Source: Candidatus Nomurabacteria bacterium (GTDB lineage: Bacteria > Patescibacteriota > Minisyncoccia > Phycocordibacterales > UBA9973). Taken from it: a DNA stretch of 64,000 nt. The translations under genes and the position numbers were made by a program. The stretch covers positions 39,362 through 103,361 of the forward strand of contig PMDZ01000008.1 of the NCBI GenBank assembly GCA_003155695.1, in the 5' to 3' direction. This document shows, one piece after another, positions 1 to 64,000 of this stretch. The notes beneath the pieces were generated by a model that was not told the origin of the DNA, searched no databases, and saw nothing but the letters and a program-made list of their open reading frames with translations. How positions within the stretch are numbered: position 1 is the first letter of the stretch; the number at the start of each line of letters is the position of its first letter.

Positions 1-690
1 AGAAAAAAAGAAAATGCCAACGATTACCGTTATTTTCCCGACCCGGATTTGCCGAAATTATTCTTGAGTAAAGTTTTTGATATTGAAAAGATAAAGAGCG
101 AACTTCCAGAGTTGCCAGAAGCCAAAAGAAATCGCTATCGAAATGATTATGGAATTAAAGATGAAGATATTGAAAGTTATATTATTGACCAGAACCTAGG
201 AAACTGGTTCGAACAAGTTGCGAATAAATTTTTTCAAGGTATTTCCTCGCGTAGTGAAGCGGAGAGAGGTGATTCCTTAGAAAAAATTCGTATTGCTTCG
301 AACTATATCACTTCCGATTATTTGGGACTATTAAAAACAAATCCTGAAATTAAATTGCCAAGTTCTAATAGTTTTATTGAACTGATAGAGTTGATAACTG
401 ATGGTAAAATTTCTTCGCGTGGTGCCAAAGATATACTAGCGATGATTGTCATGAAAGATGAATCACCGATGAAAATTGCCGAAGAAAAAGGCTTAATACA
501 GAACCATGACGAAGAAGCCCTGAAAGAAATTGTCCAGAAAGTTATTGATGCCAATCCGACTGTTGTTGCTATTTATAAAGGCGGCAAGGAAAATGCTTTA
601 ATGTCATTGGTCGGCCAAATAATGAAAGAAACAAAAGGTAGTGCCAACCCAAGTCTTGTTCAGAAAATTTTAAAAGATATATTGTCATAA
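1..690 (+). CDS. gatB: Asp/Glu-tRNA(Asn/Gln) amidotransferase subunit B, 3' portion (5' end outside window)
   Basis: Frame is open from nt 1 (..DYRYFPDPDLPKLF..). It carries the GatB/YqeY-type C-terminal tail (NWFEQV.., GKENALMSLVGQIMKETKG) and ends with TAA at 688-690. Confidence 0.8.
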   Translation, partial: RKKENANDYRYFPDPDLPKLFLSKVFDIEKIKSELPELPEAKRNRYRNDYGIKDEDIESYIIDQNLGNWFEQVANKFFQGISSRSEAERGDSLEKIRIASNYITSDYLGLLKTNPEIKLPSSNSFIELIELITDGKISSRGAKDILAMIVMKDESPMKIAEEKGLIQNHDEEALKEIVQKVIDANPTVVAIYKGGKENALMSLVGQIMKETKGSANPSLVQKILKDILS

Positions 691-692
691 TT

Positions 693-917
693 ATGGAAAA
701 AGTAAAACCAGGAAAATATAAGCACCACAAAGGTCACATTTGTAGTGTTATAGGTATTGCGAAACATAGTGAAGACCCAAAAGTGTTATTTGTAATATAC
801 AAACATCCGGATGAAAACGGTGCAGACCAAATTTGGGCAAGGCCTATTGAAATATTTTTGGAAAATGTCGAGACAAATAATTATAAGGGACCTAGATTTG
901 AATATCTGGGCGAATAA
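693..917 (+). CDS. DUF1653-family small protein
   Basis: 74 aa with the GKYKHHKG..VIG.A.HSE....LFVIY......G....WARP..F pattern typical of DUF1653. It starts 3 nt after the gatB stop. Confidence 0.55.
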   Translation: MEKVKPGKYKHHKGHICSVIGIAKHSEDPKVLFVIYKHPDENGADQIWARPIEIFLENVETNNYKGPRFEYLGE

Positions 918-936
918 ATGGTAGAATATACTCATT

Positions 937-1986
937 ATGGATACAAAAAAAATTAGGGTTGCAATTAATGGTTTCGGAAGAATTGGGCGGGCATTTTTAA
1001 AAATTTCGTGGGAAAGAGAAGATATCGAGATTGTTGCCATCAATGACCTTGGTTCTATCCAAAGTTTGGCTTATCTTCTTCGACACGATACAGTTTATAA
1101 AAACTGGAATCATCCTGTGCAAGCCGATAGCAATCCGGACGGAACAAATGCAAGTTTAATTATTGACGACAAAAAAATAGCATTTATTTCGGAGAAAGAC
1201 ACGACCAAACTTCCTTGGAAGGATTTGGATATAGATGTTGTTGTTGAATCGACCGGACTTTTCACCTCGTTTGATAAAGCAAAATTCCATATTGATTGCG
1301 GAGCCAAGAAAGTTGTCATCAGTGCACCGTCAAAAGGTGCCGACAGTACTGTTCCCGGAGAAACTATTCTTATGGGCATAAATGAAGAGAAGTTCGGCAT
1401 TTGTGATATTACTTCCAATGCTTCCTGTACGACAAATGCTGCTTCGCCACTTATTGCAATAATTCACGAATCCATTGGTATAGAAAAGGCCATATTAAAT
1501 ACAGTTCACGGCTATACGGCTTCACAAGCCCTTGTTGATGGTCCAAGCAAGAAAGACCTGCGTGAGGGTCGCGCTGCCGCTTGCAACATCGTTCCAAGCT
1601 CAACAGGAGCCGCCATTGCTGTTACTGAAGCCTTTCCGGCATTGCAAGGACTCTTTGATGGCATATCTATTCGTGTTCCAGTTCCAGCAGGTTCGATAGT
1701 AGATATTACTTTCATCGCCAAGCGTCCAACTACAAAAGAAGAAGTGAATGAAATTTTAACAAAAGCTTCTCTTGACCCTAAATGGCAGAAATTATTTACT
1801 GTCACCGAAGATAATCTTGTCTCGTCTGACATCCTCGGAGAAAGCCACGCTTGTATTGCCGACCTGGAAATGACTCGCGTTGTCGGTGGAAATCTGGTCA
1901 AAGTTCTCGGTTGGTATGATAATGAGATGGGGTATACATATACTCTCGTAGATCACGTAGTAAAAACGGGGAATACAATCAAATAA
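937..1986 (+). CDS. gap: glyceraldehyde-3-phosphate dehydrogenase
   Basis: INGFGRIGR NAD-binding motif, the SNASCTTN catalytic Cys motif and a WYDNE C-terminus. 349 aa. Confidence 0.95.
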   Translation: MDTKKIRVAINGFGRIGRAFLKISWEREDIEIVAINDLGSIQSLAYLLRHDTVYKNWNHPVQADSNPDGTNASLIIDDKKIAFISEKDTTKLPWKDLDIDVVVESTGLFTSFDKAKFHIDCGAKKVVISAPSKGADSTVPGETILMGINEEKFGICDITSNASCTTNAASPLIAIIHESIGIEKAILNTVHGYTASQALVDGPSKKDLREGRAAACNIVPSSTGAAIAVTEAFPALQGLFDGISIRVPVPAGSIVDITFIAKRPTTKEEVNEILTKASLDPKWQKLFTVTEDNLVSSDILGESHACIADLEMTRVVGGNLVKVLGWYDNEMGYTYTLVDHVVKTGNTIK

Positions 1987-2008
1987 TTATTAGTTAAAAA
2001 AGTGAAAA

Positions 2009-2050
2009 GCCCTGTACTGCATTGTGACAGGGCTTTTGTTTTGTTTTTTC
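2009..2050 (+). terminator. rho-independent terminator after gap
   Basis: GCCCTGT-N11-ACAGGGC hairpin followed by a T-run. Confidence 0.6.
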
Positions 2051-2297
2051 ATATAGACCTATATATCTATCATGAAGGAAAAATTATTTGATTCCTGAGT
2101 TAAATAAACTAAATAAACCCAGAATGCTTTGAATGCGCTTGAGTCATTCGCTACATATTAAAGAACAAATAAAACCTGTCATTGTTGGGATTTATTTATC
2201 CGGACGAGGACTCCTACACTTGTCGTTTGAGCTTCACTTCGCCTCTCAACAATCTATTAAATAGCATTATATACTATAACAATAAAATTGTCAAGTA

Positions 2298-3104
2298 TTA
2301 TTTTATTTCTCCTTTAAATACAAAAGTTGCCGGACCACGGAGAATAATTTCTCCTTCGGGATTTTCCGATAAGAATAATTTTCCGCCAGGGAATTCCAGG
2401 GTAATTTCTTTCAGATTTTTGTTTTTCTTTTTCAGGATTGCATAGACAGCGCAAGCGCCGGTGCCACAAGCAAGAGTAAGGCCACAACCACGCTCCCAGA
2501 CTTTCACTTTGCAATAATCATCTTTGACTTTTTCAACGAACTCAACGTTTATTTTATTTGGAAAGTGATAATCTTTTTCTACCTCTGGCCCAACCGAAGG
2601 TACATCATAATCATCCAAGCTATCAACCATAACTACGGCATGCGGATTACCCATAGAGACACATTCAAAAGTCAAACCTTCTATACTAAGTTCTCCGCTC
2701 GGAAAGTCAGGGTGAGTAAAGACCGGAGCTCCCATATTAACGCTATAGGTGTCATCTTTGTTTATTTTTACATTTTTTATTCCGGCCCTAGTATCGATAT
2801 TTAATTCTTTCGGATGAGATTCCTGTCTGCTGGTAGGCGATGTTGTTTGCTCAAGGTAGAATTTAGCCGTGCAACGTACACCATTTCCACACATTTCAGC
2901 ATCGGTTCCATCGGAATTATAATAATTCATAAAACAATCTCCTTTTTTTGAAGACTCAAGTAATATAATTCCATCAGCACCGATGCCAAAATGCCTATCG
3001 CAAATGGATTTTATATACTCTCCCTTGAGTTTTATATCTCCCTTTAGGTTATTTATCATTATAAAGTCATTCCCATCGCCTTCATATTTTTCGAATTTAA
3101 TCAT
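2298..3104 (-). CDS. dapF: diaminopimelate epimerase
   Basis: 268 aa starting MIKFEKYEGDGNDFIMINN, with two conserved Cys regions (CGNG.. / ACGTGACA). It converges on gap. Confidence 0.85.
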   Translation of the reverse strand: MIKFEKYEGDGNDFIMINNLKGDIKLKGEYIKSICDRHFGIGADGIILLESSKKGDCFMNYYNSDGTDAEMCGNGVRCTAKFYLEQTTSPTSRQESHPKELNIDTRAGIKNVKINKDDTYSVNMGAPVFTHPDFPSGELSIEGLTFECVSMGNPHAVVMVDSLDDYDVPSVGPEVEKDYHFPNKINVEFVEKVKDDYCKVKVWERGCGLTLACGTGACAVYAILKKKNKNLKEITLEFPGGKLFLSENPEGEIILRGPATFVFKGEIK

Positions 3105-3137
3105 GTGTTTATTATAACCTATATTATAATTATATAA

Positions 3138-3250
3138 AAATTTGAAATAATCTTCTCAAAGAGCACGGATATTTTTCTGCTGAAAAATTCCTCGTGTTCG
3201 CTCCGTCGAGCCTCACAAGTCTCTTTGATAAGGCTATTTCAAATTTTTGA
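3138..3250. repeat. copy A of a ~110-bp palindromic intergenic element (reverse orientation relative to copy B at 11310-11420)
   Basis: The 33-nt core cacggatatttttctgctgaaaaattcctcgtg is identical to the reverse complement of 11361-11393. The flanks are ~85% identical. Its outer arms aaaaatttgaaata / tatttcaaattttt pair with each other. Confidence 0.6.
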
Positions 3251-3272
3251 TTTATTGCTATAATGTAAACAT

Positions 3273-3749
3273 ATGAAAATTTATATAGGAAGTGACCATG
3301 CAGGTTATGAATTAAAACAAAAACTCAAGGTTTTTATACAAGAACTTGGATATGAAGTGGACGATAAGGGTGCTTTTGCTTTAAATAATGACGATGATTT
3401 TACCGACTTCATAAAGCCGGTGGCCAAAGCAGTGGCGAGCAATGAAGGTAGTGTGGGTGTAATCCTAGGTGGTTCGGGAGAAGGTGAAGCAATATGCGCA
3501 AATAGATTTAAAGGAATTAGAGCAGTTGTTTATTATGGCGGAAAAGAATTTCAAAAAGATATTCTTGGAAATAAAATGGGAATAGTTGAAGGCGCACGCC
3601 TACACAACAACGCAAACATTATTTCTTTGGGTGCCCGTTTCCTAACTCTTAAAAAAGCAGAACAAGCGGTTAAACTTTTCTTGCAAACACCATTTTCAAA
3701 TGATGAACGTCACATTAGAAGAATTAATAAGCTAGAACTTGAAGCCTAG
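3273..3749 (+). CDS. rpiB: ribose-5-phosphate isomerase B
   Basis: MKIYIGSDHAGYELKQKL N-terminus and the RpiB/LacAB fold signature (GGSGEGEAICANR). 158 aa. Confidence 0.85.
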   Translation: MKIYIGSDHAGYELKQKLKVFIQELGYEVDDKGAFALNNDDDFTDFIKPVAKAVASNEGSVGVILGGSGEGEAICANRFKGIRAVVYYGGKEFQKDILGNKMGIVEGARLHNNANIISLGARFLTLKKAEQAVKLFLQTPFSNDERHIRRINKLELEA

Positions 3750-3761
3750 TACCAAATTATT

Positions 3762-4448
3762 ATGACCGAAGTAACCCCGGCAGTTCTTGTCAAAGATTTT
3801 GACGAGTTAAAAGAAAAATTATCAAAATTTGTAAATATTACCAAGATGGTGCAAATTGATATTTGCGATGGAAAATTTGTGCCGTCAATCTCTTGGCCAA
3901 TGGGAAAAAATGACGGTGACAGTGTGGAGTCAATATTAAACGAGGAGGAAGGACTGCCATTTTGGGAACATTTGGATTTTGAGTTTGACCTTATGGTATT
4001 GAATGCTCACAAAAAGTTCGACTTTTTTGCACGTCTTGGCGCCAAAAAAATTATTTTTCATATTGAAGCAGAAACAGAAAAGGACTTTAAAGAATTCTTG
4101 GAATCTCTTGACCCATATTTCAAGGATAATGTCGAAATAGGACTTGCTATCAACACGACGACCGACATAAACAAACTTGAACCATTTATTAATTGCGTGG
4201 ACTTCATTCAATGTATGGGCATAGAAAAAATAGGCTTTCAGGGTGAACCATTTGATGAGAGAGTCTTAAATCAGATTAAAAATTTAAAATTAAAGTATCC
4301 GGAAATTAAAATAAATGTAGATGGCAGTGTAAATGAAAACACTGCACCATTACTCATAAAAGCTGGCGCCGACAGGCTCGTTATTGGTTCTTTATTACTT
4401 CAAAGCTATGATATAAAAGAAACAATTAAGGAGTTTGAGAGATTATAA
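3762..4448 (+). CDS. rpe: ribulose-phosphate 3-epimerase
   Basis: ICDGKFVP motif and a TIM-barrel epimerase pattern. 228 aa. Confidence 0.8.
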   Translation: MTEVTPAVLVKDFDELKEKLSKFVNITKMVQIDICDGKFVPSISWPMGKNDGDSVESILNEEEGLPFWEHLDFEFDLMVLNAHKKFDFFARLGAKKIIFHIEAETEKDFKEFLESLDPYFKDNVEIGLAINTTTDINKLEPFINCVDFIQCMGIEKIGFQGEPFDERVLNQIKNLKLKYPEIKINVDGSVNENTAPLLIKAGADRLVIGSLLLQSYDIKETIKEFERL

Positions 4449-4462
4449 AAAAAGATTATATT

Positions 4463-5320
4463 TTGGTAGAATATATATTAATGGAAACCTTAACTGATGC
4501 AAAAATTAAAGAATTGAAAGTTATAGCGAACAATATTCGCAAAAGTATTGTGGAAATGCTTTGCGAGGCTGGTTCTGGTCATACCGCAGGACCACTTGGA
4601 ATGGCGGATATTTTCACCTTACTATATTTTCATATATTAAAACATGACCCGAAAAATCCTCTCTGGGTAAATCGCGACAGATTAGTTCTCTCAAATGGTC
4701 ATATCTGCCCAGTTTTATATGCAGCAATGGCCGAATCAGGATATTTCGGAAAAGAAGAATTAAAAACTTTACGCAAATTTGGTTCGCGCCTTCAAGGTCA
4801 TCCACATCGCGAATTCATGCCTTGGGTTGAGACTTCATCCGGCCCACTTGGTTCCGGTCTTTCGCAGGCTGTTGGAATGGCCATCGTAGAAAAAATATAT
4901 GGTGGACACAGAACTATTTATGCAATTTTATCCGATGGTGAACATGACGAAGGTAATACTTGGGAAGCGATAATGCTTGCCGGCAAAGAAAAACTTTCCA
5001 ATCTTATTGTTATCGTTGATAGGAATAAAATCCAAATAGAAGGGAACACCGAGAGAGTTATGCCGCTTGGGAATTTGAAGGAAAAATATGAATCTTTCGG
5101 CTGGAATGCTGAGGATGTGGATGGACATAATTTCTTTGAGATTAACAGTGCAATATACAAAGCAAAAATTAATAAAGGAACTCCCTCTGTTATTATTGCT
5201 CACACGATACCCGGGAAAGGAGTGAAAGAATGGGAAAATGATTATCGTTGGCACGGTATTGCTCCCAATAAAGAACAGGCCCAAATGGCCTTGGAAGAAT
5301 TGGACAAAGAACTTAAATAA
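4463..5320 (+). CDS. transketolase, N-terminal (TPP-binding) subunit of a split enzyme
   Basis: GSGHTAGPLGMADIF and a GDG..EG thiamine-PP motif. It stops just before the next ORF. Confidence 0.85.
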   Translation: MVEYILMETLTDAKIKELKVIANNIRKSIVEMLCEAGSGHTAGPLGMADIFTLLYFHILKHDPKNPLWVNRDRLVLSNGHICPVLYAAMAESGYFGKEELKTLRKFGSRLQGHPHREFMPWVETSSGPLGSGLSQAVGMAIVEKIYGGHRTIYAILSDGEHDEGNTWEAIMLAGKEKLSNLIVIVDRNKIQIEGNTERVMPLGNLKEKYESFGWNAEDVDGHNFFEINSAIYKAKINKGTPSVIIAHTIPGKGVKEWENDYRWHGIAPNKEQAQMALEELDKELK

Positions 5321-5324
5321 CTAC

Positions 5325-6323
5325 ATGCTTAATCAAGATTTAAAATTAAATACAAAAGTTTTTAATGACGATGTCGAGAAAATCGCAACTCGCCAAGGAT
5401 TCGGTGAAGGTTTACTGAAAGCTGGGGAAGAAAATGAAAATATTGTCGCTTTATCCGCCGACTTGACGGAATCCACCAAAGCGAATCTCTTCGCCGACAG
5501 ATTCCCCGAAAGATTTATTCAGGTTGGAGTCGCAGAACAAAATTTAGTTAGTGTCGCAAGTGGCATGGCTTTAATGGGCAAAATTCCCTTTGCGACTTCG
5601 TATGCCATATTCAATCCAGGTCGCAACTGGGAGCAAATCAGAACTACTATTTGTTATAACAATCAACCTGTAAAAATTATCGGGTCGCATGGAGGACTTT
5701 CTGTCGGTCCTGATGGTGGGAGTCATCAGATGCTTGAGGACATAGCCCTGACTCGTGTTATTCCAAATCTAGTCGTCATCTCGCCATGTGATGCTATTGA
5801 AGCCAAGAAAGCGACAGTAGAATGTGCAAAAACCCAAGATCCGACGTATATCCGACTTGCCCGTAACAACACGCCAATAATTACGACAGACGAAACTCAA
5901 TTTGAAATTGGAAAAGCCCAAATAGTTTTTGTTCCAGAAGTTGGGCTTGCTCATGTGGGAATAATTGCTACCGGTCCAATTTTATATAAAGCATTAATCG
6001 CCGCTCATGAATTGGAAAAAATGGGGACAAAGGTCAAGGTTATGAATCTATCGACGATTAAGCCACTCGACACTGAAGCAGTTATTACTCTGGCTAAAGA
6101 GACAAAAGCCATAGTTACAGTTGAAGACCACCAAATAGCTGGTGGAATGGGAAGTGCTGTGGCAGAGTGTTTAGCTTCTAATTATATAGTTCCGATAGAA
6201 TTTGTCGGAGTAGACAACAAATTCGGCCAGTCGGGCACACCAAGCGAACTCGAAAAATATTACAAAATAGATACTCCGGATATTATCGAAAAAGCTCAAA
6301 AGGTTTTAAAAAGGAAATTTTAA
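5325..6323 (+). CDS. transketolase, C-terminal (pyrimidine-binding plus C-terminal domain) subunit
   Basis: The start is taken as the ATG 5 nt after the upstream stop. The protein is transketolase-like (FIQVGVAEQN..). The ORF-track start at 5238 overlaps the upstream gene and is unlikely. Confidence 0.8.
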   Translation: MLNQDLKLNTKVFNDDVEKIATRQGFGEGLLKAGEENENIVALSADLTESTKANLFADRFPERFIQVGVAEQNLVSVASGMALMGKIPFATSYAIFNPGRNWEQIRTTICYNNQPVKIIGSHGGLSVGPDGGSHQMLEDIALTRVIPNLVVISPCDAIEAKKATVECAKTQDPTYIRLARNNTPIITTDETQFEIGKAQIVFVPEVGLAHVGIIATGPILYKALIAAHELEKMGTKVKVMNLSTIKPLDTEAVITLAKETKAIVTVEDHQIAGGMGSAVAECLASNYIVPIEFVGVDNKFGQSGTPSELEKYYKIDTPDIIEKAQKVLKRKF

Positions 6324-7333
6324 TTTATTTTAGTCGGTTTATAATCCGCCTGCATTTTTTTGATGTATTCTTCCATTTGCACCATTGTCAAAAGTCCTTT
6401 GTGAGGGCCAACATACAATACTACTGATGCCGCATTTGCTGCTCCCCACATAAGTGCTTCGGATATATCTTTCCCTAACGTCAAAGCTGAAATAAAAGCT
6501 CCGGAGAATGCATCTCCTGCTCCGGTACTTTCAACAGTATCTTGATAATATGCCTTCATAAATAGTACTTCGGTACCATCGTAAGAATAGGAACCATTAA
6601 TACCATCCGTGATTACGACAATTTTTGGGCCGAGGTCGTGCATCATTTTTACCAATTTAGGCAAATCTCTTTCGTCTATCCCCAAAATCTTTTGTGCTTC
6701 TTCGTGATTACAAAAGAAAACATCTGTTCTTTTGTAAATATCACTAAGTGCATCTTTCCCAAGTTTAATCTGTAAAGTTCCAGGCTCAAACGCTAGCTTT
6801 ACATTTGTATGTTTTTTTAAATAATCCATTATTTCGTTATGGAAAGAAATAGAGTTTTCACCCAAAGAACTTAGATATACCCAAGTCGGAGTTACATATT
6901 CTTTTGATTCTTCTCGATTATTCCATTCATAATGATATTTTTCATGTTTAACCAAAATAGTCCGCTCTTTACCATACCAAAGCACGTAATGATAATTTGT
7001 CGGCAATCCATTCTCTCTTTTTATGAATGTTGTATCAACATTTTCCTTTTTTAGTACATCGAGACATGTGATTCCATTTTGGTCATCCCCGATATTTGTC
7101 ATTAAGGCAGATTTAAGTCCAAGACGGCTGGTAGCTACTGCTATATTTGAACTATTGCCGACCGCATAACAAATTTCCGACGATTCGTAAGGAATTTTTC
7201 CTCCATAATTAACACACAATTTACAATGCTCTCCTTCAAGGTCACACATTGCTTCGGCTTCCACAATTTTAATAAATACATCTATGGCAATGTCGCCAAC
7301 GGCTAAAATATTAATTTGTTTATTTGTATCCAT
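6320..7333 (-). CDS. PfkB/ribokinase-family carbohydrate kinase
   Basis: C-terminal TGAGDAFSGAFI anion-hole motif and an N-terminal GDIAID. A Cys-rich insertion (CDLEGEHCKLC..C) is present. Confidence 0.7.
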   Translation of the reverse strand: MDTNKQINILAVGDIAIDVFIKIVEAEAMCDLEGEHCKLCVNYGGKIPYESSEICYAVGNSSNIAVATSRLGLKSALMTNIGDDQNGITCLDVLKKENVDTTFIKRENGLPTNYHYVLWYGKERTILVKHEKYHYEWNNREESKEYVTPTWVYLSSLGENSISFHNEIMDYLKKHTNVKLAFEPGTLQIKLGKDALSDIYKRTDVFFCNHEEAQKILGIDERDLPKLVKMMHDLGPKIVVITDGINGSYSYDGTEVLFMKAYYQDTVESTGAGDAFSGAFISALTLGKDISEALMWGAANAASVVLYVGPHKGLLTMVQMEEYIKKMQADYKPTKIN

Positions 7334-7369
7334 ATATCTATTATATCATAATATGTTATAATTATTAAT

Positions 7370-8239
7370 ATGAAAACTTTAAGAGAATATATTAGTGAAG
7401 CAGAAGTAAAAAAAGTAGCCATAGGGCATTTTAATGTCTCAAATATCGAGGCTTTGCATGGTATTTACAATGCAGCGAAAAAGTTAAATGTCCCGGTTAT
7501 TATCGGAGTCTCGGAAGGCGAGGAAGACTTTATCGGCAGAGACGAAGTTGCGGTTTTAGTTAAAATGATTAGAGAAAGAGATAATTATCCAATTTTTCTG
7601 AATGCCGACCATCATTACACCTTTGAATCCGTTAAATCGGCGCTTGATACCGGATATGATGCGGCAATTATCGATGCGGTAAAACTACCACTTGCCGAAA
7701 ATATTATTTTGACAAAAAAGTGTGTGGATTATGCGAAAATTTTAAGTCAAAAAGAGGGAAGAGATATTTTAGTAGAGGCTGAGCTTGGATTTATCGGACA
7801 ATCATCAAAACTTCTTGATTCTGTTCCTGAAGGTGTATCCGAAGCGACAATGACAAAGCCCGAAGATGCAAAGACATTTGTTGAACAAACAGGAATAAAT
7901 TTACTTGCACCATCGGTTGGTAATGTACATGGTGTGGTCAAAGGAGGAAATCCAAGGTTGGATATAGAAAGAATTAAAGAAATAAAAAATGTGTGCGGTG
8001 TACCGCTGGTGCTCCATGGAGGTTCAGGAATTGCCGATGTTGATTTTACCAACGCGATTAAAGCCGGTATTTCCATCATTCACATCAATACCGAAATTCG
8101 TGTCGCCTATAAAGAAGCATTGGAAAAATATCTGAAAGAAAATCCGAACGAAATTGCTCCATATAAGTTTTTGAAACCTGCTGTAGATGCAATAGAACAA
8201 GTTGTCTATAATCGTTTAAAACTTTTCAATAATTTATAA
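7370..8239 (+). CDS. fba: class II fructose-bisphosphate aldolase
   Basis: IGHFNVSN, LHGGSG, and HINTE family motifs. 289 aa. Confidence 0.85.
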   Translation: MKTLREYISEAEVKKVAIGHFNVSNIEALHGIYNAAKKLNVPVIIGVSEGEEDFIGRDEVAVLVKMIRERDNYPIFLNADHHYTFESVKSALDTGYDAAIIDAVKLPLAENIILTKKCVDYAKILSQKEGRDILVEAELGFIGQSSKLLDSVPEGVSEATMTKPEDAKTFVEQTGINLLAPSVGNVHGVVKGGNPRLDIERIKEIKNVCGVPLVLHGGSGIADVDFTNAIKAGISIIHINTEIRVAYKEALEKYLKENPNEIAPYKFLKPAVDAIEQVVYNRLKLFNNL

Positions 8240-8297
8240 AAAAACAGCCCGGTCAAAATTTGATCGAGCTGCAAATATTTGCAAATTGGTAGTTTGA

Positions 8298-8717
8298 TTA
8301 GATTGATGGTTCGTTCATTCTTATCTGGTAAATTTTATTTTGCCATTTGGAAATTTGCCTGTCTAATCTTAAAACTTTCCAAATCCAATCCACTACTTTT
8401 CGACGCCTTTCATTTCTCTTTTCGGCTTTTTCTAATTTTGAAATCACGTTTTCTTTTGTGAATTCCCAAATACTATTTTTTATTTCCATAATCTTTGACT
8501 TATAACGCAAAGAAAAATAGAAAATAAAAGAAACTACAGTAAGTGTGACAAAAGAAATAGCAATTAGCGTTATGTTTTTTGATTTCGACATTGCCACACT
8601 CAAAAAAGTTATCAATGCGCCAAGTACAATTGACCAAAAGCTACACCATGCATACTCTCTGAAAATGAGTGTCCTGCGAGAATTTGAAATTAATTGAAGT
8701 TCTTTCTGATTCTTCAT
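8298..8717 (-). CDS. hypothetical membrane protein (2 predicted TM helices)
   Basis: 139 aa ORF with two long hydrophobic segments. No recognisable family. Confidence 0.4.
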   Translation of the reverse strand: MKNQKELQLISNSRRTLIFREYAWCSFWSIVLGALITFLSVAMSKSKNITLIAISFVTLTVVSFIFYFSLRYKSKIMEIKNSIWEFTKENVISKLEKAEKRNERRRKVVDWIWKVLRLDRQISKWQNKIYQIRMNEPSI

Positions 8718-8879
8718 CTTGTTAATTTTTAGAGTTATTACTTATGAATACTATAATTTACCAATTTATCGCAACAATAGCACAAAATAGCTCTTTTGTA
8801 TAGCTCAATAATTTTTTAATACATCAGATATGCAATTGTACGCTTGCAAACAGCAGATTATAATGTTATTATCGCACCT

Positions 8880-9617
8880 ATGAATATATTAACCGCTACA
8901 AAGCGAAGTAAGAACGACAATCTTGGCGTTATACGAAATAACGGTATGATTCCCGGAGTCGTCTATGGCGTTCGTGTGGAAAACACTATGGTTTCCGTCT
9001 CGAGCATCGACTTCGAAAAAATATTAAAAATCGCCGGTGAATCGAGCACAATAGTTTTGGAAATAAAAGAGGAAGCAACAAAAGATAAGACCAAGGACCT
9101 GTCCACGAAGGCGGAAACATCTCAAAAAGTAGATGTTCTCATTCATGATATCCAAGTAGACCCAGTTAAGGGAAATTCTCGCCATATAGATTTTCTTGCT
9201 ATTGATATGAACAAAGCAATTATCGTTAAAGTTCCTATTGAATTTATCGGATTGGCTCCGGCCGAGAAAGATGGCCTTGGTGTTTTGGTAAAAGTTCTCC
9301 ATGAATTGGAAATTGAAGCTTTGCCAAAAGATTTACCTCACAATGTAACTGTTGATGTCTCTGTTCTTCTTGCTCTTTCCGACCAAATTCACGTTAAAGA
9401 TATAGTTGTTTCAAAGACAGTGACTGTAAAAACACACGCGGATGAAGTGGTTGCCCTTATTGGAGCAATTAAAGAAGAGCCGGTAGAAGAAGTTCCTGTA
9501 GACTTGTCGGCAATTGAAGTTGAAAAGAAAGGTAAACAGGAAGAAGAAGGCGCTGAGCCAACAGCCGAAACACCTGAGAGGACAGAGAAAACTGAAAAAG
9601 TAGAAAAAACTAAATAA
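8880..9617 (+). CDS. rplY: ribosomal protein L25/general stress protein Ctc with an acidic K/E-rich C-terminal extension
   Basis: MNILTATKRSKNDNLGVIRNNGMIPGVVYG matches the L25 N-terminus. The ATG at 8880 is preferred over the TTG at 8844 used by the ORF track. Confidence 0.75.
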   Translation: MNILTATKRSKNDNLGVIRNNGMIPGVVYGVRVENTMVSVSSIDFEKILKIAGESSTIVLEIKEEATKDKTKDLSTKAETSQKVDVLIHDIQVDPVKGNSRHIDFLAIDMNKAIIVKVPIEFIGLAPAEKDGLGVLVKVLHELEIEALPKDLPHNVTVDVSVLLALSDQIHVKDIVVSKTVTVKTHADEVVALIGAIKEEPVEEVPVDLSAIEVEKKGKQEEEGAEPTAETPERTEKTEKVEKTK

Positions 9618-9632
9618 TTAAATATTTATAAA

Positions 9633-9668
9633 AACCTTCTTTAATTTATTTAAAGAGGGTTTTTATGA
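9633..9668 (+). terminator. terminator after rplY
   Basis: AACCTTCTTTAA..TTAAAGAGGGTT hairpin followed by T-run. Confidence 0.5.
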
Positions 9669-9680
9669 TACAATATATAA

Positions 9681-11057
9681 ATGAGTTTTTATTTTAAAAA
9701 GCGTTTTTCTTTTGTACTCATTCTTGTACTTGTTTTAGGCGCTTTTGCCTACCATCCACCCCTTATTAAGGCAGATGTAATACTACAGAATGCCCAAGCA
9801 GACAAAGCCAAACTTGAGGCTGAACTGGCCGACCTAGAGCAACAAATTGCCGAAAAACAAAAAGAACTAAACAATCAAAAAGGTCAATCTGTCTCTATTT
9901 CTCGTGATATTTCTATACTTACCTCTCAAATTGCCAAGTCAAAACTAGATATAAAAGCCAAAACTTTAATAATTCAAAAATTAGGCGGCGAAATCACGGC
10001 CAAAAGTAAAACAATAGAAGCCTTATCCGCGAAGATAGAAAGTGAAAAAGAATCATTGGCCCAACTAATAAGGAATGAAAGACAAATAGACGACATATCT
10101 ATCGTATCTTTAATCCTATCTCAAAATAGTATTTCCGGTATTTATGGAGATATAGACACTTTTGCTTCAATAAAAAGAAGCATTCAGGCATCCGTGGATG
10201 AGATTAACGGAGTTAAAACTTTAACCGAATCGGAAAAAAAGAATTTGGAGGATAAGAAGAATCAAGAGACAGATACAAAGTACGCATTGGAAACCGCTAA
10301 AGCCAAAGTAGAATTAAGTGAAGCACAAAAAAAACAGCTTCTCTCTATTAGTAAAAATAAAGAAGCAGAGTACCAAAAAGTTCTGAATGAAAAAGCAAAA
10401 AGACGAACAGAGATCCTTAGTGCCATATTTAATCTTGTCGGCGGGTCAACAAAAATAAATTTTGAAACTGCTCTTGCATACGCAAATGACGCACAAGCAA
10501 AACTGAATATCGATCCGGCATTCTTGCTGGCTATATTAACGCAGGAGAGTAACCTTGGAGCTAATGTCGGGCAATGCTATCTAACAAATATATTAACTGG
10601 GGCGGGAGTTGGTGCTAGGTCCGGTACAGTTTTTCCAAATGTAATGAAACCTATGGGACAAGCAGGAAGAAAAGGTGACATCGACGATTTTATTTCTATT
10701 ACGACATCTCTTGGCCGGGACCCATATAAAACCCTGGTTTCTTGTCCAATTGCCGGAGTTGGTGGATATGGTGGAGCTATGGGACCTGCTCAATTCATTC
10801 CTTCAACATGGTCAGGCTATGAAAGTCGTTTGAAAAATATTTTAGGACATGATGCAGATCCGTGGAATCCAAGAGATGCATTTATTGCCTCAGCTATGAT
10901 GTTGACAGATAAAGGTGCAGTAGGAAATGTTCCAAGTGCGCAAATTCAGGCTGCATGCCTTTACTATGGCACTGGAGGGTCATCGTGTTCGTATGGTAAT
11001 AGTGTAATGAAATTGAAAATTGGAATACAAGCAAATATTGACTTGTTGCAAGAATAA
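9681..11057 (+). CDS. secreted/membrane-anchored coiled-coil protein with C-terminal lytic transglycosylase (SLT-like) domain
   Basis: An N-terminal hydrophobic segment is followed by ~230 aa of heptad-like K/E-rich sequence. The C-terminal domain has the LTQESNLG catalytic E-S motif and GPAQFIPSTW, which resemble SLT family 1. Confidence 0.6.
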   Translation: MSFYFKKRFSFVLILVLVLGAFAYHPPLIKADVILQNAQADKAKLEAELADLEQQIAEKQKELNNQKGQSVSISRDISILTSQIAKSKLDIKAKTLIIQKLGGEITAKSKTIEALSAKIESEKESLAQLIRNERQIDDISIVSLILSQNSISGIYGDIDTFASIKRSIQASVDEINGVKTLTESEKKNLEDKKNQETDTKYALETAKAKVELSEAQKKQLLSISKNKEAEYQKVLNEKAKRRTEILSAIFNLVGGSTKINFETALAYANDAQAKLNIDPAFLLAILTQESNLGANVGQCYLTNILTGAGVGARSGTVFPNVMKPMGQAGRKGDIDDFISITTSLGRDPYKTLVSCPIAGVGGYGGAMGPAQFIPSTWSGYESRLKNILGHDADPWNPRDAFIASAMMLTDKGAVGNVPSAQIQAACLYYGTGGSSCSYGNSVMKLKIGIQANIDLLQE

Positions 11058-11084
11058 TAGAACCATGATAATATAGCGGAACAT

Positions 11085-11303
11085 ATGAAAAAAGATATAC
11101 ATCCAAAATATAATTCAAAGTCTGAAGTTACCTGCGCTTGCGGGGCAACTTTTACTGTTGGCTCAACCATGGATAAAATTAATGTTGAAATCTGTAGTCA
11201 ATGCCACCCTTTCTATACCGGAAATGAAAAAGTTTTGGATACTGCCGGACGCGTAGACCGCTTCAAGAAGCGCGCACTTGCATCGAAAAAAGCAAAGAAA
11301 TAG
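11085..11303 (+). CDS. rpmE: ribosomal protein L31
   Basis: MKKDIHPKY.. and C..C....C zinc-ribbon motifs. 72 aa. Confidence 0.9.
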
Positions 11304-11309
11304 TGTACA

Positions 11310-11420
11310 AAAAGCATAAATAGTCTTATCAGAGGGACTTGGGAGCGCGACGGCGCGAGCACGAGGAATTTTTCAGCAGAAAAATATCCGTGCCCTCTGG
11401 GAAGAGCTATTTATGCTTTT
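11310..11420. repeat. copy B of the ~110-bp palindromic intergenic element
   Basis: Outer arms aaaagcataaatag / ctatttatgctttt pair with each other. The internal cagaggga..ccctctgg and the central tttttcagcagaaaaa palindrome also pair. It is ~85% identical to the reverse complement of 3138-3250. Confidence 0.6.
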
Positions 11421-11454
11421 TGTTTTGGCCAAATATCTTCGTAAACTTTATCAA

Positions 11455-11502
11455 TAAAAAAGTCCTCGGATGAGGGAGGACGAGGAGCCAGACATTTTTT
11501 CT
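11455..11502 (+). repeat. hairpin motif copy 1 (core GTCCTCGGATGAGGGAGGACGAGGAGCCAGAC flanked by A6/T6 outer stem)
   Basis: One of four near-identical cores in the window. Located ~45 nt upstream of the prfA ATG. Confidence 0.7.
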
Positions 11503-11542
11503 TGAAAAAGTTTATTACGATATATATGTTATAATTTATTAT

Positions 11543-12514
11543 ATGACTTTTGATTTAGAACAATTAAAGAAAGACCACAAAACCAGTTACTTCGCTCTTG
11601 AATACGAAAGGCTTTTGGGTGAGGAAAAAAAGGTCAATGACATGGTTAGCGAGGATGAAAGTTTGAGAGAATTGGCCGATGAAGAACTGCAAAATATCAT
11701 TTCTCAAAAAGAAGCCATTGAAAGACAACTTGAAGAAATGATAAAGAAGGAAGATGAGGAAGAAGAATTCCCGAACGAAATAATCTTGGAAGTTCGCGCA
11801 GGAGCCGGAGGTGATGAAGCTTCTCTTTTCGCTTGGGAACTGGCCCACATGTACGAAAGATATGCCGAGAAGCAAAAGTGGAATTGGAAAGTCATCGATG
11901 ATTCGTCAAATGATGTTGGTGGTTACAAAGAAGCGACATTCGAAATAAAAGGCAAGGATTGTTATAAAGCTCTCCGCTATGAGACAGGAGTTCATCGTGT
12001 CCAGCGTGTCCCGTCAACCGAAAAGAACGGTCGTATCCATACCTCAACTGCATCGGTTGCCATTCTGCCACTTCGCAAAAAGACCAAAATTGTCATCAAT
12101 CCGGCCGACCTGGAAATCGAGTATTCACGTTCAGGCGGAGCCGGCGGGCAAAATGTCAACAAAGTTGAAACTGCTGTTCGGCTGATTCACAAACCGACAG
12201 GAATTGATGTTCGCTGTACAACAGAAAGAAAACAACTGGCCAACCGTGAAAAAGCCATGATGATTCTTGTTGCCAAATTGCAGTTATTGCAAGACGAAGA
12301 AGAAGCCAGTAAATATTCCGCCAATCGCAAAAATCAAATTGGGACAGGAGACAGAAGTGAGAAAATTCGTACCTACAATTTCCCACAAGACCGCATTACC
12401 GACCACCGCATCAAACAATCCTGGTCAAACATTCCGGTCATCATGGACGGCAATATAGATAAAATAATCGACGCTCTATCTTCCGGTGTTGTTGGAAATG
12501 CTGAAGAAGAATAA
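11543..12514 (+). CDS. prfA: peptide chain release factor 1
   Basis: GGQ motif ([11 protein letters not shown]). The RF1-type tripeptide region [17 protein letters not shown] has PST in the position of P(A/V)T. Linked to rpmE as in many bacteria. Confidence 0.85.
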
Positions 12515-12719
12515 AAGACAAATCTTGGACTTGCTTTATTTTCATGTGTATGTTATAGTTGACGAAGTAGTTAGCTTATGTTTTGGTAGTAGTTTCATTC
12601 TTCGTGTGTTAAACATTGAGGCATGTAAATGAAAATCGAGCTATGCGATTACATTTATTATTTAGTTTTCTTCGATTAGATGATATGAAAGTATCACTAT
12701 GAGAAGCACATTGTCATAT

Positions 12720-13004
12720 ATGGCAAAAAAGTTATATGTTGGTGGTCTTCCTTACAAGACTACAAACGATGAGCTTAAAGCTCATTTCAGTGCTGCAGGA
12801 GCGGTCGCTTCAGCAACAATTATCATGGATAAAATGACTGGCCGTTCTAAAGGCTTTGGTTTCGTAGAAATGGAAAACGATGCCGACGCAGCAACAGCTA
12901 TCTCAATGTTTGATGGTAAGGATTACGAAGGTCGTAATCTCACAGTAAACGAAGCTCGTCCTATGGAAGAGCGCCCACAAGGCGGTTTCCGAGGAAATAG
13001 ATAA
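12720..13004 (+). CDS. RRM-type RNA-binding protein
   Basis: RNP2 (LYVGGL) and RNP1 (KGFGFVEM) motifs with a Gly/Arg tail. The ATG at 12720 is preferred over 12699. Confidence 0.75.
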   Translation: MAKKLYVGGLPYKTTNDELKAHFSAAGAVASATIIMDKMTGRSKGFGFVEMENDADAATAISMFDGKDYEGRNLTVNEARPMEERPQGGFRGNR

Positions 13005-13020
13005 TTCAATTACTTTAACA

Positions 13021-13052
13021 AAAAATCCCCACTCGAAAGAGGGGGATTTTTT
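13021..13052 (+). terminator. terminator after RRM protein gene
   Basis: AAAAATCCCC-loop-GGGGGATTTTTT. Confidence 0.7.
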
Positions 13053-13108
13053 GTGTTGACATATACATATTTATGTTATAACATCATATTAAATTAAAAA
13101 TTATTGCC

Positions 13109-13465
13109 ATGAACGAAAAAATTGTTGAAGCTATCATTGCGTATATTCGCGAAGATATCGCAAACGTATCTAAGGATTATAAAATTATTATCGACGGAAA
13201 ACTATTTTATTTCGTAGAAGATGATTTCGATGATGATTTTATTTCTTTGGGTGAATTTATAAAAAAACACAACAAGCACCATCCTGGAAATAAAATTGAA
13301 GAAAATCCTAAAACTAAAGGAATATACTATGTTTTAACGAACTATTCTTCAGTTCGCATTCTTGATTCCAATCTTGTTTTAAATGGATTTGATAGTTTTT
13401 TCTTTGCAAAAAAATTTGTAACGGTTGGAGGAACCTATGAGATAAAGTTTAAGGAGACAAGCTAA
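13109..13465 (+). CDS. hypothetical protein
   Basis: 118 aa ORF with no recognised motif. A hairpin plus T-run terminator follows at ~13489-13523. Confidence 0.4.
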   Translation: MNEKIVEAIIAYIREDIANVSKDYKIIIDGKLFYFVEDDFDDDFISLGEFIKKHNKHHPGNKIEENPKTKGIYYVLTNYSSVRILDSNLVLNGFDSFFFAKKFVTVGGTYEIKFKETS

Positions 13466-13594
13466 AATTGTCTTCCAAATGTTGACATTAACCCTGGATG
13501 AAATATTCCAGGGTTTATTATTGATATATTAACAATAAGGAATATAATAAGGGGGAGGTTAGTCTATTAGTATAAACACAATTATTCTTTTAAT

Positions 13595-13774
13595 ATGAAA
13601 AGGAGAACGAAACAACTGTTAATTTTTGCTCCTCTCGTTGCAATTTCTTTAGTTACCATTGGCGTAATTAATCTATATAATAAGAGAGTAAAAAGAAAAA
13701 AGGTAGAATCTGATCCATCCATTCCTCCTTTAGAAAAAACTTTAGATGATTTAGGAAATTTAACTAAATCGTAG
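13595..13774 (+). CDS. possible small membrane protein (59 aa)
   Basis: ATG..TAG ORF below the ORF-track cutoff. It encodes MKRRTKQLLIFAPLVAISLVTIGVINLY.., with a single TM helix after a basic N-terminus. Confidence 0.2.
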   Translation: MKRRTKQLLIFAPLVAISLVTIGVINLYNKRVKRKKVESDPSIPPLEKTLDDLGNLTKS

Positions 13775-13973
13775 CTGCATAGACCCGCGCATTATACATT
13801 TTTGCACGGGCTTATTATTTATTTGTTTGCTAAAGCACATTATTTTTGGTATAGTTTGGAGGTAGTTTTGAGAAAAATGAATATTTTGTTATTATAATGC
13901 TTGTGTAGTTGTTGGTCTAAATGTTCAAATCCCGGACACATAAGCATAATTGTTAAATAATTGTTTAGATTAT

Positions 13974-14045
13974 GCGTGTGTAGTTCAGTGGTAGAACGCT
14001 GTCCTGATAAGACAGAGGCCCTTGGTCCGATTCCAAGCACACGCA
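13974..14045 (+). tRNA. tRNA-Ile (anticodon GAU)
   Basis: Hand-folded cloverleaf: acceptor stem GCGTGTG/CACACGC; D-arm GTTC AGTGGTA GAAC; anticodon arm CTGTC CTGATAA GACAG (anticodon GAT); T-arm CTTGG TCCGATT CCAAG; discriminator A. No encoded CCA. A terminator hairpin follows at 14072-14095. Confidence 0.8.
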
Positions 14046-14093
14046 CAGCGTCGCGGTTCAAGCACGCACACAAGGCTTTAAAGCCTTTTATTT

Positions 14094-14363
14094 ATGGAAA
14101 ATAATAATATAAAAGTTCCTTGGTGGAGAGATGGACTTATTAATTTTGCAAAAGTTAGCGCATATATTGCCATACCAATAATAATTGCTCTTTACTTGGG
14201 CAAATATTTGGATAAAAGATTTAATACCAGTCCGTGGATTTTCTTAATTTTAACTTTTGCATCATTCATTATTTCTCTTTTTTTGATTTATACAAATATG
14301 GTAAAATATATTAAAGATTTGGAAGAAAAGGAAAAATCCACCAAAAATGAAATAAAGAAATAA
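14094..14363 (+). CDS. AtpZ/AtpI-like small membrane protein preceding the F0 genes
   Basis: 89 aa with two TM helices, located immediately upstream of atpB. This position is typical of AtpI/AtpZ. Confidence 0.5.
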   Translation: MENNNIKVPWWRDGLINFAKVSAYIAIPIIIALYLGKYLDKRFNTSPWIFLILTFASFIISLFLIYTNMVKYIKDLEEKEKSTKNEIKK

Positions 14364-14366
14364 TTT

Positions 14367-15230
14367 ATGAATACAGAACAAGCGACAACCGAATCCACAT
14401 TATACGCCGAATCAATAGGGCACATTGGGTCATTTACCATAACCAATGCGCTTCTGACAAGCTGGGTAGTTGTTTTCATTATAATAATAATCGCTATTGT
14501 TGTTAAAACTAAACTTAAAAAAATCCCGAAGGGCATCCAAAATATATTTGAAATATTAATCGAAGGAGCCGAAGGTTTATGCGACCAAGTTACCGGCAAT
14601 CGTGCCATTACCAACAAAGCTTTTCCAATCGTTTTTGCTATTTTTGTCTTTGTCCTTTTGAACAATTGGATAGGAATTCTTCCGATTGGAGGGTTTGGGC
14701 TGATACAAATGAGCGAACACGGCAAAATGTTCATACCGTTGTTTAGGAGTGGCACTGCAGATATCAATGGCACACTTCCGCTTGCTATTATGTCGGTTAT
14801 TGGAGCAAATGTATTCGGAATTATCTCAATCGGGGTCTGGAAAACAATCAATAAATATGTTAATCTGAAAGCGCTTGGTAGTATTTTTACCAAGATTAAG
14901 AAGGACCCGGGAATTTTAATGACAGCTCCTATAATGTTTGCTGTCGGAATACTCGAGCTAGTCGGAGAATTTGCGAAAATTGCTTCGTTGTCGTTTCGTC
15001 TCTTTGGAAACGTCTTTGCCGGAGAAGTGCTGCTCGTTTCAATGGGGGCGATTATGGCATACGTTTTACCGACACCATTTTTACTTCTGGAAGTATTCGT
15101 CGGTTTGATACAGGCATTTATTTTTGCCATTTTAACTCTTGTTTACTATACGATTTCAAGTATGGATCATGAGGAGGAACATGACGAAAAAGAAGAACAT
15201 AGTAAAGGAGAGTTAAAGGAAGCACATTAA
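14367..15230 (+). CDS. atpB: F0F1 ATP synthase subunit a
   Basis: LSFRLFGNVFAGEVLL motif containing the conserved Arg. Polytopic membrane protein. Confidence 0.9.
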   Translation: MNTEQATTESTLYAESIGHIGSFTITNALLTSWVVVFIIIIIAIVVKTKLKKIPKGIQNIFEILIEGAEGLCDQVTGNRAITNKAFPIVFAIFVFVLLNNWIGILPIGGFGLIQMSEHGKMFIPLFRSGTADINGTLPLAIMSVIGANVFGIISIGVWKTINKYVNLKALGSIFTKIKKDPGILMTAPIMFAVGILELVGEFAKIASLSFRLFGNVFAGEVLLVSMGAIMAYVLPTPFLLLEVFVGLIQAFIFAILTLVYYTISSMDHEEEHDEKEEHSKGELKEAH

Positions 15231-15252
15231 TTTAAAGGTCAGACATTATTAG

Positions 15253-15492
<240 letters not shown>

Positions 15493-15595
15493 TATTCTGA
15501 AGTTCGGTGTTTCGACTACAATCGGAACATCGCGTTCTGAATATTATTCAGAGAAAATTCTTAATTCGTAATTATTAATTGTTAATTTTTTTAAA

Positions 15596-16087
15596 ATGGA
15601 TTCATTTATATCAACATTTCATATAGATTGGAAAATAATAATCGCTCAGAGCATTAACTTCGTCATTGTTCTTGCAGTTCTATACTTTCTTTTAGTCAAA
15701 CCGCTTAAGAAGTTAATGAGCGAGAGAACGGGTACTATCGAAGGCGGATTGAATGATGCTAAAGCAAACGCCGAACTCTTAGCCAACACCAAAAAAGAAT
15801 ACGACCAAGTTATATCAAATGCTCGCAACGAGGCGCATAACATTTTCCAGGAAGGAAAAAAAGATGCCGAAGCGAAAAAAGCCGAAATGATGGAAAAGGC
15901 CAAGAAAGAAGTCGACAACATGATTATAAATGGTAAAAAGGTCTTGGAATCCGAAAAAACCAAAATAATTGATGAAGCCAAGCAGGAAATCGTCTCTTTA
16001 GTGGTTCTTGCCACGGAAAAATTATTGGAAACACATCCGGACAAGGAGTTTGAAGACAAATCGGTTAATAAGCTGAAGAAAATATAA
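15596..16087 (+). CDS. atpF: F0F1 ATP synthase subunit b
   Basis: N-terminal TM helix followed by a long charged helix. Position in the operon fits subunit b. Confidence 0.8.
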   Translation: MDSFISTFHIDWKIIIAQSINFVIVLAVLYFLLVKPLKKLMSERTGTIEGGLNDAKANAELLANTKKEYDQVISNARNEAHNIFQEGKKDAEAKKAEMMEKAKKEVDNMIINGKKVLESEKTKIIDEAKQEIVSLVVLATEKLLETHPDKEFEDKSVNKLKKI

Positions 16088-16089
16088 GT

Positions 16090-16497
16090 ATGGCCACCAT
16101 TTCAATCAACAATCTAGCCCGTGCAATATACGAATCATCCGAGAAAAAGGATGGGATGGAGCTTGATATTGTTATGAAAAAGGCAGTCAGTCTGATTTCT
16201 AAGAAGCACCTGATGAGTAAATCGAAAGAAATCCTAACACAACTCGAAAAAATTATTGATAAGGATGAGGAAGTAGTCCGGGCAAAGATAAGTTCAAGAA
16301 TCAAGATTGATAAAAAAGTTACGGATGAAATCGATGATTTTATCAGGAAAAGATATAAAGCAAAACATACGGTTCTGGAGTTTGTGGTTGACGAAAAATT
16401 ACTGGGAGGAATCAAAATAGAAGTCGGTGATGAGATAATAGATATGACACTGAAGAATAAAATTAAAAAATTACAAGATTATCTCATAACACAATAA
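16090..16497 (+). CDS. atpH: F0F1 ATP synthase subunit delta (short form, 135 aa)
   Basis: C-terminal LLGGIKIEVGDEIIDMTLKNKI matches the OSCP C-terminus. Position in the operon fits delta. Confidence 0.7.
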   Translation: MATISINNLARAIYESSEKKDGMELDIVMKKAVSLISKKHLMSKSKEILTQLEKIIDKDEEVVRAKISSRIKIDKKVTDEIDDFIRKRYKAKHTVLEFVVDEKLLGGIKIEVGDEIIDMTLKNKIKKLQDYLITQ

Positions 16498-16517
16498 TAA
16501 ATTAATTAGCAAATTAT

Positions 16518-18020
16518 ATGTCAAAAAATTACATTGTAGAAAATTTAAAAAAGCAGATAGGGAGTTTCAAGAGTGATGCCCAAGCCGAGAAAGTCGGACA
16601 TGTTATCGAAGTTTTCGACGGTATAGCCAAGATTTCCGGACTTTCCGATATCAAAGCTTCAGAAATGGTTTCTTTCCCGAATGGCGAAATCGGTGTGACA
16701 CTCAACCTCGAAGAAGATTCAATCGGAGTTATTATTTTGGGCGATTTTTCTAAAATCCACGAAGGCGATGAGGTCAAGGCCATAGGTACTATTCTTTCTG
16801 TTCCGGTATCGGACTTGCAGATAGGACGTGTTTTGAATGCTCTCGGCGAGCCAATCGACGGTAAAGGCGCCATTAAAGCCGTCAAATCTAACCCAATAGA
16901 GAAGGTAGCACCTGGAGTTATTACACGTCTTTCAGTTTCGCAAGCCGTTCAGACAGGTATCAAAGCCATCGATGCTCTTATTCCAATTGGCCGTGGTCAG
17001 CGTGAGCTTATCATTGGCGACCGTCAAACAGGTAAAACTGCCATTGTTATCGACACAATTTTGAACCAAAAAGGACAAGACATGATTTGTATCTACGTTT
17101 CCATTGGTCAGAAGGATTCGAAACTTCGCAAATTGCAAACTCGACTTGAAGAAGGTGGAGCTATGGATTACACCATTATTGTTTCGGCTGGCTCCTCGGA
17201 GAGTGCCGCTTTGTCATACATCGCTCCTTATACCGGAGTTTCGATTGCTGAATATTTTATGGACCAAGGAAAAGATGTTTTGATAATTTATGATGACCTT
17301 TCCAAACACGCTGTCGCTTACCGTGAAATATCACTTTTACTTCGCCGTCCACCGGGTCGTGAAGCTTTCCCTGGAGACGTTTTCTATTTGCACTCCCGTT
17401 TGCTCGAACGCGCTTGCCGAAGAAATAAAGAGTATGGCGGCGGTTCGATTACGGCGTTGCCAATCGTTGAAACTCAATCGGGTGACGTCACGGCTTATAT
17501 TCCGACAAACGTTATTTCAATTACCGACGGACAAATATTCCTTGAAACCGATTTATTCTACAAAGGAATCCGTCCTGCTGTTAATGTCGGACTCTCAGTC
17601 TCGCGTGTCGGTTCGAATGCTCAAATTAAAGCCATGAAGAAAGTTTCCGGAACTCTGAAACTTGACCTTGCTCAATTCCGCGAGCTTGAAGCTTTCGCTC
17701 AATTCGGTTCTGACCTTGATGAAGGAACAAAGAGCCAGCTTGAACGCGGAAAACGCGCCGTCGAAGTCCTCAAGCAACCTCAATACGCTCCGGTTGCGAC
17801 CGAAGACCAAGTTGTCACACTTTATGCTCTGACTAAGGGCTTTATGGATGACGTAGCAATCGATAAAATCAAATCTTTTGAAGAAGGACTGACCGAATAC
17901 GCCCGGAAGAATGCCAAAACATTTTACAAGGAAGTTATTGAGGCAAAAATGTGGACAGACGCAGGAGAACAAGAATTAGTAAAAGTAATAGGCGAGTATA
18001 AGAGCAGTTTCGTTAAGTAA
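16518..18020 (+). CDS. atpA: F0F1 ATP synthase subunit alpha
   Basis: Walker A GDRQTGKT; alpha-type conserved blocks. 500 aa. Confidence 0.95.
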
Positions 18021-18033
18021 GTTACATCAAAAC

Positions 18034-18095
18034 ATTCTTTTCTTCGGGTCCTCGGATGAGGGAGGACGAGTAGCCAGACCAGCTCAGAAAAGAAC
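18034..18095 (+). repeat. hairpin motif copy 2 (core GTCCTCGGATGAGGGAGGACGAGTAGCCAGAC; outer stem ttcttttcttcgg / cagctcagaaaagaa)
   Basis: Lies between atpA and atpG, ~40 nt upstream of the atpG ATG. Confidence 0.7.
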
Positions 18096-18120
18096 ATTTT
18101 GATTCCGCTAAACATAATAT

Positions 18121-19065
18121 ATGGCGAGCACAAAAGAAATTAAAAGAAGAATAAAGAGTACTAAAAGTACAAAGAAAATCACCAAAGCAATGGAGCTTGT
18201 GGCTGCTTCGAAGATGAAGAAAGCTATTTCACAAACGTTGGCTTCGCGTCTTTATTCGACCTATTCTTGGGATATCCTGACATCGCTTTCCGAAAGACTG
18301 GAAAATATTACTCATAAATTTTTTACCGAAAATACAAATACAAACAAGCATTTGATAGTCCTTATTACTTCCAACCGTGGTCTATGCGGAGGTTACAACT
18401 CCCAAATTATAAAAAAGGCTATTGCAATGATTAAAGAAGAATCAAAATCGGCCGAACCTATTTCAATTGATATTGTTACTGTCGGAAAAAAAGGTGACGG
18501 AGCCATGCGCCGAACCGGTCAGAATATTGTCGCCAGTTTCCTTGAGATGCCGGAAAATGTGAGCTTGCAAGATGTCATTCCGATTTCAAATTATTTTGCC
18601 GATGAGTTTAAAAAAGAAAATTACAACAGAATTTATATCGCTTATACCGATTTCGTTTCGGCTTTGAGTCAGAAGCCGGTAATCAGAAAACTTCTGCCGA
18701 TATCGAAAGTAGAATTGAAGGAAGTCGTTGAACTGAACATAAAGGAAAAGGCTCCCGACAGCCGCGCTTCAATGGACGGTGCGCGGCATGATTTCGCTAA
18801 ATCCGAAACGCCATACTTATTGGAAGGAGAAACGGAAAAATTGCTGGACACATTGGCGGAGAAACTGGTCAGAATGCAAATATATCAGATGTTCCTCGAA
18901 TCAAGCGCATCCGAACAATCATCCAGAATGGTCGCCATGAAAAACGCCAACGAGGCCGCCGAAGAAATGATAAATGACCTGACTCTCGTCTTTAATAAAG
19001 CCAGACAGTCGAACATCACAAAGGAAATCAGTGAAATAAGTGCGGGAATGGCGTCGGTTAGTTAA
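18121..19065 (+). CDS. atpG: F0F1 ATP synthase subunit gamma
   Basis: N-terminal MASTKEIKRRIKSTKSTKKITKAMELVAASKM and a C-terminal gamma helix. 314 aa. Confidence 0.9.
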   Translation: MASTKEIKRRIKSTKSTKKITKAMELVAASKMKKAISQTLASRLYSTYSWDILTSLSERLENITHKFFTENTNTNKHLIVLITSNRGLCGGYNSQIIKKAIAMIKEESKSAEPISIDIVTVGKKGDGAMRRTGQNIVASFLEMPENVSLQDVIPISNYFADEFKKENYNRIYIAYTDFVSALSQKPVIRKLLPISKVELKEVVELNIKEKAPDSRASMDGARHDFAKSETPYLLEGETEKLLDTLAEKLVRMQIYQMFLESSASEQSSRMVAMKNANEAAEEMINDLTLVFNKARQSNITKEISEISAGMASVS

Positions 19066-19110
19066 TTAAAATTATTATCAATATTATAAACAGCTTCACA
19101 AATTATATTC

Positions 19111-20543
<1,433 letters not shown>

Positions 20544-20787
20544 AAAAATACCTGCCCGAAAGCAAGTATTTGATTAAAGTTTATAATCCGTTTAGTTAAT
20601 CTCTTGGCATATACTTAATAAAATTTAAGGATATAACGAGAAGTGAACCGTAGAAAAGAAAGCACAATGAGGCATCAAATATCTGAACACCTATTGTCTG
20701 TGGACTGAAATTCAAAAGAGCATTGTAGTCAAACATATCGCTAGATTTTAGTTAACTCGCTTAGTATAATAATTGGAATAAACATTA

Positions 20788-21234
20788 ATGTCAACAAAAC
20801 AATTACAACTGAAAATTGTCACCCCGGAAAAACTGATTCTTGAAGAATTAGTTGACCAGGTCACGGTTCCGACAACAGAAGGGGAAATCACAATTCTTCC
20901 CGACCATATTCCGCTTATAGCTTCGCTTGCTTCCGGCGATATTGTCGCTTTCAAGGATGGCGAGCATATTCCAATGGAAGTTGTTGGTGGATTTGTCGAA
21001 ACAAAAAAAGAAAACGACATGACTTCTGTCATAATCTTGGCGGACTTTGCCGAGCATGTGGCCAACATTTCCGAAGCCGAGATTGCTAAAGCCAAGGCCA
21101 AAGCCGAGGAGTTACGAAAGCAAGCCGAGAACAACGAAATCGTCGACTTTGAACACTTCGAATCCGAGCTTGAACGTTCACTCAATCGCATAAAGATAGC
21201 AGACAAATGGAGGACAAGAAAATATAGAAAATAA
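20788..21234 (+). CDS. atpC: F0F1 ATP synthase subunit epsilon
   Basis: A 148-aa beta-sandwich plus helical hairpin pattern (LKIVTPE..). A 244-bp spacer with a TATAAT-like box separates it from atpD. Confidence 0.85.
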   Translation: MSTKQLQLKIVTPEKLILEELVDQVTVPTTEGEITILPDHIPLIASLASGDIVAFKDGEHIPMEVVGGFVETKKENDMTSVIILADFAEHVANISEAEIAKAKAKAEELRKQAENNEIVDFEHFESELERSLNRIKIADKWRTRKYRK

Positions 21235-21345
21235 AAAAAAATAAGCCCGGCTTTATAATGCCGAGTTTTTGCTTTATTATAATGCTATACTTTTGAGACT
21301 TTTGTCAATAATTCATTATATTTTAATGATATTAAACAAAAATCC

Positions 21346-21373
21346 TTGACTTTTTTTATTTTTTATGTATACT
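21346..21373 (+). promoter_or_regulatory. sigma70-like promoter (TTGACT-16-TATACT)
   Basis: Consensus-like boxes ~35 nt upstream of the 21409 ATG. Confidence 0.4.
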
Positions 21374-21408
21374 TAAGAAAAAAATTTATTTATAATAAAT
21401 TATGTACT

Positions 21409-21708
21409 ATGAAAAATACAGTAAAGACAAAAGAAAAACCTGTTAAAAGTCTACAGAAACAATCGGACATAATAAAAAGATCTAATGCAATTATTGCCGA
21501 GTTGTCCGGTGTAGACAAAGAAAAAATCAATCCTGATTCCAATTTTTTTAAAGAGAAAGAATCTGGTGGTCTAGGTATGAGTACAACTAATTTCGCTAAA
21601 TTAATACAAAGATTTCAGAATGAGTTTAGTATTAATATCGAGGCTGGTTATGTTTTGGGAATATCCCAAGTAATGAATCTAACTGGGTACTTGATTCAAA
21701 ACACATAA
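21409..21708 (+). CDS. small carrier-protein-like (ACP-fold-like) protein
   Basis: IIAELSGVDKEKINPDSNFFKE..LGMSTTNFAKLIQRFQNEFSINI aligns by eye to ACP helix I-III, with a Ser in the DSL position. The start is taken at the internal ATG. Confidence 0.3.
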   Translation: MKNTVKTKEKPVKSLQKQSDIIKRSNAIIAELSGVDKEKINPDSNFFKEKESGGLGMSTTNFAKLIQRFQNEFSINIEAGYVLGISQVMNLTGYLIQNT

Positions 21709-21728
21709 AAGATAAAACTTTAAAGTAA

Positions 21729-21759
21729 GTCACACATCACAAATGTGTGACTTTTTTTG
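21729..21759 (+). terminator. terminator
   Basis: GTCACACAT-loop-ATGTGTGAC followed by a T7 run. Confidence 0.7.
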
Positions 21760-21772
21760 TTATACTGTATAC

Positions 21773-22483
21773 ATGAATAATCTGAATTCATTATTGAAAG
21801 AAATTAAGTCTCATAAAAATTCTATAAAAGCCAAGCTACTATCACGGTTTTTTAAGACAGGTAGTGGAGAATACGGAGAAGGGGATTTATTCCTGGGAAT
21901 CACTGTTCCTGAATCGCGAAAAATCGCTGTGAAGTATAATGGGCTTTCTCTCTCAGACATTGCCAAACTTATCAAAAATAAATATCATGAGGCCAGGCTT
22001 ATAGCTCTTCTAATATTGGTTCACAAATATATAACTTGCGGAAGGCAAGGCCTTCCGCAAAAAAAGATTTTTGACTTTTATTTGAAAAATATCAAGTATA
22101 TAAATAATTGGGATTTAGTTGACTTGTCGGCCGGATATATAGTAGGGAATTACTTATACGACAAGGATAAAAAAATCTTGGAAAAACTTGCCAAATCAAA
22201 AAATATTTGGGAGCGTCGAATTGCCGTTATTTCTACTTTCGCTTTTATATATAAAGGGGAATCGAAGTGGACATTTCGCATTGTCAAAATGCTTTTGAAA
22301 GATTCTCATGACCTCATCCATAAAGCTTGTGGCTGGATGCTTCGCGAGGTCGGCAAACGTGTCTCCGAGCACGATTTGATTTCATTCCTGGACACATATA
22401 ACCACCAAATGCCTCGCACTATGCTCCGCTATGCTATTGAGCGACTACCCGAAAATAAAAGGATATATTACTTAAACAAATAA
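21773..22483 (+). CDS. DNA alkylation repair protein (AlkD/AlkC-like HEAT-repeat glycosylase)
   Basis: Helical repeat protein with W..R and LREVGKR-type blocks typical of the DNA_alkylation family. Contains the 23-bp perfect palindrome at 22037-22059 in frame. Confidence 0.6.
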   Translation: MNNLNSLLKEIKSHKNSIKAKLLSRFFKTGSGEYGEGDLFLGITVPESRKIAVKYNGLSLSDIAKLIKNKYHEARLIALLILVHKYITCGRQGLPQKKIFDFYLKNIKYINNWDLVDLSAGYIVGNYLYDKDKKILEKLAKSKNIWERRIAVISTFAFIYKGESKWTFRIVKMLLKDSHDLIHKACGWMLREVGKRVSEHDLISFLDTYNHQMPRTMLRYAIERLPENKRIYYLNK

Positions 22484-22510
22484 AGTTTTGCTTTAACATT
22501 TGTATCCCCC

Positions 22511-22539
22511 TTGACAAATCTACAAAAATAGTTAATATA
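22511..22539 (+). promoter_or_regulatory. sigma70-like promoter preceded by a C-run (CCCCCTTGACA-17-AATATA)
   Basis: Near-consensus -35 and an A/T-rich -10. It would give a ~260-nt leader for the 22797 gene. The inverted repeat TTAGATAACAG..TGTCTATCTAA lies just downstream. Confidence 0.4.
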
Positions 22540-22796
22540 GGGTTAGATAACAGTATAGAGTTTGTCTATCTAACGTTCTTTTTATGATTTTAGATAATCA
22601 TAGGCCAGTCGCTGAATTGGTCGTTTTTAGAGAAACACCGTTCTTTATATTTATTGCTTTAAACAAAAGTTGGCGATAAATGACATTTTATGTTCTCTAG
22701 TTTCTCGAATGTTTTGTTTTTCGGTTTATGTTTGTAAATCAAATCTTAAAGAAAGTGGTCGATCTTTGAAAATTAAAACTAATTATAAAAAAATTT

Positions 22797-24482
22797 ATGA
22801 AGAAATATTTTATTTTCTTGATAATCGGTCTTGTGTTTTTAGTAGCAGGATCAAAGCTTGTTTCCGCATGTGAAGATAATACATGCAATAAAACTGATAC
22901 ACGAACTCTCGGTTGTGATACGGGTTATACCGGCTCAATAACAGAGACACGCTACGAGTCAAAAGATCGTTTCGAATGTAAATGGGGTGATTGGAAAGAA
23001 ACTTCAAATACTTGTACAATAATTCCAGTTAAAGTTGATGGAGGCTGGAGTGATTGGAGTGAAAAAGATAACTCATGTGGATATTCTGGAACACAGACTC
23101 GCACATGTACAAATCCAAGTCTTTCAAATGGAGGCGCAGATTGTGTAGGAGATTCTTCTAAAACCTATACAAACGAAAGTTGCTCTACTCCTGTCGCGAC
23201 TATTTCAGCAACAAAGATTGTTTGTCCAACTGAAGACTTACTTCCAAATTGGGGAGCAGGTGGACCAAACATAACTTCTGGAACTGCAAGTGCTTTCTTA
23301 ACAGCAAATCCTACTTGCCATTCAGTCCCTTGGACTTTCGAATGGGCACCAAAGGATACCTTAAATCCTGGAGATCAAGTTGGCGTAGCAGGCGGAGCTT
23401 GGACTTCTTTCACTGGAACTACTACAGTTCCATCAGGAAATACTGTCTGGGTTCGTGAACAATTTGACAATAACTACATTCCATTTACAGGTGTAACAAC
23501 TACTCTAAATGTTTCAGCAGAACTTTACTGTAATATAGACGTTCTAAACTTTGATAACTACGATAGAGTAGATTCAATAGTTAAAGATAACAATTACTAC
23601 TGTATCGGATTCAATGTATTAAAATCAATTCCAGTTGTCTCTTATACTGTCACTGCAAGTGCAGGTGATAATGGAACTATAACTCCAGCTTCACAAGAAG
23701 CAACTTCAGGTACAACCGTCAACTTTACTGTCACTCCAAATTCTGGATATACAGCAACAGTTGGTGGTACTTGCACAGCAGGAACACTTGTCGGAACAAC
23801 TTACACAACTGGAAATATCACAGCTGATTGTACGGTAGAAGCAACGTTTACCAAAATCCCAGCTAATTCTTTCATCCTTACGGTTGAAACACTGGGAACT
23901 GGTACTGGAGTATTTACAGGCGCCGGAACTTATACTTCCGGAACCGTAGTTACTTTAACTGCAACTCCTTCAGATAATTCAACGTTTGATGGTTGGAGTG
24001 AAAATTGTCCAGGAGGTATTGTAACCTTAACAAGTAATATAACTTGTACAGCTACATTTACTTTGAAGACAGTTACTCATCATAGCAGTGGGCATGTTAT
24101 ATCCAGTGGTTCAATTCCAACGACTGGTCAAGTTCTCGGCGCAGAAACCACTTGTGGAATTTATATCGATAAATACATGAGAATGGGACTTAAGGGTAAT
24201 GACCCGATAGCTGTGAAAAAAGTTCAGATATTCTTGAATAGTTACATGGATTCAGGACTTCTCGTTGATGGAGTATTCGGTCCTAAAACCGATACTGCAG
24301 TTAGAGCTTTCCAAACTAAACAGTTTGACAAAGTGCTAGCTCCTTGGGAACTTACTGGCTCAACTGGCATATTTTATTTGACTACTCAAACAGAAGTCAA
24401 TAATATAATGTGTCCATCGTTGAACTTACCGATTCCAGCGTTAATTCCGATAAATCAGAACCCCGCATTCCCTCAATATTAA
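22797..24482 (+). CDS. secreted multidomain surface protein: signal peptide, TSP1-like repeat, two InlB-B-repeat-like domains, C-terminal PG-binding module
   Basis: The TSP1-like block is GGWSDWSEKDNSCGYSGTQTRTCTNPSLSNGGADC. Two ..GY.ATVGG.C..G / ..STFDGWSENCPGG blocks fit the bacterial Ig-like B-repeat pattern. The C-terminus (DGVFGPKTDTAVRAFQ..) fits PG_binding_1. It is followed by the family-specific tail TGIFYLTTQTEVNNIMCP. Confidence 0.6.
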   Translation: MKKYFIFLIIGLVFLVAGSKLVSACEDNTCNKTDTRTLGCDTGYTGSITETRYESKDRFECKWGDWKETSNTCTIIPVKVDGGWSDWSEKDNSCGYSGTQTRTCTNPSLSNGGADCVGDSSKTYTNESCSTPVATISATKIVCPTEDLLPNWGAGGPNITSGTASAFLTANPTCHSVPWTFEWAPKDTLNPGDQVGVAGGAWTSFTGTTTVPSGNTVWVREQFDNNYIPFTGVTTTLNVSAELYCNIDVLNFDNYDRVDSIVKDNNYYCIGFNVLKSIPVVSYTVTASAGDNGTITPASQEATSGTTVNFTVTPNSGYTATVGGTCTAGTLVGTTYTTGNITADCTVEATFTKIPANSFILTVETLGTGTGVFTGAGTYTSGTVVTLTATPSDNSTFDGWSENCPGGIVTLTSNITCTATFTLKTVTHHSSGHVISSGSIPTTGQVLGAETTCGIYIDKYMRMGLKGNDPIAVKKVQIFLNSYMDSGLLVDGVFGPKTDTAVRAFQTKQFDKVLAPWELTGSTGIFYLTTQTEVNNIMCPSLNLPIPALIPINQNPAFPQY

Positions 24483-24500
24483 TTTGAGTGTAATGATAAA

Positions 24501-24532
24501 AACAATCCCACGAAAGTGGGGTTGTTTTTATT
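24501..24532 (+). terminator. terminator
   Basis: CAATCCCAC-GAAA-GTGGGGTTG followed by a T-run. Confidence 0.6.
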
Positions 24533-24623
24533 TGGGCTTGCTAAATTACACAAGGGTAGTATAGTGCTATCCAGAAGTCTATTTGAAAATTCTTATATTT
24601 TTACTTTATTAATATTCAAAACC

Positions 24624-24773
24624 ATGGAAACGTTTAAAAAAATTTTACGTGGTTTAGGTTGGGCTATTTTGATTCTTGGTACTGTGGCTGTGTTTGTATT
24701 TTGTTTTAGCCAAAAAAGAAACCCGGGACAAACTCAGCTGACTAACAAGCCTGACACTACTATCACTAAGTAA
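24624..24773 (+). CDS. possible small membrane protein (49 aa)
   Basis: METFKKILRGLGWAILILGTVAVFVFCF.. contains one TM helix. A strong terminator at 24801-24843 follows. Confidence 0.2.
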   Translation: METFKKILRGLGWAILILGTVAVFVFCFSQKRNPGQTQLTNKPDTTITK

Positions 24774-24911
24774 AGGAAACCTTTACTGAGACAATCATTT
24801 AACCCCTCTAATCTAAAATAAGATTATAAGAGGGGTTTTTTTATATTAAAAACTCGAAAAAATAAGCATATTGGGGGACTTGACATTATCCACATGTGTT
24901 AACCTTTCCCC

Positions 24912-24940
24912 TTGACTTACCATAATAACAGATGTAATAT
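24912..24940 (+). promoter_or_regulatory. sigma70-like promoter preceded by a C-run (CCCCTTGACT-17-TAATAT)
   Basis: Lies upstream of the 25084 gene. A second TTGACA (GGGGGACTTGACA) sits ~35 nt further upstream. Confidence 0.4.
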
Positions 24941-25083
24941 GACAACCAAATTGGGCGAGAATTTAAACAAGGAAAAGTAAGGGTTTTGTCGATTATCCAT
25001 ACTGATTCTTTTAGAAATTACAAATTATTATTAATTATTAAGGGTTAAACGCTATAATATAATGTTTAACAAAAAAGTTTTTT

Positions 25084-26751
25084 ATGAAAAAAAATAAATT
25101 AATGTCGAAAGTTTCGTCTTTTGTTTCAATGCTTACAATGGTTTTATCGGTTCTAGGTTTTAACGCTTTGACAGCTCAAGCAGCTGTAGCTACAGCACCA
25201 AATCCAACCTTAGGTCAATCTTGCGGAATAAAAGTCGTTTTAATTTTGGATAGCTCAGACAGTATGAGTGACGCCGATATTACAACAGTTAAAAATGATG
25301 CGAATGCATTGGTTGGTTCATTGATGCCTGCAAATCCTATAGGTGTTATTGACTTTGATACACAAGTTGTAAATTCTTTACCTCCTGCAACTGATATCAC
25401 AACCGTAACAAATGCTATCAATTCGATAGGACATACAAATGCTACCGAATCTACAAACTGGGATGCAGCTTTAAATAAAGCTTCCACAATGGTAGGAAGT
25501 GGTGATTTGGTTGTAATTATAACCGATGGTAACCCAACTACTCACGATGGCTCTGGAAATGATATTGATAATGCCGTAACTAGAGCAAATACAATCAAAA
25601 ACATGGGAGCTAGGGTTTTAGCTATTGGAATTAATAGTTCAGGGACTCAAGGTGGTCTTAATCTAGGCAACCTTGAATTAATCTCCGGAACTCAAGTTGC
25701 TAATGGAACATTTACAAATATAAACACAGCTGATGTTTATCTTGGAGATATTTCAACACTTGGTTCCGTATTGGCAAATTTAACTACAGCTTTATGTGGT
25801 GGTCAGCTTACCGTAAGTAAACAGCTATATATGGGAGAAGGAGTGGCTACTATTCCTGGCGGTGCTGGTTGGCAATTTGTTGTCAATGGGAATACTTATC
25901 CAACAGATAATAACAGTAGTATTTCGGTTCCATTTAACAAAGATACAAATGGTATTACAGTTTCCGAAGTAACTCAGACAAATTTTCCGTTTAGATCAGT
26001 TTCTTGTGCTAATGGCACACAAACTGGTGACCAACCAGAAGTCACAGGCATTTCGATCACCAAGAAAACAACAGTTAACTGTACTTTCGTAAATACCCAA
26101 CCCGATATGTGTCCGGGTGATTTGGATCCGGGAGTACAAACAAGTTCTGCTAACTGTACAGTTCCTCCAACATTATGTACAGATCCTACAGCAAATAATG
26201 TAGGATATCCGATACCTTGTACGTTCACAAAGTGTGCATACAATCCGGACATACTAGCAAGTAGTTCAGCTTGTGTTGCTCCAACTTCTAAATTATGCAC
26301 AGATAAAAAAGCAAATAACATGGGTAGTTCATTGCCATGTACTTATAACAGGGGTAGTGGCAGTCATGTATCCAGTGGTTCAATTCTAAAACCTGGTCAA
26401 GTTCTCGGCGCCGTAACTTCTTGTGGAATTTATGTAGATAAATTCTTGAAGAAAGGTTTGAAGGGGAATGACCCGGCTGCTGTCGGGAAAATTCAATCTT
26501 TCTTGAATGATTACACGAGTTCAGGATTGAATGTTGATGGCAAATTTGGCCCTATGACCGATGCTGCTCTCAAGGCTTTCCAGCTTGCTCATGCCGATAA
26601 GATTTTGACTCCATGGGGACTTACAAAGCCAACCGGCATATTCTATTTAACCACTCAAACAGCGGTTAACAATATAATGTGTCCAACACTTGATTTGCCT
26701 ATCCCAGTACTCACTCCGATGGCTCAAAACCCTTTGTTTCCTAAGTTCTAA
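25084..26751 (+). CDS. secreted VWA-domain protein with Cys-rich linker and C-terminal PG-binding module
   Basis: Signal peptide. The MIDAS motif DSSDSMS is followed by a ..ITDGNPT.. VWA pattern. The C-terminal 130 aa are paralogous to the ends of the 22797 and 50366 proteins. Confidence 0.65.
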   Translation: MKKNKLMSKVSSFVSMLTMVLSVLGFNALTAQAAVATAPNPTLGQSCGIKVVLILDSSDSMSDADITTVKNDANALVGSLMPANPIGVIDFDTQVVNSLPPATDITTVTNAINSIGHTNATESTNWDAALNKASTMVGSGDLVVIITDGNPTTHDGSGNDIDNAVTRANTIKNMGARVLAIGINSSGTQGGLNLGNLELISGTQVANGTFTNINTADVYLGDISTLGSVLANLTTALCGGQLTVSKQLYMGEGVATIPGGAGWQFVVNGNTYPTDNNSSISVPFNKDTNGITVSEVTQTNFPFRSVSCANGTQTGDQPEVTGISITKKTTVNCTFVNTQPDMCPGDLDPGVQTSSANCTVPPTLCTDPTANNVGYPIPCTFTKCAYNPDILASSSACVAPTSKLCTDKKANNMGSSLPCTYNRGSGSHVSSGSILKPGQVLGAVTSCGIYVDKFLKKGLKGNDPAAVGKIQSFLNDYTSSGLNVDGKFGPMTDAALKAFQLAHADKILTPWGLTKPTGIFYLTTQTAVNNIMCPTLDLPIPVLTPMAQNPLFPKF

Positions 26752-26770
26752 TTAAGATTATTGGAGTAAA

Positions 26771-26805
26771 AGCAATCCTGCCTTCGGTGGGGTTGTTTTT
26801 ATTTT
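26771..26805 (+). terminator. terminator
   Basis: GCAATCCTGCC-TTCG-GTGGGGTTG followed by a T-run. Similar to the 24501 terminator. Confidence 0.5.
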
Positions 26806-26830
26806 GATTATGTGTTATAATTGACATACA

Positions 26831-27925
26831 ATGAAAAGTGTAGTAAAAATATTCAAGCATATATTTATTCCTCACATTCACAATAACTACAAGCCACACT
26901 TCTTCCGCGAGGTATCCGTGACTGCTATTTTAATTGTTGTTATTGTTTTATTCTCCGTTTCTTTCTGTTCAAAATTATATATTACGAATAAAAATATGAC
27001 GGCCGAAGTTCTGCCGGCAGTTCTTGTTGACCTCGCCAATAAAGATCGTTCCGCCAGTGGTGAACCGGCGCTCACGCGAAATACTCTTCTTGACACTGCC
27101 GCACAATTGAAAGCACAAGATATGGCAAACTCACAATATTTTGCACATACCAGTCCAGCAGGAATTACTCCGTGGCATTGGTTTAATCAAGTTGGATATT
27201 ATTTCACCTACGCTGGGGAAAACTTGGCTATTGATTTTAATGAATCTATGGATGTGGAAAATGCCTGGCTTAACTCCCCAAAACATCGAGAGAATATTAT
27301 GAGTAATAATTTTACCGAAATCGGTATCGCCACTGCGGAGGGCTATTATAATGGTTCACCGACTACTTACGTCGTTCAAATGTTTGGCACTCCGGCTTTT
27401 ATTCCAAAGGCTGAAGCTGCTACGCCAACAATTAGAGCGACATCTGCCCCAGTCGTCACCCCGAAACCTAAAACAGTTGCAAAGAAACCCGTTCCAACTA
27501 CGACAGAAGTAGTCACCAACCAAGAGGTTAAAGGGGAGTCGGTAGTAGCCACTACTCCGGTTACAAATGAAAAACCAGTGGTAGAAGAACAGCAACTGCA
27601 AACCGTTACCGAAACACCCAATTTTATTTTTGTAAAAAATAATGCTCTTAATGACGAAGTTACTTTACAGGTACCAACAACAGTGGCTACAAGCCCAAAA
27701 TATTCTACTTGGCTAGAACGTTTTGTTTTCTTGATTCCTAATTATACCGACCATATATATAAAATATTTGTTTGGGTAGTTATTATTGCGCTTATGCTAA
27801 TGACTATCGTTGAAATAAGACGCCAACAACCGAAAAATATTACTTACGGAATTCTTTTGATTGTCATAATCTTCTGCTTCATTTATATAAACCAATCAAT
27901 ATTTATAACCAGTCTTCTGGTATAA
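26831..27925 (+). CDS. CAP (SCP/PR1-like, YkwD-like) domain membrane protein with Pro/Thr/Val-rich linker and C-terminal TM helices
   Basis: FAHTSPAG..W..N..Y...GENLA...W..SP.HRENIM...FTEIGIA shows the CAP domain signature. The N-terminal TM helix and hydrophobic C-terminus were read by hand. Confidence 0.55.
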   Translation: MKSVVKIFKHIFIPHIHNNYKPHFFREVSVTAILIVVIVLFSVSFCSKLYITNKNMTAEVLPAVLVDLANKDRSASGEPALTRNTLLDTAAQLKAQDMANSQYFAHTSPAGITPWHWFNQVGYYFTYAGENLAIDFNESMDVENAWLNSPKHRENIMSNNFTEIGIATAEGYYNGSPTTYVVQMFGTPAFIPKAEAATPTIRATSAPVVTPKPKTVAKKPVPTTTEVVTNQEVKGESVVATTPVTNEKPVVEEQQLQTVTETPNFIFVKNNALNDEVTLQVPTTVATSPKYSTWLERFVFLIPNYTDHIYKIFVWVVIIALMLMTIVEIRRQQPKNITYGILLIVIIFCFIYINQSIFITSLLV

Positions 27926-27958
27926 AAAAATCCCCTAGTAGAAGGGATTTTTTATTTT
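27926..27958. terminator. bidirectional terminator between convergent genes
   Basis: AAAAAAATCCCCT-loop-AGGGATTTTTTATTTT. Confidence 0.6.
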
Positions 27959-29118
27959 GAAGTTTTTATCGGCAACTTAACGGAGAAGATGCTGCCTCGT
28001 TCTTTTTTATTCTTGACACTAGTTACACTGACTTCACCACCATGAACTTCGGCAACCCATTTGACGATGGCAAGCCCCAAGCCAATACTGTTTCCACCAT
28101 ATTTTTGATACTTGTCGGCACGATAGAATCTTTCGAAAACGTGAGGTAAATCCTCCTCTTTTATGCCAATTCCATCATCTGTTACGTTTATTGTTATAAA
28201 ACCCTTGGATTGTTTCGCATCAATAACTGTGTGGCCATTTTTACAACCGTAGACTATTGAATTCTTAACGAGATTAATTAACATTTTTTCCAAATACCTT
28301 TTATCCCCCAATATCTCGACATCCGGGATTTTTTTGGAAGTTATTGAAATATTTTTTTCGTATGAAAGAGCTTTGCATCTTGAAACAATTGTCCTGACAA
28401 GAGATTTCAATTTTACTTTCTCATAGAATAATCTATTTTTTAGCTCCCAGGCCTTGGAAGTTATCAGGGAAAGGTCTGCGAGAATGCCCGATAGGTGTTT
28501 TATTTCGTAATTTATTGCTTTGAGTGCTTTCTCGGGAGATTTTAAATATTTTCCCTTTCCATTTTTCATCGCCAAGTCCACATTACCTTTGATTATGGCA
28601 ATCGGTGTACGGAGTTCATGTGTTGCGTCAGCAATTGATTCTACCTTCAATTTTTCTTCTTCAAGTAGTCTTTTTGATTCATTTATTTGCTCTATTCTTT
28701 TGCGCACGGTAATATCCCTTATATTACACTGAATTACAAGGGTACCGCCGGCCAAATACGAATTACTGACAAACTCAACAGCAACGGATTCGCCATTTTT
28801 TGTTTCAAGAGGTAAATCTTCATATCGTACATATCCATCTTTTTGTAAAATTCTAAAGACATCCTTGGCTGCCTTCATATTTCTAAATGCACCAACTTCC
28901 CATAATTTTTTGTTTAAAAATTCAGCCTTTGAATAACCCAATAATTTTATCAAAAAAGGGTTGACGTCGGTAATCTGACCGGTTTCAGAATCAAGAATAA
29001 GTATCCCGTCGTGTGCCGACTCGAAAAGGCGGCGATATCTGACTTCGGATTCTTTCAATTTCGATTCCATTTTAATTTTGTCTTTTTTTTCCATTGATTT
29101 TTTAATTATTTTTCTCAA
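27952..29118 (-). CDS. cytoplasmic PAS-domain sensor histidine kinase
   Basis: PAS-like N-terminus, an H-box (HELRTPIAIIKGNVDLA) and N/G boxes (NLVKNSIVYG; DDGIGI; GLGLAIVK). No TM segment. Confidence 0.8.
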   Translation of the reverse strand: MRKIIKKSMEKKDKIKMESKLKESEVRYRRLFESAHDGILILDSETGQITDVNPFLIKLLGYSKAEFLNKKLWEVGAFRNMKAAKDVFRILQKDGYVRYEDLPLETKNGESVAVEFVSNSYLAGGTLVIQCNIRDITVRKRIEQINESKRLLEEEKLKVESIADATHELRTPIAIIKGNVDLAMKNGKGKYLKSPEKALKAINYEIKHLSGILADLSLITSKAWELKNRLFYEKVKLKSLVRTIVSRCKALSYEKNISITSKKIPDVEILGDKRYLEKMLINLVKNSIVYGCKNGHTVIDAKQSKGFITINVTDDGIGIKEEDLPHVFERFYRADKYQKYGGNSIGLGLAIVKWVAEVHGGEVSVTSVKNKKERGSIFSVKLPIKTSK

Positions 29119-29143
29119 TTATTCATTGAGTTCGACCTTTTTA

Positions 29144-29806
29144 TCACTCTTTCAAAATAAAACCAACATCACGGATTGTATGTATCAGAGGTTTATTTCC
29201 GTCAATCTTCTTGCGTAGATATCGTATGTGGACATTCAATTCGTTGTTCTTTTCCTTAAAATCCGGCCCCCAAGCGTGTTCAATAAGTCTCTGCCTGCTT
29301 ATCGCTTCTCCGTGATTGGAAAGAAGCATATCCAGAAGTTTGTATTCTTTCGGGGCAAGGGGAGTGGTAATGCCGGCTCGAGTTACTTCATGTTTCTTTT
29401 TATCCATGACCAAATCGGCATATTTTACGATATTTTCATCGGTCGTTTTTCGACGACGCAAAATTGCCCTTATTCGAGCCAATAGTTCTTTGATACCGAA
29501 AGGTTTGACCAGATAATCGTCGGCACCCAAATCGAGACCCATTATTCTGTCTCCTTCGCTGCCACGGGCGGTAAGGATGATAATAGGCGTATGAATTTGG
29601 TGTTCTCGAAGTTCTTTGCAGACAGTAAAACCATTTTTTTTGGGAAGCATTATATCCAAAATGATTAAGGAATAATTATTCTTCATCGCTTTATCCAAAC
29701 CAACTTTCCCATCATAAGCTTCATCAACCGAATAACGTTCGCCCTTTAATGCAATTTTTATTATATCCACTAACTTTTTTTCATCTTCAATTATTAGTAT
29801 AGACAT
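29144..29806 (-). CDS. OmpR/PhoB-family response regulator
   Basis: Receiver domain (acidic pocket D..D and phospho-acceptor Asp in ILDIMLP) plus a winged-helix C-terminus. Ends with TGA, the only TGA stop checked in the window. Confidence 0.85.
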   Translation of the reverse strand: MSILIIEDEKKLVDIIKIALKGERYSVDEAYDGKVGLDKAMKNNYSLIILDIMLPKKNGFTVCKELREHQIHTPIIILTARGSEGDRIMGLDLGADDYLVKPFGIKELLARIRAILRRRKTTDENIVKYADLVMDKKKHEVTRAGITTPLAPKEYKLLDMLLSNHGEAISRQRLIEHAWGPDFKEKNNELNVHIRYLRKKIDGNKPLIHTIRDVGFILKE

Positions 29807-30169
29807 GGAGTATTTATATCACTTACAGGTTAAATAAGCAATACAATTATTAAATTTATATTAAATACGAAACATCGTCAAGTGTGTACTTTCAGCAAAC
29901 ATCTGTTGAAATCTAATATTATTATTAAATTAATGTTAAATATTTGTTATAGAACATGATTGAGAAATAAATATAGATATTGCAAAAAATATTTTTTGTG
30001 TCATAAATTCATCATAAATTATACATATTTTAACTAAATCCCCATATACGTACTGGCAGTTTGGATAATATTAATCTAACATTAAATTTACATTAAGTTA
30101 TGCACTTAATGCACAGGTTTATTGGCTTAATTTGCATTGACTCTTAAATAACAAAGAATACTATGTTAA

Positions 30170-30742
30170 GTGTACGTTAAGTTTATGAGTACACAATTTA
30201 AAACAATTGCAAAAATATCATCGGCAATCATTTTTTCTTTGATAATGTTTTCCAGTGCTTTTGCATCCGTAGAAAACAACGCGGTTGATGAGAATGGCAG
30301 TATGTACAAATATAACGCTGTTGAAAACACAAATTCTTTTCCGAATTTTCCAAGTAATGCAAATATTTCCGATTCTCAATTATCTGTCAATGCCGACATT
30401 CCTCAAGTCAGTTTTAATGAAAAACTGCAAAAGATTATCGACGAATATAATTTTTCAAAATCACAGATAGATAAAGATATGATTGAAATAAATAAAAAGG
30501 GAGGAATGGCAACTTTTCTTGTCGGTAATAATTTAGGGGTGATTAAATTTCAAATAGTTCAAATAAATGACCAAATTTCAAGTCTAAATGCACTTGGGAT
30601 TGAAACGGATTTCGTTGCGGAAAAAGACAAAATAGGCCAGCAATTGAAACTCATATCAGAAGAGAAGAAAAAAGTCGATGATTTTATTTTCTTCAACGAA
30701 AATAAATTTAGTTTGTTTGGTTGGTTAGTAGAATCATTTTAA
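30170..30742 (+). CDS. hypothetical secreted protein
   Basis: Signal-peptide-like AIIFSLIMFSSAFA. No known family. 190 aa. Confidence 0.4.
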   Translation: MYVKFMSTQFKTIAKISSAIIFSLIMFSSAFASVENNAVDENGSMYKYNAVENTNSFPNFPSNANISDSQLSVNADIPQVSFNEKLQKIIDEYNFSKSQIDKDMIEINKKGGMATFLVGNNLGVIKFQIVQINDQISSLNALGIETDFVAEKDKIGQQLKLISEEKKKVDDFIFFNENKFSLFGWLVESF

Positions 30743-30778
30743 TATTAAATTTAACACAAAAAAATAACATAAATAAAT

Positions 30779-30910
30779 ATGGAAAAAGAAATTAATAAAA
30801 ATTTAATGAAAACTCTTAAACCACCTATTGATAATAATTTAAAAGAAAAGTCTGAAATAGTTGTCAAAGGATTAGCGAAAAAGATTAAAGAGCTTAGAAA
30901 AAAATCGTAA
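30779..30910 (+). CDS. possible small Lys-rich protein (43 aa)
   Basis: Short ORF in the gap before the GlsB gene. Weak evidence only. Confidence 0.15.
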   Translation: MEKEINKNLMKTLKPPIDNNLKEKSEIVVKGLAKKIKELRKKS

Positions 30911-30917
30911 ATATTAT

Positions 30918-31199
30918 ATGGGATTATTGCTTTCAATAATTATTGGTGGAATAGTTGGCTGGATAGCTTCAGTTGCAATAAAAACAGATTCACAACAAAG
31001 CATTGTATTTTATATTTTAGTTGGAATTGTCGGCTCGGTTGTCTTGGGCTGGATTATGAGCATTATTGGTAAAAGTAGTTGGGCTGGTTTCAACTTTTAC
31101 AATTTTGTGATTGCTCTTATCGGAGCTATCGTACTCATCACTATCGCCAAGCGTCGTGGCGGGTATGATAACTTTAAAACGAAGTTTAAATTTAAATAG
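30918..31199 (+). CDS. GlsB/YeaQ/YmgE-family (transglycosylase-associated) small membrane protein
   Basis: GGIVGWIAS..G..G...LG.I.S.IG repeat pattern with 3 TM helices. 93 aa. Confidence 0.7.
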   Translation: MGLLLSIIIGGIVGWIASVAIKTDSQQSIVFYILVGIVGSVVLGWIMSIIGKSSWAGFNFYNFVIALIGAIVLITIAKRRGGYDNFKTKFKFK

Positions 31200-31305
31200 T
31201 AGGTCGACATTATTAGATTATTGATAAAATCAAATCATCCAGAGTGAGGAATGGATTGTTTGTGATTAAAAATTTAAAACCTCACGAATTAATAATAAAA
31301 AAAAT

Positions 31306-32070
31306 ATGAAAAAAATATTTAAAAGTTCAATAGTCTGGAAAGCAATGATAGCTATTGTTCTTGCATTCGGTCTCATCGGACCGCTCACCATATTTGCCGC
31401 CGGTCCGCCGGCAGTCGGTCTGGGAACAGCCGGCAACTTTGTCATTCTCTCGAAAGCGGGAATCTCAACTACCGGGGCCACCAGAATTACCGGAAATATC
31501 GGGGTCAGTCCGATAGCTTCGACAGCCATAACGGGATTCGGGCTGATAAAAGACAGGTCAGGCACATTTTCAAGGTCAGTTCGTGTAATCGGGAAGGTAT
31601 ATGCTGCAAATTATACAGCGCCAACTCCCAGCATACTGACCACAGCAGTAAATAATATGCAAACCGCATATACCGATGCTGCCGGAAGAGCACCGACCTC
31701 GGCTGCAACCACGAACTTGGGAGCAGGAAGTATTGGAGGATTAACACTTAAACCTGGTGTTTATAAATGGACAACAGGTGTGACCATACCGACTGATGTA
31801 ACCCTTTCGGGCAGTTCCAGAGATACTTGGATATTCCAAATAGCCGGAACACTAAATATCAGTTCTGGTAAGCACATAATTCTAAAGGGTGGGGCACTAG
31901 CCAAAAATATTTTCTGGCAAGTTGCCGGAGCAACAACGCTCGGAACTTATTCCACCTTCAACGGAACTATCTTGGATAAAACAAATATTGCAATCCAAAC
32001 AGGCGCAGTATTGAATGGTAAAGCCTTAGCACAGACCGCTGTAACATTACAGGCAAATGCTATTAAATAA
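31306..32070 (+). CDS. secreted DUF3494 (ice-binding-like beta-helix) family protein
   Basis: LGTAGNFVILSKAGISTTGATRITGNIGVSP..ITGF, ..LTLKPGVYKW.., and NIFWQVAGATTLGTYSTFNGTIL match the IBP/DUF3494 family consensus along the full length. Confidence 0.7.
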   Translation: MKKIFKSSIVWKAMIAIVLAFGLIGPLTIFAAGPPAVGLGTAGNFVILSKAGISTTGATRITGNIGVSPIASTAITGFGLIKDRSGTFSRSVRVIGKVYAANYTAPTPSILTTAVNNMQTAYTDAAGRAPTSAATTNLGAGSIGGLTLKPGVYKWTTGVTIPTDVTLSGSSRDTWIFQIAGTLNISSGKHIILKGGALAKNIFWQVAGATTLGTYSTFNGTILDKTNIAIQTGAVLNGKALAQTAVTLQANAIK

Positions 32071-32176
32071 ATAGCTATAACTTAATAACCGACCAAACAC
32101 AAACCCCCTATGCTCGCCAAAAAATTTAATTACTAAATTGTGGTACAGAGCAGGGGATTTTTGTTTGTCTCCAGAC

Positions 32177-32199
32177 TGCGGAAGGCAAGGCCTTCCGCA
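32177..32199. repeat. 23-bp perfect palindrome TGCGGAAGGCAAGGCCTTCCGCA (identical copy at 22037-22059)
   Basis: Exact match at two loci. This copy is intergenic, next to the 42-bp terminator palindrome. Confidence 0.7.
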
Positions 32200-32240
32200 T
32201 TGAAACAAAAAATCCCCTGAAGGGGATTTTTTGTTTCAAT
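32199..32240. terminator. bidirectional terminator, perfect 42-bp palindrome ATTGAAACAAAAAATCCCC-TGAA-GGGGATTTTTTGTTTCAAT
   Basis: Lies between the convergent DUF3494 gene and the pilin gene. Confidence 0.7.
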
Positions 32241-32254
32241 AACTAAAATTTTAT

Positions 32255-32806
32255 TTATCGAGTGACACAGATTTTTGCTGCACCTGGAACAGCTGTTTCA
32301 TCAGCTGCTTTATTTGCACACACTGTAATCCTTCCTGTTGGATCGACACCAACATCATAACCAATGTATGGCGCATCTGCAGGAAGAATAGCTGGGTCTA
32401 TTGGTAATGTTGCAACATATGTTGGAACTAAACATCCAAGGTCACCTGATTCTGCTGTTGTAACTGAAGTACGAGCAGTAGAGTTTATCTTTTCGGTTGC
32501 TACACCAACAGCTGCTGAAGGAAGTGGATTGCAGAAATAATCAGTTCCTCCAACTCCTGCAACTGCACCTATATTATACTTACCAGCAAATATTCCTTTA
32601 TTATCTGCAATACGTTGACCGATAGCATTTAAGATCGTATTAACAGCAGCCTGACGCTGTGTATTTCGAGCTTGAGCGAATTGCTTAGCAGGATTGATTG
32701 CAATGATAACGATGGCTGCTAAAATGGCAATAATACCGATAACGACCAAGATTTCAATAAGAGTAAAACCCTTATTTTGCAAACTTTTTAAACTTAATTT
32801 CTTCAT
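32255..32806 (-). CDS. pilA: type IV major pilin (PilA-like)
   Basis: Prepilin class III signal: KGFTLIEILVVIGIIAILAAIV.. with the G|FTLIE cleavage/methylation motif. 183 aa, last gene of the pilus operon. Confidence 0.8.
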   Translation of the reverse strand: MKKLSLKSLQNKGFTLIEILVVIGIIAILAAIVIIAINPAKQFAQARNTQRQAAVNTILNAIGQRIADNKGIFAGKYNIGAVAGVGGTDYFCNPLPSAAVGVATEKINSTARTSVTTAESGDLGCLVPTYVATLPIDPAILPADAPYIGYDVGVDPTGRITVCANKAADETAVPGAAKICVTR

Positions 32807-32877
32807 AAAAAATTCTTTTTAATCTAATAATAATATCGACCATACTATAACTTATTCCGTATCTGTCAAGTGGAAAA

Positions 32878-35800
32878 CTAATTTGCCGTTGGCACCTCAT
32901 GCCAGGAATTCGGGTCAAAATTGAGGTCAGGTGGCGGAGGTGGCGGAGGAATATCGTCGTTGTTTAAAATGCAAACACGTGTTTCTCCTGCTACAATATT
33001 GCCCAGCGAACCAGAAGATGAACAAGTTGCCCCAGGGGTAAATATATAACCGCTCATGCTGTTTTCAGTGACATTATATGCTCCTGGGTCTACGGTAACA
33101 GAAGTACCTGCGCTACTTCCGGCAAATGAAGTTTGCGACGGACTATCTCCGGTTACTTTTACGGTGAAATTTGATTCTGTTTTACTGCCTCCATTATTGT
33201 TATTGACTTTCGTCATTATCATGAGTGTCCCTTTTGTAGGTGGGTCAGGTGGTGTGACAATTTGATTCGAAGGACAAACTCTTTTACCAATATCGGTAAA
33301 AATACCAGCCATATCTGCCGAGGTAGGTGAGATATAGAAATTGTCTCCGTCGGTATTTTCCGTTGCAGTGTCAATAGTTGTTGTAGAATAATAAACTCTG
33401 GCTTGTAACCAATCCAAATTAGTGACAGCATTGCTGTTACATCCAATACCCGGATCAATATCTTGCACACGAACGCGGAAGTTGCTGTTGGAAAAATCTC
33501 CTGGGGCCCAAGTTCGATACCAATTATCAGTCGAACCACCGAAACTAGGTAATTGAGTAAGTGTACTAGTTAAAGTTTGAGTTTTCTGTGGGCTTACCCA
33601 ATGACTACCGCCATCGTAAGATAAGTCCACGCCTAACTGGCAGGTAGTGCTCAGTGTTGTCGGAGTACTGTAACTTACCGTCAAATACATTTGCGTCACT
33701 CTCGGAACAGATGTGCCGTTGCTGGTTTTTTGGACGCCAAACTTGGTCGTCCAGTTGTTGACTTCGGAAACAGTCCAAGCCGAACCAGTCAAAGGATTGA
33801 TAGTCATAGGGCCGTTGTTGTATTGATAGGTAGCGTAACTGGTAGATAAACTATGGCCATTGTCATTGGTCTGATTGCTGCCATTTTCCGTTATTAACTG
33901 CATGGTGGCACTGCTGCCGTTATAACTTTTGGCTACGACGTTCAAAGTCACGGAGTTGACAGTGGCATTAGATGGAACGCCCGCTCCGGCAAAAGCAAAA
34001 GTTTGTTTGTCGGCTTCATCTATGTAGGTAGTATCTCCGTCATTGCCGTTGACCGCATTAACTGCACTGCCGGTATTGGCTAGCCAGTAATTGTATGAGC
34101 CGGGGGCAGTGGGAGTGAGGTTGGAAGGGACTCCAGGAATTGCATAAAAAACATTAACCGGTATCCAATCAAGGGAAATAGTGCGAGAGCTGGATGATGA
34201 ATTAGCAGTAATCCTAACTCTGAAATTAGTGCTGCTTATATCAGAGATTGACCAGGTATGTCCCCAGTTATCAGTAGAACCACCAAGTGTTTTATTATTG
34301 GTATCGTTGGTACTTTCTGTCGACTCATTTTTTTTCGAAGTCCAAGTTGTACCACCATTCCATGAAAGTTCTACATCCACACTATTTGTCCCAGATGTAC
34401 TATCAAGCCACCAATCGGGTCGCACCTGGATTCCTGTTATAGACGCACCTGCAGGAAGCGATGGCATAGTGTATGTAAAACGATTACGATAATTATTTTT
34501 CGCAGTCGCAGCAGAAGAACCACCATCTGAATAAGCATTAGTTGGATTATTAAAACCAGTACCGTCTGCTGATTGTCCAGAAGGCGAAATATAACCAGTG
34601 CTGCCTGATGTGCTATAACTCACAACCAACCACATTTGCGTCACTCGAGGAATCGAAGCGCCATTGTTGGTCTTTTGAACACCAAATTTAGTCGTCCAAT
34701 TGTTGACTTCCGAAACAGTCCATGCCGAACCGGTTATAGGATTTGTGTTCATTGTCCAGCTATAGGGACTGTAGCTTGCAGTCAAACTATGACCGCTATC
34801 ATTAACCGGTGTGCCACCGTTTTCCGCAATTAATCTCATGGTGGCAGTGGTTCCATTAAAACTTTCTGCCACCGCATTAAGAGTCACAGAGTTGATAGTA
34901 ACACCAGCAGGTACGTTTGCTCCCTGAAAAGCAAAAGTTTGATTGTCTGCTTCATCTATATAGGTAGTATCATTATCACTGCTGCTGATTGCATTAACTG
35001 CACTACCGGTATTGGCTGACCAATAATTGTAAGAGCCGAGGGCAGCCGGGGCGAGATTGGGAGTGTTTGTAACAAGAGGACTATCGGTCACCGAAGCCAC
35101 TGCTTTAGCTTCTATTCCATTTATAATAGACCCGGAAGGAATTGTCGGGATATTAAAATTATAATATCTTTGCATGTGGTTTCCCGTATCTGTAGCTGAA
35201 CTACCGCCACTTCCGTAGGCACTTGTCGGAGAAGACCAACCGGTACCACTATCAACACTATTACTTGAGGGTGATAAAAATCCAGTATCATTAGGAGTTG
35301 TAATATAATTTACAGCGGAATTGGTTGCAAGCGACGCAAGAAAAGTCAGCCCGGAAGTATCACCAAAATGAATGGTGTAGATTTGCGTCGGAATGTTATC
35401 CGGTGCCTTGCCCGCACCAGTAGCAGATTTTGCGGCAGTCGCAGCGCTAGTAGCGGCATCAAGAGCGGTTTGATTTACAGCATAACCATCAGCTAATTTT
35501 CCTCCCGGTTCATTTGCTCCTCCATCCGAAACCAGAATCAATACCTTAGCTTTTCCGGCTATATGGTATGAGGTATTATTTAACTCCGCGTCGGCTTTCG
35601 AAATTACTGCACTGAGATTTGTAAATGCGTACTGTATGGGTATACCCAAAAAGAAAGTAGTGACATTTTGTAAAGCATTTCCAATAGTTGTCGGTAAATT
35701 ATTGTAGTTGCTACTCAAATGGGAAACAATTTCCGCACTCGTATTATTGGCATCTGACTGCGTTAACCATAGCTTGGCCACATCGGCAAAATGTCCAACA

Positions 35801-36906
35801 CTGATTTGTGGATGAGGAGTAAGAACACTGTAAAGTGTAACTAGTGAATTTGCAGCTGCTGCTTCATCATTGATCCAATCTGTTCTATACGTGGATTGAT
35901 TCATTGGATCAGTGTAAAACATACTACTGGTGCGGTCCAGCATCATCACAGTATCGGCACAGGTTGGTGCCGGAGGAACCAGATCATCAAAATTTATGAT
36001 ACAAGTTTTATTTTGCCCGAGAGTCATGGTAATATTTCCACTGGAATTACAGTCATAACCCCATGATGATGCACCGTAACCTGAAAGAGTTGTCGCCGAA
36101 ACCGTGTGGCCTCCGGCAGTGACAGTTTTTGGTTGGCCGAGTGTTACTGAAACTCCGTCAATAAAAAGAGGAAAATCGCTTGGAAGTTTATTCCCGCTAT
36201 CATTATTTGTTACATTGGCTAAGACGGTAAGAGTCGTAGTTATATCATCATAAGTAATCGTGCAAAATTTAATTTCGCCGGCAATAACATTCCCCGAACA
36301 ATTACTGCCGATATTCATTGAGTAATTCGAGAGCGTACTGCCATTAACGCTGAATGGGCCGGGTTGAACCGATACAATCACTCCGGATTCTGAACCATCG
36401 AAAGGATCAACCGGATTGACAGCGCTGACGTTCATCGTAAATTCATTCGCTTGTTTTGTTCCACTACTATCATTTATCACATGTGTCGTCACAAAAAGAG
36501 TACCGGTTGTTGGCGCTGTCGGTATAGAAGTTAAATGAAGGTCATGTATCGCCATTGCCATATCAAGATTGGCATAGGAATTTCGAACGACTGCTTGTGT
36601 TTTAACAGTCACAAGTCCTGGAGGGAAATTGACCAGAATCGGGAATATATGACATGAACCTTCATCTTTTGTTATTGTTACATCACCAACATAAGTCGGG
36701 TCAGTGAGCAGGGTAGCCAGTGCTTGTTCGGCGCACCCTTCAGCCAAGTCATTTGCTTGTTCTTTGGCTTCGGTTCCAAGGACATTAAAACGTGAGGACC
36801 AACCGGAAGAACTGGCTTTTACCGCCATAACCAAAAGGATTAGCGAAATTATAATGGTTGCCATCAAAGCTATATATCCTCCTTGTTTTTTATTATTGTG
36901 GTTCAT
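32878..36906 (-). CDS. giant (1342 aa) pilus-associated adhesin: PilX-N-like membrane anchor, VWA domain, repeated beta-rich modules, poly-Pro C-terminus
   Basis: The N-terminus MNHNNKKQGGYIALMATIIISLILLVMAVKASSSGWSSRF fits the PilX_N pattern. The VWA MIDAS motif is MLDRTSSMF.. with VSDGGANEPG. Two ~150-aa internal repeats are present (..GSYNYW.ANTGSAVNA.. TGSAWTVSEVNNWTTKFGVQKT..). Ends with PPPPPPP. Confidence 0.65.
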   Translation of the reverse strand: MNHNNKKQGGYIALMATIIISLILLVMAVKASSSGWSSRFNVLGTEAKEQANDLAEGCAEQALATLLTDPTYVGDVTITKDEGSCHIFPILVNFPPGLVTVKTQAVVRNSYANLDMAMAIHDLHLTSIPTAPTTGTLFVTTHVINDSSGTKQANEFTMNVSAVNPVDPFDGSESGVIVSVQPGPFSVNGSTLSNYSMNIGSNCSGNVIAGEIKFCTITYDDITTTLTVLANVTNNDSGNKLPSDFPLFIDGVSVTLGQPKTVTAGGHTVSATTLSGYGASSWGYDCNSSGNITMTLGQNKTCIINFDDLVPPAPTCADTVMMLDRTSSMFYTDPMNQSTYRTDWINDEAAAANSLVTLYSVLTPHPQISVGHFADVAKLWLTQSDANNTSAEIVSHLSSNYNNLPTTIGNALQNVTTFFLGIPIQYAFTNLSAVISKADAELNNTSYHIAGKAKVLILVSDGGANEPGGKLADGYAVNQTALDAATSAATAAKSATGAGKAPDNIPTQIYTIHFGDTSGLTFLASLATNSAVNYITTPNDTGFLSPSSNSVDSGTGWSSPTSAYGSGGSSATDTGNHMQRYYNFNIPTIPSGSIINGIEAKAVASVTDSPLVTNTPNLAPAALGSYNYWSANTGSAVNAISSSDNDTTYIDEADNQTFAFQGANVPAGVTINSVTLNAVAESFNGTTATMRLIAENGGTPVNDSGHSLTASYSPYSWTMNTNPITGSAWTVSEVNNWTTKFGVQKTNNGASIPRVTQMWLVVSYSTSGSTGYISPSGQSADGTGFNNPTNAYSDGGSSAATAKNNYRNRFTYTMPSLPAGASITGIQVRPDWWLDSTSGTNSVDVELSWNGGTTWTSKKNESTESTNDTNNKTLGGSTDNWGHTWSISDISSTNFRVRITANSSSSSRTISLDWIPVNVFYAIPGVPSNLTPTAPGSYNYWLANTGSAVNAVNGNDGDTTYIDEADKQTFAFAGAGVPSNATVNSVTLNVVAKSYNGSSATMQLITENGSNQTNDNGHSLSTSYATYQYNNGPMTINPLTGSAWTVSEVNNWTTKFGVQKTSNGTSVPRVTQMYLTVSYSTPTTLSTTCQLGVDLSYDGGSHWVSPQKTQTLTSTLTQLPSFGGSTDNWYRTWAPGDFSNSNFRVRVQDIDPGIGCNSNAVTNLDWLQARVYYSTTTIDTATENTDGDNFYISPTSADMAGIFTDIGKRVCPSNQIVTPPDPPTKGTLMIMTKVNNNNGGSKTESNFTVKVTGDSPSQTSFAGSSAGTSVTVDPGAYNVTENSMSGYIFTPGATCSSSGSLGNIVAGETRVCILNNDDIPPPPPPPDLNFDPNSWHEVPTAN

Positions 36907-36907
36907 A

Positions 36908-37384
36908 TTATTCTCTTAAATAAGTTCTAAAATTAAATGGCTTATCTCCGATAAGAAAATTTACCGAAACAGATGGGGGCCTACCGTTTGCACTGGCTGT
37001 ATATGAAAATTTAACATTCGAAACTGGATATCTGTCACTATTTAACTGTATCGGTACACCAACGCCACGAGCAATAGTCATAATAGTGCCATTGCCACTT
37101 ATGACAAGGGGACTCTGTGCACCTAAGTCCGTTCTGGTTATGGTAACCGTATCACCACTTGCGGAGACGGTCGCATCGGATGCGCCGGTAAGAGCCCAGT
37201 TGATTTTACGATTAAGGAAAATTCCTTCTTCTTGTATTCCGGCGGCTGCAACATTATGATTACTTCCTTCAACAAGATTATATGTTCCAACTACAGCTCC
37301 GGTCATAAGTAAGCCGAAAAGAGCAATGTATATCATCGTTTCCATCAATGTAAATCCTTGTTGATTTTTTATCTTTTTTATCAT
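36908..37384 (-). CDS. minor pilin / pseudopilin
   Basis: QGFTLMETMIYIALFGLL prepilin N-terminus. 158 aa. Confidence 0.6.
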   Translation of the reverse strand: MIKKIKNQQGFTLMETMIYIALFGLLMTGAVVGTYNLVEGSNHNVAAAGIQEEGIFLNRKINWALTGASDATVSASGDTVTITRTDLGAQSPLVISGNGTIMTIARGVGVPIQLNSDRYPVSNVKFSYTASANGRPPSVSVNFLIGDKPFNFRTYLRE

Positions 37385-38946
37385 GGTGTGTATATTACTC
37401 CCAACTTATCGGTTGTTAAGTCTTGGCTAATGGCATAAATCCAATCTCCATCTATATCAAATCCAAGAGGGGCTAAGTGGGGAAAACTATAACTTGTAAA
37501 ACGACCGACATTCAATGTTCCTGTCCAAGTAGAATAATCGGAATCCCAAACTTGAAATTCTTGTCCACTTTTGCTTGTTTCTATATATGCATATTTACCT
37601 GATACCTCAATATTTGTTATGCTGGCTCCGACTTCACCTTGTTCGGATTCAGGGGTTAAAGAACTTTCCGGGTTAGTAACATCAAATACATAAAGTTCTG
37701 GACCTCCGGTATTTGATTGACGCCCGAAATATAAATTATTACCCAAAAGAGAAAGACTAAGACCATCTTGACTACCAGGAAGGTCAACTGAATTAAGTTC
37801 CGTTATTGTATCTCCGGTCACATCTAAAATGCCGAGTTCTTTTAAGTCGGAATCAGCAGCAAGAAAAACTAATCTATGGGTAACACCGGAAATTTTTTGG
37901 TCGCGGACAATTATATCATTTACCGTACGGTCAAGTTTAAAACCATTTCCTATTTCGGTTGGAATGGTCGGCGTAGAAATATTGAAAATATGAAATTCGT
38001 TTCCCGAAGTATAGCGAGTTGTCATATATAAACGACCTCCATAAACAAACAAATGCCATCCTTGCGGAGATGAACCCAGAGGGTCAACATTTTGGAGGTC
38101 ACGTTGCGCAACAAGTGTTGGAGTACTTGGGTCTGTCACATCAATAACGGCAAGTTGTTTGGTTGTCGCATTTACGGCCACGAAAGCATAAGTTCTTCCG
38201 GTAGCCAAGTCTTCCTCAACGTCAACAGCATTTAATTTTACCGGAACCCCGAGAACTTTTACAATATCTGTCGGTGAACTAACCAGAACAGGATTTTGAC
38301 CTACCGCTTCCGGGATATCATATATGGAAAAATATGGACTTATATTACTTGTTGTATAAATCTTTTTATGAAGCACATCAATACCAGTAAATTGCTTCCC
38401 TGGAGCAAATGGTAATGACCCTATACTTTCCGGTGTATTATTCTCCCAATCGCCACTCGGTTGATTTAAAACACAATCACCCCCGCGGGCAATAATTTCC
38501 GGGGTATTCGTGAGGTAAGTGAAAAGTTTTGTTGTCGTTGTTGGATAACTGGCTACTTGCCATTCTACTTTGGCTTCCACATATTTTGAGCAAGAAGATA
38601 AATCAGTAATATTTTTTTGAACATAATAGCACAATCCGCCGGCTATACATGAAGCGTCAGCTGAGTCGGAAGGATCTTTTGACACAGTCAAAGGCGAAGA
38701 TACCGCTTGATAAAAATCTTGTTTTATAAGAGAACGTAAATCTTCAAGCGTAGTCTTTGCTTTATAAAGCGCTTCGTTGGCAGTTTGCGAGGTTATTCCC
38801 CAATATTGGGCCGAAAAATTCGCATTTACCGCTCCAACAAGAACAATACAAATAAGAGCAAAAGCAATCATCAGTTCAATTGTTGAAAATCCCGATGTTT
38901 GATAATTGTAAATTTTTTTATTTTTACCAACTAATTTTTCCTTCAT
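37381..38946 (-). CDS. large prepilin-like protein with LVIVD-repeat beta-propeller
   Basis: SGFSTIELMIAFAL prepilin signal. Repeated ..LAVIDVTDPS.., ..LYVFDVTNPES.., and ..LGILDVTGD.. segments are typical of LVIVD repeats. Confidence 0.55.
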   Translation of the reverse strand: MKEKLVGKNKKIYNYQTSGFSTIELMIAFALICIVLVGAVNANFSAQYWGITSQTANEALYKAKTTLEDLRSLIKQDFYQAVSSPLTVSKDPSDSADASCIAGGLCYYVQKNITDLSSCSKYVEAKVEWQVASYPTTTTKLFTYLTNTPEIIARGGDCVLNQPSGDWENNTPESIGSLPFAPGKQFTGIDVLHKKIYTTSNISPYFSIYDIPEAVGQNPVLVSSPTDIVKVLGVPVKLNAVDVEEDLATGRTYAFVAVNATTKQLAVIDVTDPSTPTLVAQRDLQNVDPLGSSPQGWHLFVYGGRLYMTTRYTSGNEFHIFNISTPTIPTEIGNGFKLDRTVNDIIVRDQKISGVTHRLVFLAADSDLKELGILDVTGDTITELNSVDLPGSQDGLSLSLLGNNLYFGRQSNTGGPELYVFDVTNPESSLTPESEQGEVGASITNIEVSGKYAYIETSKSGQEFQVWDSDYSTWTGTLNVGRFTSYSFPHLAPLGFDIDGDWIYAISQDLTTDKLGVIYTP

Positions 38947-39385
38947 GATTTATTGATATTACTGCTGTAATATTACGATTTGGGTCTATCATGGTTATAT
39001 CCGTATCCTCAGCATCGCCGCTTAATTGCTCGAAAGTAATTTCCGTCGGTGATGTTGGACTGAATGTCACTTCGTAGGAAGATTTCGTATCTTCATCTTT
39101 TGAGCTATCTCTCTCATCGTAAGAATTACCTTCAAAAATAACATATCCCTCATATCCCGCCGGATTGATAGCGACACCGTGTTGCTCTTGGTCTATATTA
39201 TTAAGAGCATCGGCTCGGGCAGTTTGGAGAGCAAGACCAAGATTATTTACTTCGGAACGGAAAGCATCTCCTCGGAAACTATTTATATCTATAAATAACG
39301 ACATCGTTGCGATTACACCGACAAGCCCGATGACAACCAGCATTTCCATTAACGTGAACCCTTTTTCTAATTCAACTTTTTTCAT
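38924..39385 (-). CDS. minor pilin / pseudopilin
   Basis: KGFTLMEMLVVIGLVGVIA prepilin N-terminus. The start is taken at the MKKVELEKGFTL ATG rather than the extended ORF. Confidence 0.6.
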   Translation of the reverse strand: MKKVELEKGFTLMEMLVVIGLVGVIATMSLFIDINSFRGDAFRSEVNNLGLALQTARADALNNIDQEQHGVAINPAGYEGYVIFEGNSYDERDSSKDEDTKSSYEVTFSPTSPTEITFEQLSGDAEDTDITMIDPNRNITAVISINHEGKISW

Positions 39386-39389
39386 CTTT

Positions 39390-40637
39390 TTATCCGTGTA
39401 AATTTTGAGTAATACTATAAATCGGTGTGATAATTGAAATAGCGATAAAGCCGACAAGGACACCCATGAAAATCATCAGCGCAGGTTCGATAAGATTCGA
39501 AATATTTTTTGTAAATTCTTCCACTTCGCTTTCGTAAAGTTCGGAAAGATAAATGAAAGAATTTGATAAGTTTCCGGAGCGTTCTCCGACTGAAATTATC
39601 TGAGTTAGGACTTCCGGGAAAAGGTTTCTATTTTTTGCAAGATAAACTGATATTCGTTCTCCTCGATTGACAGCTTCGGACATAGCTTCAAATTCTCTTT
39701 TGTATACTAGATTTCCTGATACTCTTGTTGTTATTTCTAGCGTTTCGCCGAAAGTCACACCACTTTTCAAAAGTAATCCAATCGTACGAGTAGTATTTGC
39801 CAAATTGTAATGTTTTATAACCTCTCCGATCATCGGAATTTTCATCAATAATTTATCGAAATAGAAGCGGAATATTTTAACTTTTTTTAATGTAAAAATA
39901 AAAACAAGAATGAAAATTACAATGCCGAGAACTAGTTCAAGTCCGTGATGAATCAAGAAATCACTGAAAGCCATAATTATCCTTGTTGAAAGGGGAAGAG
40001 TCATGTGCAAACTGGAAAAGACCGGTAAAATTTTTGGGAAAAGATAAACCATCAGGAATCCGGTAATTCCAAGAGTAGCAAAGGTGACAACAGCCGGATA
40101 AACAAAAGCACCTTTAACTTTTTTCTGTAAAGCGTTTTTCTTTTTTAATTCTTCGGCAAGATAGGTGAGATTATCGCTTAAAATTCCTGCAGATTCTCCG
40201 AAGGAAATAATATTTATTGAGAAATCACCAAATATTTTGTGAAATTTTCCAAGACTAGTGGACAGATTGTGCCCACTTGAAACATCATTAATAACCGTAT
40301 CCAAAATGGTAATGAGACCTTTCTGCCTGGTTTGTTCCCGAATCATCGTTAGACTTTCAAGTATTGGTATACCTGCTTTCAAGAGGAATGATAACCTTTT
40401 TATGAAAAAAGTCTGTTCTTTCAATGTCATTTTGAAGAAAGAGGAACTCTTAAAATTACTAAACATTTTCGAAAAAGATGAAGTGCTTTTTTTGGGAGAT
40501 TTTATATTTGATAATTCTTTATTTTTTTCAAATCTGTTTGTTGTATTATTGAAAAACAAAGTAGTGGATACTCCTCCTTTTTGAACGGAACTTTTCAAAG
40601 CGGAACTATTATTCTTTATGTATTTTTTTATTTCCAT
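39390..40637 (-). CDS. pilC: type IV pilus inner-membrane platform protein (GspF/PilC family)
   Basis: Two T2SSF-type repeats with 3-4 TM helices. 415 aa. Confidence 0.8.
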   Translation of the reverse strand: MEIKKYIKNNSSALKSSVQKGGVSTTLFFNNTTNRFEKNKELSNIKSPKKSTSSFSKMFSNFKSSSFFKMTLKEQTFFIKRLSFLLKAGIPILESLTMIREQTRQKGLITILDTVINDVSSGHNLSTSLGKFHKIFGDFSINIISFGESAGILSDNLTYLAEELKKKNALQKKVKGAFVYPAVVTFATLGITGFLMVYLFPKILPVFSSLHMTLPLSTRIIMAFSDFLIHHGLELVLGIVIFILVFIFTLKKVKIFRFYFDKLLMKIPMIGEVIKHYNLANTTRTIGLLLKSGVTFGETLEITTRVSGNLVYKREFEAMSEAVNRGERISVYLAKNRNLFPEVLTQIISVGERSGNLSNSFIYLSELYESEVEEFTKNISNLIEPALMIFMGVLVGFIAISIITPIYSITQNLHG

Positions 40638-40651
40638 ATTATTAAATATTA

Positions 40652-41875
40652 TTATTCGTGGATTACACGTAGAATTTCTTCTATTGTAGTGATACCTTCT
40701 TCGACTTTTTTAAAGCCATCTTCGAACATGGTAGTCATGCCCCGACTGACGGCTAAATTTTTAATTTCGCTTGCTGAAGCTTTCCTCAATATCGCTTCTC
40801 GGATAACTTCGTCAGCGACCAAAACTTCATTTATACATACTCGACCCGAGTATCCGGTATTGTTGCATTTGTCACAACCTTTACCTTTAAAATATACTTG
40901 GCCGTCATACATCAACTTTCCAATTAATGTATCTTGTAAACTTTCCTTAAGGGCTGGGGTCATCTTATGTTTTTCTTTACAATGTGAACAGATTTTTCGT
41001 ACCAAGCGTTGGCCAATAGCGATTGAGACTGTTGAAGCAACTAGATATTCCTCGACACCCATATCGAGCAAGCGTGGCAAGGTTGTAGCTGCATCGCTTG
41101 TATGCAGAGTTGAAAGGAGCAAATGCCCAGTAAGTGCTGTATTTACGGCAATATTTGCCGTTTCGGCATCACGAATTTCCCCGACCATAACAATGTTCGG
41201 GTCCTGCCTCAATATTGAACGTAGCCCATTAGCGAAAGTAAGCCCAGAATGGGAATTAACTTGTATTTGCTCAATATCGCCAATTGAATATTCTATCGGG
41301 TCTTCAATCGTAATTATCGAAACATCGGGATGATTCAACATTTTGATAAGAGTATAAAGAGTCGTAGTTTTCCCGGAACCGGTCGGCCCAGTAGCGAGAA
41401 TCATTCCGCTTGATTTTTTCATTGCAGCGATTATTTTTTTTGTATCACTATCACTAAAGCCTAAATTCTCCAAACTGAAATTTTCCGCTTTATCGGAAAG
41501 CAATCGCAAAACGGCATTCTCGCCGTGATATGTCGGAACAATAGAAACACGAAGGTCAATGAATTCATTCGTCACCGGAAAGATATATCGAAAGCGCCCG
41601 TCTTGCGTAGCTTGATGTTCATCGGTACGAAGTCTGGAGAGAATTTTTATTCTTGAAATTATTTCTCCATGGATATTTTTGGGGAGGGGATGAGAATCTT
41701 CAAGAACACCATCAATACGAAAACGCAAACGAACAGCTTTCTCTTGTGGGTCTAAGTGAATATCAGACGCATTTATTATAGACGCATGTTTTATAATCTC
41801 ATCAATTAAGTTAATAATTGAAAGATTTACTCCGTGAGCCAATTCTTTTTCTATAATCGCGTTAAATTCGTTCAT
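40652..41875 (-). CDS. pilB: type IV pilus assembly ATPase (GspE/PilB family, short form lacking N-terminal domains)
   Basis: Walker A GPTGSGKTT, Asp box, His box and the C-terminal tetracysteine C..C...C..C. Confidence 0.85.
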   Translation of the reverse strand: MNEFNAIIEKELAHGVNLSIINLIDEIIKHASIINASDIHLDPQEKAVRLRFRIDGVLEDSHPLPKNIHGEIISRIKILSRLRTDEHQATQDGRFRYIFPVTNEFIDLRVSIVPTYHGENAVLRLLSDKAENFSLENLGFSDSDTKKIIAAMKKSSGMILATGPTGSGKTTTLYTLIKMLNHPDVSIITIEDPIEYSIGDIEQIQVNSHSGLTFANGLRSILRQDPNIVMVGEIRDAETANIAVNTALTGHLLLSTLHTSDAATTLPRLLDMGVEEYLVASTVSIAIGQRLVRKICSHCKEKHKMTPALKESLQDTLIGKLMYDGQVYFKGKGCDKCNNTGYSGRVCINEVLVADEVIREAILRKASASEIKNLAVSRGMTTMFEDGFKKVEEGITTIEEILRVIHE

Positions 41876-42142
41876 ATAAATATAGGCTTTTTATCGATTT
41901 TTTCCCCTGAATAATAATCGTTTACATTAGCACATGCCTTTATTATTGTAAAGAGGCGTTTATTCACATAAGGGTATTTTGGATTTTAATGTTATACACA
42001 CAATATCCACCTTTTCCGTTGACTATATTAAAATTTGGTTTAAAATTTAAGGTATATAATAAATTCTTGTATTTTTTGGTTTTCTTTATTAATTATTATT
42101 AACACAGAAAATAAATTTTATTTATTTTCTACTCCAATTTTT

Positions 42143-44010
42143 ATGACGAAAAAATATATTATTACAATTTTGTTTTCTTTTATTTTTCTTTTAGGATTTT
42201 CTCATTTTATTTTTGCTAATACTCTACAGCATGGAAGTGATACAATTTATACAACACAAGCAGAAAATACTTTACCTAATGTTAATTCACCCGGAAATTT
42301 AGTTTTAAGCAATAATTATACCGACTGTGCTATTTTAGGAGATTGGTTACCAACTTGGTATGTTTGTGTTGCTAATGGTTTAACAGAATCAAATACTACT
42401 CAACCCGCAGGATTATTTTATGCTAGTCAAAGTGGAACTGAAATCATACAGGCAGAAATGGGACAATGGATGAATTTAAAATTTGTATATGCACCTACGC
42501 CAACCTGTGCAGATGGTATTCTATCAGGAAATCAGTGTATTACTCTGGTACAAACAGTTTGTGCTAACAATGAATCTATTCTTGATGGAAGCGGTATGTG
42601 CAATCTTGATGACAATCAGACCCCATCGGTTTGCCCAACTGATGATTATCCTCTATTAGATCTATTAGAATATAGTCAAACTCAGTGTGAAATAGTTTAT
42701 ACGCCGCCTACTTGTCCGAGTGGTTATACTTTAGATGGTAGTCAATGTTTAGTTGTAGATACAACTCCTCCATCAACTGATACCGATGGCGATGGTGTAT
42801 TAGATACAGTCGATAATTGTCCTGCTGTTGCTAACCCAGAGCAAACAGATACCGACGGTGACGGAATTGGTGATGCCTGTGAAGCACCTGATACAACTCC
42901 ACCCGTAATCACAGGTACATTTCGTCGACAAGATCCTTCCCCCTATGACTTTGCCAAAGTTGGTGACAGAGTTCGTGTTGACTTTGAATCAAACGAGCGT
43001 GTTTACCCACAAAGTTGGGAAATTGCCGGACACAGTATTCCTAGCTATACGCCCCAGAATGCGGAGGGTACACGTTTCTATATCTATTACGACATGCAAG
43101 CAAGCGATACTGAAGGTCCACTTACTTATTCAATGACTGCTCAAGATGATGCAGGAAAGTCAACAACGGTTACCGGCGGTGGCGTTACTTTTGATAAAAC
43201 TGCGCCGGCTGTTACAGTTCCTGATGATATAGTAGAAGCCACAAGTGGTTCTGGAGCCATACTTAATTATGTTGCTAGTGCAACAGATGTAAATCCTGCA
43301 ACCCCAGAAGTGACTTGTGTTCCTCCTTCAGGTTCAACTTTCCCATTAGGAACTACAGTTGTGACCTGTTCAGCTACAGATTCTGCTGGAAATACAGGAA
43401 CAGATACTTTCAATATTACAGTTAATGAATCAGTGGATACTATACCAACCGTAGAAGATACAACTAATCCAGTTATAACTCTACTTGGAGATAATCCTGT
43501 GACCGTGACTATTGGATATACCTATCTGGATGCTGGAGCTACAGCAACAGATGATGTTGACGATGATATAACTCTAAATATTGAAGTAGGTGGCTCGGTA
43601 GATACTACAACTGTCGGTACTTATACAATTACTTACGATGTAATTGATGCTGCCGGTAATAAAGCTAACCAAGTAACTAGAACAGTGAATGTAATTCAAG
43701 CTCATAAACATAGTAGTGGTTCTTCAGGTGGTAGTATTCCTAGAATTTCTAGTAGCGGAACTGTTATAACCGGCGGGCAAGTTCTCGGTGCTGAACATTT
43801 TAACTTCACACTATTACTCAAGATGGGTTCAATGGCAATGAAGTTATGGAACTTCAAAAGTTCCTAAACAATGCAGGATATGGAATTTTAGCAGTTGATG
43901 GAATCTTTGGGCCAAAAACCAAAGCCGCAGTTATCAAATTCCAAATTGCCAGTGGACTAGCAGGGGATGGAATAGTTGGACCTCTGACACGGGCAGTTTT
44001 AAATAAATAG
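42143..44010 (+). pseudogene. secreted TSP3-repeat / HYR / DUF5011 (Ig-like) protein with C-terminal PG-binding repeats, interrupted by a frameshift near 43820
   Basis: Signal peptide. TSP type-3 Ca-binding repeats DTDGDGVLDTVDNCPAVANPEQTDTDGDGIGDAC. An HYR-like block (..VTCVPPSGSTFPLGTTVVTCSATDSAGN..). A DUF5011-like block (..LDAGATATDDVDDDITL..GTYTITYDVIDAAGN..). The ORF-track frame stops at 43867, and a PG_binding_1 pair (GYGILAVDGIFGPKTKAAVIKFQ..GDGIVGPLTRAVL) continues in the adjacent frame to 44010. A hairpin plus T-run terminator lies at ~44024-44056. Confidence 0.5.
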
Positions 44011-44256
44011 AAATTTTAAAAAGAAAAATTCTGAGTAGTACTCAGAATTTTTCTTTGCACAGGTAGTTTTTTATTATCTATTATTTAAATATAATAAAAA
44101 ATAAACACCCGAATCTCAGGTGTTTAATTTGCAGCAATTGCTACGTTTATTGCAGTTCCTCTGTTTCAATATATTATTAGGGGTTCGTATTCAATATTAC
44201 AATAACCTTATTAATCAATTAAGTCAAGCTTAATAAAATCTGTTATACTATAGCGT

Positions 44257-45939
44257 ATGACCCAAGAACAAGCGTTTCAAATTATGAAAACCGGAGTGAA
44301 TATTTATCTGACTGGCAGTGCCGGAAGCGGTAAAACTTATCTCCTCAATAAATATATTTCGTATCTACAAAGTCACGACATTCCCGTGGCAGTCACGGCT
44401 TCGACCGGTATTGCCGCCACCCATATGAACGGCATGACCATACACTCTTGGAGTGGAATCGGAATTAAAAATTTTCTTGGTGAAAAAGAATTGGAACAGC
44501 TGGAGGATAAGAAATATCTTTGGAAGAGGTTTGAAAAAGCTCGCGTTTTAATTATTGATGAAGTTTCAATGCTCCACGGCAGCCAGCTTGAAATGGTGGA
44601 GAAAGTCTGCCGGAGATTCAAAAGAAACGATAAGTCATTTGGTGGATTGCAAGTTATTCTATCCGGTGATTTTTTCCAATTGCCACCGATAAGCAAAATT
44701 AATGAGGAGAATGAAAGTGGAATGGTTTTCGCCAGCAAGTCATGGCAAATATTGAATCCGGCAATTTGCTATATCGAGGAACAGCATCGCCAAGAAGACG
44801 ACACGCTTTTGGAAATCCTAAACACAATCCGCTCGGGTGAAATGCAAGAGAAACATTATGAACTTCTAAGAAGTCGTATCGGTGCCAAGCTGAAGAGCGA
44901 CGCAAAAGCAACCAAACTTTACACTCACAATATAAATGTCGACGATATAAATAATATTGAACTTTCTCTTATCAATAATGAAGAAAGAATTTCCATTATG
45001 ACTTCGACTGGTCCGGAACCACTTGTGGAGATATTGAAAAAGAGTTGCCTGGCTCATGAAAAATTAAAACTGAAAGTCGGTGCCGAAATAATGTGTATTA
45101 AGAATAATTTTGAAAATGGCTATGTGAATGGCTCTCGAGGTAAGATTATCGGGTTTGAAAAGGAAGGTGGAAACCCGATTATAGAGCTTTATAATGGCCG
45201 TAAAATAAGCCTAAAACCGGAAATATGGGCTATTGAAGAGGATGGGAAAGTTAAGGCCTCGGTTTCGCAAATACCGCTTCGCCTGGCTTGGGCAATCACC
45301 ATTCACAAAAGCCAAGGAATGTCGCTTGATAATGCCGAGATAGACCTGACAAAAAGTTTTTCTTATGGCATGGGTTATGTCGCTCTTTCAAGAGTCAGAA
45401 CTTTGGAAGGGATAAGCTTAGTTGGATTTAATGCTGAGGCACTTCGAGTTGACCCGAAAGTTTTGGAATTCGACCAAGATTTGAAGAATCAAAGTTTTCA
45501 GAATGAACTATTATTTAAGAAATTAAAAAATGATGAACAGAAAAAACTGGAGGAAGATTTTATTTTGAAGCTGGGAGGAACAATAATATCGGGAAATAAA
45601 AAAATTAAGAACAAGAGAATTGTAGAAACGAAAGTCCCGACAATTTTAATTACCAAAGAATTGCTCGATAAAGGTTATTCGGTAAAGGAAATCGCCAAAG
45701 AAAGGAATCTGACACAAGGGACGATAACTCACCACATAGAAGAAATCGTTTCGCAATATCCGGAGACAAATATCGTGCATATTCGTCCACAGCAAAAGCA
45801 TATCGACTTGGTCAAAACGATAAATAAAAAACTGAAAGGAGATGAAATAGGCAGATTAAACCCAATCAAATTAATACTTGAAAAAGAAGGATATAAAATG
45901 AGTTTCGAAGAAATTCGAATCGCAAAATTATTTATCTAA
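44257..45939 (+). CDS. Pif1/RecD-like AAA ATPase DNA helicase with C-terminal HTH
   Basis: Walker A GSAGSGKTY and Walker B LIIDEVSM, followed by Pif1-like motifs. 560 aa. Confidence 0.7.
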   Translation: MTQEQAFQIMKTGVNIYLTGSAGSGKTYLLNKYISYLQSHDIPVAVTASTGIAATHMNGMTIHSWSGIGIKNFLGEKELEQLEDKKYLWKRFEKARVLIIDEVSMLHGSQLEMVEKVCRRFKRNDKSFGGLQVILSGDFFQLPPISKINEENESGMVFASKSWQILNPAICYIEEQHRQEDDTLLEILNTIRSGEMQEKHYELLRSRIGAKLKSDAKATKLYTHNINVDDINNIELSLINNEERISIMTSTGPEPLVEILKKSCLAHEKLKLKVGAEIMCIKNNFENGYVNGSRGKIIGFEKEGGNPIIELYNGRKISLKPEIWAIEEDGKVKASVSQIPLRLAWAITIHKSQGMSLDNAEIDLTKSFSYGMGYVALSRVRTLEGISLVGFNAEALRVDPKVLEFDQDLKNQSFQNELLFKKLKNDEQKKLEEDFILKLGGTIISGNKKIKNKRIVETKVPTILITKELLDKGYSVKEIAKERNLTQGTITHHIEEIVSQYPETNIVHIRPQQKHIDLVKTINKKLKGDEIGRLNPIKLILEKEGYKMSFEEIRIAKLFI

Positions 45940-45974
45940 ACATTATTTTCCATTAAGTGATATAATTAGAGTAT

Positions 45975-46745
45975 ATGAGTAAAACAAAAAAAGTTATAAT
46001 TATAATCCTCATATTTATACTCATTGCTGTTGAGGGAGTAGTTTTAAGTGCAAAACTAAATATAGAAAAGCTACCGGTAATCGAAAATGATAATACTAAT
46101 AAAATTGAAAAAATTTCGCGTAAAAAACCCATCGAGATGTGCTATTACGATTCAACCAAAACAACAAGTGGATTATATGATGTCGCCTGGCTTAAGCTGG
46201 AAATATTTGGGAATTTAGTTTCTGGTGAGTTTGATAATCTCCCCGCCGAGAAAGATTCCAAGGTTGGAACTTTTGCCGGAACTGTCGGCCCTCTTGACCA
46301 GCAGATTATGGCGCGTCATGCAGACGTCTGGTGGAATTCACTTGCCGAAGGTATGAAAGTCAAAGAAGAATTGGCGATAGAATTCGGGGACGGAAGCGCG
46401 ACGGTTGGATTCGGAGAAATGGTAAACAGGGGGGATGGTGTATATGTTTATAAAGATAAAACAAAACTTTCTTATCTTGACCAAATGAGTCAAATCGATT
46501 GTGAATTCTTGGATGAGAAATTAATTGTTGAAAAATATATCCGAGATAATATCAAAACTATTACTATCGACAAACCAGTCCTTGGTGGTTCTTGGTATGT
46601 CGTATCTATAAATGTCGTACCGGAAACGCGTACTGGGGAAGTGACATATGAAGATGGACATATACAAAGCAAAGCAACATTCACATACATATACAACGAA
46701 AAACCGCAAAGTATTGAGGTTACAAAATGGGAAGTTGGAAAATAA
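45975..46745 (+). CDS. hypothetical membrane-anchored protein
   Basis: An N-terminal TM helix followed by a soluble domain. No family recognised. 256 aa. Confidence 0.45.
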   Translation: MSKTKKVIIIILIFILIAVEGVVLSAKLNIEKLPVIENDNTNKIEKISRKKPIEMCYYDSTKTTSGLYDVAWLKLEIFGNLVSGEFDNLPAEKDSKVGTFAGTVGPLDQQIMARHADVWWNSLAEGMKVKEELAIEFGDGSATVGFGEMVNRGDGVYVYKDKTKLSYLDQMSQIDCEFLDEKLIVEKYIRDNIKTITIDKPVLGGSWYVVSINVVPETRTGEVTYEDGHIQSKATFTYIYNEKPQSIEVTKWEVGK

Positions 46746-46748
46746 AAT

Positions 46749-46916
46749 TTACCTGTGTTTCTCGCGCCAGTCGTAATCTTCTTCTTCGTCGTCTTTCTTG
46801 TCAACAATAGGAGTTCCGCAAGCTTGGCAAACTTCATCATAGGAACGCAGACCACAACGGGGGCAGACCGGCTCTTTTGTTTTTTTTTCTTCTTTTTTAT
46901 CATCTTCGTCGCTCAT
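46749..46916 (-). CDS. small acidic zinc-ribbon protein (55 aa)
   Basis: Hand-translated: MSDEDDKKEEKKTKEPVCPRCGLRSYDEVCQACGTPIVDKKDDEEEDYDWREKHR, with a CPxCG...CxxCG ribbon. Not in the ORF track (under 60 aa). Confidence 0.35.
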   Translation of the reverse strand: MSDEDDKKEEKKTKEPVCPRCGLRSYDEVCQACGTPIVDKKDDEEEDYDWREKHR

Positions 46917-47010
46917 ATACACAGTATAAATTATTTTCCGGGTTTTGGAAATAGTTAGAAGGTGATATAATATATTTATTATTAAAATAACCGGCTACAT
47001 TAAAATATTA

Positions 47011-47064
47011 TTTTCTTCAGGTCCTCGGATGAGGAAGGACAAGGAGCCAGACCATGAAGAAAAC
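47011..47064 (+). repeat. hairpin motif copy 4 (core GTCCTCGGATGAGGAAGGACAAGGAGCCAGAC; outer stem ttttcttcagg / ccatgaagaaaa)
   Basis: Orphan copy. A 19-codon basic ORF (47094-47153, MAKGMTHKKEVKKPKKNKK) and a strong terminator at 47161-47199 follow. Confidence 0.65.
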
Positions 47065-47290
47065 AAAATTTTAATTTCGCCTCAAAATAACATATGGCAA
47101 AAGGAATGACTCACAAGAAGGAGGTTAAGAAGCCAAAGAAAAACAAAAAATAAATTTTCTAAAAATACTTCCCGACTTCGGTTAGGGAAGTATTTTTAGA
47201 ATAATTCGACCGATTATGAATAATGTAATCTTTTTGATTTATTATTAATTTCCTTGCATAATATAATAATTTTTTATATACTCCGAACAT

Positions 47291-48589
47291 ATGAAAAAAT
47301 ATAGCCTAGTTGTTGTATTATCTATATGTCTTCTCGTTATTGCCACTCTATATATTTATATGTCCGGAATACAAAAAAGGGATATTACGAATATAAATCA
47401 GGATTTGCAAGCTTCTTCCCGTAATTTCATTAATAGCAGTCCCGGAACTTTTTCCATAAAAAGTATATCCGCCAAATGTGTTGCCAATCTCCCTCAAGTC
47501 AGTCTTACATGGTCACAATCAATCAAAGCAAGTTCATATCTTGTAGAACGAATGTATCCGGGAGCAAAAAGCTGGGAAATTACCGGTGAGACATCGAACT
47601 TATTTTTCACCGACACGACGTATGAACCGGGCTACGATCTCGGTTATTTTACTTACCGAGTCCAAGCCTATAATGCAAACGGTTTAAGTTATTCAAAATC
47701 ACAAAAAATAAATATATTCAAATGTCCATCCGTAGTACCGGCAATAACTGCAACGGGGAATACAAACTCTATTCCTCCTGTTGTGACAACCTCAAAAAAT
47801 ACGTTGCAATGGGGAGCGTATGTCGGTGATGAAACAAATGATCTTGCTAATTTTGAATCATTAGTAGGAAAAAAAGTTAATCTATATGCCGATTTTGAAG
47901 GATGGAATGATACTTTTCCTTCCTCTTTATCGACAAAGGTTGGAGCCCAAGGTAAAACATTGGTAATATTCTGGGAGCCGGATTTTGGCTATGATACTAT
48001 AAATAATGGTAGTAAAGATACATATATAAAACAGTTCGCAACCGGCGCAAAATCTTATGGCTATCCGATAATCCTGGCACCTTTCGATGAGATGAATCTA
48101 AACGAGGAAGCATGGGGTTATGAGGTGAACAATAATACGGCTCTCAAATTTAGAACAGCCTGGCAACATATACACGATCTTTTTGTTTCAGTGTCAACAA
48201 CAAATGTAAAATTTGCTATCACCTACAATAATGTATCGATTCCAGACGTTGCGGGAAATGAAATGAGCGATTATTATCCCGGAGATACATATGTCGATTA
48301 TGTCGGCATAGACGGTTTCAATTTTGCCGATCCATGGCAAACATTTGCTCAAATTTTTGATACGACAATCGCTCAAGTTTCAAAATTCAATAAACCGATA
48401 TATATTCTCTCGATGGCATCGGAAGCCGGAGCACAAAAAGCAAGTTGGATTACCGACGGACTTGGGGGAACGATAAAAAATTATACGAATGTTCTTGGAT
48501 GGATTTGGTTTAACGAAGGTGGTCAACCAAATTGGATTGTGAACTCGGATAGCGCGTCTCTTTCCGCTTTTAAATCAATAATTCCGTAA
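47291..48589 (+). CDS. secreted FN3-domain glycoside hydrolase (GH26-like, clan GH-A)
   Basis: Signal peptide. FN3-like block (..LTWSQS..SYLVER..). The catalytic-region look-alikes are ILAPFDEMNLNEEAWGY (GH26 HEMN-type acid/base) and KPIYILSMASEAG (nucleophile region). Confidence 0.55.
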   Translation: MKKYSLVVVLSICLLVIATLYIYMSGIQKRDITNINQDLQASSRNFINSSPGTFSIKSISAKCVANLPQVSLTWSQSIKASSYLVERMYPGAKSWEITGETSNLFFTDTTYEPGYDLGYFTYRVQAYNANGLSYSKSQKINIFKCPSVVPAITATGNTNSIPPVVTTSKNTLQWGAYVGDETNDLANFESLVGKKVNLYADFEGWNDTFPSSLSTKVGAQGKTLVIFWEPDFGYDTINNGSKDTYIKQFATGAKSYGYPIILAPFDEMNLNEEAWGYEVNNNTALKFRTAWQHIHDLFVSVSTTNVKFAITYNNVSIPDVAGNEMSDYYPGDTYVDYVGIDGFNFADPWQTFAQIFDTTIAQVSKFNKPIYILSMASEAGAQKASWITDGLGGTIKNYTNVLGWIWFNEGGQPNWIVNSDSASLSAFKSIIP

Positions 48590-48725
48590 AAATATAGATA
48601 AATACTATAAAATAGTTTCTAAAATGCCTATTTAAGTAGGGGGTATTTCTATTTGACAAAAGGTTTAGAATATGCATAATTGAGGGACCAATACAAAAAA
48701 TTTATCAATTAATTACCAATATACC

Positions 48726-49754
48726 GTGAAGATATCACTTCTAGTCCCATGCTATAACGAAGAAAAATCCCTCGAGGCATCGATAAAATCATGCCTTAAT
48801 CAAACTCGCAAGTTTGATGAGTTGGTGTTTATTGACGATTCTTCAACAGATAAGACTCCGCAAATCCTCGCAAGTTTTGGGGATAAAATTATTACACATC
48901 GTGTACCAAAGAATACCGGTAATAAATCGAGAGCTCAAGAATTCGGATTTCAGTTCGTCACCGGCGATTTTGTAGTTACCACCGATGCCGATACGCTTCT
49001 CAAACCGAACTTTGTCGAAGAAATAGAAAAGAGTTTTCAAGACCCGAAAGTCGTTGCTGTCGCCGGTGTCGTGAAAAGTTTGCCGTATAATTGGCTCACA
49101 CTTTGCCGAGCATTCGATTATGTTGTCGGACAATATATTCACAAACTCGCCCAAAGCCACATGAATTTTATTTTCGTCATGCCCGGAGCGGCAAGCGCAT
49201 TTCGTGTCGAAACATTCCGTAAATACATTACCTTTGACCACGATACGATTACCGAGGACTTGGATTTCACCTACAAGATTCACCGCAATCAATTCAAGAT
49301 TGTTTACAATCAACAGGCAATTTCTTATACACAAGACCCGACAAACCTGAAAAATTATATCAACCAATTACGACGTTGGTTTGGTGGCGGTTGGCAAAAT
49401 GTAATTAAACATTACTCAATCATCGTAACAAAACCGATTCGTGCATTTGAGCTTTCGGTTATTTACGCCGAAGGACTGATTTTTTCCGTTCTTATATTTA
49501 TAATACCGTTTCTTAATCTTTGGTTTGCTTTTTGGTTTGTCTTCGGTTATTTTACGATAGCTTTTGTTTTTGCTGTTTGGGCAGCATGGAAAGAGAAGAG
49601 ATGGGCTCTCATTTTAGTGCCGTTCCCATATATTTTTATCATGTTTGTCAATGCCTATGTTTATCTTGAACAGTTTGTAAAAGAAGTCATTTTCAGAAAG
49701 AAAAATCTTGTGTGGTTCAAACCGGATCGAGTTACAATTACCAAAACATCATAA
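48726..49754 (+). CDS. processive family-2 glycosyltransferase (PgaC/IcaA/cellulose-synthase-like polysaccharide synthase)
   Basis: GTG start. Motifs: LLVPCYNEE, the D,D,D triad (FIDDSSTD; DADT) and Q-L-R-R-W. C-terminal TM helices are present. Confidence 0.75.
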   Translation: MKISLLVPCYNEEKSLEASIKSCLNQTRKFDELVFIDDSSTDKTPQILASFGDKIITHRVPKNTGNKSRAQEFGFQFVTGDFVVTTDADTLLKPNFVEEIEKSFQDPKVVAVAGVVKSLPYNWLTLCRAFDYVVGQYIHKLAQSHMNFIFVMPGAASAFRVETFRKYITFDHDTITEDLDFTYKIHRNQFKIVYNQQAISYTQDPTNLKNYINQLRRWFGGGWQNVIKHYSIIVTKPIRAFELSVIYAEGLIFSVLIFIIPFLNLWFAFWFVFGYFTIAFVFAVWAAWKEKRWALILVPFPYIFIMFVNAYVYLEQFVKEVIFRKKNLVWFKPDRVTITKTS

Positions 49755-49761
49755 TAATATT

Positions 49762-50229
49762 ATGCCTTTCACCCCATTTATTGGTATATCGGTAATAGTT
49801 CACATTTGTGTTATCTTCGGATGTTGGCTTTTCTCCTGGATACCGACAAAGGAAAAAATAGCTCAGGGCACAACATATGTCGGTTATGCCGTAAACTCCG
49901 GTATTATTGTTGCCGTCTTTATGCTAATTTTTATTCAAGCAGGTTTTCTTGTACACGCAAGCATCGTCGACAAACACTCTTCCGTAAAATTCTTCGCCAG
50001 CTCCATAACGCAAATTAAAAAAATTAAAATTCCGGAATTATTGAATATAGTTATTGCATCAACAAATGTTTCAAGCGGGACACAATTGTCCGATAATCCT
50101 ATGGCTGATTTATTGATAAAAAATCGAACAGACAATCCTTTTATATATCAAGTCGAACCCGTTAATAATTTTAATGATTATACATATATACAGTCGAAAT
50201 TGAATGATATATCAAAAACTTTTCAATAA
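49762..50229 (+). CDS. hypothetical membrane protein
   Basis: Two TM helices. The start is taken at the MPFTPFIG ATG, just after the GT2 stop. Confidence 0.4.
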   Translation: MPFTPFIGISVIVHICVIFGCWLFSWIPTKEKIAQGTTYVGYAVNSGIIVAVFMLIFIQAGFLVHASIVDKHSSVKFFASSITQIKKIKIPELLNIVIASTNVSSGTQLSDNPMADLLIKNRTDNPFIYQVEPVNNFNDYTYIQSKLNDISKTFQ

Positions 50230-50365
50230 ATTGGATGGGGATAACATAAATATACACCCCTTGCAAAAAATATAGATATGTGTTTATATAGGCGTAATAT
50301 ACATCTGAAGTCAGTATTAATAATAAGGTTAAAGTCGATTATAAGTTATAAATAAAAGATAAAAT

Positions 50366-52753
50366 ATGAAAAATTATACAAAACCGGTGTTTGTGAAAGT
50401 AGGAATGTTTATTGTTGTTATGTCACTTTTTATTGGTTCATCAGCTGTATCGGCTGCTGTCAATGTCGTTCCGAATGCTAATCTTGAGACCCAATCAAGT
50501 GGTAACCAAAATATTCCTGACCAATGGGAAAAGGGAACCAGCGACTTAGGTGACGTTGTTACTTACACATACCCAGTAACTAGTGCTCCAGTATCCGATA
50601 TTTCAAGTGGTAATGCCGCAAAAATTGAAGCTACTTCTTTTACTTCAGATAAGGGCGCAAAATGGTATTTCACTCCGGTTCCTGTAACTCCTGGTGAGCG
50701 ATATTCTTTCAGCGATTCATATATTGCTACATCCAATACTGATTTAGTTGGAGTTTTCTGTACAGATATTTATCAAAATAATTGTACTTATGATACAACT
50801 CATTCTGTATCTGCAACACCAACTGATACATGGGAACAAGCAACCGCTTCTTTTACGGTACCGATAGGTAAAACATATATGACGGTGTTTCATCGTATTC
50901 AAGTAGCTGGTTCACTAACTATTGATAATTATAATTTAACACTCATACCTCCACCATCTCCATTTGCATCCGGATTCGTAACACTTACTTTTGATGACGG
51001 ACTATTGTCACAATTTAATAATGCTCTATCTGTACTAAATGCCGGAAATGCAAAAGCAACTTTCTTCATTCCAACCCATTTTATTTCTGGTTTTTCTATT
51101 GTTAATCCTTCGTTTGAAAATGCGCCTGGAGGTAATCCAATTGATTGGACTCAATCGGGGGGAACATCTTCTTCAACATTTACTCTTTCTTCTGATTCTC
51201 ATAATGGTGGTGCTTGGGCAGGACAAGTCAGTGATACTGTGACTACTTTAAGTAATGCTGCTTGGTCTTTCACTCCGGTAACTGTTATTCCTGATACTAT
51301 TTATTCTTTTAAAGAATATTATAAGAGTACAGCAAATTCAGAACTCGTTGCGAAAGTAACTTTAGACGATAACTCTACTACAATAACTGCTGACGTTGTG
51401 GATAGTGGTGGCGCAACTTTAGGTATTAGCGTACCGCTTCCTGCATCTGCTGATTACACTCAAACTCAAGCATATTTCTATATGCCTACTAATGCTAAAT
51501 CAGTCACAATATTAAATAAATTAACTAGCGCTGGAACTCTTACTATCGACGATGTGTCACTTGGCAGAGAAGGATATATGACGAGTGACCAAGTGCTATC
51601 ACTTCAATCAGCAGGAAATGAAATCGGTGGCCATACACAAACACACCCAGACCTCACAACAGTTACACCAACAGATCTGACAAATGAAATTAGTGGTGGT
51701 CGCCAGGACCTTATTAGTAATGGCATAACTGCTCCAGTATCGTTTGCGTATCCATTTGGCGCATACAATACAACAATTCAAGACGCTCTCACAAGTGCAG
51801 GTTACACATCTGGTCGTACCGTTTTGCCATCTGGATTTAATGATTTATCTACTCCAAAACTGTCTCTCTTCTCTCAATCAATAGATGCAAATACTACACT
51901 AGATCAAGTAGCTAACTGGATTGCTGAAGCCAAAGCAAATAAGAGCTGGTTGATTTTAACATTCCATGATATACAAAATGATATTACAGGAACTCCATAT
52001 GGAACGACACCACAAATCCTTGCTGGAATTATTTCAGACGTAACATCAGAAGGTCTTCCTATAAAAACTGTTAGCGAGGGAGTTGAATTAATGGGTAATG
52101 TAACTCCACCAACTGACCCAGTTTGTACGCTTCCTCAAGTATTAGAGAATCATGTATGTGTTACTCCAGTAGTTACTGACCCAGTTTGTACACTTCCTCA
52201 AGTATTAGAGAATCATGTATGTATCACGCCGACAAGATGCGCATACAATTCGGACCTGTTAGCAAGCGACCCACTCTGTGTTGCTCCGGCAATGTGTCAA
52301 TACAATTCTAACTTGTTAGCGAGCGATAAAGATTGTGTAGCTCCGAAAACACCAACGCATCATATATCGTCAGGTTCTATTCCGATGTCTACCCAAGGTA
52401 GTGTTCTCGGCGCCAAGACTTCTTGTGGAATTTATATAGATAAGTTTTTAGGAATGGGACTTAAGGATAATGATGTGGAAGCTGTTGAAAAAATTCAAAC
52501 TTTCTTAAATGACAATATGTCTGCAGGACTTGTTGTTGATGGATTTTTTGGTGCTATGACCAATGATGCACTTAAAGCCTTCCAGCTTGCGCATGCAGAC
52601 AAAGTCTTGGAACCTTGGGGTCTGACTGCTCCAACCGGCATATTCTACTTAACCACTCAAACGGCAGTGAATAATATAATGTGTCCGGCCTTAGATTTGC
52701 CAATCCCAGTACTCACTCCGATAGCTCTAAATCCATTGTTTCCCAAAAAATAG
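50366..52753 (+). CDS. secreted CE4 (NodB) polysaccharide deacetylase with N-terminal CBM-like domain, a second CBM-like domain inserted into the catalytic domain, and a C-terminal PG-binding module
   Basis: NodB motifs are TFDDG; H-T-Q-T-H; AYPFG; L-T-F-H-D. About 215 aa separate motif 1 from motif 2. The C-terminal 130 aa are paralogous to the ends of the 22797 and 25084 proteins. Confidence 0.7.
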   Translation: MKNYTKPVFVKVGMFIVVMSLFIGSSAVSAAVNVVPNANLETQSSGNQNIPDQWEKGTSDLGDVVTYTYPVTSAPVSDISSGNAAKIEATSFTSDKGAKWYFTPVPVTPGERYSFSDSYIATSNTDLVGVFCTDIYQNNCTYDTTHSVSATPTDTWEQATASFTVPIGKTYMTVFHRIQVAGSLTIDNYNLTLIPPPSPFASGFVTLTFDDGLLSQFNNALSVLNAGNAKATFFIPTHFISGFSIVNPSFENAPGGNPIDWTQSGGTSSSTFTLSSDSHNGGAWAGQVSDTVTTLSNAAWSFTPVTVIPDTIYSFKEYYKSTANSELVAKVTLDDNSTTITADVVDSGGATLGISVPLPASADYTQTQAYFYMPTNAKSVTILNKLTSAGTLTIDDVSLGREGYMTSDQVLSLQSAGNEIGGHTQTHPDLTTVTPTDLTNEISGGRQDLISNGITAPVSFAYPFGAYNTTIQDALTSAGYTSGRTVLPSGFNDLSTPKLSLFSQSIDANTTLDQVANWIAEAKANKSWLILTFHDIQNDITGTPYGTTPQILAGIISDVTSEGLPIKTVSEGVELMGNVTPPTDPVCTLPQVLENHVCVTPVVTDPVCTLPQVLENHVCITPTRCAYNSDLLASDPLCVAPAMCQYNSNLLASDKDCVAPKTPTHHISSGSIPMSTQGSVLGAKTSCGIYIDKFLGMGLKDNDVEAVEKIQTFLNDNMSAGLVVDGFFGAMTNDALKAFQLAHADKVLEPWGLTAPTGIFYLTTQTAVNNIMCPALDLPIPVLTPIALNPLFPKK

Positions 52754-52802
52754 TATTAATTAATTTCAGTAATAAAAATACAGTTGTAATATATTATAAA
52801 AC

Positions 52803-55133
52803 ATGAAAAATCATATGAAATTGATTCCAATAAAACTAGGAATGTTGGTTGCTTTAATGGCGTTTTTGGTCGGCCCATCAAAAATATTCGCTTTAAGTTC
52901 CAGCAACCTTGTTCCAAACCCTCTTCTTGAAACTCCGTCGTCGGGTGATCCAAATATTCCCGACCAATGGGCAAAGGGGTATATTGACGCTAGCGATGTT
53001 GTTACTTACACATATCCAGTAACTAGTGCTCCCACATCCGATATATCTAGTGGTAATGCCGCAAAGATTGTCGCCACTACCGTTGTCTCCGGTACCGATG
53101 CCAAATGGTATTTTACTCCGGTTCCCGTAACTCCAGGCCAGCGATATGTTTTCAGTGATTCATATATATCCACAGTTGGTACGGATTTGGTTGCGTCATT
53201 CTGTACCGATATATTTCAAAATGGTTGCAGCTATGATACTTCTCAATCCATACCGGCAACACCAACCGATGTGTGGAAACAATCTTCGGCTTCATTTACG
53301 GTACCGATAGGCAAAACATATATGACGGTATTTCACCGCATACAAACAGCTGGTTCACTAACTATTGATAATTCTAGTTTGATACTCGTTCCACCACCAT
53401 CTCCATTTTCATTTGGATTTGTAACACTTACCTTTGATGACGGACTATTATCACAATTTACCAATGCCTTACCTGTCTTAGTTGCCGGAAGCGCAAAAGG
53501 AACTTTCTTTATTCCGACTCACTTTATTTCCGGTTTTTCTATTATTAATCCATCGTTTGAAAATGCAAATGGTATTAATCCAACCAACTGGTCTCATTCC
53601 GGTTCTTTAACTGCGACATACACATATTCTTCGGACGCCCATAACGGCACAAAGAGCGGACAAGTTGCTTCAACAACAGCTCTTAGTAATGCAGCCTGGT
53701 CTTTCGCACCGGTAACTATTATTCCCGATACTATTTATTCTTTCCAGGAATACTACAAGAGTACGGCAAGTTCGGAACTTGTTGCGAAAATGACTTTGAA
53801 TGACGGTACAACAATAAATGCCGATGTTGTGGATAGTGTGGGCAATACATTAGATAATAAAGTAACACTGCCTGCTGCCTCAAGCTATACTTCAACTCAA
53901 GCATATTTTTATATGCCACTTAACGCAAAATCAGTGACAATATTAAATCAGTTGACCGGTATCGGTACTTTAACTATTGACGATGTAACTCTGGGCAGAG
54001 AAGGGTATATGACCAGTAATCAAGTATCAACACTTCAAACCAAAGGAAATGAAATTGGCGGTCATACACAAACTCATCCAGATCTTACAACACTTACAAG
54101 TACCGATATGACGAATGAAATAAATGGTGGACGCCAGGATCTTCAGAGCAATGGTATAACTCCGGTTCTTTCATTCGCATATCCATTCGGTGCATATAAT
54201 ACAGCTATTCAGCAAGCACTCACAAATGCAGGTTATTCATCTGGTCGTACCGTTTTGCCATCCGGATTTAATGATTTATCTACTCCAAAATTATCCCTTT
54301 TCTCTCAAACAATAGATGCCAATACAACACTCGGTCAAGCGGAAAATTGGGTTGCTGAGGCAAAAGCAAACAAGAGTTGGTTGATTTTGACTTTCCATGA
54401 TATACAGAGCGACCTCACCAATCTTCCGTATGGAACAACACCAAAAAATCTTACGGATATTATTTCCTATATAAATACCGAGGGTATGCCGATAAAGACT
54501 ATCAGTGAGGGTGTTGCGTTGATGGGGGGGACACCGACTCCAACAGATGTCTGCCCGAACGTAACTGGTATGCAAACAACAGGTCCTTGCGCCGATACAC
54601 TCTGTGTGGCACCAAAAACCTGGAGTATATTAACTCAAACTTGTGTTGCTCCAGCTCCAGTTGATGTCTGCCCGAACGTAACCGGAGTTCAAACAACAGG
54701 TCCTTGCGCTGACACTCTTTGTGTGGCACCAAAAACTTGGAATATGACAACTCAAACTTGTGTTGCTCCAGCTCCAGTTGATGTCTGTCCGAATGTAACA
54801 GGAGTTCAAACAAAAAGTCCTTGCGCTGACACTCTTTGTGTATCACCAAAAACTTGGAATATAACAACTCAAACTTGTGTTGCTCCGGTTGATGTCTGTC
54901 CGAATGTAAGAGGAATACAGACAAAAGGTCCTTGCGCTGACACTCTTTGTGTGGCACCAAAAACTTGGAGAATATTAACTCAAACTTGTATTGCACCGGC
55001 TTCGGCGGATATTTGTCCCAAGGTAAAAGGAGTTCAAACAACAGGTCCTTGTGCCGATACTCTTTGTGTGGCACCAAAAACTTGGAGTATATTAACTCAA
55101 ACCTGTATCAAGTGGATATTTAGCTCAAAGTAA
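52803..55133 (+). CDS. paralogous CBM/CE4 deacetylase with C-terminal 5x tandem 39-aa Cys repeats (no PG-binding module)
   Basis: The N-terminal ~560 aa are collinear with the 50366 product, with the same NodB motifs. The C-terminus is DVCPNVTGVQTTGPCADTLCVAPKTW..TQTCVAPAPV repeated five times. Confidence 0.7.
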   Translation: MKNHMKLIPIKLGMLVALMAFLVGPSKIFALSSSNLVPNPLLETPSSGDPNIPDQWAKGYIDASDVVTYTYPVTSAPTSDISSGNAAKIVATTVVSGTDAKWYFTPVPVTPGQRYVFSDSYISTVGTDLVASFCTDIFQNGCSYDTSQSIPATPTDVWKQSSASFTVPIGKTYMTVFHRIQTAGSLTIDNSSLILVPPPSPFSFGFVTLTFDDGLLSQFTNALPVLVAGSAKGTFFIPTHFISGFSIINPSFENANGINPTNWSHSGSLTATYTYSSDAHNGTKSGQVASTTALSNAAWSFAPVTIIPDTIYSFQEYYKSTASSELVAKMTLNDGTTINADVVDSVGNTLDNKVTLPAASSYTSTQAYFYMPLNAKSVTILNQLTGIGTLTIDDVTLGREGYMTSNQVSTLQTKGNEIGGHTQTHPDLTTLTSTDMTNEINGGRQDLQSNGITPVLSFAYPFGAYNTAIQQALTNAGYSSGRTVLPSGFNDLSTPKLSLFSQTIDANTTLGQAENWVAEAKANKSWLILTFHDIQSDLTNLPYGTTPKNLTDIISYINTEGMPIKTISEGVALMGGTPTPTDVCPNVTGMQTTGPCADTLCVAPKTWSILTQTCVAPAPVDVCPNVTGVQTTGPCADTLCVAPKTWNMTTQTCVAPAPVDVCPNVTGVQTKSPCADTLCVSPKTWNITTQTCVAPVDVCPNVRGIQTKGPCADTLCVAPKTWRILTQTCIAPASADICPKVKGVQTTGPCADTLCVAPKTWSILTQTCIKWIFSSK

Positions 55134-55172
55134 GAGGAATACAAACAACAGGTCCTTCATGTGTTTTTTTCT
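54546..55172 (+). repeat. tandem DNA repeat, period 117 bp (one 111-bp unit), about 5.3 copies; last copy degenerate and extends past the stop codon
   Basis: Unit starts at ~54546, 54663, 54780, 54891 and 55008. A decayed partial unit (..gtaagaggaatacaaacaacaggtcct..) follows the TAA at 55133. Confidence 0.8.
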
Positions 55173-55217
55173 TTGCCTGTTGGGTAATTATAATTTTTGT
55201 TATATAATATATCGAGC

Positions 55218-56447
55218 ATGGCAGATAAAAAAATAACAGATATAAAAGCGGAACAAATACTAGATTCAAGGAAAAATCCGACTCTCAAAGTATCGGTTTA
55301 CGTTGGCGATATAATTGGAAGCTTTGAAGTTCCATCTGGCGCCAGTACCGGTAAATATGAAGCTTGCGAACTTCGTGATGGAGAAGGCGGGAAAAGTGGT
55401 GTTTTAAATGCAATTAATAAAATAAACACCATAATAAAACCTATTTTACTTGGAATAGAAGTAGACCAACAGAAGCAAATTGACGAGATAATGATAAAAC
55501 TCGACGGCACATCTCAAAAAACAAATTTGGGTGGCAACAGTATGATTGGCGTAAGTATTGCTTGTGCGAAGACTGCCGCTAAAGTCTCGGGAATGGAAGT
55601 TTATGAATATTTAAAGACTCTTGCTTCAATAACTTCATCTCGTAAAGAACCATTTTTATATTTTAACCTTATAAACGGGGGCAAACATGCCGCCACACGA
55701 TTGGCTTTTCAAGAATTCCATATTGTCCCCCAAACAGGAACATCAAGTGAAAGTGTCAGAATCAGTCAAGACATTCAAAAAAAATTAGATGAAATTATTC
55801 TAAAAGAGCTCGGTGGACCAATAAAAAAAGGAGACGAAGGAGGAGTAGCACTCGATGTGGAAGATATATTTGTGCCGCTTAAACTTTTACAAAAAGCCGT
55901 CACTGAGCTTGTATATACGGATAAAATAAAATATGCCCTAGACGTTGCGGCTAGTTCTTTCTATGACCACGATGCCGGTATCTACAAATTCATGAAAAAA
56001 GATTGGACAAAAGACGATATGATAAATCTTTACGAAAAAATTTGTCACGATTTCCCGATGATTTCCATAGAAGACCCATTTGATGAGGAAGATTTTGAAA
56101 GTTTTTCTAAATTGCAGGAAAAAATAAGCGATATAAAATTAATTGGCGATGATTTGACTGTGACCAATACAGTAAGGCTCCAAAAAGCCATAAATGAAAA
56201 AAGTATAAAAGGAATAATAATTAAACCAAATCAAATCGGAACTTTGACCGAGACACTCGAAACGATGAAGCTTGCCCGAAATAATAATATTGATTGTATT
56301 ATCAGCCACCGAAGCGGAGAAACAATGGATGATTTCATTGCTGACCTTGCCTGTGCCTTTGGTTGTTTCGGTATTAAAGCCGGAGCATTGGGACCACAAG
56401 AGCGAAACGTGAAATATGAGAGAATTATTAAAATAACAGAAAAATAA
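55218..56447 (+). CDS. eno: enolase
   Basis: [23 protein letters not shown], and IKPNQIGT blocks. The ATG at 55218 is preferred over 55197. Confidence 0.85.
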
Positions 56448-56448
56448 T

Positions 56449-57237
56449 ATGCCATCAAAAACATATATAATCGCAACAATTGGGCCTTCGTGCGACAAAA
56501 AAGAAGTTATCACCGGCATGATAAAGCATCGTATGGACATGGCCCGTCTCAATTTTTCATGGGGAACCTACGAGTGGCATACTAGTGTCATAAAAAACAT
56601 TCGAGATGTCGCTAAAGAAAATAATCTTTCCATTCCCATTATTCAAGATTTGTCTGGGCCTCGAGTTCAAACCGGTGGTGAACATCATTTTGGCGGAGAC
56701 AAAGAGATAATTACAGAAAAAGATAGAGAGAATTTAATCTTTGGGATAGAACAAGGTTTAGAATATGTTGCATTATCTTTTGTCGGCCAAGCTTCCGATA
56801 TTATTGAATTAAAACAATTAATAAAAGAAAAAGGCGGCAACCAAAAGATTATCGCCAAGATAGAACGCAAGCTTGCTTATGAAAACTTAAGTGAAATTAT
56901 AAAAGAATCGGACGGCATTATGGTTGCTCGCGGAGATTTAGGAAATGAATTTCCTCTTGAAGAAATTCCTTTTGTCCAACATCATATTATAGAGGAATGT
57001 AAAAAAAACGGTAAAATGGTCATTGTTGCGACTCAGATGCTTTTATCAATGGTTCATAGTCCTACACCGACACGCGCCGAAGTTTCGGATGTGGCATATG
57101 CAATATTGGACGGTGCCGATGGAGTTATGCTTTCGGAGGAATCGGCTAAAGGGAATTACCCGGTGGAAGCAGTCGAAATGATGGAAAAGATTGCTTTGGT
57201 CGCCGAGAAACATATTAATAAAGATAAAATAGGATAA
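56449..57237 (+). CDS. pyk: pyruvate kinase-like protein, A (TIM-barrel) domain only; lacks B and C domains
   Basis: [15 protein letters not shown]...GPRVQTGG and [15 protein letters not shown]...[31 protein letters not shown] match pyruvate kinase core motifs. Total length is only 262 aa. Confidence 0.6.
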
Positions 57238-57243
57238 AATATA

Positions 57244-58212
57244 ATGTCAAAACAAATTTATATTACAAGAAACATTCCGGAGACAGGTCTAAAATTATTA
57301 AGAGAGAAGGGGATTGCTTTTGATATCGGTAAATCAAAACTCTCTCCTACAAAAAAGGAAATTATCAAAGCTCTAAAGAAAAAGCCTTATGATGGTGTCA
57401 TTTCTTTTTTGACGGATAAGATTGATAAAGAAGTTTTTGAAGCTTGCCCGACAGCCAAAGTGTATGCCAACTTTTCTGTCGGTTTTGATAATGTGGATAT
57501 TGATGAAGCCAAAAAAAGAAATATCTGTGTTTCAAATACGCCAGGCACAGCTTCTAATGCCGTAGCTGAGTTTACCATCTCTCTTATCCTTACATTGACT
57601 ACTAGAATTGATGAAGGAGATAGATTTATGCGTAAAGGCAAATATAAGGGCTGGGACCCGAATTTACTTATTGGGACAGATTTGAAAGGTAAAACCGTCG
57701 GATTGATAGGCGTCGGTCAAATAGGAACCGAAGTCGCGAAAATTTTACACTTTGGTTTTGGTTCAAACGTCATATACAGCGATATTGCTCCAAATCCAGT
57801 ACTGGAACAAATCACAGGTCCGACGAGAAAAGAAACTGCCGAAGTCCTTCGTGAAGCCGATATTGTTTCTCTTCATGTACCATTACTCCCAAGTACTCAC
57901 CATCTGATAAACAAAGAAGCTCTTGCGTCTATGAAAAAAAATGCATTTTTGATTAATACTTCAAGAGGCGCTGTGATTGACGAAAAAGCTTTGGTTTATG
58001 CCCTTCGAAATAATGTCATTCGCGCAGCGGCGATTGATGTCTATGAATTTGAACCAAAACTAACCAAAGGTTTGACCAAATTATCTAATATCGTCCTTAC
58101 TCCTCATATCGCCTCGGCTCGCCAATCGGTTCGTGACCTTATGTCCGAAGTCGCTGCCAAAAATATTATTTCCGTTTTAGAAACCGGAAAAGTAATTAAC
58201 AGCGTTTTTTAA
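57244..58212 (+). CDS. D-isomer-specific 2-hydroxyacid dehydrogenase (GhrA/SerA-like)
   Basis: Rossmann GLIGVGQIGTEVAK, with the catalytic R..E..H arrangement (..TSRG...D; ..TPHIAS). Confidence 0.8.
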   Translation: MSKQIYITRNIPETGLKLLREKGIAFDIGKSKLSPTKKEIIKALKKKPYDGVISFLTDKIDKEVFEACPTAKVYANFSVGFDNVDIDEAKKRNICVSNTPGTASNAVAEFTISLILTLTTRIDEGDRFMRKGKYKGWDPNLLIGTDLKGKTVGLIGVGQIGTEVAKILHFGFGSNVIYSDIAPNPVLEQITGPTRKETAEVLREADIVSLHVPLLPSTHHLINKEALASMKKNAFLINTSRGAVIDEKALVYALRNNVIRAAAIDVYEFEPKLTKGLTKLSNIVLTPHIASARQSVRDLMSEVAAKNIISVLETGKVINSVF

Positions 58213-58292
58213 TAATTGGAAAAAACCCTTACAAAATATACTTATAGTAAGGATTTTTTGTGTTTACTTTAAATCTAAAATGGTTTACAATT

Positions 58293-59180
58293 ATGCATAT
58301 GAAAGTCATAAAATATAGAGTGCCGTTAGCCATTATAATATTATCATTAATGTTTGGTTACGTAGTTTATGCCGAAGATAATGCTGCGACCGCAAGCCAG
58401 CCTCCTGTCGCATGTTCTATGATCGCAAAAGCTTGCCCAGATGGTTCGTTTGTCAGTCGCACGGGTCCAAACTGTGAATTTGCGAAGTGCCCGGGTGTAA
58501 AAGACAATACAGCCGGGGAAAAAGTTAAGAGCAAACTCCAAGATATAAAAAACCGATTGGAATCAAGAAGTGAAGGTCGTCAGGCTCGAATGCAAGTATT
58601 AATTGATACGATGAAAGCAAAACGAGCAGAATTAAAAGCAAATTTCGAAGCTAACAAAGAACAATTCAAATTGAAACTAGACGCAGCAAAAGTTAAATTC
58701 AGAGATAGCCTTTCAAAAATTAAAGACGAAAATAAAAAGCTGTCCGCTGAAAAAATTGTTAATTTAATAAATGAAATAAATGCCAAAACGACAACTAACT
58801 TTTCAGATAAGGTAGATAGAATTGAAAATGTACTTTTGGGTATAGAATCCCGCATTGATAAAGCTGAAAGTCGAGGACTGGATGTGACCGAAGTTAATAC
58901 GGAAGTCACAAAGGCTAAAGACGCCATCGCTTCAGCTAGAGATGCCATATCAACAGAGGCTAGTAAAGTTTATGCAACAGACACTACAGTCTCAGATGAA
59001 GCAAGCCTCAAGGCTGAGATGAAAACGCTTCGTGATACTTTTAAGACAGATATCAAAACCGTCCAAGAAAAAGTTAAGGGAGCACGTGACGCGGTGAAAA
59101 CTGTTGCCGTAACCTTGGCCAAGATTCCTAAAATAGATGACGATACTACAGCGGTCGAAGACAATAATACAAATAACTAA
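58293..59180 (+). CDS. hypothetical secreted coiled-coil protein
   Basis: Signal-peptide-like LAIIILSLMFGYVVYA and the Cys motif C..C..C, followed by a long K/E/A-rich helical sequence. The start is ambiguous (GTG 58260, ATG 58293, ATG 58299). Confidence 0.4.
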   Translation: MHMKVIKYRVPLAIIILSLMFGYVVYAEDNAATASQPPVACSMIAKACPDGSFVSRTGPNCEFAKCPGVKDNTAGEKVKSKLQDIKNRLESRSEGRQARMQVLIDTMKAKRAELKANFEANKEQFKLKLDAAKVKFRDSLSKIKDENKKLSAEKIVNLINEINAKTTTNFSDKVDRIENVLLGIESRIDKAESRGLDVTEVNTEVTKAKDAIASARDAISTEASKVYATDTTVSDEASLKAEMKTLRDTFKTDIKTVQEKVKGARDAVKTVAVTLAKIPKIDDDTTAVEDNNTNN

Positions 59181-59191
59181 TATAATATTTT

Positions 59192-59458
59192 ATGGAAAAT
59201 AAAAAAAAGAATTTAACTATTGTCGTCGTCGCTCTCATAGTCCTAGTAGTAATAATTATTGTTGTTTTGAAAAGTGGCAATCGTAATATTGAAGTCAACC
59301 CTGAACAACAACCTCTAAGTCAAACAGATAACACTCTTAATCAAGCTGCTGCATCCGACACGACAACTGATATAAATAACAACTTAAACAATATAAATGT
59401 GGATGACACTAGCGATGCGGATTTAGGTGAAGTCGATCAGGAACTAAATAAATTTTAA
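59192..59458 (+). CDS. small membrane protein
   Basis: One TM helix (LTIVVVALIVLVVIIIVVL) and a polar tail. A terminator follows at ~59472-59508. Confidence 0.4.
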   Translation: MENKKKNLTIVVVALIVLVVIIIVVLKSGNRNIEVNPEQQPLSQTDNTLNQAAASDTTTDINNNLNNINVDDTSDADLGEVDQELNKF

Positions 59459-59531
59459 TTCTAGAAACAATAAAAATCCCTTCGAATAGAGGGGATTTTT
59501 ATTTTAAATTTTTTAAAGCTATAATACCCAT

Positions 59532-60692
59532 ATGGAACCATTAGCTTCAAAAATTAGACCTAAAAGCTTGACTGAATTCGTTGGCCAAGAACATCTTGTC
59601 GGTCCAAATAAACCCCTTTCTATTGCAATAGCACAAAAGCATATATTTTCTTTTATTCTCTGGGGACCGCCTGGAGTAGGCAAGACTACCTTAGCCAAAA
59701 TCTATGCCAAAGCACTGAACGCCGATTATCACGAGCTCTCTGCCGTCTCGGCCGGAAAAGACGACATCAGGCAAATTGTCGACTCATCACCGAAAGGCAG
59801 TGGCACACTTTTGGGCCCAAAAATTCTTTTTCTTGACGAGATACATCGCTTTAATAAAGCTCAACAAGATTTTTTATTGCCTTATGTAGAGACGGGTAAA
59901 CTTGTCCTTATCGGCGCCACAACCGAAAATCCGAGTTTTGAAGTTATACCCGCGCTTCTTTCTCGTTGTCGAATTTTCGTCTTGGAAGAATTATCGGATG
60001 ATGCGATGAAAAAAATTATCAAACGAACCGGCCACAAGATAAATAAAGAAGCAACCGATTGGCTTGTCGGAATGGCGAAAGGGGATGCCAGACAAGCGAT
60101 AGCTATGATAGAAAATACTCTTTCTCTTTACAAAGAAATAAATGTTGAGAATTTCAAAAATACTCTTCAATCAAAATTCCTCCGTTATGATAAGAAAGGG
60201 GAAGAGCATTACAATACCATCAGCGCTTTTATAAAAAGTATGCGGGCAAGTCAACCGGACGCCGCACTTTATTATATGTGCCGAATGTTGGAAGCCGGAG
60301 AAGACCCGAAGTTCATAGCCAGGAGAATGGTTATATTTGCTTCGGAAGATATTGGATTGGCCTTGCCAACAGCCCTTGTCGTCGCCAATGCCGTCTTTCG
60401 GGCAGTAGAAGTTATAGGCATGCCTGAATGCGCCGAAAACCTGGCTCACGGCGTCGTTTACCTGGCTCAGGCCCCAAAGGACCGTCGGGCCTATAATGCC
60501 TATCTGCTGGCCAAAGCCGATGTTATAAAGCACGGAAACTTACCGATACCACTTGTTATACGAAATGCACCAACAAAGCTGATGGAAGACTTGGGTTATG
60601 GTGAAGGATACGAAAAATACACAAAAGAAAGTTTACTGCCCGAGAAATTAAAAAATAAAAAATATTTGCGTAAAAAAATTCAGCCGAAATAG
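59532..60692 (+). CDS. rarA: replication-associated recombination protein A (RarA/MgsA AAA ATPase)
   Basis: ..[13 protein letters not shown].. Walker A, Walker [13 protein letters not shown], arginine finger region. 386 aa. A terminator follows at ~60710-60741. Confidence 0.85.
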
Positions 60693-60796
60693 GGAAGTGG
60701 ACAAAAGAAAAGGCCGCATGTTTTGAGTGCGGCCTGTTTTATTAAGCAGTAATGAGATTCTCTCACCTGCTTTAAAGATCAAATTTAGAAAAAACT

Positions 60797-62023
60797 TTAA
60801 CGATCATTACATTCTCCAAGTTTACGATCGTGTGAATGATCATTATTATCATTACCTCCGCACCATGAGAAAGTATTTTTGTGATCTTTTTTCTCACATC
60901 TAACATGACCACCATGTTCTACTTCCGCTCTCGGAATTTCAACTGTCGCAGTTTTTGTTTCTCCATTAATTGTTAGAGAAAAAACTATTTCGACATTACC
61001 TGAAGACGTAGTAGATGTAAGTCCGATATTCCATTCAACTATAGGAGTCTCTCCTGCAGGTCCTCGTGGGCCTGTATCACCAGTTGCTCCTGTAGCGCCG
61101 GTTAATCCATTGAGGATATCATAGCCAGAATATAAAGGTTGGTCCCCGGACGAATATCCAGGAATTCCGTCTATATCAAGATACTTATCGAAATGGTTAC
61201 CCACTACAGTCGTGCCATCCATAATCGGAGTCACTTTGGTAACCTCAGTGTAACCGCGGTCACCACGAGTCCCATTCTTTACTGGAAGAGTAAACAGAAG
61301 TGAGTCACCCATATTGACAGTTCTAGAACCGTCTAGATCCGCGAATCCTTTTAAGAGATTCATGGTTGTATCTCCCTTCATATCAGTAAATGGAGTTACC
61401 GAGTACACTGTTTGATAAGGAATATCAGCTGAAGCTGTTTTTGTTCCTTCGATCGTGGTGACCGAATAAACAATTTTGTTTCCTATTTTTTCGATATTCA
61501 CCTGGAACAAGGGAGTATCTCCCTTGTCACCTTTTTCCGGCTTAGGAATTATAAGGGTGTACTTTAAAGAATCATCTGGTGTTAACATCCCAAACCCTGG
61601 ACCTTTTGTATCCCAGAAGAAATCCAGAAATTGGCTTCCATCAGGTTGTGGTCTGCTGCCTAACACAAATTCATGGGCATCATGGCCGTTGGTTCCATTA
61701 GTGCCATTTGTAACAGGGTAAGCAGTCGTATCCGTGCCGACAATTTTCAGAATATTGTATCCTCCCGTTGGATTGTTAGCAATTGTTAATCCAGATTGGG
61801 TTTCAACTTTATACACCTTGTCACCCGCAGAGAATACTAAATTTGTATCTTTATCCTGAAACCACACCTTAGTATTCGCCTGAAGATCAACATAAAAGAG
61901 TAGAGCGTCACCTTTGTCACCTTTGGGACCCTTTTCACCAACAGTGGCAAAATCATCAATTTTCTTGCAATCTACAGCAAAAATAATGATGATGCTTAAT
62001 AAAAAATAAAATAATTTCTTCAT
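60797..62023 (-). CDS. secreted protein with short collagen-like G-X-Y runs and His/Cys-rich C-terminus
   Basis: Signal peptide. Collagen-like runs are GEKGPKGDKGD, PEKGDKGDT and GATGATGDTGPRGPAGE. Ends ..HGGHVRCEKKDHKNTFSWCGGNDNNDHSHDRKLGECNDR. Confidence 0.5.
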   Translation of the reverse strand: MKKLFYFLLSIIIIFAVDCKKIDDFATVGEKGPKGDKGDALLFYVDLQANTKVWFQDKDTNLVFSAGDKVYKVETQSGLTIANNPTGGYNILKIVGTDTTAYPVTNGTNGTNGHDAHEFVLGSRPQPDGSQFLDFFWDTKGPGFGMLTPDDSLKYTLIIPKPEKGDKGDTPLFQVNIEKIGNKIVYSVTTIEGTKTASADIPYQTVYSVTPFTDMKGDTTMNLLKGFADLDGSRTVNMGDSLLFTLPVKNGTRGDRGYTEVTKVTPIMDGTTVVGNHFDKYLDIDGIPGYSSGDQPLYSGYDILNGLTGATGATGDTGPRGPAGETPIVEWNIGLTSTTSSGNVEIVFSLTINGETKTATVEIPRAEVEHGGHVRCEKKDHKNTFSWCGGNDNNDHSHDRKLGECNDR

Positions 62024-62065
62024 AACTTTAAATTTTAATTTTTTCTGATTTTTACTTTAATTTTT

Positions 62066-63043
62066 TTACTTTTTACCCCAGTTAAGGTTTATTGTATAGG
62101 TTACCTGCTCCGATGAGTAGGCATTTCCCATATCTTTTCTTGAGCTAATTCCGAAGGCTTCACCGCCTCCATACAAACACCATGCCCCTACTTCACCCCA
62201 AGCTTTTAACTTGGCGTTCTTGAGGTCCGCTTTATTACCGGCATACCGCTGATTGTTTAGATCGTATGGCGCGACACCGTTCGTGGTGACAGCCAAGTCA
62301 GCTTTTGAATGCCTCAGTGCTGTTTCTAAAATCATTCCCGCCAATCTCATTCCAGTGCCAACTATATTCTTTACCTTTGAACTCCTAAGGAGGTCATTGT
62401 CCACTTTGTAGGTAGACACAGTAAAAAAATATGGCGCTGGATCTTTCTGAATGCAGGACTTTATAATCTCCGGATCATTTCCAATCGGAAATGATCTATA
62501 TCCCTGAAAATTTTTAAGAACATTCGAAACGTCCTTGATTTTTTCAGTGATAGTTAATTCGTACGGATCAGTCAGACAGTAACTTTCAAATTTTTCGCAT
62601 GGTTTTTGTTTCTTAAAAAATAATTCCGATAAACCATCAACATTTTTAGAAACTATTTTGGCTTTTACCAACTGTCCATCTGTCGATTCTGTAGTATCAA
62701 GAATTGCTTTACGATTGTTCAATTCATAAATTTTGTTTTTTAAATTTGTATTCACGTTCATCAGAGAATCACATCTCTTTGCCAATAAATTATTTTTATT
62801 GACTTGTAAATTCAGCTTATTTGCTAACGAGTCATATTTGTTTTTTGCTCGTATGCTGTCGTTAGTTGAAATCATTTCTTTTAATTCCCATGCATTTATT
62901 TCTGCTTCTTGCTTTTTGCCTGAGCATAATTGCATTAGAAGTAGAATCACGATTGCCACTAAAGACAATGCGTGAACGGTCCAGTGGCCGATTTTTCCTT
63001 TTTTAGAAACCTCACTGGGTTTCATTTTGTTTTCGTTTTCCAT
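62066..63043 (-). CDS. hypothetical membrane-anchored protein with coiled-coil region
   Basis: An N-terminal TM helix (WTVHALSLVAIVILLLMQLC) and a heptad-rich segment. No family recognised. Confidence 0.45.
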   Translation of the reverse strand: MENENKMKPSEVSKKGKIGHWTVHALSLVAIVILLLMQLCSGKKQEAEINAWELKEMISTNDSIRAKNKYDSLANKLNLQVNKNNLLAKRCDSLMNVNTNLKNKIYELNNRKAILDTTESTDGQLVKAKIVSKNVDGLSELFFKKQKPCEKFESYCLTDPYELTITEKIKDVSNVLKNFQGYRSFPIGNDPEIIKSCIQKDPAPYFFTVSTYKVDNDLLRSSKVKNIVGTGMRLAGMILETALRHSKADLAVTTNGVAPYDLNNQRYAGNKADLKNAKLKAWGEVGAWCLYGGGEAFGISSRKDMGNAYSSEQVTYTINLNWGKK

Positions 63044-63365
63044 ACCTATTTAATTATCAAGGTTAATACTCTAATTAAAAATATTTTAAATATAATTTTG
63101 CTTATATATAGAAATGAACAGGGGATAATCCTTTAGAGATTTCTCCTAATCCATTGAAATTTTATTAATCAAGTTTGGAATGAGTCTAGCACATTTGAAT
63201 AGTAATGTCAAGGGTTTTATTGACAATATATATAAATATGATGGTTATCCAATTAGCCCTGAAATATGATTAAAATTTAAGCTATAAATGACAAATTGAC
63301 ATTTTATGAGAAAAATATTAATATTCGGATAAAATATAATTCTAAATAAACTAAACTATACGGTT

Positions 63366-63581
63366 ATGGGAACAAAAAGACCTAAAGGCGGAACAAAATT
63401 TGGCGTTAGACCTTGTACAAAAGTCAAAATCAAAGAGAAGAAACAAAAAAGGGGTGGAAAAAGGAATGAGCGTGCTAATGGTGATTACAAGGCTAACGGT
63501 ACTGTAATAATTAACCCTAAGGAAATAATAAGGGTTAAAGACTCAAATCCTTTTAAAAAAGTCCCGAAAAAATTTAGTTGA
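63366..63581 (+). CDS. possible small basic protein
   Basis: 71 aa, Lys/Arg-rich. Followed by the perfect 22-bp palindrome GGCTGATTGCATGCAATCAGCC plus a T-run (terminator at ~63601-63634). Confidence 0.25.
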   Translation: MGTKRPKGGTKFGVRPCTKVKIKEKKQKRGGKRNERANGDYKANGTVIINPKEIIRVKDSNPFKKVPKKFS

Positions 63582-63676
63582 CTTATAATAAGGGAAAGGG
63601 GGCTGATTGCATGCAATCAGCCTATTATTTTTTGTACAGTCATAACAAAAGAAGAAACGAAATCTAACGTCACAAA

Positions 63677-63752
63677 ACGAGATTGTGCGACATTTTTTAA
63701 ATGTACGCACAATCTCGTTATCTTTTCCGACATGTTAATGTCGGAAAAGATA
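63677..63752. promoter_or_regulatory. two abutting perfect inverted repeats (13-bp arms with 16-nt palindromic loop; 15-bp arms with 4-nt loop), followed by a direct repeat of ATTGTGCGACA
   Basis: ACGAGATTGTGCG-acattttttaaatgta-CGCACAATCTCGT, immediately followed by TATCTTTTCCGACAT-gtta-ATGTCGGAAAAGATA. Confidence 0.5.
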
Positions 63753-64000
63753 TATTGTGCGACACTATACTATATTCCAAATAAAGCATTAAATACGCCC
63801 AAAGTCCTACCCTATTGACAAAGACAGGCAAAAATTATTGTTGATGATTCTTAAGACAGAGATTAAATGCGTGAACTTGATTATTATAATTATCTATTTG
63901 TTTTTTTACGTCCGTAATTAAATTATTATAAGGAATTATTAAATTGTTATATTCCGTCACTTGCTCGGAATAAGTACTCCCCTCGTATACAACCCCTTTA

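Follow-up and report, generated by a model that had tools for sequence, protein, structure and literature searches.

Large subunits of described filaments

The closest described counterparts of the protein considered here are the cap pilins GspK, XcpX, PilX and ComGG (ETEC GspK, PDB 3CI0), with which it shares a leader devoid of Glu5, a predicted pilin fold and a place in the gene order; ComGG too is without this glutamate (PMC8727766). GspK carries an alpha-domain of ~100 residues between its first two beta-strands. A VWA domain is found on PilB of S. sanguinis (PDB 7B7P), a 461-aa pilin with a canonical, Glu5-containing leader to whose C-terminus the VWA domain is grafted by a short linker, and which has been shown to be an adhesin (PMC8179133). 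The published census of such modular pilins used the N_methyl signature. In the Saccharibacteria, which are likewise members of the Patescibacteria, PilX1 and PilX2 of Nanosynbacter lyticus TM7x are the largest minor pilins of their locus, have non-canonical signal peptides and carry large accessory binding domains; they have been proposed as tip adhesins, and deletion of pilX2 lowers host binding (PMC11623550). Large tip-associated proteins are also known from the type IVa pili of diderms as PilY1/PilC, where PilY1 of P. aeruginosa has an N-terminal VWA domain and a C-terminal beta-propeller and works with PilVWX. Finally, tip adhesins of an entirely different assembly chemistry are RrgA, GBS104, PitA and SpaC of sortase-assembled pili and the type V protein Mfa5.

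Gene content and conservation of the pilus operon

The window analysed here is a stretch of 64,000 nucleotides from Candidatus Nomurabacteria bacterium (GCA_003155695.1 PMDZ01000008.1:39362-103361). Seven tightly packed minus-strand genes occupy 32255-41875, in the order short PilB ATPase, PilC, three minor prepilins, a 1342-aa protein and major pilin. The initial annotation had described this region as a type IV pilus operon running from a 407-aa PilB to the major pilin, and the open reading frames, which lie exactly there, bear this out together with T2SSE, T2SSF and N_methyl matches. The assembly ATPase (40652-41875, Pfam T2SSE 8.8e-122) has a Walker A motif, GPTGSGKT, and a tetracysteine zinc motif, CxxC...CxxC, both read from the translation; its alignments start at position 107 of GspE and at position 180 of PilB, the N-terminal ~105-180 residues of these proteins being absent, and it matches the NCBIfam models GspE (1.5e-145) and PilB (7.4e-139) below their equivalog cut-offs. 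The 415-aa platform protein of the pilC/gspF type (39390-40637) shows two T2SSF stretches in Pfam (1.1e-48) and matches NCBIfam GspF at 4.2e-82.

The first minor pilin (38924-39385, 153 aa, MKKVELEKG↓FTLME, the arrow marking the leader junction; N_methyl 4.1e-5) resembles GspH (1.6e-7) and ComGD (6.7e-6), both below cut-off. A 179-aa frame opening with GTG was considered for this gene and set aside as too long, the leader above marking the real start and the gene call of the source contig also giving 153 aa. The second (37381-38946, 521 aa, G↓FSTIE) combines a weak N_methyl match with a putative beta-propeller region of LVIVD repeats (Pfam LVIVD 9.2e-10), and so reads as a second modular pilin of the operon; it is kept at its position in 28 of 29 related loci, L026 being the one where it was not detected. 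The third (36908-37384, 158 aa, MIKKIKNQQG↓FTLME, N_methyl 4.4e-8) has a start that overlaps the stop of the second by 4 nt, and its public gene call of 145 aa has the leader clipped. It is followed by the 1342-aa frame (32878-36906) and by the 183-aa major pilin (32255-32806, MKKLSLKSLQNKG↓FTLIE, N_methyl 8.1e-8, TIGR02532 4e-8). As first noted, class III leaders of the form G↓F(T/S)xxE, with Gly at -1, Phe at +1 and Glu retained at +5, are carried by four genes, with N_methyl or TIGR02532 values from 4e-8 to 0.03. The gap of 71 bp before the major pilin gene holds a candidate internal promoter, TTGACA-16-TAGTAT (32842-32869, minus strand), which is a pattern match from a consensus scan in which such sites were no commoner than in shuffled sequence.

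The comparative genomics proposed at the outset gave the same seven-gene order, as far as each contig reaches, in 26/26 related genome loci scanned across the Patescibacteria, and likewise in three loci found by protein look-up (L002, L004 and L007). On every contig that runs past the cap-pilin gene the major pilin closes the cassette, and the flanking genes are unrelated among the loci. The identical 1342-aa protein is present on 5 assembled contigs, so that it is no assembly artefact. The region 32255-41875 is best explained, and as a whole we hold this to be fairly probable, as a self-contained Patescibacterial cassette for a type IV filament.

Members of the PilD, PilT and PilM/N/O families, reported absent from the window, were indeed found neither among its ~50 open reading frames nor in the ~9 kb of scaffold past each end, and since this covers ~82 kb of scaffold, local support for processing and retraction is wanting. 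The genes for PilT and PilM/N/O may lie in other parts of the genome. There is no second T2SSE paralogue in the window, and each related locus has one T2SSE gene. This minimal layout of short ATPase, platform and pilins, with no PilT or PilMNO nearby, is also that of comG and gsp operons, and sub-threshold matches to ComGA, ComGB and ComGD models are found, as might be expected of a Com-like DNA-uptake pilus or T2SS-like pseudopilus in which the K-type protein mainly primes or limits growth and the VWA domain binds wall, S-layer or a secreted substrate instead of a host cell; the dependence of Patescibacteria on scavenged nucleotides also counts in favour of this. We nevertheless regard it as rather unlikely, because the ATPase scores much higher against GspE and PilB (485 and 464 bits) than against ComGA (253), because two presumed tip subunits carry large modules of binding type (VWA and beta-propeller), and because the VWA head diverges fast (see below), as is more to be expected of a module that recognises partners than of a housekeeping primer. 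The large-PilX pilus of Saccharibacteria, moreover, affected host binding and not competence (PMC11623550), and adhesive and uptake roles do not exclude one another.

Leader and pilin module of the 1342-aa protein

In the cassette as we read it, that of a type IV filament, the gene of the 1342-aa protein takes the fourth minor-pilin slot, which is fixed in every locus. Its product begins with a basic leader of class III type (residues 1-10, MNHNNKKQGG, 36877-36906) and the junction MNHNNKKQGG↓YIALM. Whereas the N-terminus had been described as something other than a cleavable leader, family comparison points the opposite way: of the 57 family members with the leader inside the gene call, 56 have a basic stretch of 6-30 residues ending in Gly and followed by Tyr or Phe. 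Position +5 is M, I, L, T or V and never E. As the leader follows the class III pattern minus Glu5, in the way of GspK and ComGG, it is likely to be cut by a prepilin peptidase after Gly10.

The pilin module (residues 11-128, 36523-36876) includes a hydrophobic alpha1 (YIALMATIIISLILLVMAV), in which Met takes the place of Glu at +5; its long helix extends to residue 68, residues 76-119 form a beta-sheet, and C58 and C85 are a conserved pair of cysteines. AlphaFold2 predicts a pilin lollipop (pLDDT 87.6), that is a type IV pilin fold, and its closest likeness is to GspK. The PilX_N-like segment of the initial annotation was not recovered: at E<=10 neither Pfam PilX_N, T2SSK and ComGG nor NCBIfam gspK and ComGG matched the whole protein or its N-terminal 132 aa, these models gave no match for any of 30 family N-termini, the N_methyl HMM did not match the protein, and the family profile found no sequence match in the PDB. 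With PilX_N, T2SSK and N_methyl all silent, and no sequence-level match to the GspK, PilX and ComGG models, the assignment to the K type rests on leader pattern, position and predicted fold. The position is that of cap minor pilins as judged by gene order (PMC5207764), both here and in all related loci that extend to the gene. The core reading that survives is of a probable K-type subunit, at the PilX/GspK position, that anchors a VWA protein through a pilin module.

The far end of the polypeptide belongs to the same module. A poly-proline tract at residues 1320-1326, present as claimed, leads into DLNFDPNSWHEVPTAN (residues 1320-1342 together, 32881-32949), a conserved element of the form SWxExP. 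In 53/78 bare homologues of 121-200 aa this element is the C-terminal end, and an HMM of the bare form aligns residues 2-132 and 1325-1340 of the large protein to consecutive model positions; a construct with the cargo deleted scores ~10 bits above the N-terminus alone or with a shuffled tail. Because the tail is thus the C-terminal element of the pilin module, residues ~131 to 1319 (~1190 aa) constitute an insertion. Homologues form a size series from bare pilins (121-200 aa; one 158-aa example is a complete gene) through pilin plus VWA (392-501 aa; one of 496 aa stands in the same operon type) and forms with stalk domains (677-686 aa) to those with A/B cassettes of up to 1789 aa.

Where GspK places ~100 residues between its first two strands, this protein holds ~1190 before its C-terminal SWxExP element and, as we infer for the Patescibacterial envelope, would have no secretin to pass, unlike the GspK systems. 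The protein accords with the modular pilins of Raynaud et al. 2021 in combining an N-terminal pilin module with a functional module foreign to pilus biology, and departs from them in that its family fails to match IPR012902/N_methyl, the signature used in the census, and in that the cargo lies between sheet and C-terminal element instead of being grafted at the C-terminus. Compared with S. sanguinis PilB, the carrier is a K-type pilin without Glu5, the cargo is inserted, the stalk has three domains and the VWA domain is interrupted by four modules. Identity to the sortase-pilus and type V adhesins is only 12-23%, and the resemblance may be due to common ancestry of the domains or to convergence; attachment here would be by the type IV pilin helix and not by sortase, with no LPXTG or pilin motif and a C-terminus ...SWHEVPTAN.

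The same data bear on whether the protein is polymerised at all. A membrane-anchored surface adhesin, whose uncleaved N-terminal helix is a signal anchor and which is co-expressed with the pilus machine, could account for the lack of Glu5 and of N_methyl and PilX_N matches, for the missing prepilin peptidase nearby and for the very large cargo, and PilX1 and PilX2 of Saccharibacteria are likewise not predicted PilD substrates (PMC11623550). We consider it unlikely, as a plain signal anchor has no need of the Gly at -1 and aromatic residue at +1 seen in nearly all leaders, the predicted fold is a GspK-like pilin fold, the gene keeps its fixed minor-pilin slot, and bare homologues of 125-175 aa that share the module would be pointless as adhesins. 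A signal-peptidase I site is not conserved either (VKA↓S here, VEEG in the family consensus). The LPXTG-type sorting signal and C-terminal hydrophobic anchor of sortase-assembled tip adhesins are absent, the chain ending in ...PPPPPPPDLNFDPNSWHEVPTAN with no hydrophobic tail.

Cargo domains, VWA head and proposed role

On the reading as a cap pilin, the cargo opens with two prealbumin/CnaB-like stalk domains, Spa1 and Spa2 (residues 131-310, 35977-36516), each with a conserved cysteine pair. The VWA strands beta1-beta5 follow (residues 311-541, 35284-35976), with C316 at the domain entry and the motif DRTSSM at residues 324-329 (35920-35937), as had been claimed. Together with D461 its residues are those of a putative MIDAS: D324 and S328 occur in 64/64 sequences, as does T/S at 326, and D461 is kept in 63/64. 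The metal site looks complete; its fourth ligand, a Thr in the alpha3-alpha4 loop, is ambiguous, with S/T at column 406 in 36/56. The predicted structure has a Rossmann-like VWA fold. Pfam on the full-length protein returned SpaA_2 alone, and the excised domain matched VWA_2 at E 3.4e-4 and 21.6 bits, short of the cut-off of 27. PF00092/PF13519 are on record for many homologues.

The last VWA strand and helix (GDNFYISPTSADMAGIFTDIGKRVC, residues 1177-1213, 33268-33378; AlphaFold2 strand 1190-1193 and helix 1196-1210, near-invariant columns) come only after a cassette of repeats, and end with C1211, which is conserved together with C316. The cassette consists of the N-terminal half of module A1 (542-612, 35071-35283; 42% identity to A2 771-829, z = 17), B1 (613-768, 34603-35070), an intact A2 (769-924, 34135-34602), B2 (925-1084, 33655-34134) and the C-terminal half of A1 (1085-1176, 33379-33654; 39% identity to A2 838-922, z = 24). 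The two repeats of ~150 aa described earlier are the B modules, 71% identical over 150 aa (617-766 against 929-1081, z = 65 versus shuffles). The supposed three repeats of ~130 aa resolve into two modules, one intact (771-922) and one split into 542-601 and 1086-1174 by insertion of B1-A2-B2. Profile comparison makes A and B distant homologues of each other (hhalign probability 92.5%), and relatives were found neither for B in Pfam or the PDB nor for A in the PDB. New here are the insertion of the whole cargo inside the pilin module and a VWA domain in which four uncharacterised beta-sandwich modules are themselves nested as a cassette. The initial annotation had overlooked both levels of nesting. 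The third prealbumin-like domain, Spa3 (residues 1214-1319, 32950-33267), is the return arm of the stalk; it has the best SpaA_2 stretch of the protein (1226-1297) and 41% identity to Spa1. The model of residues 131-1320 is of moderate confidence (pLDDT 79, pTM 0.41), with unreliable inter-domain geometry.

In this protein the cassette occupies the VWA alpha-to-beta6 loop, distant from the beta4-alpha5 loop of the MIDAS. Canonical VWA topology puts the loop before beta6 on the side facing away from the MIDAS, so that the cassette may have no part in shaping the metal site. Towards the closest homologue, identity is 88% in the pilin module and 74-81% in the stalk, against 41% in the VWA domain and at most 53% in the A/B modules, which are arranged differently; the head diverges faster than the frame.

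The proposed kinship with PilY1-class adhesins holds for the shared VWA fold and no further: Pfam gives no match to PilY1/Neisseria_PilC in the large protein, whose C-terminal domain is SpaA_2, and the propeller of the operon (LVIVD) is on the 521-aa neighbour. PilY1 is no pilin and lacks a pilin helix, whereas here VWA and propeller, also placed at the presumed tip, are covalent parts of two pilin polypeptides. This division likewise differs from TM7x PilX, whose cargo is a jelly-roll or seven-bladed RCC1 propeller where the present protein has stalk, VWA and A/B modules. That the VWA is a tip-located force or surface sensor and not the primary adhesin, binding being left either to the A/B modules or to the LVIVD propeller, is suggested by the clamping of its ends by C316/C1211, by the placement of the cassette and by two studies that implicate the PilY1 VWA of Pseudomonas in mechanosensing (PMC9210963, PMC8806160), and is very unlikely given that no locus has a signalling partner in or beside the cassette (the two-component system at 27952-29806 does not recur beside the operon in L002 or L004) and that the MIDAS conservation fits ligand binding.

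On balance the large protein is probably best explained as a split-module VWA cap pilin serving as tip adhesin of a type IV filament. PilB and PilC would polymerise the 183-aa major pilin, with the four minor pilins, in GspH-I-J-K order, priming assembly and ending at the filament tip. As K-type subunit, by its Glu5-less class III leader (probably cut after Gly10) and last minor-pilin gene, the 1342-aa protein would be first and topmost, the only place open to such a subunit. Its chain would leave the pilin module after the beta-sheet, climb the two prealbumin-like domains, form a VWA head with ends pinned by a C316/C1211 disulfide, and return through the third stalk domain, then along a poly-proline rod, to the SWxExP element, while A1, split by B1-A2-B2, would hang from the alpha-to-beta6 loop. 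Against this reading stands the size of the head, ~140 kDa, which would have to pass the cell wall and S-layer. We propose that the VWA head binds, in a metal-dependent way, a surface ligand of the host or partner cell, and that the LVIVD-propeller pilin would be a second tip-exposed binding module. Of the claim that a pilus displays a very large VWA adhesin, the filament operon and the pilin-anchored VWA protein stand, and adhesin function and tip location are what we infer from them. The protein is an obvious candidate for a tip adhesin, and this giant cap protein is the best candidate for how these ultrasmall bacteria may grab host cells.

A conserved pilus cassette and its surroundings

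The initial annotation placed seven ORFs of a type IV pilus operon on the minus strand (32255–41875), and their coordinates proved exact. The operon opens with a 407 aa PilB (40652–41875, minus strand; T2SSE, 8.8e-122), a short form without N-terminal domains since its alignments begin only at position 107 of GspE and position 180 of PilB, and continues with PilC (39390–40637, minus strand), which carries two T2SSF domains. The class III leaders claimed for the prepilins are of the textbook type on four minus-strand ORFs, namely minor pilin 1 (MKKVELEKG↓FTLME), the 521 aa minor pilin 2, which contains LVIVD repeats (9.2e-10) and is referred to here as the LVIVD pilin (...YQTSG↓FSTIE), the 158 aa minor pilin 3 (36908–37384; MIKKIKNQQG↓FTLME) and the 183 aa major pilin (MKKLSLKSLQNKG↓FTLIE). 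We place the start of minor pilin 1 at 39385, as the 179 aa ORF with a GTG start is over-long and the gene call on the source contig is 153 aa. The public call for minor pilin 3 begins at Met14 (145 aa) and so clips its leader. Genes of the operon are contiguous or overlap by a few bases, the sole gap being 71 bp before the major pilin; a TTGACA-16-TAGTAT match found there is considered a pattern only because such sites are not enriched over shuffles. Promoter and terminator scans likewise gave no site enrichment over shuffles, and a tandem-repeat scan gave no hint of phase variation.

Between minor pilin 3 and the major pilin lies the gene for the 1342 aa giant protein (32878–36906, minus strand). 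This part of the window (32001–38000) has a G+C content of 0.40–0.435, against about 0.35–0.38 in the adjoining stretches, which is probably compositional given the Thr (12.7%), Ser (11.8%), Gly (8.3%), Ala (8.3%) and Pro (5.5%) content of the protein; no sign of a foreign origin was seen. The scaffold holding the window is metagenomic (161 kb), the identical 1342 aa protein occurs on five contigs, and its homologues are labelled Minisyncoccia, Paceibacterota or Patescibacteria.

The initial annotation called for a comparison of the locus in relatives, and this reveals a fixed cassette. Scanning a genome collection identified 26 loci encoding a relative of the giant protein, from Paceibacteria, Minisyncoccia, Kaiser-, Nomura-, Doudna-, Nealson- and Yanofskybacteria MAGs, and within contig limits all 26 keep the order PilB, PilC, minor pilin 1, LVIVD pilin, minor pilin 3, giant-type protein, major pilin, with the LVIVD pilin not detected in one (L026). 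Three more loci found by exact-protein look-up have the identical gene order and unrelated flanking genes. No second T2SSE paralogue lies near any related locus. The absence of PilD, PilT and PilM/N/O from the window also holds, with no Peptidase_A24, PilT, PilM, PilN or PilO among its about 50 ORFs or in the ~9 kb of scaffold past each end. Several MAGs labelled ‘uncultured Candidatus Saccharibacteria’ or ‘Gammaproteobacteria’ bear a Paceibacteria-type cassette (loci L013–L018, L023, L028 and L031–L033), and the taxonomy assigned automatically to these third-party assemblies does not look reliable.

Other genes of the window include one for a second, unrelated VWA protein with a fused peptidoglycan-binding domain (25084–26751, plus strand) and, on either side of it, those for further surface proteins bearing PG_binding_1 (22797–24482, 50366–52753 and 52803–55133, plus strand), a set comprising a Flg_new_2 protein and two paralogous ~780 aa polysaccharide deacetylases, so that the region is rich in wall-associated exoproteins. 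The opposite strand carries, directly downstream of the major pilin, the gene for a secreted ice-binding-protein homologue (31306–32070, plus strand; Pfam Ice_binding; NCBIfam IBP_CFB at 2.1e-70 and 237 bits, under the 400-bit cut-off). Divergent from pilB is a 574 aa surface protein with TSP3, HYR and bacterial Ig-like domains (42143–43867, plus strand); an HYR-domain protein is also found upstream of pilB in an unrelated genome (locus L002, 2177–3520), which may reflect a recurrent neighbour or chance. A PAS histidine kinase and OmpR-type response regulator pair (27952–29806, minus strand) lies 2.4 kb from the operon and is not conserved beside the cassette in L002 or a further related locus, L004. 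Four ORFs (408, 325, 256 and 306 aa; 60797–63043, minus strand; 45975–46745 and 58260–59180, plus strand) have no Pfam or NCBIfam match at E≤0.01.

A probable cap-type pilin module in the giant protein

The giant protein was originally described as starting with a ‘PilX_N-like’ hydrophobic segment rather than a cleavable leader. Of the family members, 57 have an intact 5′ end; their basic leader, 6–30 residues long, ends in Gly in 56 cases and Ala in one, and is followed by Tyr/Phe, then [IV]-A-L and a hydrophobic stretch of ~20 residues, and at position +5 they have Met, Ile, Leu, Thr or Val but never Glu. An AlphaFold2 model of residues 1–320 (58-sequence alignment, pLDDT 87.6) has a single helix (6–68) packed on a β-sheet (76–119); the protein was modelled as 1–320 and 131–1320, with the N-terminal module and the C-terminal tail never in one model. 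All three signatures of cap minor pilins are present. The N-terminus is thus probably that of a cap-type pilin, with a predicted cleavage site and a leader that is probably processed, and the earlier exclusion of a cleavable leader is probably wrong. The PilX_N comparison was right in spirit, although a match to the PilX_N model is absent: PilX_N, T2SSK, ComGG and N_methyl gave no match to the giant protein or any of 30 relatives even at E≤10, Pfam searches of 30 family N-termini at this threshold returned noise only, and a family profile of the N-terminus found no match among PDB sequences. A Sec signal peptide cut at VKA↓SS was rejected because this site is not conserved within the family. 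Several homologues (P0005, P0009, P0012, P0015, P0016, P0034 and P0058) have been called from an internal ‘MATII...’ Met, which conceals their Gly-Tyr/Phe cleavage motif.

At the other end, the family-wide C-terminal tail, present even in minimal members consisting of pilin and VWA, consists of a poly-Pro run and then the motif N/D-[ILF]-x-[IVLF]-x(2-3)-S/T-W-x-E-x-P. A search of 1.84 billion proteins with a profile of the N-terminal module returned 2,559 cluster representatives (1,175 at E≤1e-10), and the best 150 matches comprised 136 new proteins, 78 of them just 121–200 aa. One such bare form, of 158 aa, is a complete gene inside its contig adjoining another small pilin-like gene. The ...SW-x-E... 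tail ends 53 of these 78 bare forms, and an HMM built from 52 of them aligns with the giant protein in two pieces, residues 2–132 to model positions 4–136 and residues 1325–1340 to positions 133–148. A cargo-deleted construct scored 152.6 bits end to end, compared with 142.0 for the N-terminus alone and 143.2 with a shuffled tail. Since the tail is shared with bare forms and the HMM aligns in this manner, ~1,190 residues are placed as an insertion inside the pilin module. GspK likewise has an inserted α-domain, but the insert of the giant protein is at another place and ten times larger. The alternative of a cell-wall sorting signal was rejected, as the tail has no hydrophobic or basic segment and the same motif ends bare pilins.

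The VWA head, its stalk and nested modules

The giant protein has a true VWA domain as its head, carried by a stalk. In the model of residues 131–1320 (pLDDT 79) the alternating strand/helix pattern of a VWA spans 318–528 and resumes with a strand (1190–1193) and a helix (1196–1210). At the candidate MIDAS metal site noted in the initial annotation, D324 and S328 are invariant in a 64-sequence alignment, residue 326 is always Thr/Ser and D461 is kept in 63 of 64, while conservation of the MIDAS loop Thr is not clean. Near-invariant cysteines just before strand 1 (C316) and just past the last helix (C1211) could, we infer, form a disulfide clamping the ends of the domain. The VWA is flanked by three prealbumin-like SpaA_2 domains, two on its N-terminal and one on its C-terminal side, which are similar to the CnaB-type domains of sortase pilins. 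Of the PilX_N and VWA homology anticipated for this protein, Pfam and NCBIfam searches of the whole and its pieces returned VWA_2 below threshold and PilX_N not at all, with SpaA_2 alone passing.

Four all-β modules, analysed by Smith–Waterman alignment with shuffle controls, lie inside the VWA between helix 517–528 and strand β6. B1 (617–766) and B2 (929–1081) are 71% identical and A2 (771–922) is intact, while A1 is split, with residues 542–601 matching the first part of A2 (42% identity) and 1086–1174 the remainder (39%); as its halves flank the other modules, A1 contains B1-A2-B2 as an insertion. The profile of A is a distant relative of that of B (hhalign probability 92.5%), and neither has Pfam or PDB sequence relatives; PDB sequence searches with the N-terminal profile, the excised VWA and the 521 aa pilin similarly gave nothing usable. 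VWA matches dominate a fold search with the 131–1320 model, in which jelly-roll matches are weak only (CBM22, birnavirus VP2). With limits of 613–768 and 925–1084 (33655–35070), the two B modules share 71% identity with each other and ≤53% with any B module of the closest homologue, and their sequences suggest a recent intragenic duplication or gene conversion.

By sequence, the members of the family form a modular series, with a fixed frame and a head that evolves fast, which grades from bare pilins through pilin plus VWA (392–501 aa, with one 496 aa example within an operon of the same type) and pilin plus stalk plus VWA (677–686 aa) to forms with one to many A/B modules of up to 1789 aa. 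Most members carry a cassette of modules right after the MIDAS Asp of β4 and a single A module before β6; the giant protein of the window has nothing at the β4 site and its entire cassette at the β6 site. Its identity to the closest homologue is 88% in the pilin module, 74–81% in the stalk domains and 74% in the last VWA helix, but just 41% in the VWA core and ≤53% in the A/B modules, which are differently arranged.

A candidate host-recognition pilus

The evidence best supports an adhesive type IV filament with a tip complex that would be formed by four minor pilins in H-I-J-K order, in which the K-type cap would display a three-domain stalk topped by a metal-dependent VWA head and the adjoining pilin an LVIVD propeller; cleavage, tip location and binding of metal and ligand are predicted. 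Two precedents make it plausible: PilB of Streptococcus sanguinis, a pilin with a VWA module for which binding of host proteins has been demonstrated and a position at the tip modelled (PMC8179133), and Saccharibacteria, in which the largest of the minor pilins combine non-canonical signal peptides with accessory domains of lectin-like or propeller type and deletion of pilX2 lowers host binding (PMC11623550). Less well supported are a surface anchor that is never polymerised and a filament of the Com or T2SS kind, as is a PilY1-like sensor role for the VWA.

Modular pilins, VWA pilins, cap pilins lacking E5 and large minor pilins in Patescibacteria are already known. No account of the giant-protein family turned up in literature searches on VWA and pilins in Patescibacteria and on LVIVD together with pilins, nor did we find described the combination of a cap-class carrier, a cargo inserted internally with a poly-Pro return arm closing it, a stalk and VWA head like those of sortase pili and a nested cassette of uncharacterised modules, all kept in a fixed seven-gene cassette across many Patescibacteria lineages. 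For pilus biology, this reading implies that an E5-less cap subunit can bear a very large functional insertion, beyond the small α-domain of GspK, and that the VWA-on-stalk design of sortase and type V pilus tips is also mounted on type IV pili. Censuses of modular pilins that rely on the N-methylation motif miss the cap class entirely, and genes of this family are now labelled ‘hypothetical’ or ‘VWA domain-containing protein’, some with leaders clipped by gene callers.

To our knowledge, every cultivated member of the Patescibacteria lives attached to another microbe; the foremost candidates for host recognition are pili, with work so far in Saccharibacteria only. The seven-gene cassette is a concrete and widely conserved candidate outside that group, and a fixed frame with a fast-changing head is the pattern expected of a specificity determinant. 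We tentatively propose, as a possibility that we rate as rather unlikely, that this family is the host-recognition device of much of the Patescibacteria (Paceibacteria/Minisyncoccia and relatives), with a nested cap pilin (B1-A2-B2 within A1, within the VWA, on the stalk, within the pilin) at the very tip. Module shuffling and intragenic duplication in the head would, on this view, redirect the pilus towards new hosts, with no change to the frame of pilin and stalk. Were this so, no pilin insertion described would be larger or more deeply nested, and the host range of uncultured lineages could be predicted from the variable head.

Follow-up and report, generated by a model that had tools for sequence, protein, structure and literature searches.

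The window, by which we mean the whole 64,000-nucleotide stretch of DNA that was analysed, carries at about 47 kb a short unit made of a palindromic hairpin, a 19-codon open reading frame and a terminator. An acidic zinc-ribbon gene lies on the opposite strand upstream of it, and a gene for a 432-aa protein follows downstream of the terminator. The features of the unit and its upstream neighbour are:

46749-46916, minus strand: acidic zinc-ribbon gene with four cysteines, 55 aa (MSDEDD...CPRCG...CQACG...DYDWREKHR)
46923-46951, minus strand: promoter-like site TTTCCA-17-TATACT, putatively serving the zinc-ribbon gene, from a consensus scan
46962-46970, plus strand: extended -10 box TGATATAAT, read from the sequence, putative promoter of the mini-gene
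46993-47081, plus strand: hairpin copy 4, 89 nt (covariance model 71.2 bits, E 4e-13; fold -20.7 kcal/mol)
47082-47093, plus strand: A/U-rich spacer of 12 nt without Shine-Dalgarno sequence, from the hairpin base to the start codon
47094-47153, plus strand: mini-gene for a predicted lysine-rich micro-protein, with orthologues at 11 other loci that give 8 distinct peptides
47158-47200, plus strand: intrinsic terminator (-23.7 kcal/mol, z = -7.4)

The open reading frame starts with ATG at 47094 and ends with TAA at 47151-47153, and its predicted product MAKGMTHKKEVKKPKKNKK is strongly basic, with 9 Lys, 1 His and 1 Glu among 19 residues. The sequence and coordinates of this ORF, and the strong terminator that follows it, were as the original prediction had described them. 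The fourth copy of the hairpin motif, which had been placed at about 47011-47064, was found to be real, but it is larger than that: the conserved core GGTCCTCGGATGAGGAAGGACAAGGAGCCAGACC at 47020-47053 is the tip of an 89-nt hairpin at 46993-47081. From base to apex, this hairpin has GGC/GCC as its basal stem, UAC/UUC as its 3x3 loop, then a long A/U-rich stem and finally the apical domain 47020-47053. The ORF had been said to begin 40 nt after the motif, which is right when counted from the core, but only 12 nt separate it from the true base of the hairpin. The terminator at 47158-47200 is a GC-containing stem-loop with a U run, as expected of an intrinsic terminator; its 19-bp stem has a bulge and a UUCG loop, and the U run closes the 3' arm. 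A simple terminator scan missed it because the stem is bulged, and the consensus scan for promoters and terminators detected neither the extended -10 box nor the bulged terminator of the mini-gene. Counterparts of the -10 box stand before the mini-gene in relatives, as TGTATAAT (L054), TGATACAAT (L056) and TATAAT (L057/L058). On the other strand, the end of the zinc-ribbon -10 box at 46923-46951 is 6 nt from the ATG, so the mRNA of that gene would be leaderless if the predicted box is used. The 432-aa gene has its own promoter-like site at 47234-47262 (consensus scan). A stand-alone transcription unit had been proposed for this interval, and the promoter-like box, the ORF, the terminator and the varying genes downstream in relatives (see below) agree with it.

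Orthologues of the mini-gene were collected by two routes. A metagenome scan for the 3' half of the hairpin tip followed by a gap and ATGNNNAARGG gave five further genomes, and in this set the search pattern itself fixed M.KG. The second set was independent, with contigs fetched through the neighbouring zinc-ribbon protein; the mini-ORF lay beside the zinc-ribbon gene in L050, L054/55, L056, L057, L058 and L059, and it was not beside that gene in L048 or L052. Together the related CPR/Paceibacteria genomes gave 8 distinct peptides of 18-21 aa with the consensus M-A-K-G-x-x-[HA]-[KR]-K-E-x-K-K-P-K. Among the 9 distinct nucleotide sequences, the variable sites were distributed over the three codon positions as 6/6/13. 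Ten of 16 residues were invariant, and seven of these (G4, K9, E10, K12, K13, P14 and K15) were written with two or three different codons. The frame and approximate length were preserved in all 9 sequences, and the remaining two frames contained stops in most of them.

The surroundings of the mini-gene were also compared. A terminator hairpin was found 3' of every orthologous mini-ORF, and the terminator sequences were unrelated between lineages. At every mini-gene locus examined the mini-gene was on the strand opposite the zinc-ribbon gene, either divergent from it (window, L040, L033, L043, L050, L054 and L056) or convergent with it (L030, L039 and L057-59). The gene past the terminator varied, being glycosyl-hydrolase-like, enolase (L033/L043) or convergent (L030, L039 and L050). 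Gene callers skipped the mini-ORF in every contig examined. The micro-protein had no match in Pfam, NCBIfam or PHROG models or among PDB chains, and a PDB search with a profile of the eight peptides gave no micro-protein match either. Short lysine-rich ORFs arise easily by chance in an A-rich genome, which has to be kept in mind here; on the codon-level evidence, the 19-codon ORF very probably does encode a micro-protein. Its products form what we regard as a micro-protein family that is conserved in Paceibacteria-type CPR bacteria and was previously unannotated.

In size (18-27 aa), extreme basicity and its free-standing tiny gene, the micro-protein is like the small ribosomal proteins bTHX, bL36, bS22, bL37 and eL41, and its N-terminus M-[AG]-K-G-D is reminiscent of bTHX. 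It differs from them in matching no family HMM and no solved ribosomal chain. The neighbouring protein has the zinc-ribbon motif CPRCGLRSY..CQxCG..DDEEEDYDWREK and belongs to a family of 62 clusters found only in CPR-type metagenomes, with P0001 being 100% identical to it. JGI automatic annotation named it 'ribosomal protein L37E', but the L37e models scored below threshold against it (22.9 bits with a cut-off of 71, and 19.6 with a cut-off of 27.6), and in a PDB search archaeal Nop10 and eL37 appeared at E 0.002-0.004, also sub-threshold. The AlphaFold2 model of the zinc-ribbon protein had a pLDDT of 60.6, which was too poor for a fold search. Our best guess is that the basic peptide has nucleic acid, the ribosome or the acidic neighbouring protein as its binding partner.

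The hairpin has three further copies in the window:

11435-11521, plus strand: copy 1, upstream of a TATAAT at 11530-11535
18020-18109, plus strand: copy 2, directly past the stop of a 500-aa ORF and ending 11 nt before the atpG start
19092-19178, plus strand: copy 3, 9 nt before the atpD start

Upstream of atpG, the 500-aa ORF is probably atpA. Near copy 1, the TATAAT at 11530-11535 is 7 nt from the ATG at 11543, and judging from this spacing the gene is probably leaderless, with copy 1 outside its mRNA. The 34-mer core recurred at 18047 with 3 mismatches (expected number 0 in shuffled sequence), and its 15-mer core occurred four times in the window (11461, 18047, 19118 and 47020), all on the plus strand, compared with 0.38 expected in shuffled sequence. 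Because this recurrence exceeds the shuffled expectation, the motif is not a chance product.

A one-genome-per-species scan found the core in 32 genome loci, all of them in CPR/Patescibacteria metagenome-assembled genomes labelled as Paceibacterota, Nomurabacteria or Saccharibacteria. All copies were long hairpins of the same build, in which a basal stem of 3 bp is followed by a symmetric 3x3 loop of pyrimidines (UWC/UHC), by a longer stem (about 20 bp) and by a GC-rich tip; the sequence of the longer stem was specific to each locus while its pairing was kept, and the tip of about 33 nt was almost invariant. A covariance model built on 24 copies gave 56 hits in 45 sequences (about 370 kb), some with altered, extended or permuted tips. 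The hits comprised 41 intergenic copies, 12 copies running through an ORF in sense (2 of them doubtful) and 3 running through an ORF in antisense. Analysis of 53 aligned copies showed that 93.8% of cells were paired and that 22 of 28 pairs had changed on both sides, although these copies had been aligned by fitting them to the model and the signal would be no different for a DNA palindrome. None of 500 shuffles was as good, and sliding the 3' partners by 1-3 columns was far worse. At the gathering threshold, Rfam 15 detected tRNA only, and an E-value scan of 46920-47290 gave only noise. No match of the core was found in viral contigs, and a full-text literature search with the core sequence and CPR palindromic repeats did not find a description of the element.

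Several variant structures were also seen. In the window, 3130-3254 (plus strand) forms a long hairpin (about 125 nt), differing in its apical part, before the gene that starts at 3273 (E 0.12 with the element model), and a comparable hairpin with a foreign tip lies between the zinc-ribbon gene and enolase in L048. At L003:1514-1644 and L027:3507-3628 the GGAU loop of the tip contains an additional GC-rich stem-loop, and these nested stem-loops are still in frame, inside RNase HII and LeuRS. Copies of one element sub-type at L012:6412-6511 (plus) and L015:1591-1696 (minus) occupy an orthologous spacer in opposite orientations, and this spacer lies between an RNase H-like gene (rnhA) and a ComEC-like gene. 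The difference between the two looks like an inversion of the element.

The relation between hairpin and mini-gene could be read from relatives with and without the hairpin. L058 lacks the whole hairpin, while L057, L059 and L030 have it, with near-identical flanks and an identical ORF, so that the presence/absence polymorphism by which MITEs are recognized was found here, with an empty site in L058 and filled sites in L057, L059 and L030. Comparison of filled and empty sites showed about 5 extra A-rich bases at the filled site, in which no clear target-site duplication was seen; the two arms form inverted repeats with GC..GC at their ends. In L054/55 and L056 the promoter, ORF and terminator are likewise found without the hairpin, and the leader there is 33-36 nt long; among the more distant relatives as a whole, the plain leader measures 31-36 nt. 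In the window, 123 nt separate the -10 box from the ATG, which equals 34 nt plus the 89-nt element; the 34 nt left after removal of the element fit the hairpin-free relatives, which argues that the hairpin was inserted into an existing leader. By this comparison, the hairpin is not part of the mini-gene's own design. The original prediction had reasoned that the motif is not an accident of the atp operon, which agrees with its place in the predicted transcribed leader of the mini-gene. It had also taken the motif to be a promoter-proximal or leader element by nature, and this was not supported: L054/55, L056 and L058 have the gene without the hairpin, and elsewhere there are in-frame copies in genes, copies in both orientations and a copy (copy 1) upstream of a likely promoter.

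Other palindromes were observed around the mini-gene. In L050 (about 2780-2975, minus strand) a hairpin of roughly 190 nt stands before the mini-ORF MAKGMGARKEKKKPKAAKKK; only its basal stem and its 3x3 loop correspond to the element, and its inner part, some 130 nt, is unrelated. Just past the mini-gene terminator, L058 and L059 have a second, small palindrome, CCAGATAGTGSCTAAGGCACTATCTG, which is absent from L057 and L030; to judge by this distribution it is another insertion polymorphism.

Stop-free in-frame copies were also found inside genes, and the different conserved genes concerned number at least eight (LeuRS, RNase HII, TrmD, TruB, MurB, PolA, UvrC and PepN). Sense copies lie in RNase HII (RnhB; two genomes), LeuRS (two genomes), TrmD, TruB, MurB, PolA, UvrC and a 728-aa protein, and antisense copies in aminopeptidase N (PepN) and UvrC. 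All the copies that run through ORFs are free of stops; among the intergenic copies, 34 of 41 are closed in all three sense frames. In sense the tip reads as either of two 11-residue peptides, and in antisense as another 11-residue peptide. The third sense frame contains UGA, and only a variant with no such stop in its tip uses it. The UvrC gene of L014 holds two copies, an antisense one at 1066-1159 (minus) and a sense variant at 1343-1464 (plus), and this sense variant is the one read in the usual UGA frame, the changed tip having removed the stop. In alignments to solved TrmD and RNase HII, the segment encoded by the element appears as an extra loop. Orthologous in-gene copies show compensatory changes in the stem that alter the encoded peptide. 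The tip peptide is present in 20 of the 120 closest TrmD homologues, and many others have a loop 20 residues shorter. A composite query of two element-encoded peptides gave no candidate in the protein collection; this is due to the limits of the word index, since that collection does contain TrmD homologues with the peptide.

In TrmD, the loop past ...AEPIIKAVE (homologues P0063-P0182) is an insertion hotspot, which also holds decayed elements (KARPYS), the heptamer-repeat-like NYELRIKN and the palindrome-like EVQPL...GCTSK, and the short loops keep sequence resembling the 5' arm of the element. An origin of the stems by inverted duplication of flanking host DNA, which these TrmD loops hinted at, was rejected on the ground that the empty site of L058 lacks both arms.

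The element was compared with known repeats. Rickettsia palindromic elements (RPEs) are palindromic repeats of about 100-150 bp in a reduced genome; they occur between genes and, unusually often, as in-frame insertions by which unrelated housekeeping genes gain a conserved hydrophilic peptide (PMC10969869). The in-frame occurrence in at least eight conserved genes makes the present element like them in behaviour, as a functional analogy, and the host is CPR instead of Alphaproteobacteria. It also differs in that only the tip of about 33 nt is invariant while the stems are locus-specific, and in that most intergenic copies stand 7-14 nt before a start codon. Correia/NEMIS elements, which are MITEs of Neisseria, are hairpin repeats located mostly right upstream of genes and co-transcribed with them, and they can invert and vary in presence or absence between strains (PMC10969869). 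The upstream position, the inversion and the presence/absence differences seen here are similar. What sets Correia elements apart would be their defined terminal inverted repeats with a duplicated TA, their promoters and their IHF site. REP/BIME, ERIC and REPIN sequences are likewise palindromes; they are transcribed from extragenic DNA and can make adjoining mRNA more or less stable, but they are essentially extragenic and have no conserved GC-rich apical domain. Taken with these comparisons, the element can be classed as a new RPE/MITE-like element of CPR bacteria.

Other identities of the hairpin were considered and rejected. The core motifs of a hammerhead or other self-cleaving ribozyme were absent by eye. 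An SRP-RNA-like hairpin disagrees with the multiple copies and the absence of an Rfam match, and an archaeal bulge-helix-bulge intron with the symmetric 3x3 loop and the in-frame copies. An integron attC site was set aside because the context is that of housekeeping genes without cassette arrays.

The reading that we favour, and hold with reasonably good confidence, is that the interval holds a small autonomous gene, the leader of which was colonised by a mobile hairpin repeat. Transcription would start about 7 nt past the extended -10 box at 46962-46970, and the transcript would run through the 5' UTR and the 19-codon ORF and stop at the terminator (47158-47200), with the ORF being translated into the basic micro-protein. 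An ancestral gene that already had the order promoter, leader, ORF and terminator would have received the dispersed palindromic element 12 nt 5' of its start codon. The element may spread or persist as a DNA palindrome, and both UTRs and protein surface loops would tolerate it. At this locus the hairpin most likely only adds a stable structure near the 5' end and would leave the A/U-rich start region free.

Two alternatives concern the ORF itself. The unit could make a non-coding small RNA, about 220 nt long (hairpin, tail and terminator), in which the ORF is incidental, and a strong promoter-like box and a terminator do flank a short transcript with a stable 5' hairpin, while no gene caller ever annotated the ORF. 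But conservation follows the codons and not the nucleotides, and the peptide is conserved between lineages, whereas the hairpin and terminator sequences are not. The original prediction had left the choice between micro-protein and small RNA, and had proposed that peptide conservation in relatives be checked; the eight distinct peptides speak for the micro-protein, which is favoured by the pattern over codon positions, the preservation of the frame and the synteny, and we consider the small RNA very unlikely. A lysine-rich leader peptide with the terminator as attenuator of the 432-aa gene would also give a short ORF, a terminator and then a co-oriented gene, and there is a weak similarity to Phe_leader, which involves only the terminator. 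Against it, the gene downstream varies or is convergent in relatives, which rules this arrangement out as a general explanation, the next gene in the window has a promoter-like site of its own and no alternative anti-terminator pairing was apparent in the fold, so an attenuator here is extremely improbable. A lysine-sensing leader peptide was rejected likewise, as the downstream genes are not conserved.

Another alternative concerns the hairpin and has more in its favour. In this case it would be a cis-acting RNA module of the host, leader or intercistronic, read by a conserved protein or the ribosome, that boosts translation or stabilises mRNA without Shine-Dalgarno pairing; the mini-gene would belong to its regulon, and mobility would spread the module while function would retain it. 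Among the intergenic copies, 34 of 41 are in sense orientation 7-14 nt 5' of an ATG, and the genes behind them include atpG, atpD, dnaK, infB and gap. Orthologous copies before atpD are 91-97% identical, despite saturated synonymous sites (third codon positions of atpD are 38-53% identical). The stem covariation is strong, and the nearly invariant tip is rich in GGAGG/GAGG. A Shine-Dalgarno-like core (GGAG/GAGG/AGGA at -18 to -4) was found in only 2 of 50 window genes, with a background of 8.7%. Upstream regions in the window are A/U-rich and G-poor, and many have TATAAT-like boxes 6-9 nt from the ATG, a spacing suggestive of leaderless mRNAs. The window genome thus appears to be Shine-Dalgarno-less, in agreement with the reported loss of the anti-Shine-Dalgarno sequence in part of Parcubacteria (PMC9297842). 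The position at start codons, the identity of the atpD copies and the compensatory changes are hard to explain by selfish DNA alone. However, the mini-gene is unchanged in relatives without the hairpin, so the module is not required there, and such a module cannot explain in-frame copies inside genes in both orientations, or copy 1 upstream of a likely promoter and outside the leader. One copy is inverted at an orthologous spacer. Covariation is equally expected from a DNA palindrome, no Rfam family matches, and a GGAGG tip would be useless for Shine-Dalgarno pairing if the anti-Shine-Dalgarno sequence was lost; a role of the tip as a Shine-Dalgarno sequence was rejected, the genome being Shine-Dalgarno-less. 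On balance, we regard the host module as unlikely, though the most probable of the alternatives. A further-reaching version, in which the hairpin is a portable RNA expression module 7-14 nt before starts with its tip read by the ribosome or an RNA-binding protein, and the micro-protein and the Nop10/eL37-like zinc ribbon are an undescribed ribonucleoprotein or ribosome component, is speculative and rather improbable.

With the small gene carrying an inserted repeat as the preferred reading, the findings bear on the CPR bacteria in several ways. The micro-protein family enlarges the CPR gene catalogues that are used in arguments about minimal biology. In-frame palindromic insertions in essential genes, best documented in Rickettsia, occur in another group with small genomes. 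Translated element loops (in LeuRS, TrmD, RNase HII, PolA and others) affect alignments, phylogenies and structure predictions of CPR proteins. Finally, the position of the element before start codons in a lineage without Shine-Dalgarno sequences makes it a testable candidate for marking or protecting translation start regions.

Follow-up and report, generated by a model that had tools for sequence, protein, structure and literature searches.

Two neighbouring genes in a 64,000-nucleotide stretch of a Candidatus Nomurabacteria contig (PMDZ01000008.1, positions 39,362 to 103,361; hereafter the window) encode paralogous proteins of the CE4 type, Q1 and Q2, that are predicted to carry a complete beta-sandwich nested within the catalytic NodB barrel. 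We consider it probable that both are secreted, metal-dependent CE4 deacetylases in which the sandwich, sitting at Loop 1, walls the substrate cleft, and that they act on whatever polymer the neighbouring GT2 glycosyltransferase produces. The features on which this reading rests are collected in Table 1.

Table 1. Features of the deacetylase locus (coordinates in the window; residue numbers in the named protein)
Feature	Position	Strand	Basis
GH26-like glycoside hydrolase, N-terminal anchor	47291..48589	+	Pfam GH26, 24.6 bits; C. thermocellum CelH Lic26A, E 6e-38
GT2 synthase-like glycosyltransferase, QLRRW motif, C-terminal membrane helices	48726..49754	+	Pfam GT2 families; NCBIfam PgaC_IcaA, 118.5 bits
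Small protein, two hydrophobic helices, between GT2 and deacetylases	49762..50229	+	ORF; 155 aa call in 97%-identical strain
Q1, split-NodB CBM-CE4 deacetylase, predicted secreted, 795 aa	50366..52753	+	ORF; PF01522 in two stretches, 74.8 bits
Q1 1-31, putative N-terminal hydrophobic anchor or signal peptide	50366..50458	+	MKNYTKPVFVKVGMFIVVMSLFIGSSAVSAA; read from the sequence
Q1 32-196, N-terminal CBM-like beta-sandwich	50459..50953	+	AF2 all-beta, pLDDT 82-96; homologous to insert; 4xup match
Q1 197-244, NodB barrel piece 1 (beta1-alpha1-beta2), motif 1 TFDDG 208-212	50954..51097	+	N-terminal alignment to solved CE4s; pLDDT 94-98
Q1 245-400, inserted CBM4/9/16/22-like beta-sandwich	51098..51565	+	CBM_4_9 E 3e-4 (sub-gathering); homology to N-terminal CBM; AF2; Foldseek; dN/dS 0.17
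Q1 401-575, remaining NodB barrel: HTQTH 423-427, AYPFG 461-465, R484, LTFHD 531-535	51566..52090	+	Pfam stretch; HfsH model; invariant residues
Q1 576-704, linker and short Cys-containing repeats	52091..52477	+	Sequence: PVCTLPQVLENHVC x2, C.YNS.LLASD..CVAP x2
Q1 705-743, PG_binding_1 domain	52478..52594	+	PF01471, 25.4 bits against cut-off 23
Q2, paralogous split CBM-CE4 deacetylase, 776 aa	52803..55133	+	ORF; PF01522 in two stretches; TFDDG 210, HTQTH 421
Q2 247-398, inserted CBM-like domain	53541..53996	+	CBM_4_9 matches 247-371; phmmer CBMi 247-398, E 3e-61
Q2 C-terminal tandem repeats, 117 bp x 4.8 (Cys-rich 39-aa repeats)	54546..55106	+	Tandem Repeats Finder

Q1 matches the Pfam profile Polysacc_deac_1 (PF01522) twice, in stretches set apart from each other (E 7.5e-21; 74.8 bits, with the gathering score at 23.1), and so does Q2 (69.8 bits against the same cut-off). 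The second stretch in Q1, residues 406-481, corresponds to positions 47-122 of the 124 in the profile, and a CBM_4_9 match (residues 245-373) falls in between; the HfsH model covered residues 392-574 in a profile search. A preliminary description of the sequence had placed motifs 1 and 2 some 215 residues apart in both paralogs, where about 50 is usual. Indeed, TFDDG at 208 and HTQTH at 423 are 215 residues apart in Q1, and the distance in Q2 (210 to 421) is 211, as against 55-60 in unsplit relatives from the same search. The same description had AYPFG and LTFHD following normally, and they do, at 461-465 and 531-535. Pairwise alignment with the solved structure of PplD (6dq3) matched chain residues 70-104 to Q1 203-237 and chain residues 109-196 to Q1 399-486. 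The insert is a clean gap in this comparison, and therefore about 160 residues of Q1 stand in for a connection of 4-5 residues. Across alignments to solved CE4s, no part of the NodB domain is missing on either flank of the insert. The two hallmarks of a domain insertion are thereby found together: NodB sequence flanks the insert, with motif 1 upstream and motifs 2-5 downstream, and the insert is homologous to free-standing modules.

The resemblance of the ~160-aa insert to the N-terminal CBM-like domain, also pointed out beforehand, was borne out by BLASTP, in which the insert (~156 residues) aligns with the N-terminal domain of Q1 along 102 residues at 33% identity (E 1e-13). Judged by sequence, the insert is a diverged copy of that N-terminal module, which is found as tandem arrays in unsplit relatives as well. 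Its scores against CBM_4_9 (PF02018), 21.5 bits in Q1 and 22.6 in Q2, lie under the gathering score of 25.9, and the insert searched alone against PDB sequences gave no significant match, hence none to any solved CBM. In AF2 models of Q1 residues 197-590 (two domains; pLDDT 93.7, pTM 0.90) and 28-590 (pLDDT 88.9, pTM 0.73) the insert is predicted to be an all-beta sandwich, with pLDDT of 90-96 over the two models and 88-98 in the two-domain one, where the barrel exceeds 90 on either side of it. Foldseek against the PDB matched it at probability 1.0, with target TM-scores between 0.60 and 0.77, to CBM4-2 (2y64, 1k42), CBM16 (2zey), CBM22 (4xuo, 4xup) and a porphyran-binding CBM (8xmz), with further matches to CBM61 and CBM11; the tandem-CBM22 match 4xup spans the N-terminal and inserted sandwiches. 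The best 50 PDB matches to either model comprised CBMs and a viral tandem CBM+CE4 protein and no plain CE4 chain, probably owing to the 156-residue gap that splits the barrel, and we therefore relied on the sequence alignments to solved CE4s described above. Taken together, the models point to an independent beta-sandwich of the CBM4/16/22 type, which may bind carbohydrate. Comparison of the paralogs gives a dN/dS of 0.17 over the insert and 0.12 over CE4b, ratios that indicate purifying selection on the insert. As to how the arrangement came about, phmmer scores did not separate two routes, one in which beta1-alpha1-beta2 moved before the last CBM of a [CBM][CBM][CE4] ancestor and one in which a duplicated CBM was inserted.

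Q1 and Q2 are not isolated cases. The split layout is shared by both paralogs, about 20 homolog clusters and, beyond these, at least 63 representatives of clusters at 50% identity; split proteins make up at least 70 such clusters, almost entirely from Patescibacteria. The homology search gave roughly 500 relatives at E <= 1e-30. They form one clade in a neighbour-joining tree of CE4a plus CE4b, a tree that carries no support values. The split unit thus appears to have had a single origin and to have been inherited within a large, mostly Patescibacteria clade, and the conservation of its layout is far beyond chance. The split CBM-in-NodB architecture is likewise common in metagenomes. Family members are currently annotated simply as "polysaccharide deacetylase family protein".

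The position of the insertion suggests what the sandwich may do. In VcCDA the metal is bound by Asp40, His97 and His101, and Loop 1 starts at Asn65 (PMC5855634). Applying the offset between Asp40 and Asn65 to Q1 (D211 + 25) leads to residue 236, and the insert begins at about 241-245, after strand beta2 and on the active-site face. From this correspondence we infer that the sandwich enters the barrel at what the subsite-capping model for CE4 calls Loop 1, bordering the non-reducing-end (minus) subsites. VcCDA also has an enlarged Loop 1 between motifs 1 and 2 that shapes the minus subsites (PMC5855634), but there it is a long loop, whereas in Q1 it would be a whole independently folding domain of ~156 residues. 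Since the two domains are modelled together as a single rigid body, the sandwich most likely stands in for Loop 1 and walls or extends the cleft in which the substrate lies. There it would keep the polymer chain beside the zinc site and so steer processivity and the choice of residues that lose their acetyl group. The earlier suggestion of a substrate-binding module directly over the active site is consistent with the Loop 1 site, with linkers of only ~4-6 residues on each flank (read from the sequence) and with the pTM of 0.90.

A less likely reading, though one with precedents, is that the insert is an autonomous tether to a glycan or cell surface, merely encoded inside the barrel and without effect on the shape of the cleft. 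In the best-studied analogue, the GH10 xylanases Xyn10C and Pm25, CBM4 modules interrupt the TIM barrel between beta3 and alpha3, and the product profiles of Pm25 are almost identical with or without them, which argues that an inserted CBM can work independently of catalysis; CBM58 of SusG, moreover, is cited as making no hydrogen bonds to its own catalytic domain (PMC7848910). The ordinary tandem arrays of the same module in unsplit relatives also favour a tether. A further point against our main reading is that some subclades have inserts shortened to 104-142 residues, so the full sandwich is dispensable. On the other side, the very short linkers and the pTM of the two-domain model favour a fixed orientation, the insertion is at the loop that lines the minus subsites, and an N-terminal copy is already present for plain tethering. 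We continue to favour a sandwich that shapes the cleft.

Upstream of Q1 lie the genes for a GH26-like hydrolase, the GT2 and a small two-helix protein. The best family of the GT2 is PgaC_IcaA, at 118.5 bits against an equivalog cut-off of 422.3, which is not reached. The GT2 adjoins split deacetylases in several related loci (L001-4, L010, L012, L021, L023, L031 and L041) at 50-75% identity; in L010, L023 and L041 the two-helix protein, which matched no family in Pfam and NCBIfam profile searches, is kept downstream of it, and a GH26-like neighbour occurs in 12 related loci. No database record was found for the exact Q1 protein and synteny was taken from the 97%-identical strain, where it is identical. 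Promoter and terminator scans gave counts near the shuffled expectation and were given no weight. The polymer produced by the PgaC/IcaA-like GT2 with its small membrane partner would be the likely substrate of Q1 and Q2, trimmed by the GH26-like hydrolase, and the locus would modify an exopolysaccharide in a manner analogous to pga/ica or to the holdfast Hfs system. PgaB and IcaB, for example, act on the polymer of a neighbouring GT2 synthase, as is proposed here; the order of synthase, small membrane protein and deacetylase may be read only as an analogue of the pga/ica-type PNAG system. More tentatively, the split CBM-CE4 protein could be the signature of an undescribed Patescibacteria exopolysaccharide system of synthase, two-helix partner and GH26-like hydrolase, making a cationic, partly deacetylated adhesin for epibiont attachment to hosts or surfaces, with the Loop 1 sandwich rendering the deacetylase chain-guiding, processive or pattern-setting; we regard this fuller picture as speculative. 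The distance of the GT2 from its cut-off (118 bits against 422), a hydrolase nearest to a beta-1,3-1,4-glucanase, and solved relatives that include acetylxylan esterases count against a settled substrate.

Some of these observations would suit a different, rather doubtful reading, in which the enzymes are O-acetyl esterases (for acetylxylan, mannan or beta-glucan) of a degradative GH26 locus and not exopolysaccharide N-deacetylases. The CBM4/16/22/11 fold class typically binds xylan, beta-glucan or mannan, the nearest relative of the GH26-like neighbour is the lichenase Lic26A, and an acetylxylan esterase (2cc0) and a xylanase-associated CE4 (7ax7) are among the solved relatives. However, a membrane GT2 (QxxRW-type) and its two-helix partner lie between hydrolase and deacetylases, and this is conserved across loci. 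A hydrolase is also no stranger to such a setting, since exopolysaccharide synthesis operons routinely include one, as with BcsZ, the C-terminal domain of PgaB, PelA and PslG. The best family-level matches, furthermore, are HfsH and PplD, both N-deacetylases, even though equivalog cut-offs were not reached by HfsH (NF050820; 81 bits against 400) or PgaB (TIGR03938; 21 against 322).

It is improbable, and a little more so, that Q1 and Q2 are PgdA-like peptidoglycan deacetylases whose target is the wall of the cell itself or of a host bacterium. CE4 does include many peptidoglycan deacetylases, Patescibacteria are frequently epibionts, and PG_binding_1 occurs in Q1 and several homologs. That domain may be an anchor only, however, and Q2 and many homologs are without it. 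Scores against PgdA equivalog models are just 13-16 bits where the cut-offs are 400-800, and the conserved synthase neighbour suggests a dedicated polymer. The polymer of the neighbouring GT2 is the substrate that we prefer.

The catalytic residues are conserved. In 21 split homologs (34-75% identity) F209, D210, D211, H423, H427, Y462, P463, R484, W528 and H534 are invariant, a set that contains the intact metal triad D211/H423/H427, the first Asp of motif 1 (D210) and the His of motif 5 (H534). Motif 1 TFDD (208-212), motif 2 H(S/T)xxH (423-427) and motif 5 LxH (LTFHD 531-535) are all present. At motif 3 (RxPY) Q1 has AYPFG, keeping Tyr-Pro-x-Gly and missing the Arg, and motif 4, DxxD(W/Y), was not found at its expected position, where the strand reads SGRTV with the invariant R484. 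PplD, PgaB and IcaB, all accepted CE4 members, are also without the motif 3 Arg and the motif 4 Asp (PMC8807736), and R484, from another strand, likely substitutes for the former. The chemistry would then be that of the PgaB/IcaB/PplD variant of CE4. PplD (6DQ3) is the best solved sequence relative, and its R302 corresponds to R484, each presumably holding the first Asp. It is circularly permuted, with its catalytic His N-terminal, whereas Q1 keeps the canonical order of motifs 1 to 5; none of PplD, PgaB and IcaB has a domain inside the barrel.

One could also take the interrupted barrel for a pseudo-enzyme, or for an artefact of annotation or assembly, with neither fold nor catalysis. This reading has the absent motif 3 Arg and motif 4 Asp in its favour and is nonetheless very improbable, given that active PgaB, IcaB and PplD share both deviations (PMC8807736), that the triad, D210, R484 and H534 are invariant with dN/dS at 0.12-0.17, that the barrel is confidently modelled on both sides of the insert, and that the layout is kept in both paralogs and across the clusters; we reject it. 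The triad is invariant and the insert is under purifying selection, and Q1 therefore looks like neither a pseudo-enzyme nor a barrel with a mere loop extension, the latter being contradicted by an insert that is an independent predicted sandwich homologous to the N-terminal domain.

How unusual the architecture is depends on where one looks. Our literature search for NodB domains that enclose a CBM, which had incomplete coverage and is weak evidence, returned only the reverse case, BoPDA of Bacteroides ovatus, whose CE4 domain is inserted in a beta-sandwich and whose authors call the arrangement unique (PMC11713874); a further one, on deacetylases of Patescibacteria, brought up nothing of relevance. 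The nesting of a CBM-like domain inside NodB is real and apparently undescribed for CE4, though widespread. The view that such an insertion is unusual accordingly agrees with the literature searched and fails for nature, in which a large Patescibacteria family has it. Like Q1 and Q2, BoPDA is a CE4 protein of a polysaccharide biosynthesis locus in which a non-modular insertion joins NodB and a CBM-type sandwich. Its nesting is reversed, however: here the sandwich is contiguous (245-400) and CE4 is the interrupted domain. BoPDA is, in addition, a Bacteroides lipoprotein with a His-Asp dyad, whereas Q1 and Q2 have an intact Asp-His-His triad (PMC11713874). The xylanases Xyn10C and Pm25 similarly place a CBM4-type sandwich at the C-terminal end of a barrel strand, conserved clade-wide, and what revealed the insertion there was, again, an abnormally wide spacing of the catalytic motifs (PMC7848910). 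Xyn10C, in contrast, is a glycoside hydrolase with two tandem CBMs from Bacteroidota polysaccharide-utilisation loci, and Q1 and Q2 are predicted metal-dependent deacetylases with one insert, beside a synthase. The unsplit [CBM]n-CE4 proteins of Patescibacteria share the CBM family and the CE4 subfamily, but have their domains in series and the 55-60 residue spacing. A serial order of galactose-binding-like sandwich and CE4 is seen also in the HFTV1 turret head protein gp31 (8QPG; bioRxiv 10.1101/2024.12.09.627619), the top Foldseek match.

CE4 enzymes set the acetylation pattern in chitin, PNAG, peptidoglycan and hemicelluloses, and the subsite-capping model credits active-site loops with their specificity. 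A widespread natural family in which a domain of the glycan-binding type would replace Loop 1 is a test of the limits of cleft remodelling, and possibly an engineering template for deacetylases with defined patterns or processivity. The survey also flags a conserved synthase-hydrolase-deacetylase cluster in Patescibacteria, whose surface polymers and attachment are little known. For annotation, a check of motif spacing can spot nested CE4 domains. Finally, the short Cys-containing repeats of Q1 differ in copy number in the 816-aa homolog P0001.

Two adjacent genes, fifty bases apart, encode the CE4 (NodB) deacetylase Q1 and its downstream paralog Q2. Their Pfam matches to Polysacc_deac_1 (PF01522) score 74.8 and 69.8 bits, respectively, far over the gathering score of 23.1, and are each broken into two separate stretches. 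In Q1 the second stretch (residues 406-481) begins at profile position 47 of 124, and a CBM_4_9 match at residues 245-373 is flanked by the two. As the preliminary description had stated, motif 1 (TFDDG) and motif 2 (HTQTH) lie about 215 residues apart in both paralogs: 215 in Q1 (from residues 208 and 423) and 211 in Q2 (from 210 and 421), as compared to 55-60 in unsplit relatives from the same search. The remaining motifs, AYPFG (461-465 in Q1) and LTFHD (531-535), indeed follow the insert in normal order. When Q1 was aligned to the solved CE4 enzyme PplD (6dq3), PplD chain residues 70-104 paired with Q1 203-237 and residues 109-196 with Q1 399-486, so that approximately 160 Q1 residues stand where PplD has a four- or five-residue connection. 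Alignments to 7y51 and 7fbw gave the same pattern of a clean interruption.

The insert resembles the N-terminal CBM-like domain of Q1 itself (BLASTP, 33% identity across 102 residues, E 1e-13), in agreement with the likeness originally proposed. In an AlphaFold2 model of Q1 residues 28-590 (input alignment of 21 split homologs; mean pLDDT 88.9, pTM 0.73), it forms an all-beta unit whose pLDDT is about 90-96. A second model, limited to the split barrel and insert (residues 197-590, 44 sequences), reached pLDDT 93.7 and pTM 0.90 and runs beta1-alpha1-beta2, about 13 strands, and then alpha2-beta3 onward; such a pTM for a two-domain chain means that the orientation of barrel and insert is also predicted with confidence. 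Foldseek searches of the PDB matched the tandem CBM22 pair of Xyn10C (4xup, E 3e-14), CBM4-2 (2y64, 1k42), CBM16 (2zey, 2zew), CBM22 (4xuo), CBM61, CBM11 and a porphyran-binding CBM (8xmz, target TM-score 0.77), and the insert is thus predicted to be the expected independent beta-sandwich, not a loop extension. Because its CBM_4_9 score (21.5) falls short of the gathering score of 25.9 and a sequence search against solved chains gave no significant match, the modelled insert is placed as a distant member of the CBM4/16/22-type beta-sandwich class, outside any defined CBM family and with putative sugar binding. The best Foldseek match to the two-domain model was the turret head protein of Haloferax virus HFTV1 (8qpg), in which a galactose-binding-like domain is followed by a polysaccharide deacetylase domain (bioRxiv 10.1101/2024.12.09.627619); the two building blocks are the same, but serial in 8qpg and nested in Q1.

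The insertion falls directly after strand beta2 (KATFFIPTH) of Q1. The sandwich starts with FSIVNPSFE and ends with LTIDDVSLG, with helix alpha2 (YMTSDQVLSLQ) only four residues on, and therefore both linkers are very short. A Vibrio cholerae deacetylase coordinates its metal through Asp40, His97 and His101. In the subsite-capping model its Loop 1 starts from Asn65, 25 residues past the metal Asp and between motifs 1 and 2, and Loops 1, 2 and 6 together set the minus (non-reducing-end) subsites (PMC5855634). The equivalent start in Q1 is residue 236 (D211 + 25). Since the insert begins close by, at about 241-245, we infer that the sandwich takes the place of Loop 1 on the barrel's active-site side. 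Its location there, together with the short linkers and a high pTM, suggests a sandwich that lines the substrate cleft or extends it. Altogether, in the predicted structure the barrel is broken at Loop 1 by a beta-sandwich that folds on its own and descends from the family's CBM-like module.

Across 21 aligned split sequences, which share 34-75% identity with Q1, residues F209, D210, D211, H423, H427, Y462, P463, G465, R484, W528 and H534 are invariant. Thus the Asp-His-His metal triad (D211, H423, H427) is complete, as is the putative catalytic pair of Asp and His. Motif 3, canonically RxPY, reads AYPFG in Q1 and has no Arg, and canonical motif 4 (DxxDW) is absent at its expected place, where the strand bears R484. 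Active PplD, PgaB and IcaB show the same deviations, an Arg from another position holding the first Asp (PMC8807736); by analogy, R484 probably serves this role. Unlike in PplD, the motifs of Q1 keep the canonical order 1 to 5. The dN/dS ratios between Q1 and Q2 (first barrel piece 0.13, insert 0.17, second piece 0.12, N-terminal module 0.22) place the insert under as strong a constraint as the rest of the protein. These comparisons show a CE4 active site that is complete, conserved and under selective constraint, with catalysis predicted.

Among 5.8 billion clustered proteins searched, 122 relatives were identified. About 20 of these have the split layout with a spacing of 209-216, and shorter inserts (158-173) occur in a few. 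The remainder are for the most part unsplit, carrying one to seven CBM-like copies upstream of an intact barrel. In P0014-P0016 the split unit is N-terminal with further CBM copies downstream, so the nested unit acts as one module and, judging from these arrangements, is shuffled as such. Giant multi-domain surface proteins bear a split unit near the C-terminus, for example P0121 (2547 aa), P0222 (2854 aa), P0130, P0153 and P0185 (the last three >2000 aa), as does the ORF at 5664-13418 of locus L010. A scan of GTDB species representatives gave 78 loci, about 17 of them split, nearly all in Patescibacteria (Saccharibacteria, Paceibacterota, Adlerbacteria, Nomurabacteria, Lloydbacteria, Parcubacteria). 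A few, on short contigs, are labelled Gammaproteobacteria, Chlamydiae or Verrucomicrobiia; L005 and L078 are named 'uncultured Gammaproteobacteria bacterium'. Mis-binning of L005, the split one, seems likely because the distribution is otherwise patescibacterial and the GH26 neighbour is shared. Against 1.84 billion 50%-identity representatives, an exhaustive phmmer search found 17,737 matches with E <= 1e-3, of which 508 had E <= 1e-30. Among the best 150, at least 63 new and about nine earlier-seen representatives have a spacing of 193-227, and the split family therefore numbers no fewer than 70 clusters at 50% identity.

In a neighbour-joining tree of concatenated barrel pieces, computed without support values, all split proteins form one clade. 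Because shortened inserts occupy subclades and the nearly unsplit L038 and P0073 are nested inside, the tree suggests a single origin of the split, followed by occasional trimming or loss of the nested domain. The insert measures about 104 aa in P0008 and L005, which also have a second, uninterrupted CE4 domain; about 120 aa in P0048, P0051 and P0053; about 142 aa in L014 and L023; 60 aa in L038; and 22 aa in P0073.

Features of the window around the split deacetylases
Feature	Position	Strand	Remarks
Type IV pilus / type II secretion-like genes	32878-41875	-	T2SSE ATPase, T2SSF platform, prepilin with N_methyl motif
Surface protein	42143-43867	+	574 aa; TSP_3, HYR and Ig-like domains
PIF1-family helicase	44257-45939	+	C-terminal HTH domain
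GH26-like hydrolase	47291-48589	+	Pfam 24.6 bits; closest solved relative C. thermocellum lichenase Lic26A, E 6e-38
GT2	48726-49754	+	QLRRW motif; C-terminal membrane helices; best family PgaC_IcaA
Small membrane protein	49762-50229	+	Two hydrophobic helices; no family match
Q1	50366-52753	+	ORF, 795 aa
Cys-containing repeats of Q1	52091-52477		Residues 576-704
Q2	52803-55133	+	ORF, 776 aa; paralog of Q1
117-bp tandem repeats of Q2	54546-55106		4.8 copies, 86% matches

Genes for a GH26-like hydrolase, a GT2 synthase and a small two-helix protein lie immediately upstream on the same strand, and a strain with 97% identity, recovered from an ENA metagenome, has exactly the same synteny. The GT2 gene adjoins the deacetylase at 50-75% identity in L001-L004, L010, L012, L021, L023, L031 and L041, and at 25-31% identity beside many unsplit relatives; the GH26-like gene adjoins in 12 loci, and the small protein follows GT2 in L010, L023 and L041. 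These associations suggest an uncharacterised exopolysaccharide system in many Patescibacteria loci. The cluster is reminiscent of pgaABCD, icaADBC and the holdfast Hfs genes, exopolysaccharide systems that join synthase, small membrane partner, deacetylase and hydrolase. Neither the deacetylases nor GT2 (118.5 bits for PgaC_IcaA versus a cut-off of 422) reached an equivalog threshold, so the likeness is one of analogy, not membership.

We propose that Q1 and Q2 would be secreted, tethered to the wall or surface, and deacetylate a polymer that the nearby synthase extrudes. Nested in the barrel, the sandwich would form one wall or an extension of the cleft's minus side, keeping the chain aligned with the zinc site and affecting deacetylation pattern or processivity, while the N-terminal CBM-like copy would supply ordinary tethering. 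Alternatively, the insert may itself act as an independent tether, a role put forward in the case of GH10 Pm25/Xyn10C (PMC7848910). The paralogs may also be O-acetyl esterases of a degradative locus, or peptidoglycan deacetylases. That they are a pseudo-enzyme or an artefact is largely refuted.

The split barrel first described is real and was correctly interpreted, as judged by the PF01522 stretches, alignments, model and conservation, and the view of it as unusual agrees with published accounts: the full-text literature searched, whose incomplete coverage makes this weak negative evidence, describes no CBM nested in a NodB domain. The closest CE4 case, BoPDA, has the opposite nesting, a CE4 domain inserted in a CBM sandwich, an architecture that its authors call unique to BoPDA (PMC11713874). 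A 2024 survey of NodB architectures lists added secondary-structure elements, such as a beta-hairpin, and no inserted domain (PMC10967932). Outside CE4, the GH10 barrel of Xyn10C/Pm25 accommodates CBM4 modules between beta3 and alpha3 (PMC7848910), and SusG (with CBM58) and CE20 (with an ancillary domain) provide further established insertions. The enzyme family, module class and domain-insertion mechanism are thus known; their combination and position were not found in the searched literature. The split family is a natural test case for the loop-based model of CE4 specificity and a signpost to a conserved, uncharacterised cluster of polysaccharide genes in Patescibacteria.

The paralogs have different C-terminal ends. 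Q1 ends in a PG_binding_1 domain, preceded by short Cys-containing repeats (PVCTLPQVLENHVC; C.YNS.LLASD..CVAP). P0001, a relative 97% identical to Q1, is 21 residues longer (816 versus 795 aa), and its alignment row shows one more PVCTLPQVLENH-type repeat, which suggests that repeat copy number varies between strains. The tandem 117-bp units of Q2 encode Cys-rich 39-aa repeats (VDVCPNVTGVQTTGPCADTLCVAPKTW..TQTCVAPAP), for which a family search gave no convincing match, only a weak Dickkopf-like one (E 0.037). HYR and Ig-like domains, seen in the 574-aa surface protein, are found in several deacetylase homologs too. The pilus-like genes adjoin a 1342-aa protein with SpaA-like prealbumin-fold domains and an LVIVD-repeat protein, and constitute a surface-appendage cluster typical of Patescibacteria.

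Follow-up and report, generated by a model that had tools for sequence, protein, structure and literature searches.

The CE4/NodB polysaccharide deacetylases, among them PgdA, PgaB/IcaB, HfsH, and NodB, are characterized by a Polysacc_deac_1 domain with TFDDG and H-T-x-x-H motifs, and the protein encoded by gene D, the subject of this study, shares these features. Gene D lies in a 64,000-nt stretch of DNA (the window) from a peat genome of the Patescibacteria (CPR) type. Its best resemblance in NCBIfam is to HfsH, at an E value of 7e-22 that is far under the HfsH cut-off, and it adjoins a GT2 synthase gene, as deacetylase genes do in exopolysaccharide loci. Gene D differs from the described members in that a CBM_4_9-like insert interrupts its NodB domain, a domain of no known family precedes the NodB domain, and its C-terminal array of cysteine modules is absent from any described CE4 enzyme.

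The array itself invites comparison with the Gram-positive surface proteins, such as Rib/alpha C and the B repeats of Sdr/Cna, in which in-frame tandem domain repeats form stalks and vary in number. As in these proteins, the DNA repeats of gene D are long, in frame, and homogenised within a lineage, and each is predicted to encode one small autonomous domain; recombination between units may also change their number. The Gram-positive repeats link the functional head of the protein to its wall anchor, but the anchor is absent from D. The domain is also a 33-36-residue four-cysteine mini-domain rather than an Ig-like fold, and the anchor of D's relatives is the non-covalent PG_binding_1 and not LPXTG. 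Contingency (phase-variable) simple-repeat loci likewise carry repetitive DNA within a surface-protein gene, but the D units are 117 bp long, in frame, diverged, and under purifying selection, and their gain or loss would not switch the frame. CPR and actinobacterial surface proteins (e.g., P0125) carry a short CPNxxGxQ repeat that is not in Pfam or NCBIfam; it matches the first 18 positions of the module, to which the D-type unit adds a C-terminal half, C-A-D-x2-C-x5-6-W-x4-6-C, with two more cysteines and a beta-hairpin.

Gene D encodes a predicted CE4/NodB enzyme by both domain score and motifs: Polysacc_deac_1 (PF01522) scores 69.8 bits where the cut-off is 23.1 (E 2.7e-19), and TFDD and H-[ST]-x-x-H are present. 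The catalytic motifs TLTFDDG and GGHTQTHPD are found in D, in its upstream paralog U (Table 1), in the D-type gene of a related species (L038), and in the nearest outgroup protein, P0003, which is 65% identical. From the N terminus, the D protein consists of a signal peptide, the no-family domain, the NodB domain with its insert (a weak CBM_4_9 match at residues 247-371, under the Pfam cut-off), and five cysteine modules, with no wall-binding tail. An identical protein is present in NCBI, ENA, and JGI assemblies, and a search of species-representative genomes with the whole protein found no relative. The GH26-like, GT2, and small membrane protein genes that precede the deacetylases in the window also do so in L038 and on the P0003 contig.

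Table 1. Features of the deacetylase locus (window coordinates).
Feature	Position	Strand	Description
Upstream genes	47291..50229	+	GH26-like, GT2 (chitin/PNAG-synthase-like), small membrane protein; Pfam
Gene U, upstream paralog	50366..52753	+	795 aa; two-Cys repeats, then C-terminal PG_binding_1 cassette (~52331-52750)
Gene D, predicted secreted CE4/NodB polysaccharide deacetylase	52803..55133	+	776 aa; ORF; Pfam PF01522
Repeat unit 1	54546..54662	+	117 bp, 39 aa; translation DVCPNVTGMQTTGPCADTLCVAPKTWSILTQTCVAPAPV
Repeat unit 2	54663..54779	+	117 bp; missing in assembly L001
Repeat unit 3	54780..54890	+	111 bp; linker GCTCCGGTT in place of GCTCCAGCTCCAGTT; read from sequence
Repeat unit 4	54891..55007	+	117 bp
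Repeat unit 5	55008..55114	+	107 bp; 3' linker 10 nt short vs intact, giving a frame shift
Decayed head of sixth unit	55115..55157	+	43 nt; straddles TAA 55131-55133
Probable enolase promoter	55180..55208	+	TTGGGT-17 nt-TATAAT; ends 9 nt before ATG 55218; by eye
Enolase	55218..56447	+	Pfam Enolase_N and Enolase_C; 3' neighbour in both species; gene calls in L001-L003 and L038

An earlier sequence-only reading of this DNA had described five in-frame copies of a 117-bp repeat at the 3' end of a deacetylase gene, and proposed Tandem Repeats Finder as a check. That program reports an array at 54546-55106 (period 117, 4.8 copies, 86% matches, 2% indels, score 751), by a wide margin the strongest tandem array of the window, and together with translation of the units it bears out the five copies, which span 54546-55114 in the reading frame of the 776-aa ORF. 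A repeat search placed six copies at spacings of 117, 117, 111, 117, and 107. The one 111-bp unit that had been noticed is unit 3, in which one copy of a 6-bp GCTCCA doublet in the linker is lost. The units were also called nearly identical, but over their first 102 nt pairwise identity is 82-92%, and the longest identical stretches common to units are 44, 39, and 29 nt. The array units evolve under purifying selection (pooled pN/pS 0.29), with inter-unit dS ranging from 0.14 to 0.72. Units are more alike within each lineage than across lineages when gene D is compared with L038, and some inter-unit dS values (0.14-0.21) are lower than the dS of 0.68 between the species, indicating concerted evolution of the units. 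An inverted-repeat or hairpin role for the array was rejected, as inverted repeats were searched for and none were found.

Each DNA unit is predicted to encode one autonomous, compact four-cysteine mini-domain with the pattern D-x-C-P-N-V-x-G-x-Q-x2-G-P-C-A-D-x2-C-x5-6-W-x4-6-C. Across 78 modules, the D, C, G, Q, C, W, and C are invariant and the third cysteine is nearly so (at least 90% of modules). AlphaFold models one unit from the 78-sequence alignment with a mean pLDDT of 94.6, placing a helix at 20-23 and a hairpin at 29-31/36-38; this model replaced one from a 14-sequence alignment (pLDDT 61.6), which was discarded. Matches to the module at E<=1e-3 fall in 332 protein clusters. All named genomes with the module are Patescibacteria (CPR), and nine species-representative loci located by DNA pattern all belong to Saccharibacteria, Paceibacterota, Parcubacteria, or Kaiserbacteria. 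In many of the matching proteins the modules sit before a C-terminal PG-binding-like tail, and an array between functional head and wall anchor is seen in P0003 and many CPR proteins but not in D, where the array is terminal. Of the 148 top matches examined, 83 are short CPNxxGxQ repeats that match the profile over its first 18 positions. Searches with the module gave sub-threshold noise only in Pfam, no matches at E<=1 in a PDB sequence profile search, and no match in Foldseek against PDB (best E 8.6); NCBIfam scans of the whole proteins D, U, P0122, and P0125 found no family covering it, and a literature search returned nothing on the 39-aa module or on this MAG.

Beyond unit 5 lies the decayed head of a sixth unit, which agrees with unit 5 in 36 of its 43 nt (84%) and aligns to units 4 and 5 with a score that none of 2000 shuffles reached. 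A 28-mer of unit 4 is found again at 55130-55157 with two mismatches, against a chance expectation of 0.00. Repeat DNA does continue past the TAA, as had been claimed, for 24 nt, but the remnant already begins 16 nt 5' of the stop, within the ORF and in a shifted frame. The remnant's own frame gives DI*LKVRGIQTTGPS, with a TAG at 55121-55123 where the invariant Cys codon is expected, the Cys-Pro codons TGTCCC having become TAGCTC. Alignment to the intact unit 4/5 junction identifies the odd tail of gene D, IKWIFSSK*, as the head of unit 6 read out of frame after loss of 10 nt of linker. Three lesions are visible: this linker deletion, the loss of the Cys-Pro codons, and another deletion, further 3', that ends near 55157. 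They do not support the repeat-mediated deletion that had been suggested as the mechanism. From about 55158, just 5' of the probable enolase promoter, the sequence aligns with that of L038, marking the right-hand limit of the deletion; the promoter was not among the sites listed by a consensus scan. PF01471 has no match in the C-terminal 200 aa of gene D even at E<=10. A surviving remnant of a PG-binding tail between the stop and enolase was also rejected, as tblastn with the tails of both U and P0003 gave nothing significant at 55134-55217 and a single match in the gene D region, to a Pro-rich linker (E 0.53).

The single D-type gene of L038 shares 83% amino acid identity with D at a dS of 0.68 and a dN/dS of 0.15 (0.148). 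It ends ...TQTCIARKK*, 106 nt before the enolase ATG, stopping a few codons past the fourth cysteine of its last unit, in the shifted frame of D and directly 5' of the conserved enolase promoter. It lacks a PG-binding domain, and a unit remnant cannot be clearly recognised; the corresponding region bears only a marginal resemblance to a unit, with about 5% of shuffles scoring as well. A tail-less end common to species this far apart speaks against recent loss in this genome, and an ortholog with the same C-terminus and no clear remnant comes close to the refuting outcome that the sequence-only reading itself had named. Judged from these comparisons, the putative loss is old and stably inherited and is not an active genetic switch. 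The sharing of the tail-less form with L038, together with purifying selection, suggests an isoform that is stable and functional without an anchor. The window's remnant has kept more of its sequence than neutral decay since the split at dS 0.68 predicts, and because the resemblance in L038 is only marginal, the two lineages may have been truncated independently, or gene conversion may have restored the remnant in the window. The branching order of D, U, and L038 is moderately resolved (795/1000 bootstraps, with 12, 7, and 5 informative sites for the three groupings).

The argument that D once carried a wall anchor is drawn from its relatives. Gene U carries a 63-bp (21-aa) two-Cys repeat at 52112-52230, followed by further two-Cys units, and ends in a PG-binding module as the sequence-only reading had it (PG_binding_1, PF01471, E 1.7e-5). 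P0003 has two copies of D's 39-aa unit followed by a Pro/Thr linker and PG_binding_1, and its tail and that of U are homologous starting at the SGSIP...VLG lead-in (40% identity over 78 aa, E 1e-8). PF01471 is also present in the more distant family members P0006, P0007, P0010, and P0018, and is C-terminal in P0006 and P0007, whose sequences were read, whereas P0004 and P0005 have no tail at all. D is 64-65% identical to P0003 and U 59-61%, and the closer position of D argues that it is not decaying. Loss of a wall-binding tail from the gene D lineage is supported by these sequences, so that the earlier suggestion of a lost anchor is upheld for the lineage but not as a recent event here. It is possible that D never had such a tail, a longer ancestral array having lost one or a few units while P0003 and U gained their cassettes separately by domain shuffling. 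The cassette is modular: U's long-form tail also terminates ORFs 22797-24482 and 25084-26751 (64-79% identity), making three proteins of this genome with this tail type, and the tail of P0003 is of the short classical form. With P0004 and P0005 tail-less as well, independent gain in P0003 and U is conceivable, but we consider it unlikely, given that the two tails are homologous from their lead-in on, that PF01471 recurs at several depths of the family, and that parsimony favours one loss over several gains in one place. The comparison turned up no direct ancestor in which at least six units precede a tail. Recent copying of U's tail from another surface-protein gene was rejected, dS between the three tails being at least 1.0. 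In the same genome, the gene at 42143-43867 encodes a surface protein that appears likewise to have been cut from its PG-binding tail, by a 1-nt frameshift in the region 43800-43870.

Copy number among assemblies bears on whether the locus is an active one. Assembly L001 lacks a clean 117 bp at the 39-nt identical stretch, which leaves four units, and is otherwise 100% identical to the window over 8.8 kb, a difference that may reflect real variation or assembly collapse. Among four sequences compared for this population, three carry five units, one of them a k=141 assembly. The 63-bp array of gene U has 2, 3, or 4 copies depending on the assembly, and assemblies break there: L001 and L003 end within it, and L002 is interrupted there by 100 Ns. 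L038 is also gapped, in an array of its own. Together with the recognisable sixth-unit remnant past the stop, these differences would fit recent slippage or recombination that removed the anchor here, in a hypervariable contingency locus whose copy number shifts within the population. We regard this as improbable, as the tail-less end is shared across species, five units predominate among the sequences compared, and recombination between units removes only units and cannot account for the loss of a non-repeat tail. The contingency proposal also finds no support in the array itself, whose units are diverged and under purifying selection. Intact units of 117 or 111 bp are multiples of three, so a change in copy number leaves the reading frame unchanged and alters protein length without switching expression; the single frameshift present is fixed and common to all assemblies. 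The breaks and gaps at both arrays in these short-read metagenome assemblies, and the exact coincidence of the four- and five-unit difference with the 39-nt repeat, could alternatively mean that errors of assembly produced the array, its copy number, or its truncated end. This seems highly improbable, since the five-unit array and tail are identical in the window, L002, and L003, which derive from different assemblers and samples, the units differ by 8-18%, enough for unique placement, and the same architecture is found in the related species.

Our preferred reading, to which we assign a probability of roughly 0.68, is that D is a stable anchor-less deacetylase that lost its tail by a linker frameshift and deletion and coexists with the anchored U, while its array drifts without switching. 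In this model, the C-terminus of D would be a chain of five four-cysteine mini-domains joined by short Ala/Pro linkers. From the position of such chains between head and PG-binding anchor in relatives, we infer a disulfide-stapled stalk or spacer, with possible glycan contact through the invariant Trp. In the D lineage the chain would once have reached at least a sixth unit and, most parsimoniously, a PG_binding_1 tail, until an indel in the slippage-prone linker past unit 5 shifted the frame; decay of the sixth unit would have followed, and a deletion would have removed all that separated it from the enolase promoter. D would represent the released form and U the wall-tethered form of the same enzyme, both presumably acting on the polymer that the neighbouring GT2 synthase makes. 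Recombination within the array (concerted evolution) would keep unit number and sequence drifting, with no on/off switching. Origin of the truncated copy as a by-product of tandem gene duplication was rejected by reasoning: a simple duplication would leave the truncated copy upstream, and D is the downstream gene.

In conclusion, these findings are of modest practical value and do not overturn current understanding, but they show that a repeat remnant past a stop codon can mark an old, fixed truncation of a functional gene and not necessarily a hypermutable switch, a point of use in annotation. For CPR biology, they point to a matched enzyme pair, wall-anchored U and anchor-less D, beside a GT2 polysaccharide synthase. 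More tentatively, and with less than even confidence, we suggest that the 39-aa unit is an undescribed Patescibacteria mini-domain that forms the stalk of many surface enzymes and adhesins, and that anchor loss in D and in the gene at 42143-43867 may hint at a recurrent shift from tethered to released forms, a kind of shedding, in episymbionts. The module is an unannotated and widespread four-cysteine element of putative CPR surface-protein stalks, and it merits a family definition and a solved structure.

The strongest tandem repeat of the window makes up the last 590 nt of the ORF of D, a polysaccharide deacetylase gene whose product also contains a weak CBM_4_9-like stretch. Tandem Repeats Finder places this array at 54546-55106 (period 117, 4.8 copies, 86% matches, score 751), and it comprises five in-frame units of 117, 117, 111, 117, and 107 bp, where the 111-bp unit is without one copy of a 6-bp doublet (GCTCCA-GCTCCA) encoding an Ala-Pro linker. 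The array noted in the sequence-only reading was real and well described and is confirmed, with two corrections, to unit identity and to the start of the decayed copy. Five units are indeed present, but they are not nearly identical, with identity between units of 82-92%. The differences are mostly synonymous (pooled pN/pS 0.29, inter-unit dS 0.14-0.72), which argues that selection on the protein preserves the units; the longest stretches of full identity between two units are 44, 39, and 29 nt. D-type units carry N-x-T sequons (CPNVTG, WNMTT, WNITT) at their most variable positions (54546-54900), and in the nearest outgroup homolog, P0003, the NVT motif occurs in both units and N-M-T only in the first. 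The NodB domain of D (53400-54540, residues ~200-580) is split, its TFDDG and HTQTH motifs being set apart by a ~125-residue insert resembling CBM_4_9; the same region of the upstream paralog U is likewise split, and this arrangement is kept across the whole homolog family.

Features of the deacetylase locus and of other surface proteins in the window
Feature	Position	Strand	Remarks
D, polysaccharide deacetylase ORF, 776 aa	52803-55133	+	PF01522, E 2.7e-19
Sixth unit head (remnant)	55115-55157	+	36/43 positions match unit 5
Tandem repeat of U, 63 bp (21 aa, DPVCTLPQVLENHVC[VI]TP), 2 copies	52112-52230	+	
C-terminal cassette copies	24066-24479, 26395-26748, 52331-52750	+	Long-form PG_binding_1 anchor
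Surface protein, 574 aa	42143-43867	+	TSP_3, HYR, Ig-like domains; end ...GQVLGAEHFNFTLLLKMGSMAMKLWNFKSS before the stop
Classical PG_binding_1 tail, overlapping 54-aa ORF in another frame	43846-44010	+	68% identical to P0003 tail

After unit 5 the spacing falls to 107 bp and the sixth unit head follows. In 2000 shuffles, the score with which it aligns to these units (4 and 5) was never reached, and a 28-mer of unit 4 is found again at 55130-55157 with two mismatches, against a chance expectation of zero; repeat similarity ceases after 55157. Aligned to the intact unit 4/5 junction, the linker after unit 5 has lost 10 nt, so that in D the sixth unit head is translated out of frame (as KWIFSSK) up to the TAA stop at 55131-55133. 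In the remnant's own frame, the invariant Cys-Pro codons TGTCCC are now TAGCTC. Repeat DNA does persist past the TAA, as had been noted, but the remnant begins upstream of the stop codon and not after it.

The suggestion that D has lost a wall anchor is supported by comparison with its homologs. BLASTP gives 66% identity between D and U as far as about residue 645 (75-78% over ungapped catalytic columns), and the two part ways in the Cys-repeat region. P0003, the only deacetylase after the GT2 gene on its contig, falls outside D and U in 1000/1000 bootstrap quartets, and ends in two copies of the 39-aa unit of D, a Pro/Thr linker, and a classical PG_binding_1 domain. The U tail is homologous to this tail from the SGSIP...VLG lead-in on (40% identity over 78 aa, E 1e-8). 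PF01471 is also found in more distant family members, and is C-terminal in P0006 and P0007, the two whose sequences were read. The parsimonious reading of these tails is thus an ancestor composed of a head, Cys modules, a linker, and PG_binding_1, the last part of which would have been lost in D. P0003 shares 64-65% identity with D and 59-61% with U, and this greater closeness of D to the outgroup argues that D is not degenerating.

The age of this loss can be judged from L038, a locus of a related species with the gene order GH26-like, GT2, small protein, one D-type deacetylase, and enolase. Its deacetylase is ~82% identical to D in nucleotides and 83% in amino acids (dS 0.68, dN/dS 0.148), and ends in ...TWNTIFQTCIARKK at a stop 106 nt ahead of the enolase ATG. 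The linker that follows the last Cys measures 14 nt in L038 and 5 nt in the window, versus 15 nt at an intact junction, and the following unit head is therefore translated in one and the same shifted frame in both species (K-[W/*]-I-F-[S/Y]-S). The two sequences align from about window position 55158 on, TTGGGT-17-TATAAT included; between its stop and that point L038 is AT-rich with marginal likeness to a unit (~5% of shuffles do equally well). Gene conversion from the neighboring array may account for the better state of the window remnant. Given the shared end and flank, the tail-less architecture is common to D and L038, and would descend from a common ancestor or, less parsimoniously, have arisen twice at the same place. 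Duplication of D and U appears to predate the D/L038 split, judging from dS values of 0.68 (D-L038), 0.96 (D-U), and 1.14 (U-L038), with only moderate support from protein quartets (795/1000). A truncated copy produced by simple tandem duplication was also considered; this would be inferred to lie upstream, whereas D lies downstream.

A recent slippage event is not borne out, as L038 is also tail-less at dS 0.68 and the lesions at the end of D (an indel in the linker, point damage, and a distinct deletion farther downstream) are unlike products of unit-to-unit recombination. Nor is a copy-number contingency switch supported; the anchor loss is, on the sequences compared, an old, fixed, and apparently functional state.

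The D protein is present in several public assemblies. Array and tail are identical to the window in L002 (WOOD18-1 scaffold) and L003 (k141 contig), and L001 (GCA_003155385.1) has four units, being 100% identical over all 8.8 kb except for one clean 117-bp loss with its junction within a 39-nt identical stretch (54632-54670) and its copy 117 nt downstream. An apparent L001 divergence of 0.2% was a register artifact that vanished once the deletion was placed correctly, and L001 and the window belong to the same population by sequence. The 63-bp array of U, which is absent from the Tandem Repeats Finder output, has 2, 3, or 4 copies across assemblies (795, 816, and 837 aa), and it is exactly at this array that three assemblies break off or have a gap. 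For both arrays, the assemblies alone do not distinguish real heterogeneity from assembly collapse. The two-Cys unit of U is similar to the second half of the 39-aa module. The 117-bp array of the related species is not closed, with a 100-N scaffold gap in L038 (5203-5302) and the L040 contig ending in unit 1. Resolved L038 units are more alike than those of the window, which suggests more recent homogenization there. Because units are homogenized within each lineage, variation in their number is plausible over evolutionary time and at most possible within the population.

Downstream of D, in the stretch 55180-55220, a putative TTGGGT-17 nt-TATAAT promoter read by eye precedes the enolase ATG, which lies 9 nt past the -10 box with no Shine-Dalgarno sequence, suggesting a leaderless enolase mRNA. 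This element was not among the consensus-scan listings; the same geometry is found in L038 (5456-5498).

The long-form anchor is common to three unrelated surface proteins, an InlB-B-repeat protein, a VWA protein, and deacetylase U, and reads SGSI..GQVLGA.TSCGIY.DK..PG_binding_1..TGIFYLTTQT.VNNIMCP.L.LPIP.L.P..NP.FP. Identity to the U tail is 64% and 79% for the other two. Recent exchange or gene conversion among the three left no sign, as dS between them is at least 1.0, and they are therefore old paralogs. Long-form tails also end proteins in other CPR loci (L027, L037). The 574-aa surface protein is the second of the genome, after D, to be severed from its wall-binding tail, here through loss of 1 nt near 43833-43838. 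Five public contigs (NCBI, JGI, ENA) show this frameshift and carry both products.

Searches with a DNA pattern for C-P-N-V-x-G-x-Q-x2-G-P-C-A-D gave 9 loci from species-representative genomes, each belonging to Saccharibacteria, Paceibacterota, Parcubacteria, or Kaiserbacteria, and 25 from metagenomes. The module consensus is D-x-C-P-N-V-x-G-x-Q-x2-G-P-C-A-D-x2-C-x5-6-W-x4-6-C, with D, C, G, Q, C, W, and C invariant over 78 modules. A profile made from the window units together with their closest relatives hit 332 protein clusters among 1.84 billion representatives at E<=1e-3 (108 at E<=1e-10); the full four-Cys module is present in 61 of the top 148 matches and only the CPNxxGxQ half in another 83. 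The module has no Pfam match, no family covers it in NCBIfam whole-protein scans, and PDB returned nothing by sequence search or Foldseek. AlphaFold gave no confident model with a shallow alignment; the confident model (mean pLDDT 94.6) is compact, with a short helix and a beta-hairpin. In other proteins, varied heads and other domains flank either a single module or an array with as many as seven, and very often a Gly-rich linker comes next, leading to a PG_binding_1-like tail at the C-terminus. We infer that the module chain forms a disulfide-stapled stalk or spacer, in which the invariant Trp is a possible glycan contact. This family of four-Cys modules in CPR surface proteins, so far without annotation, is the most interesting by-product of the analysis.
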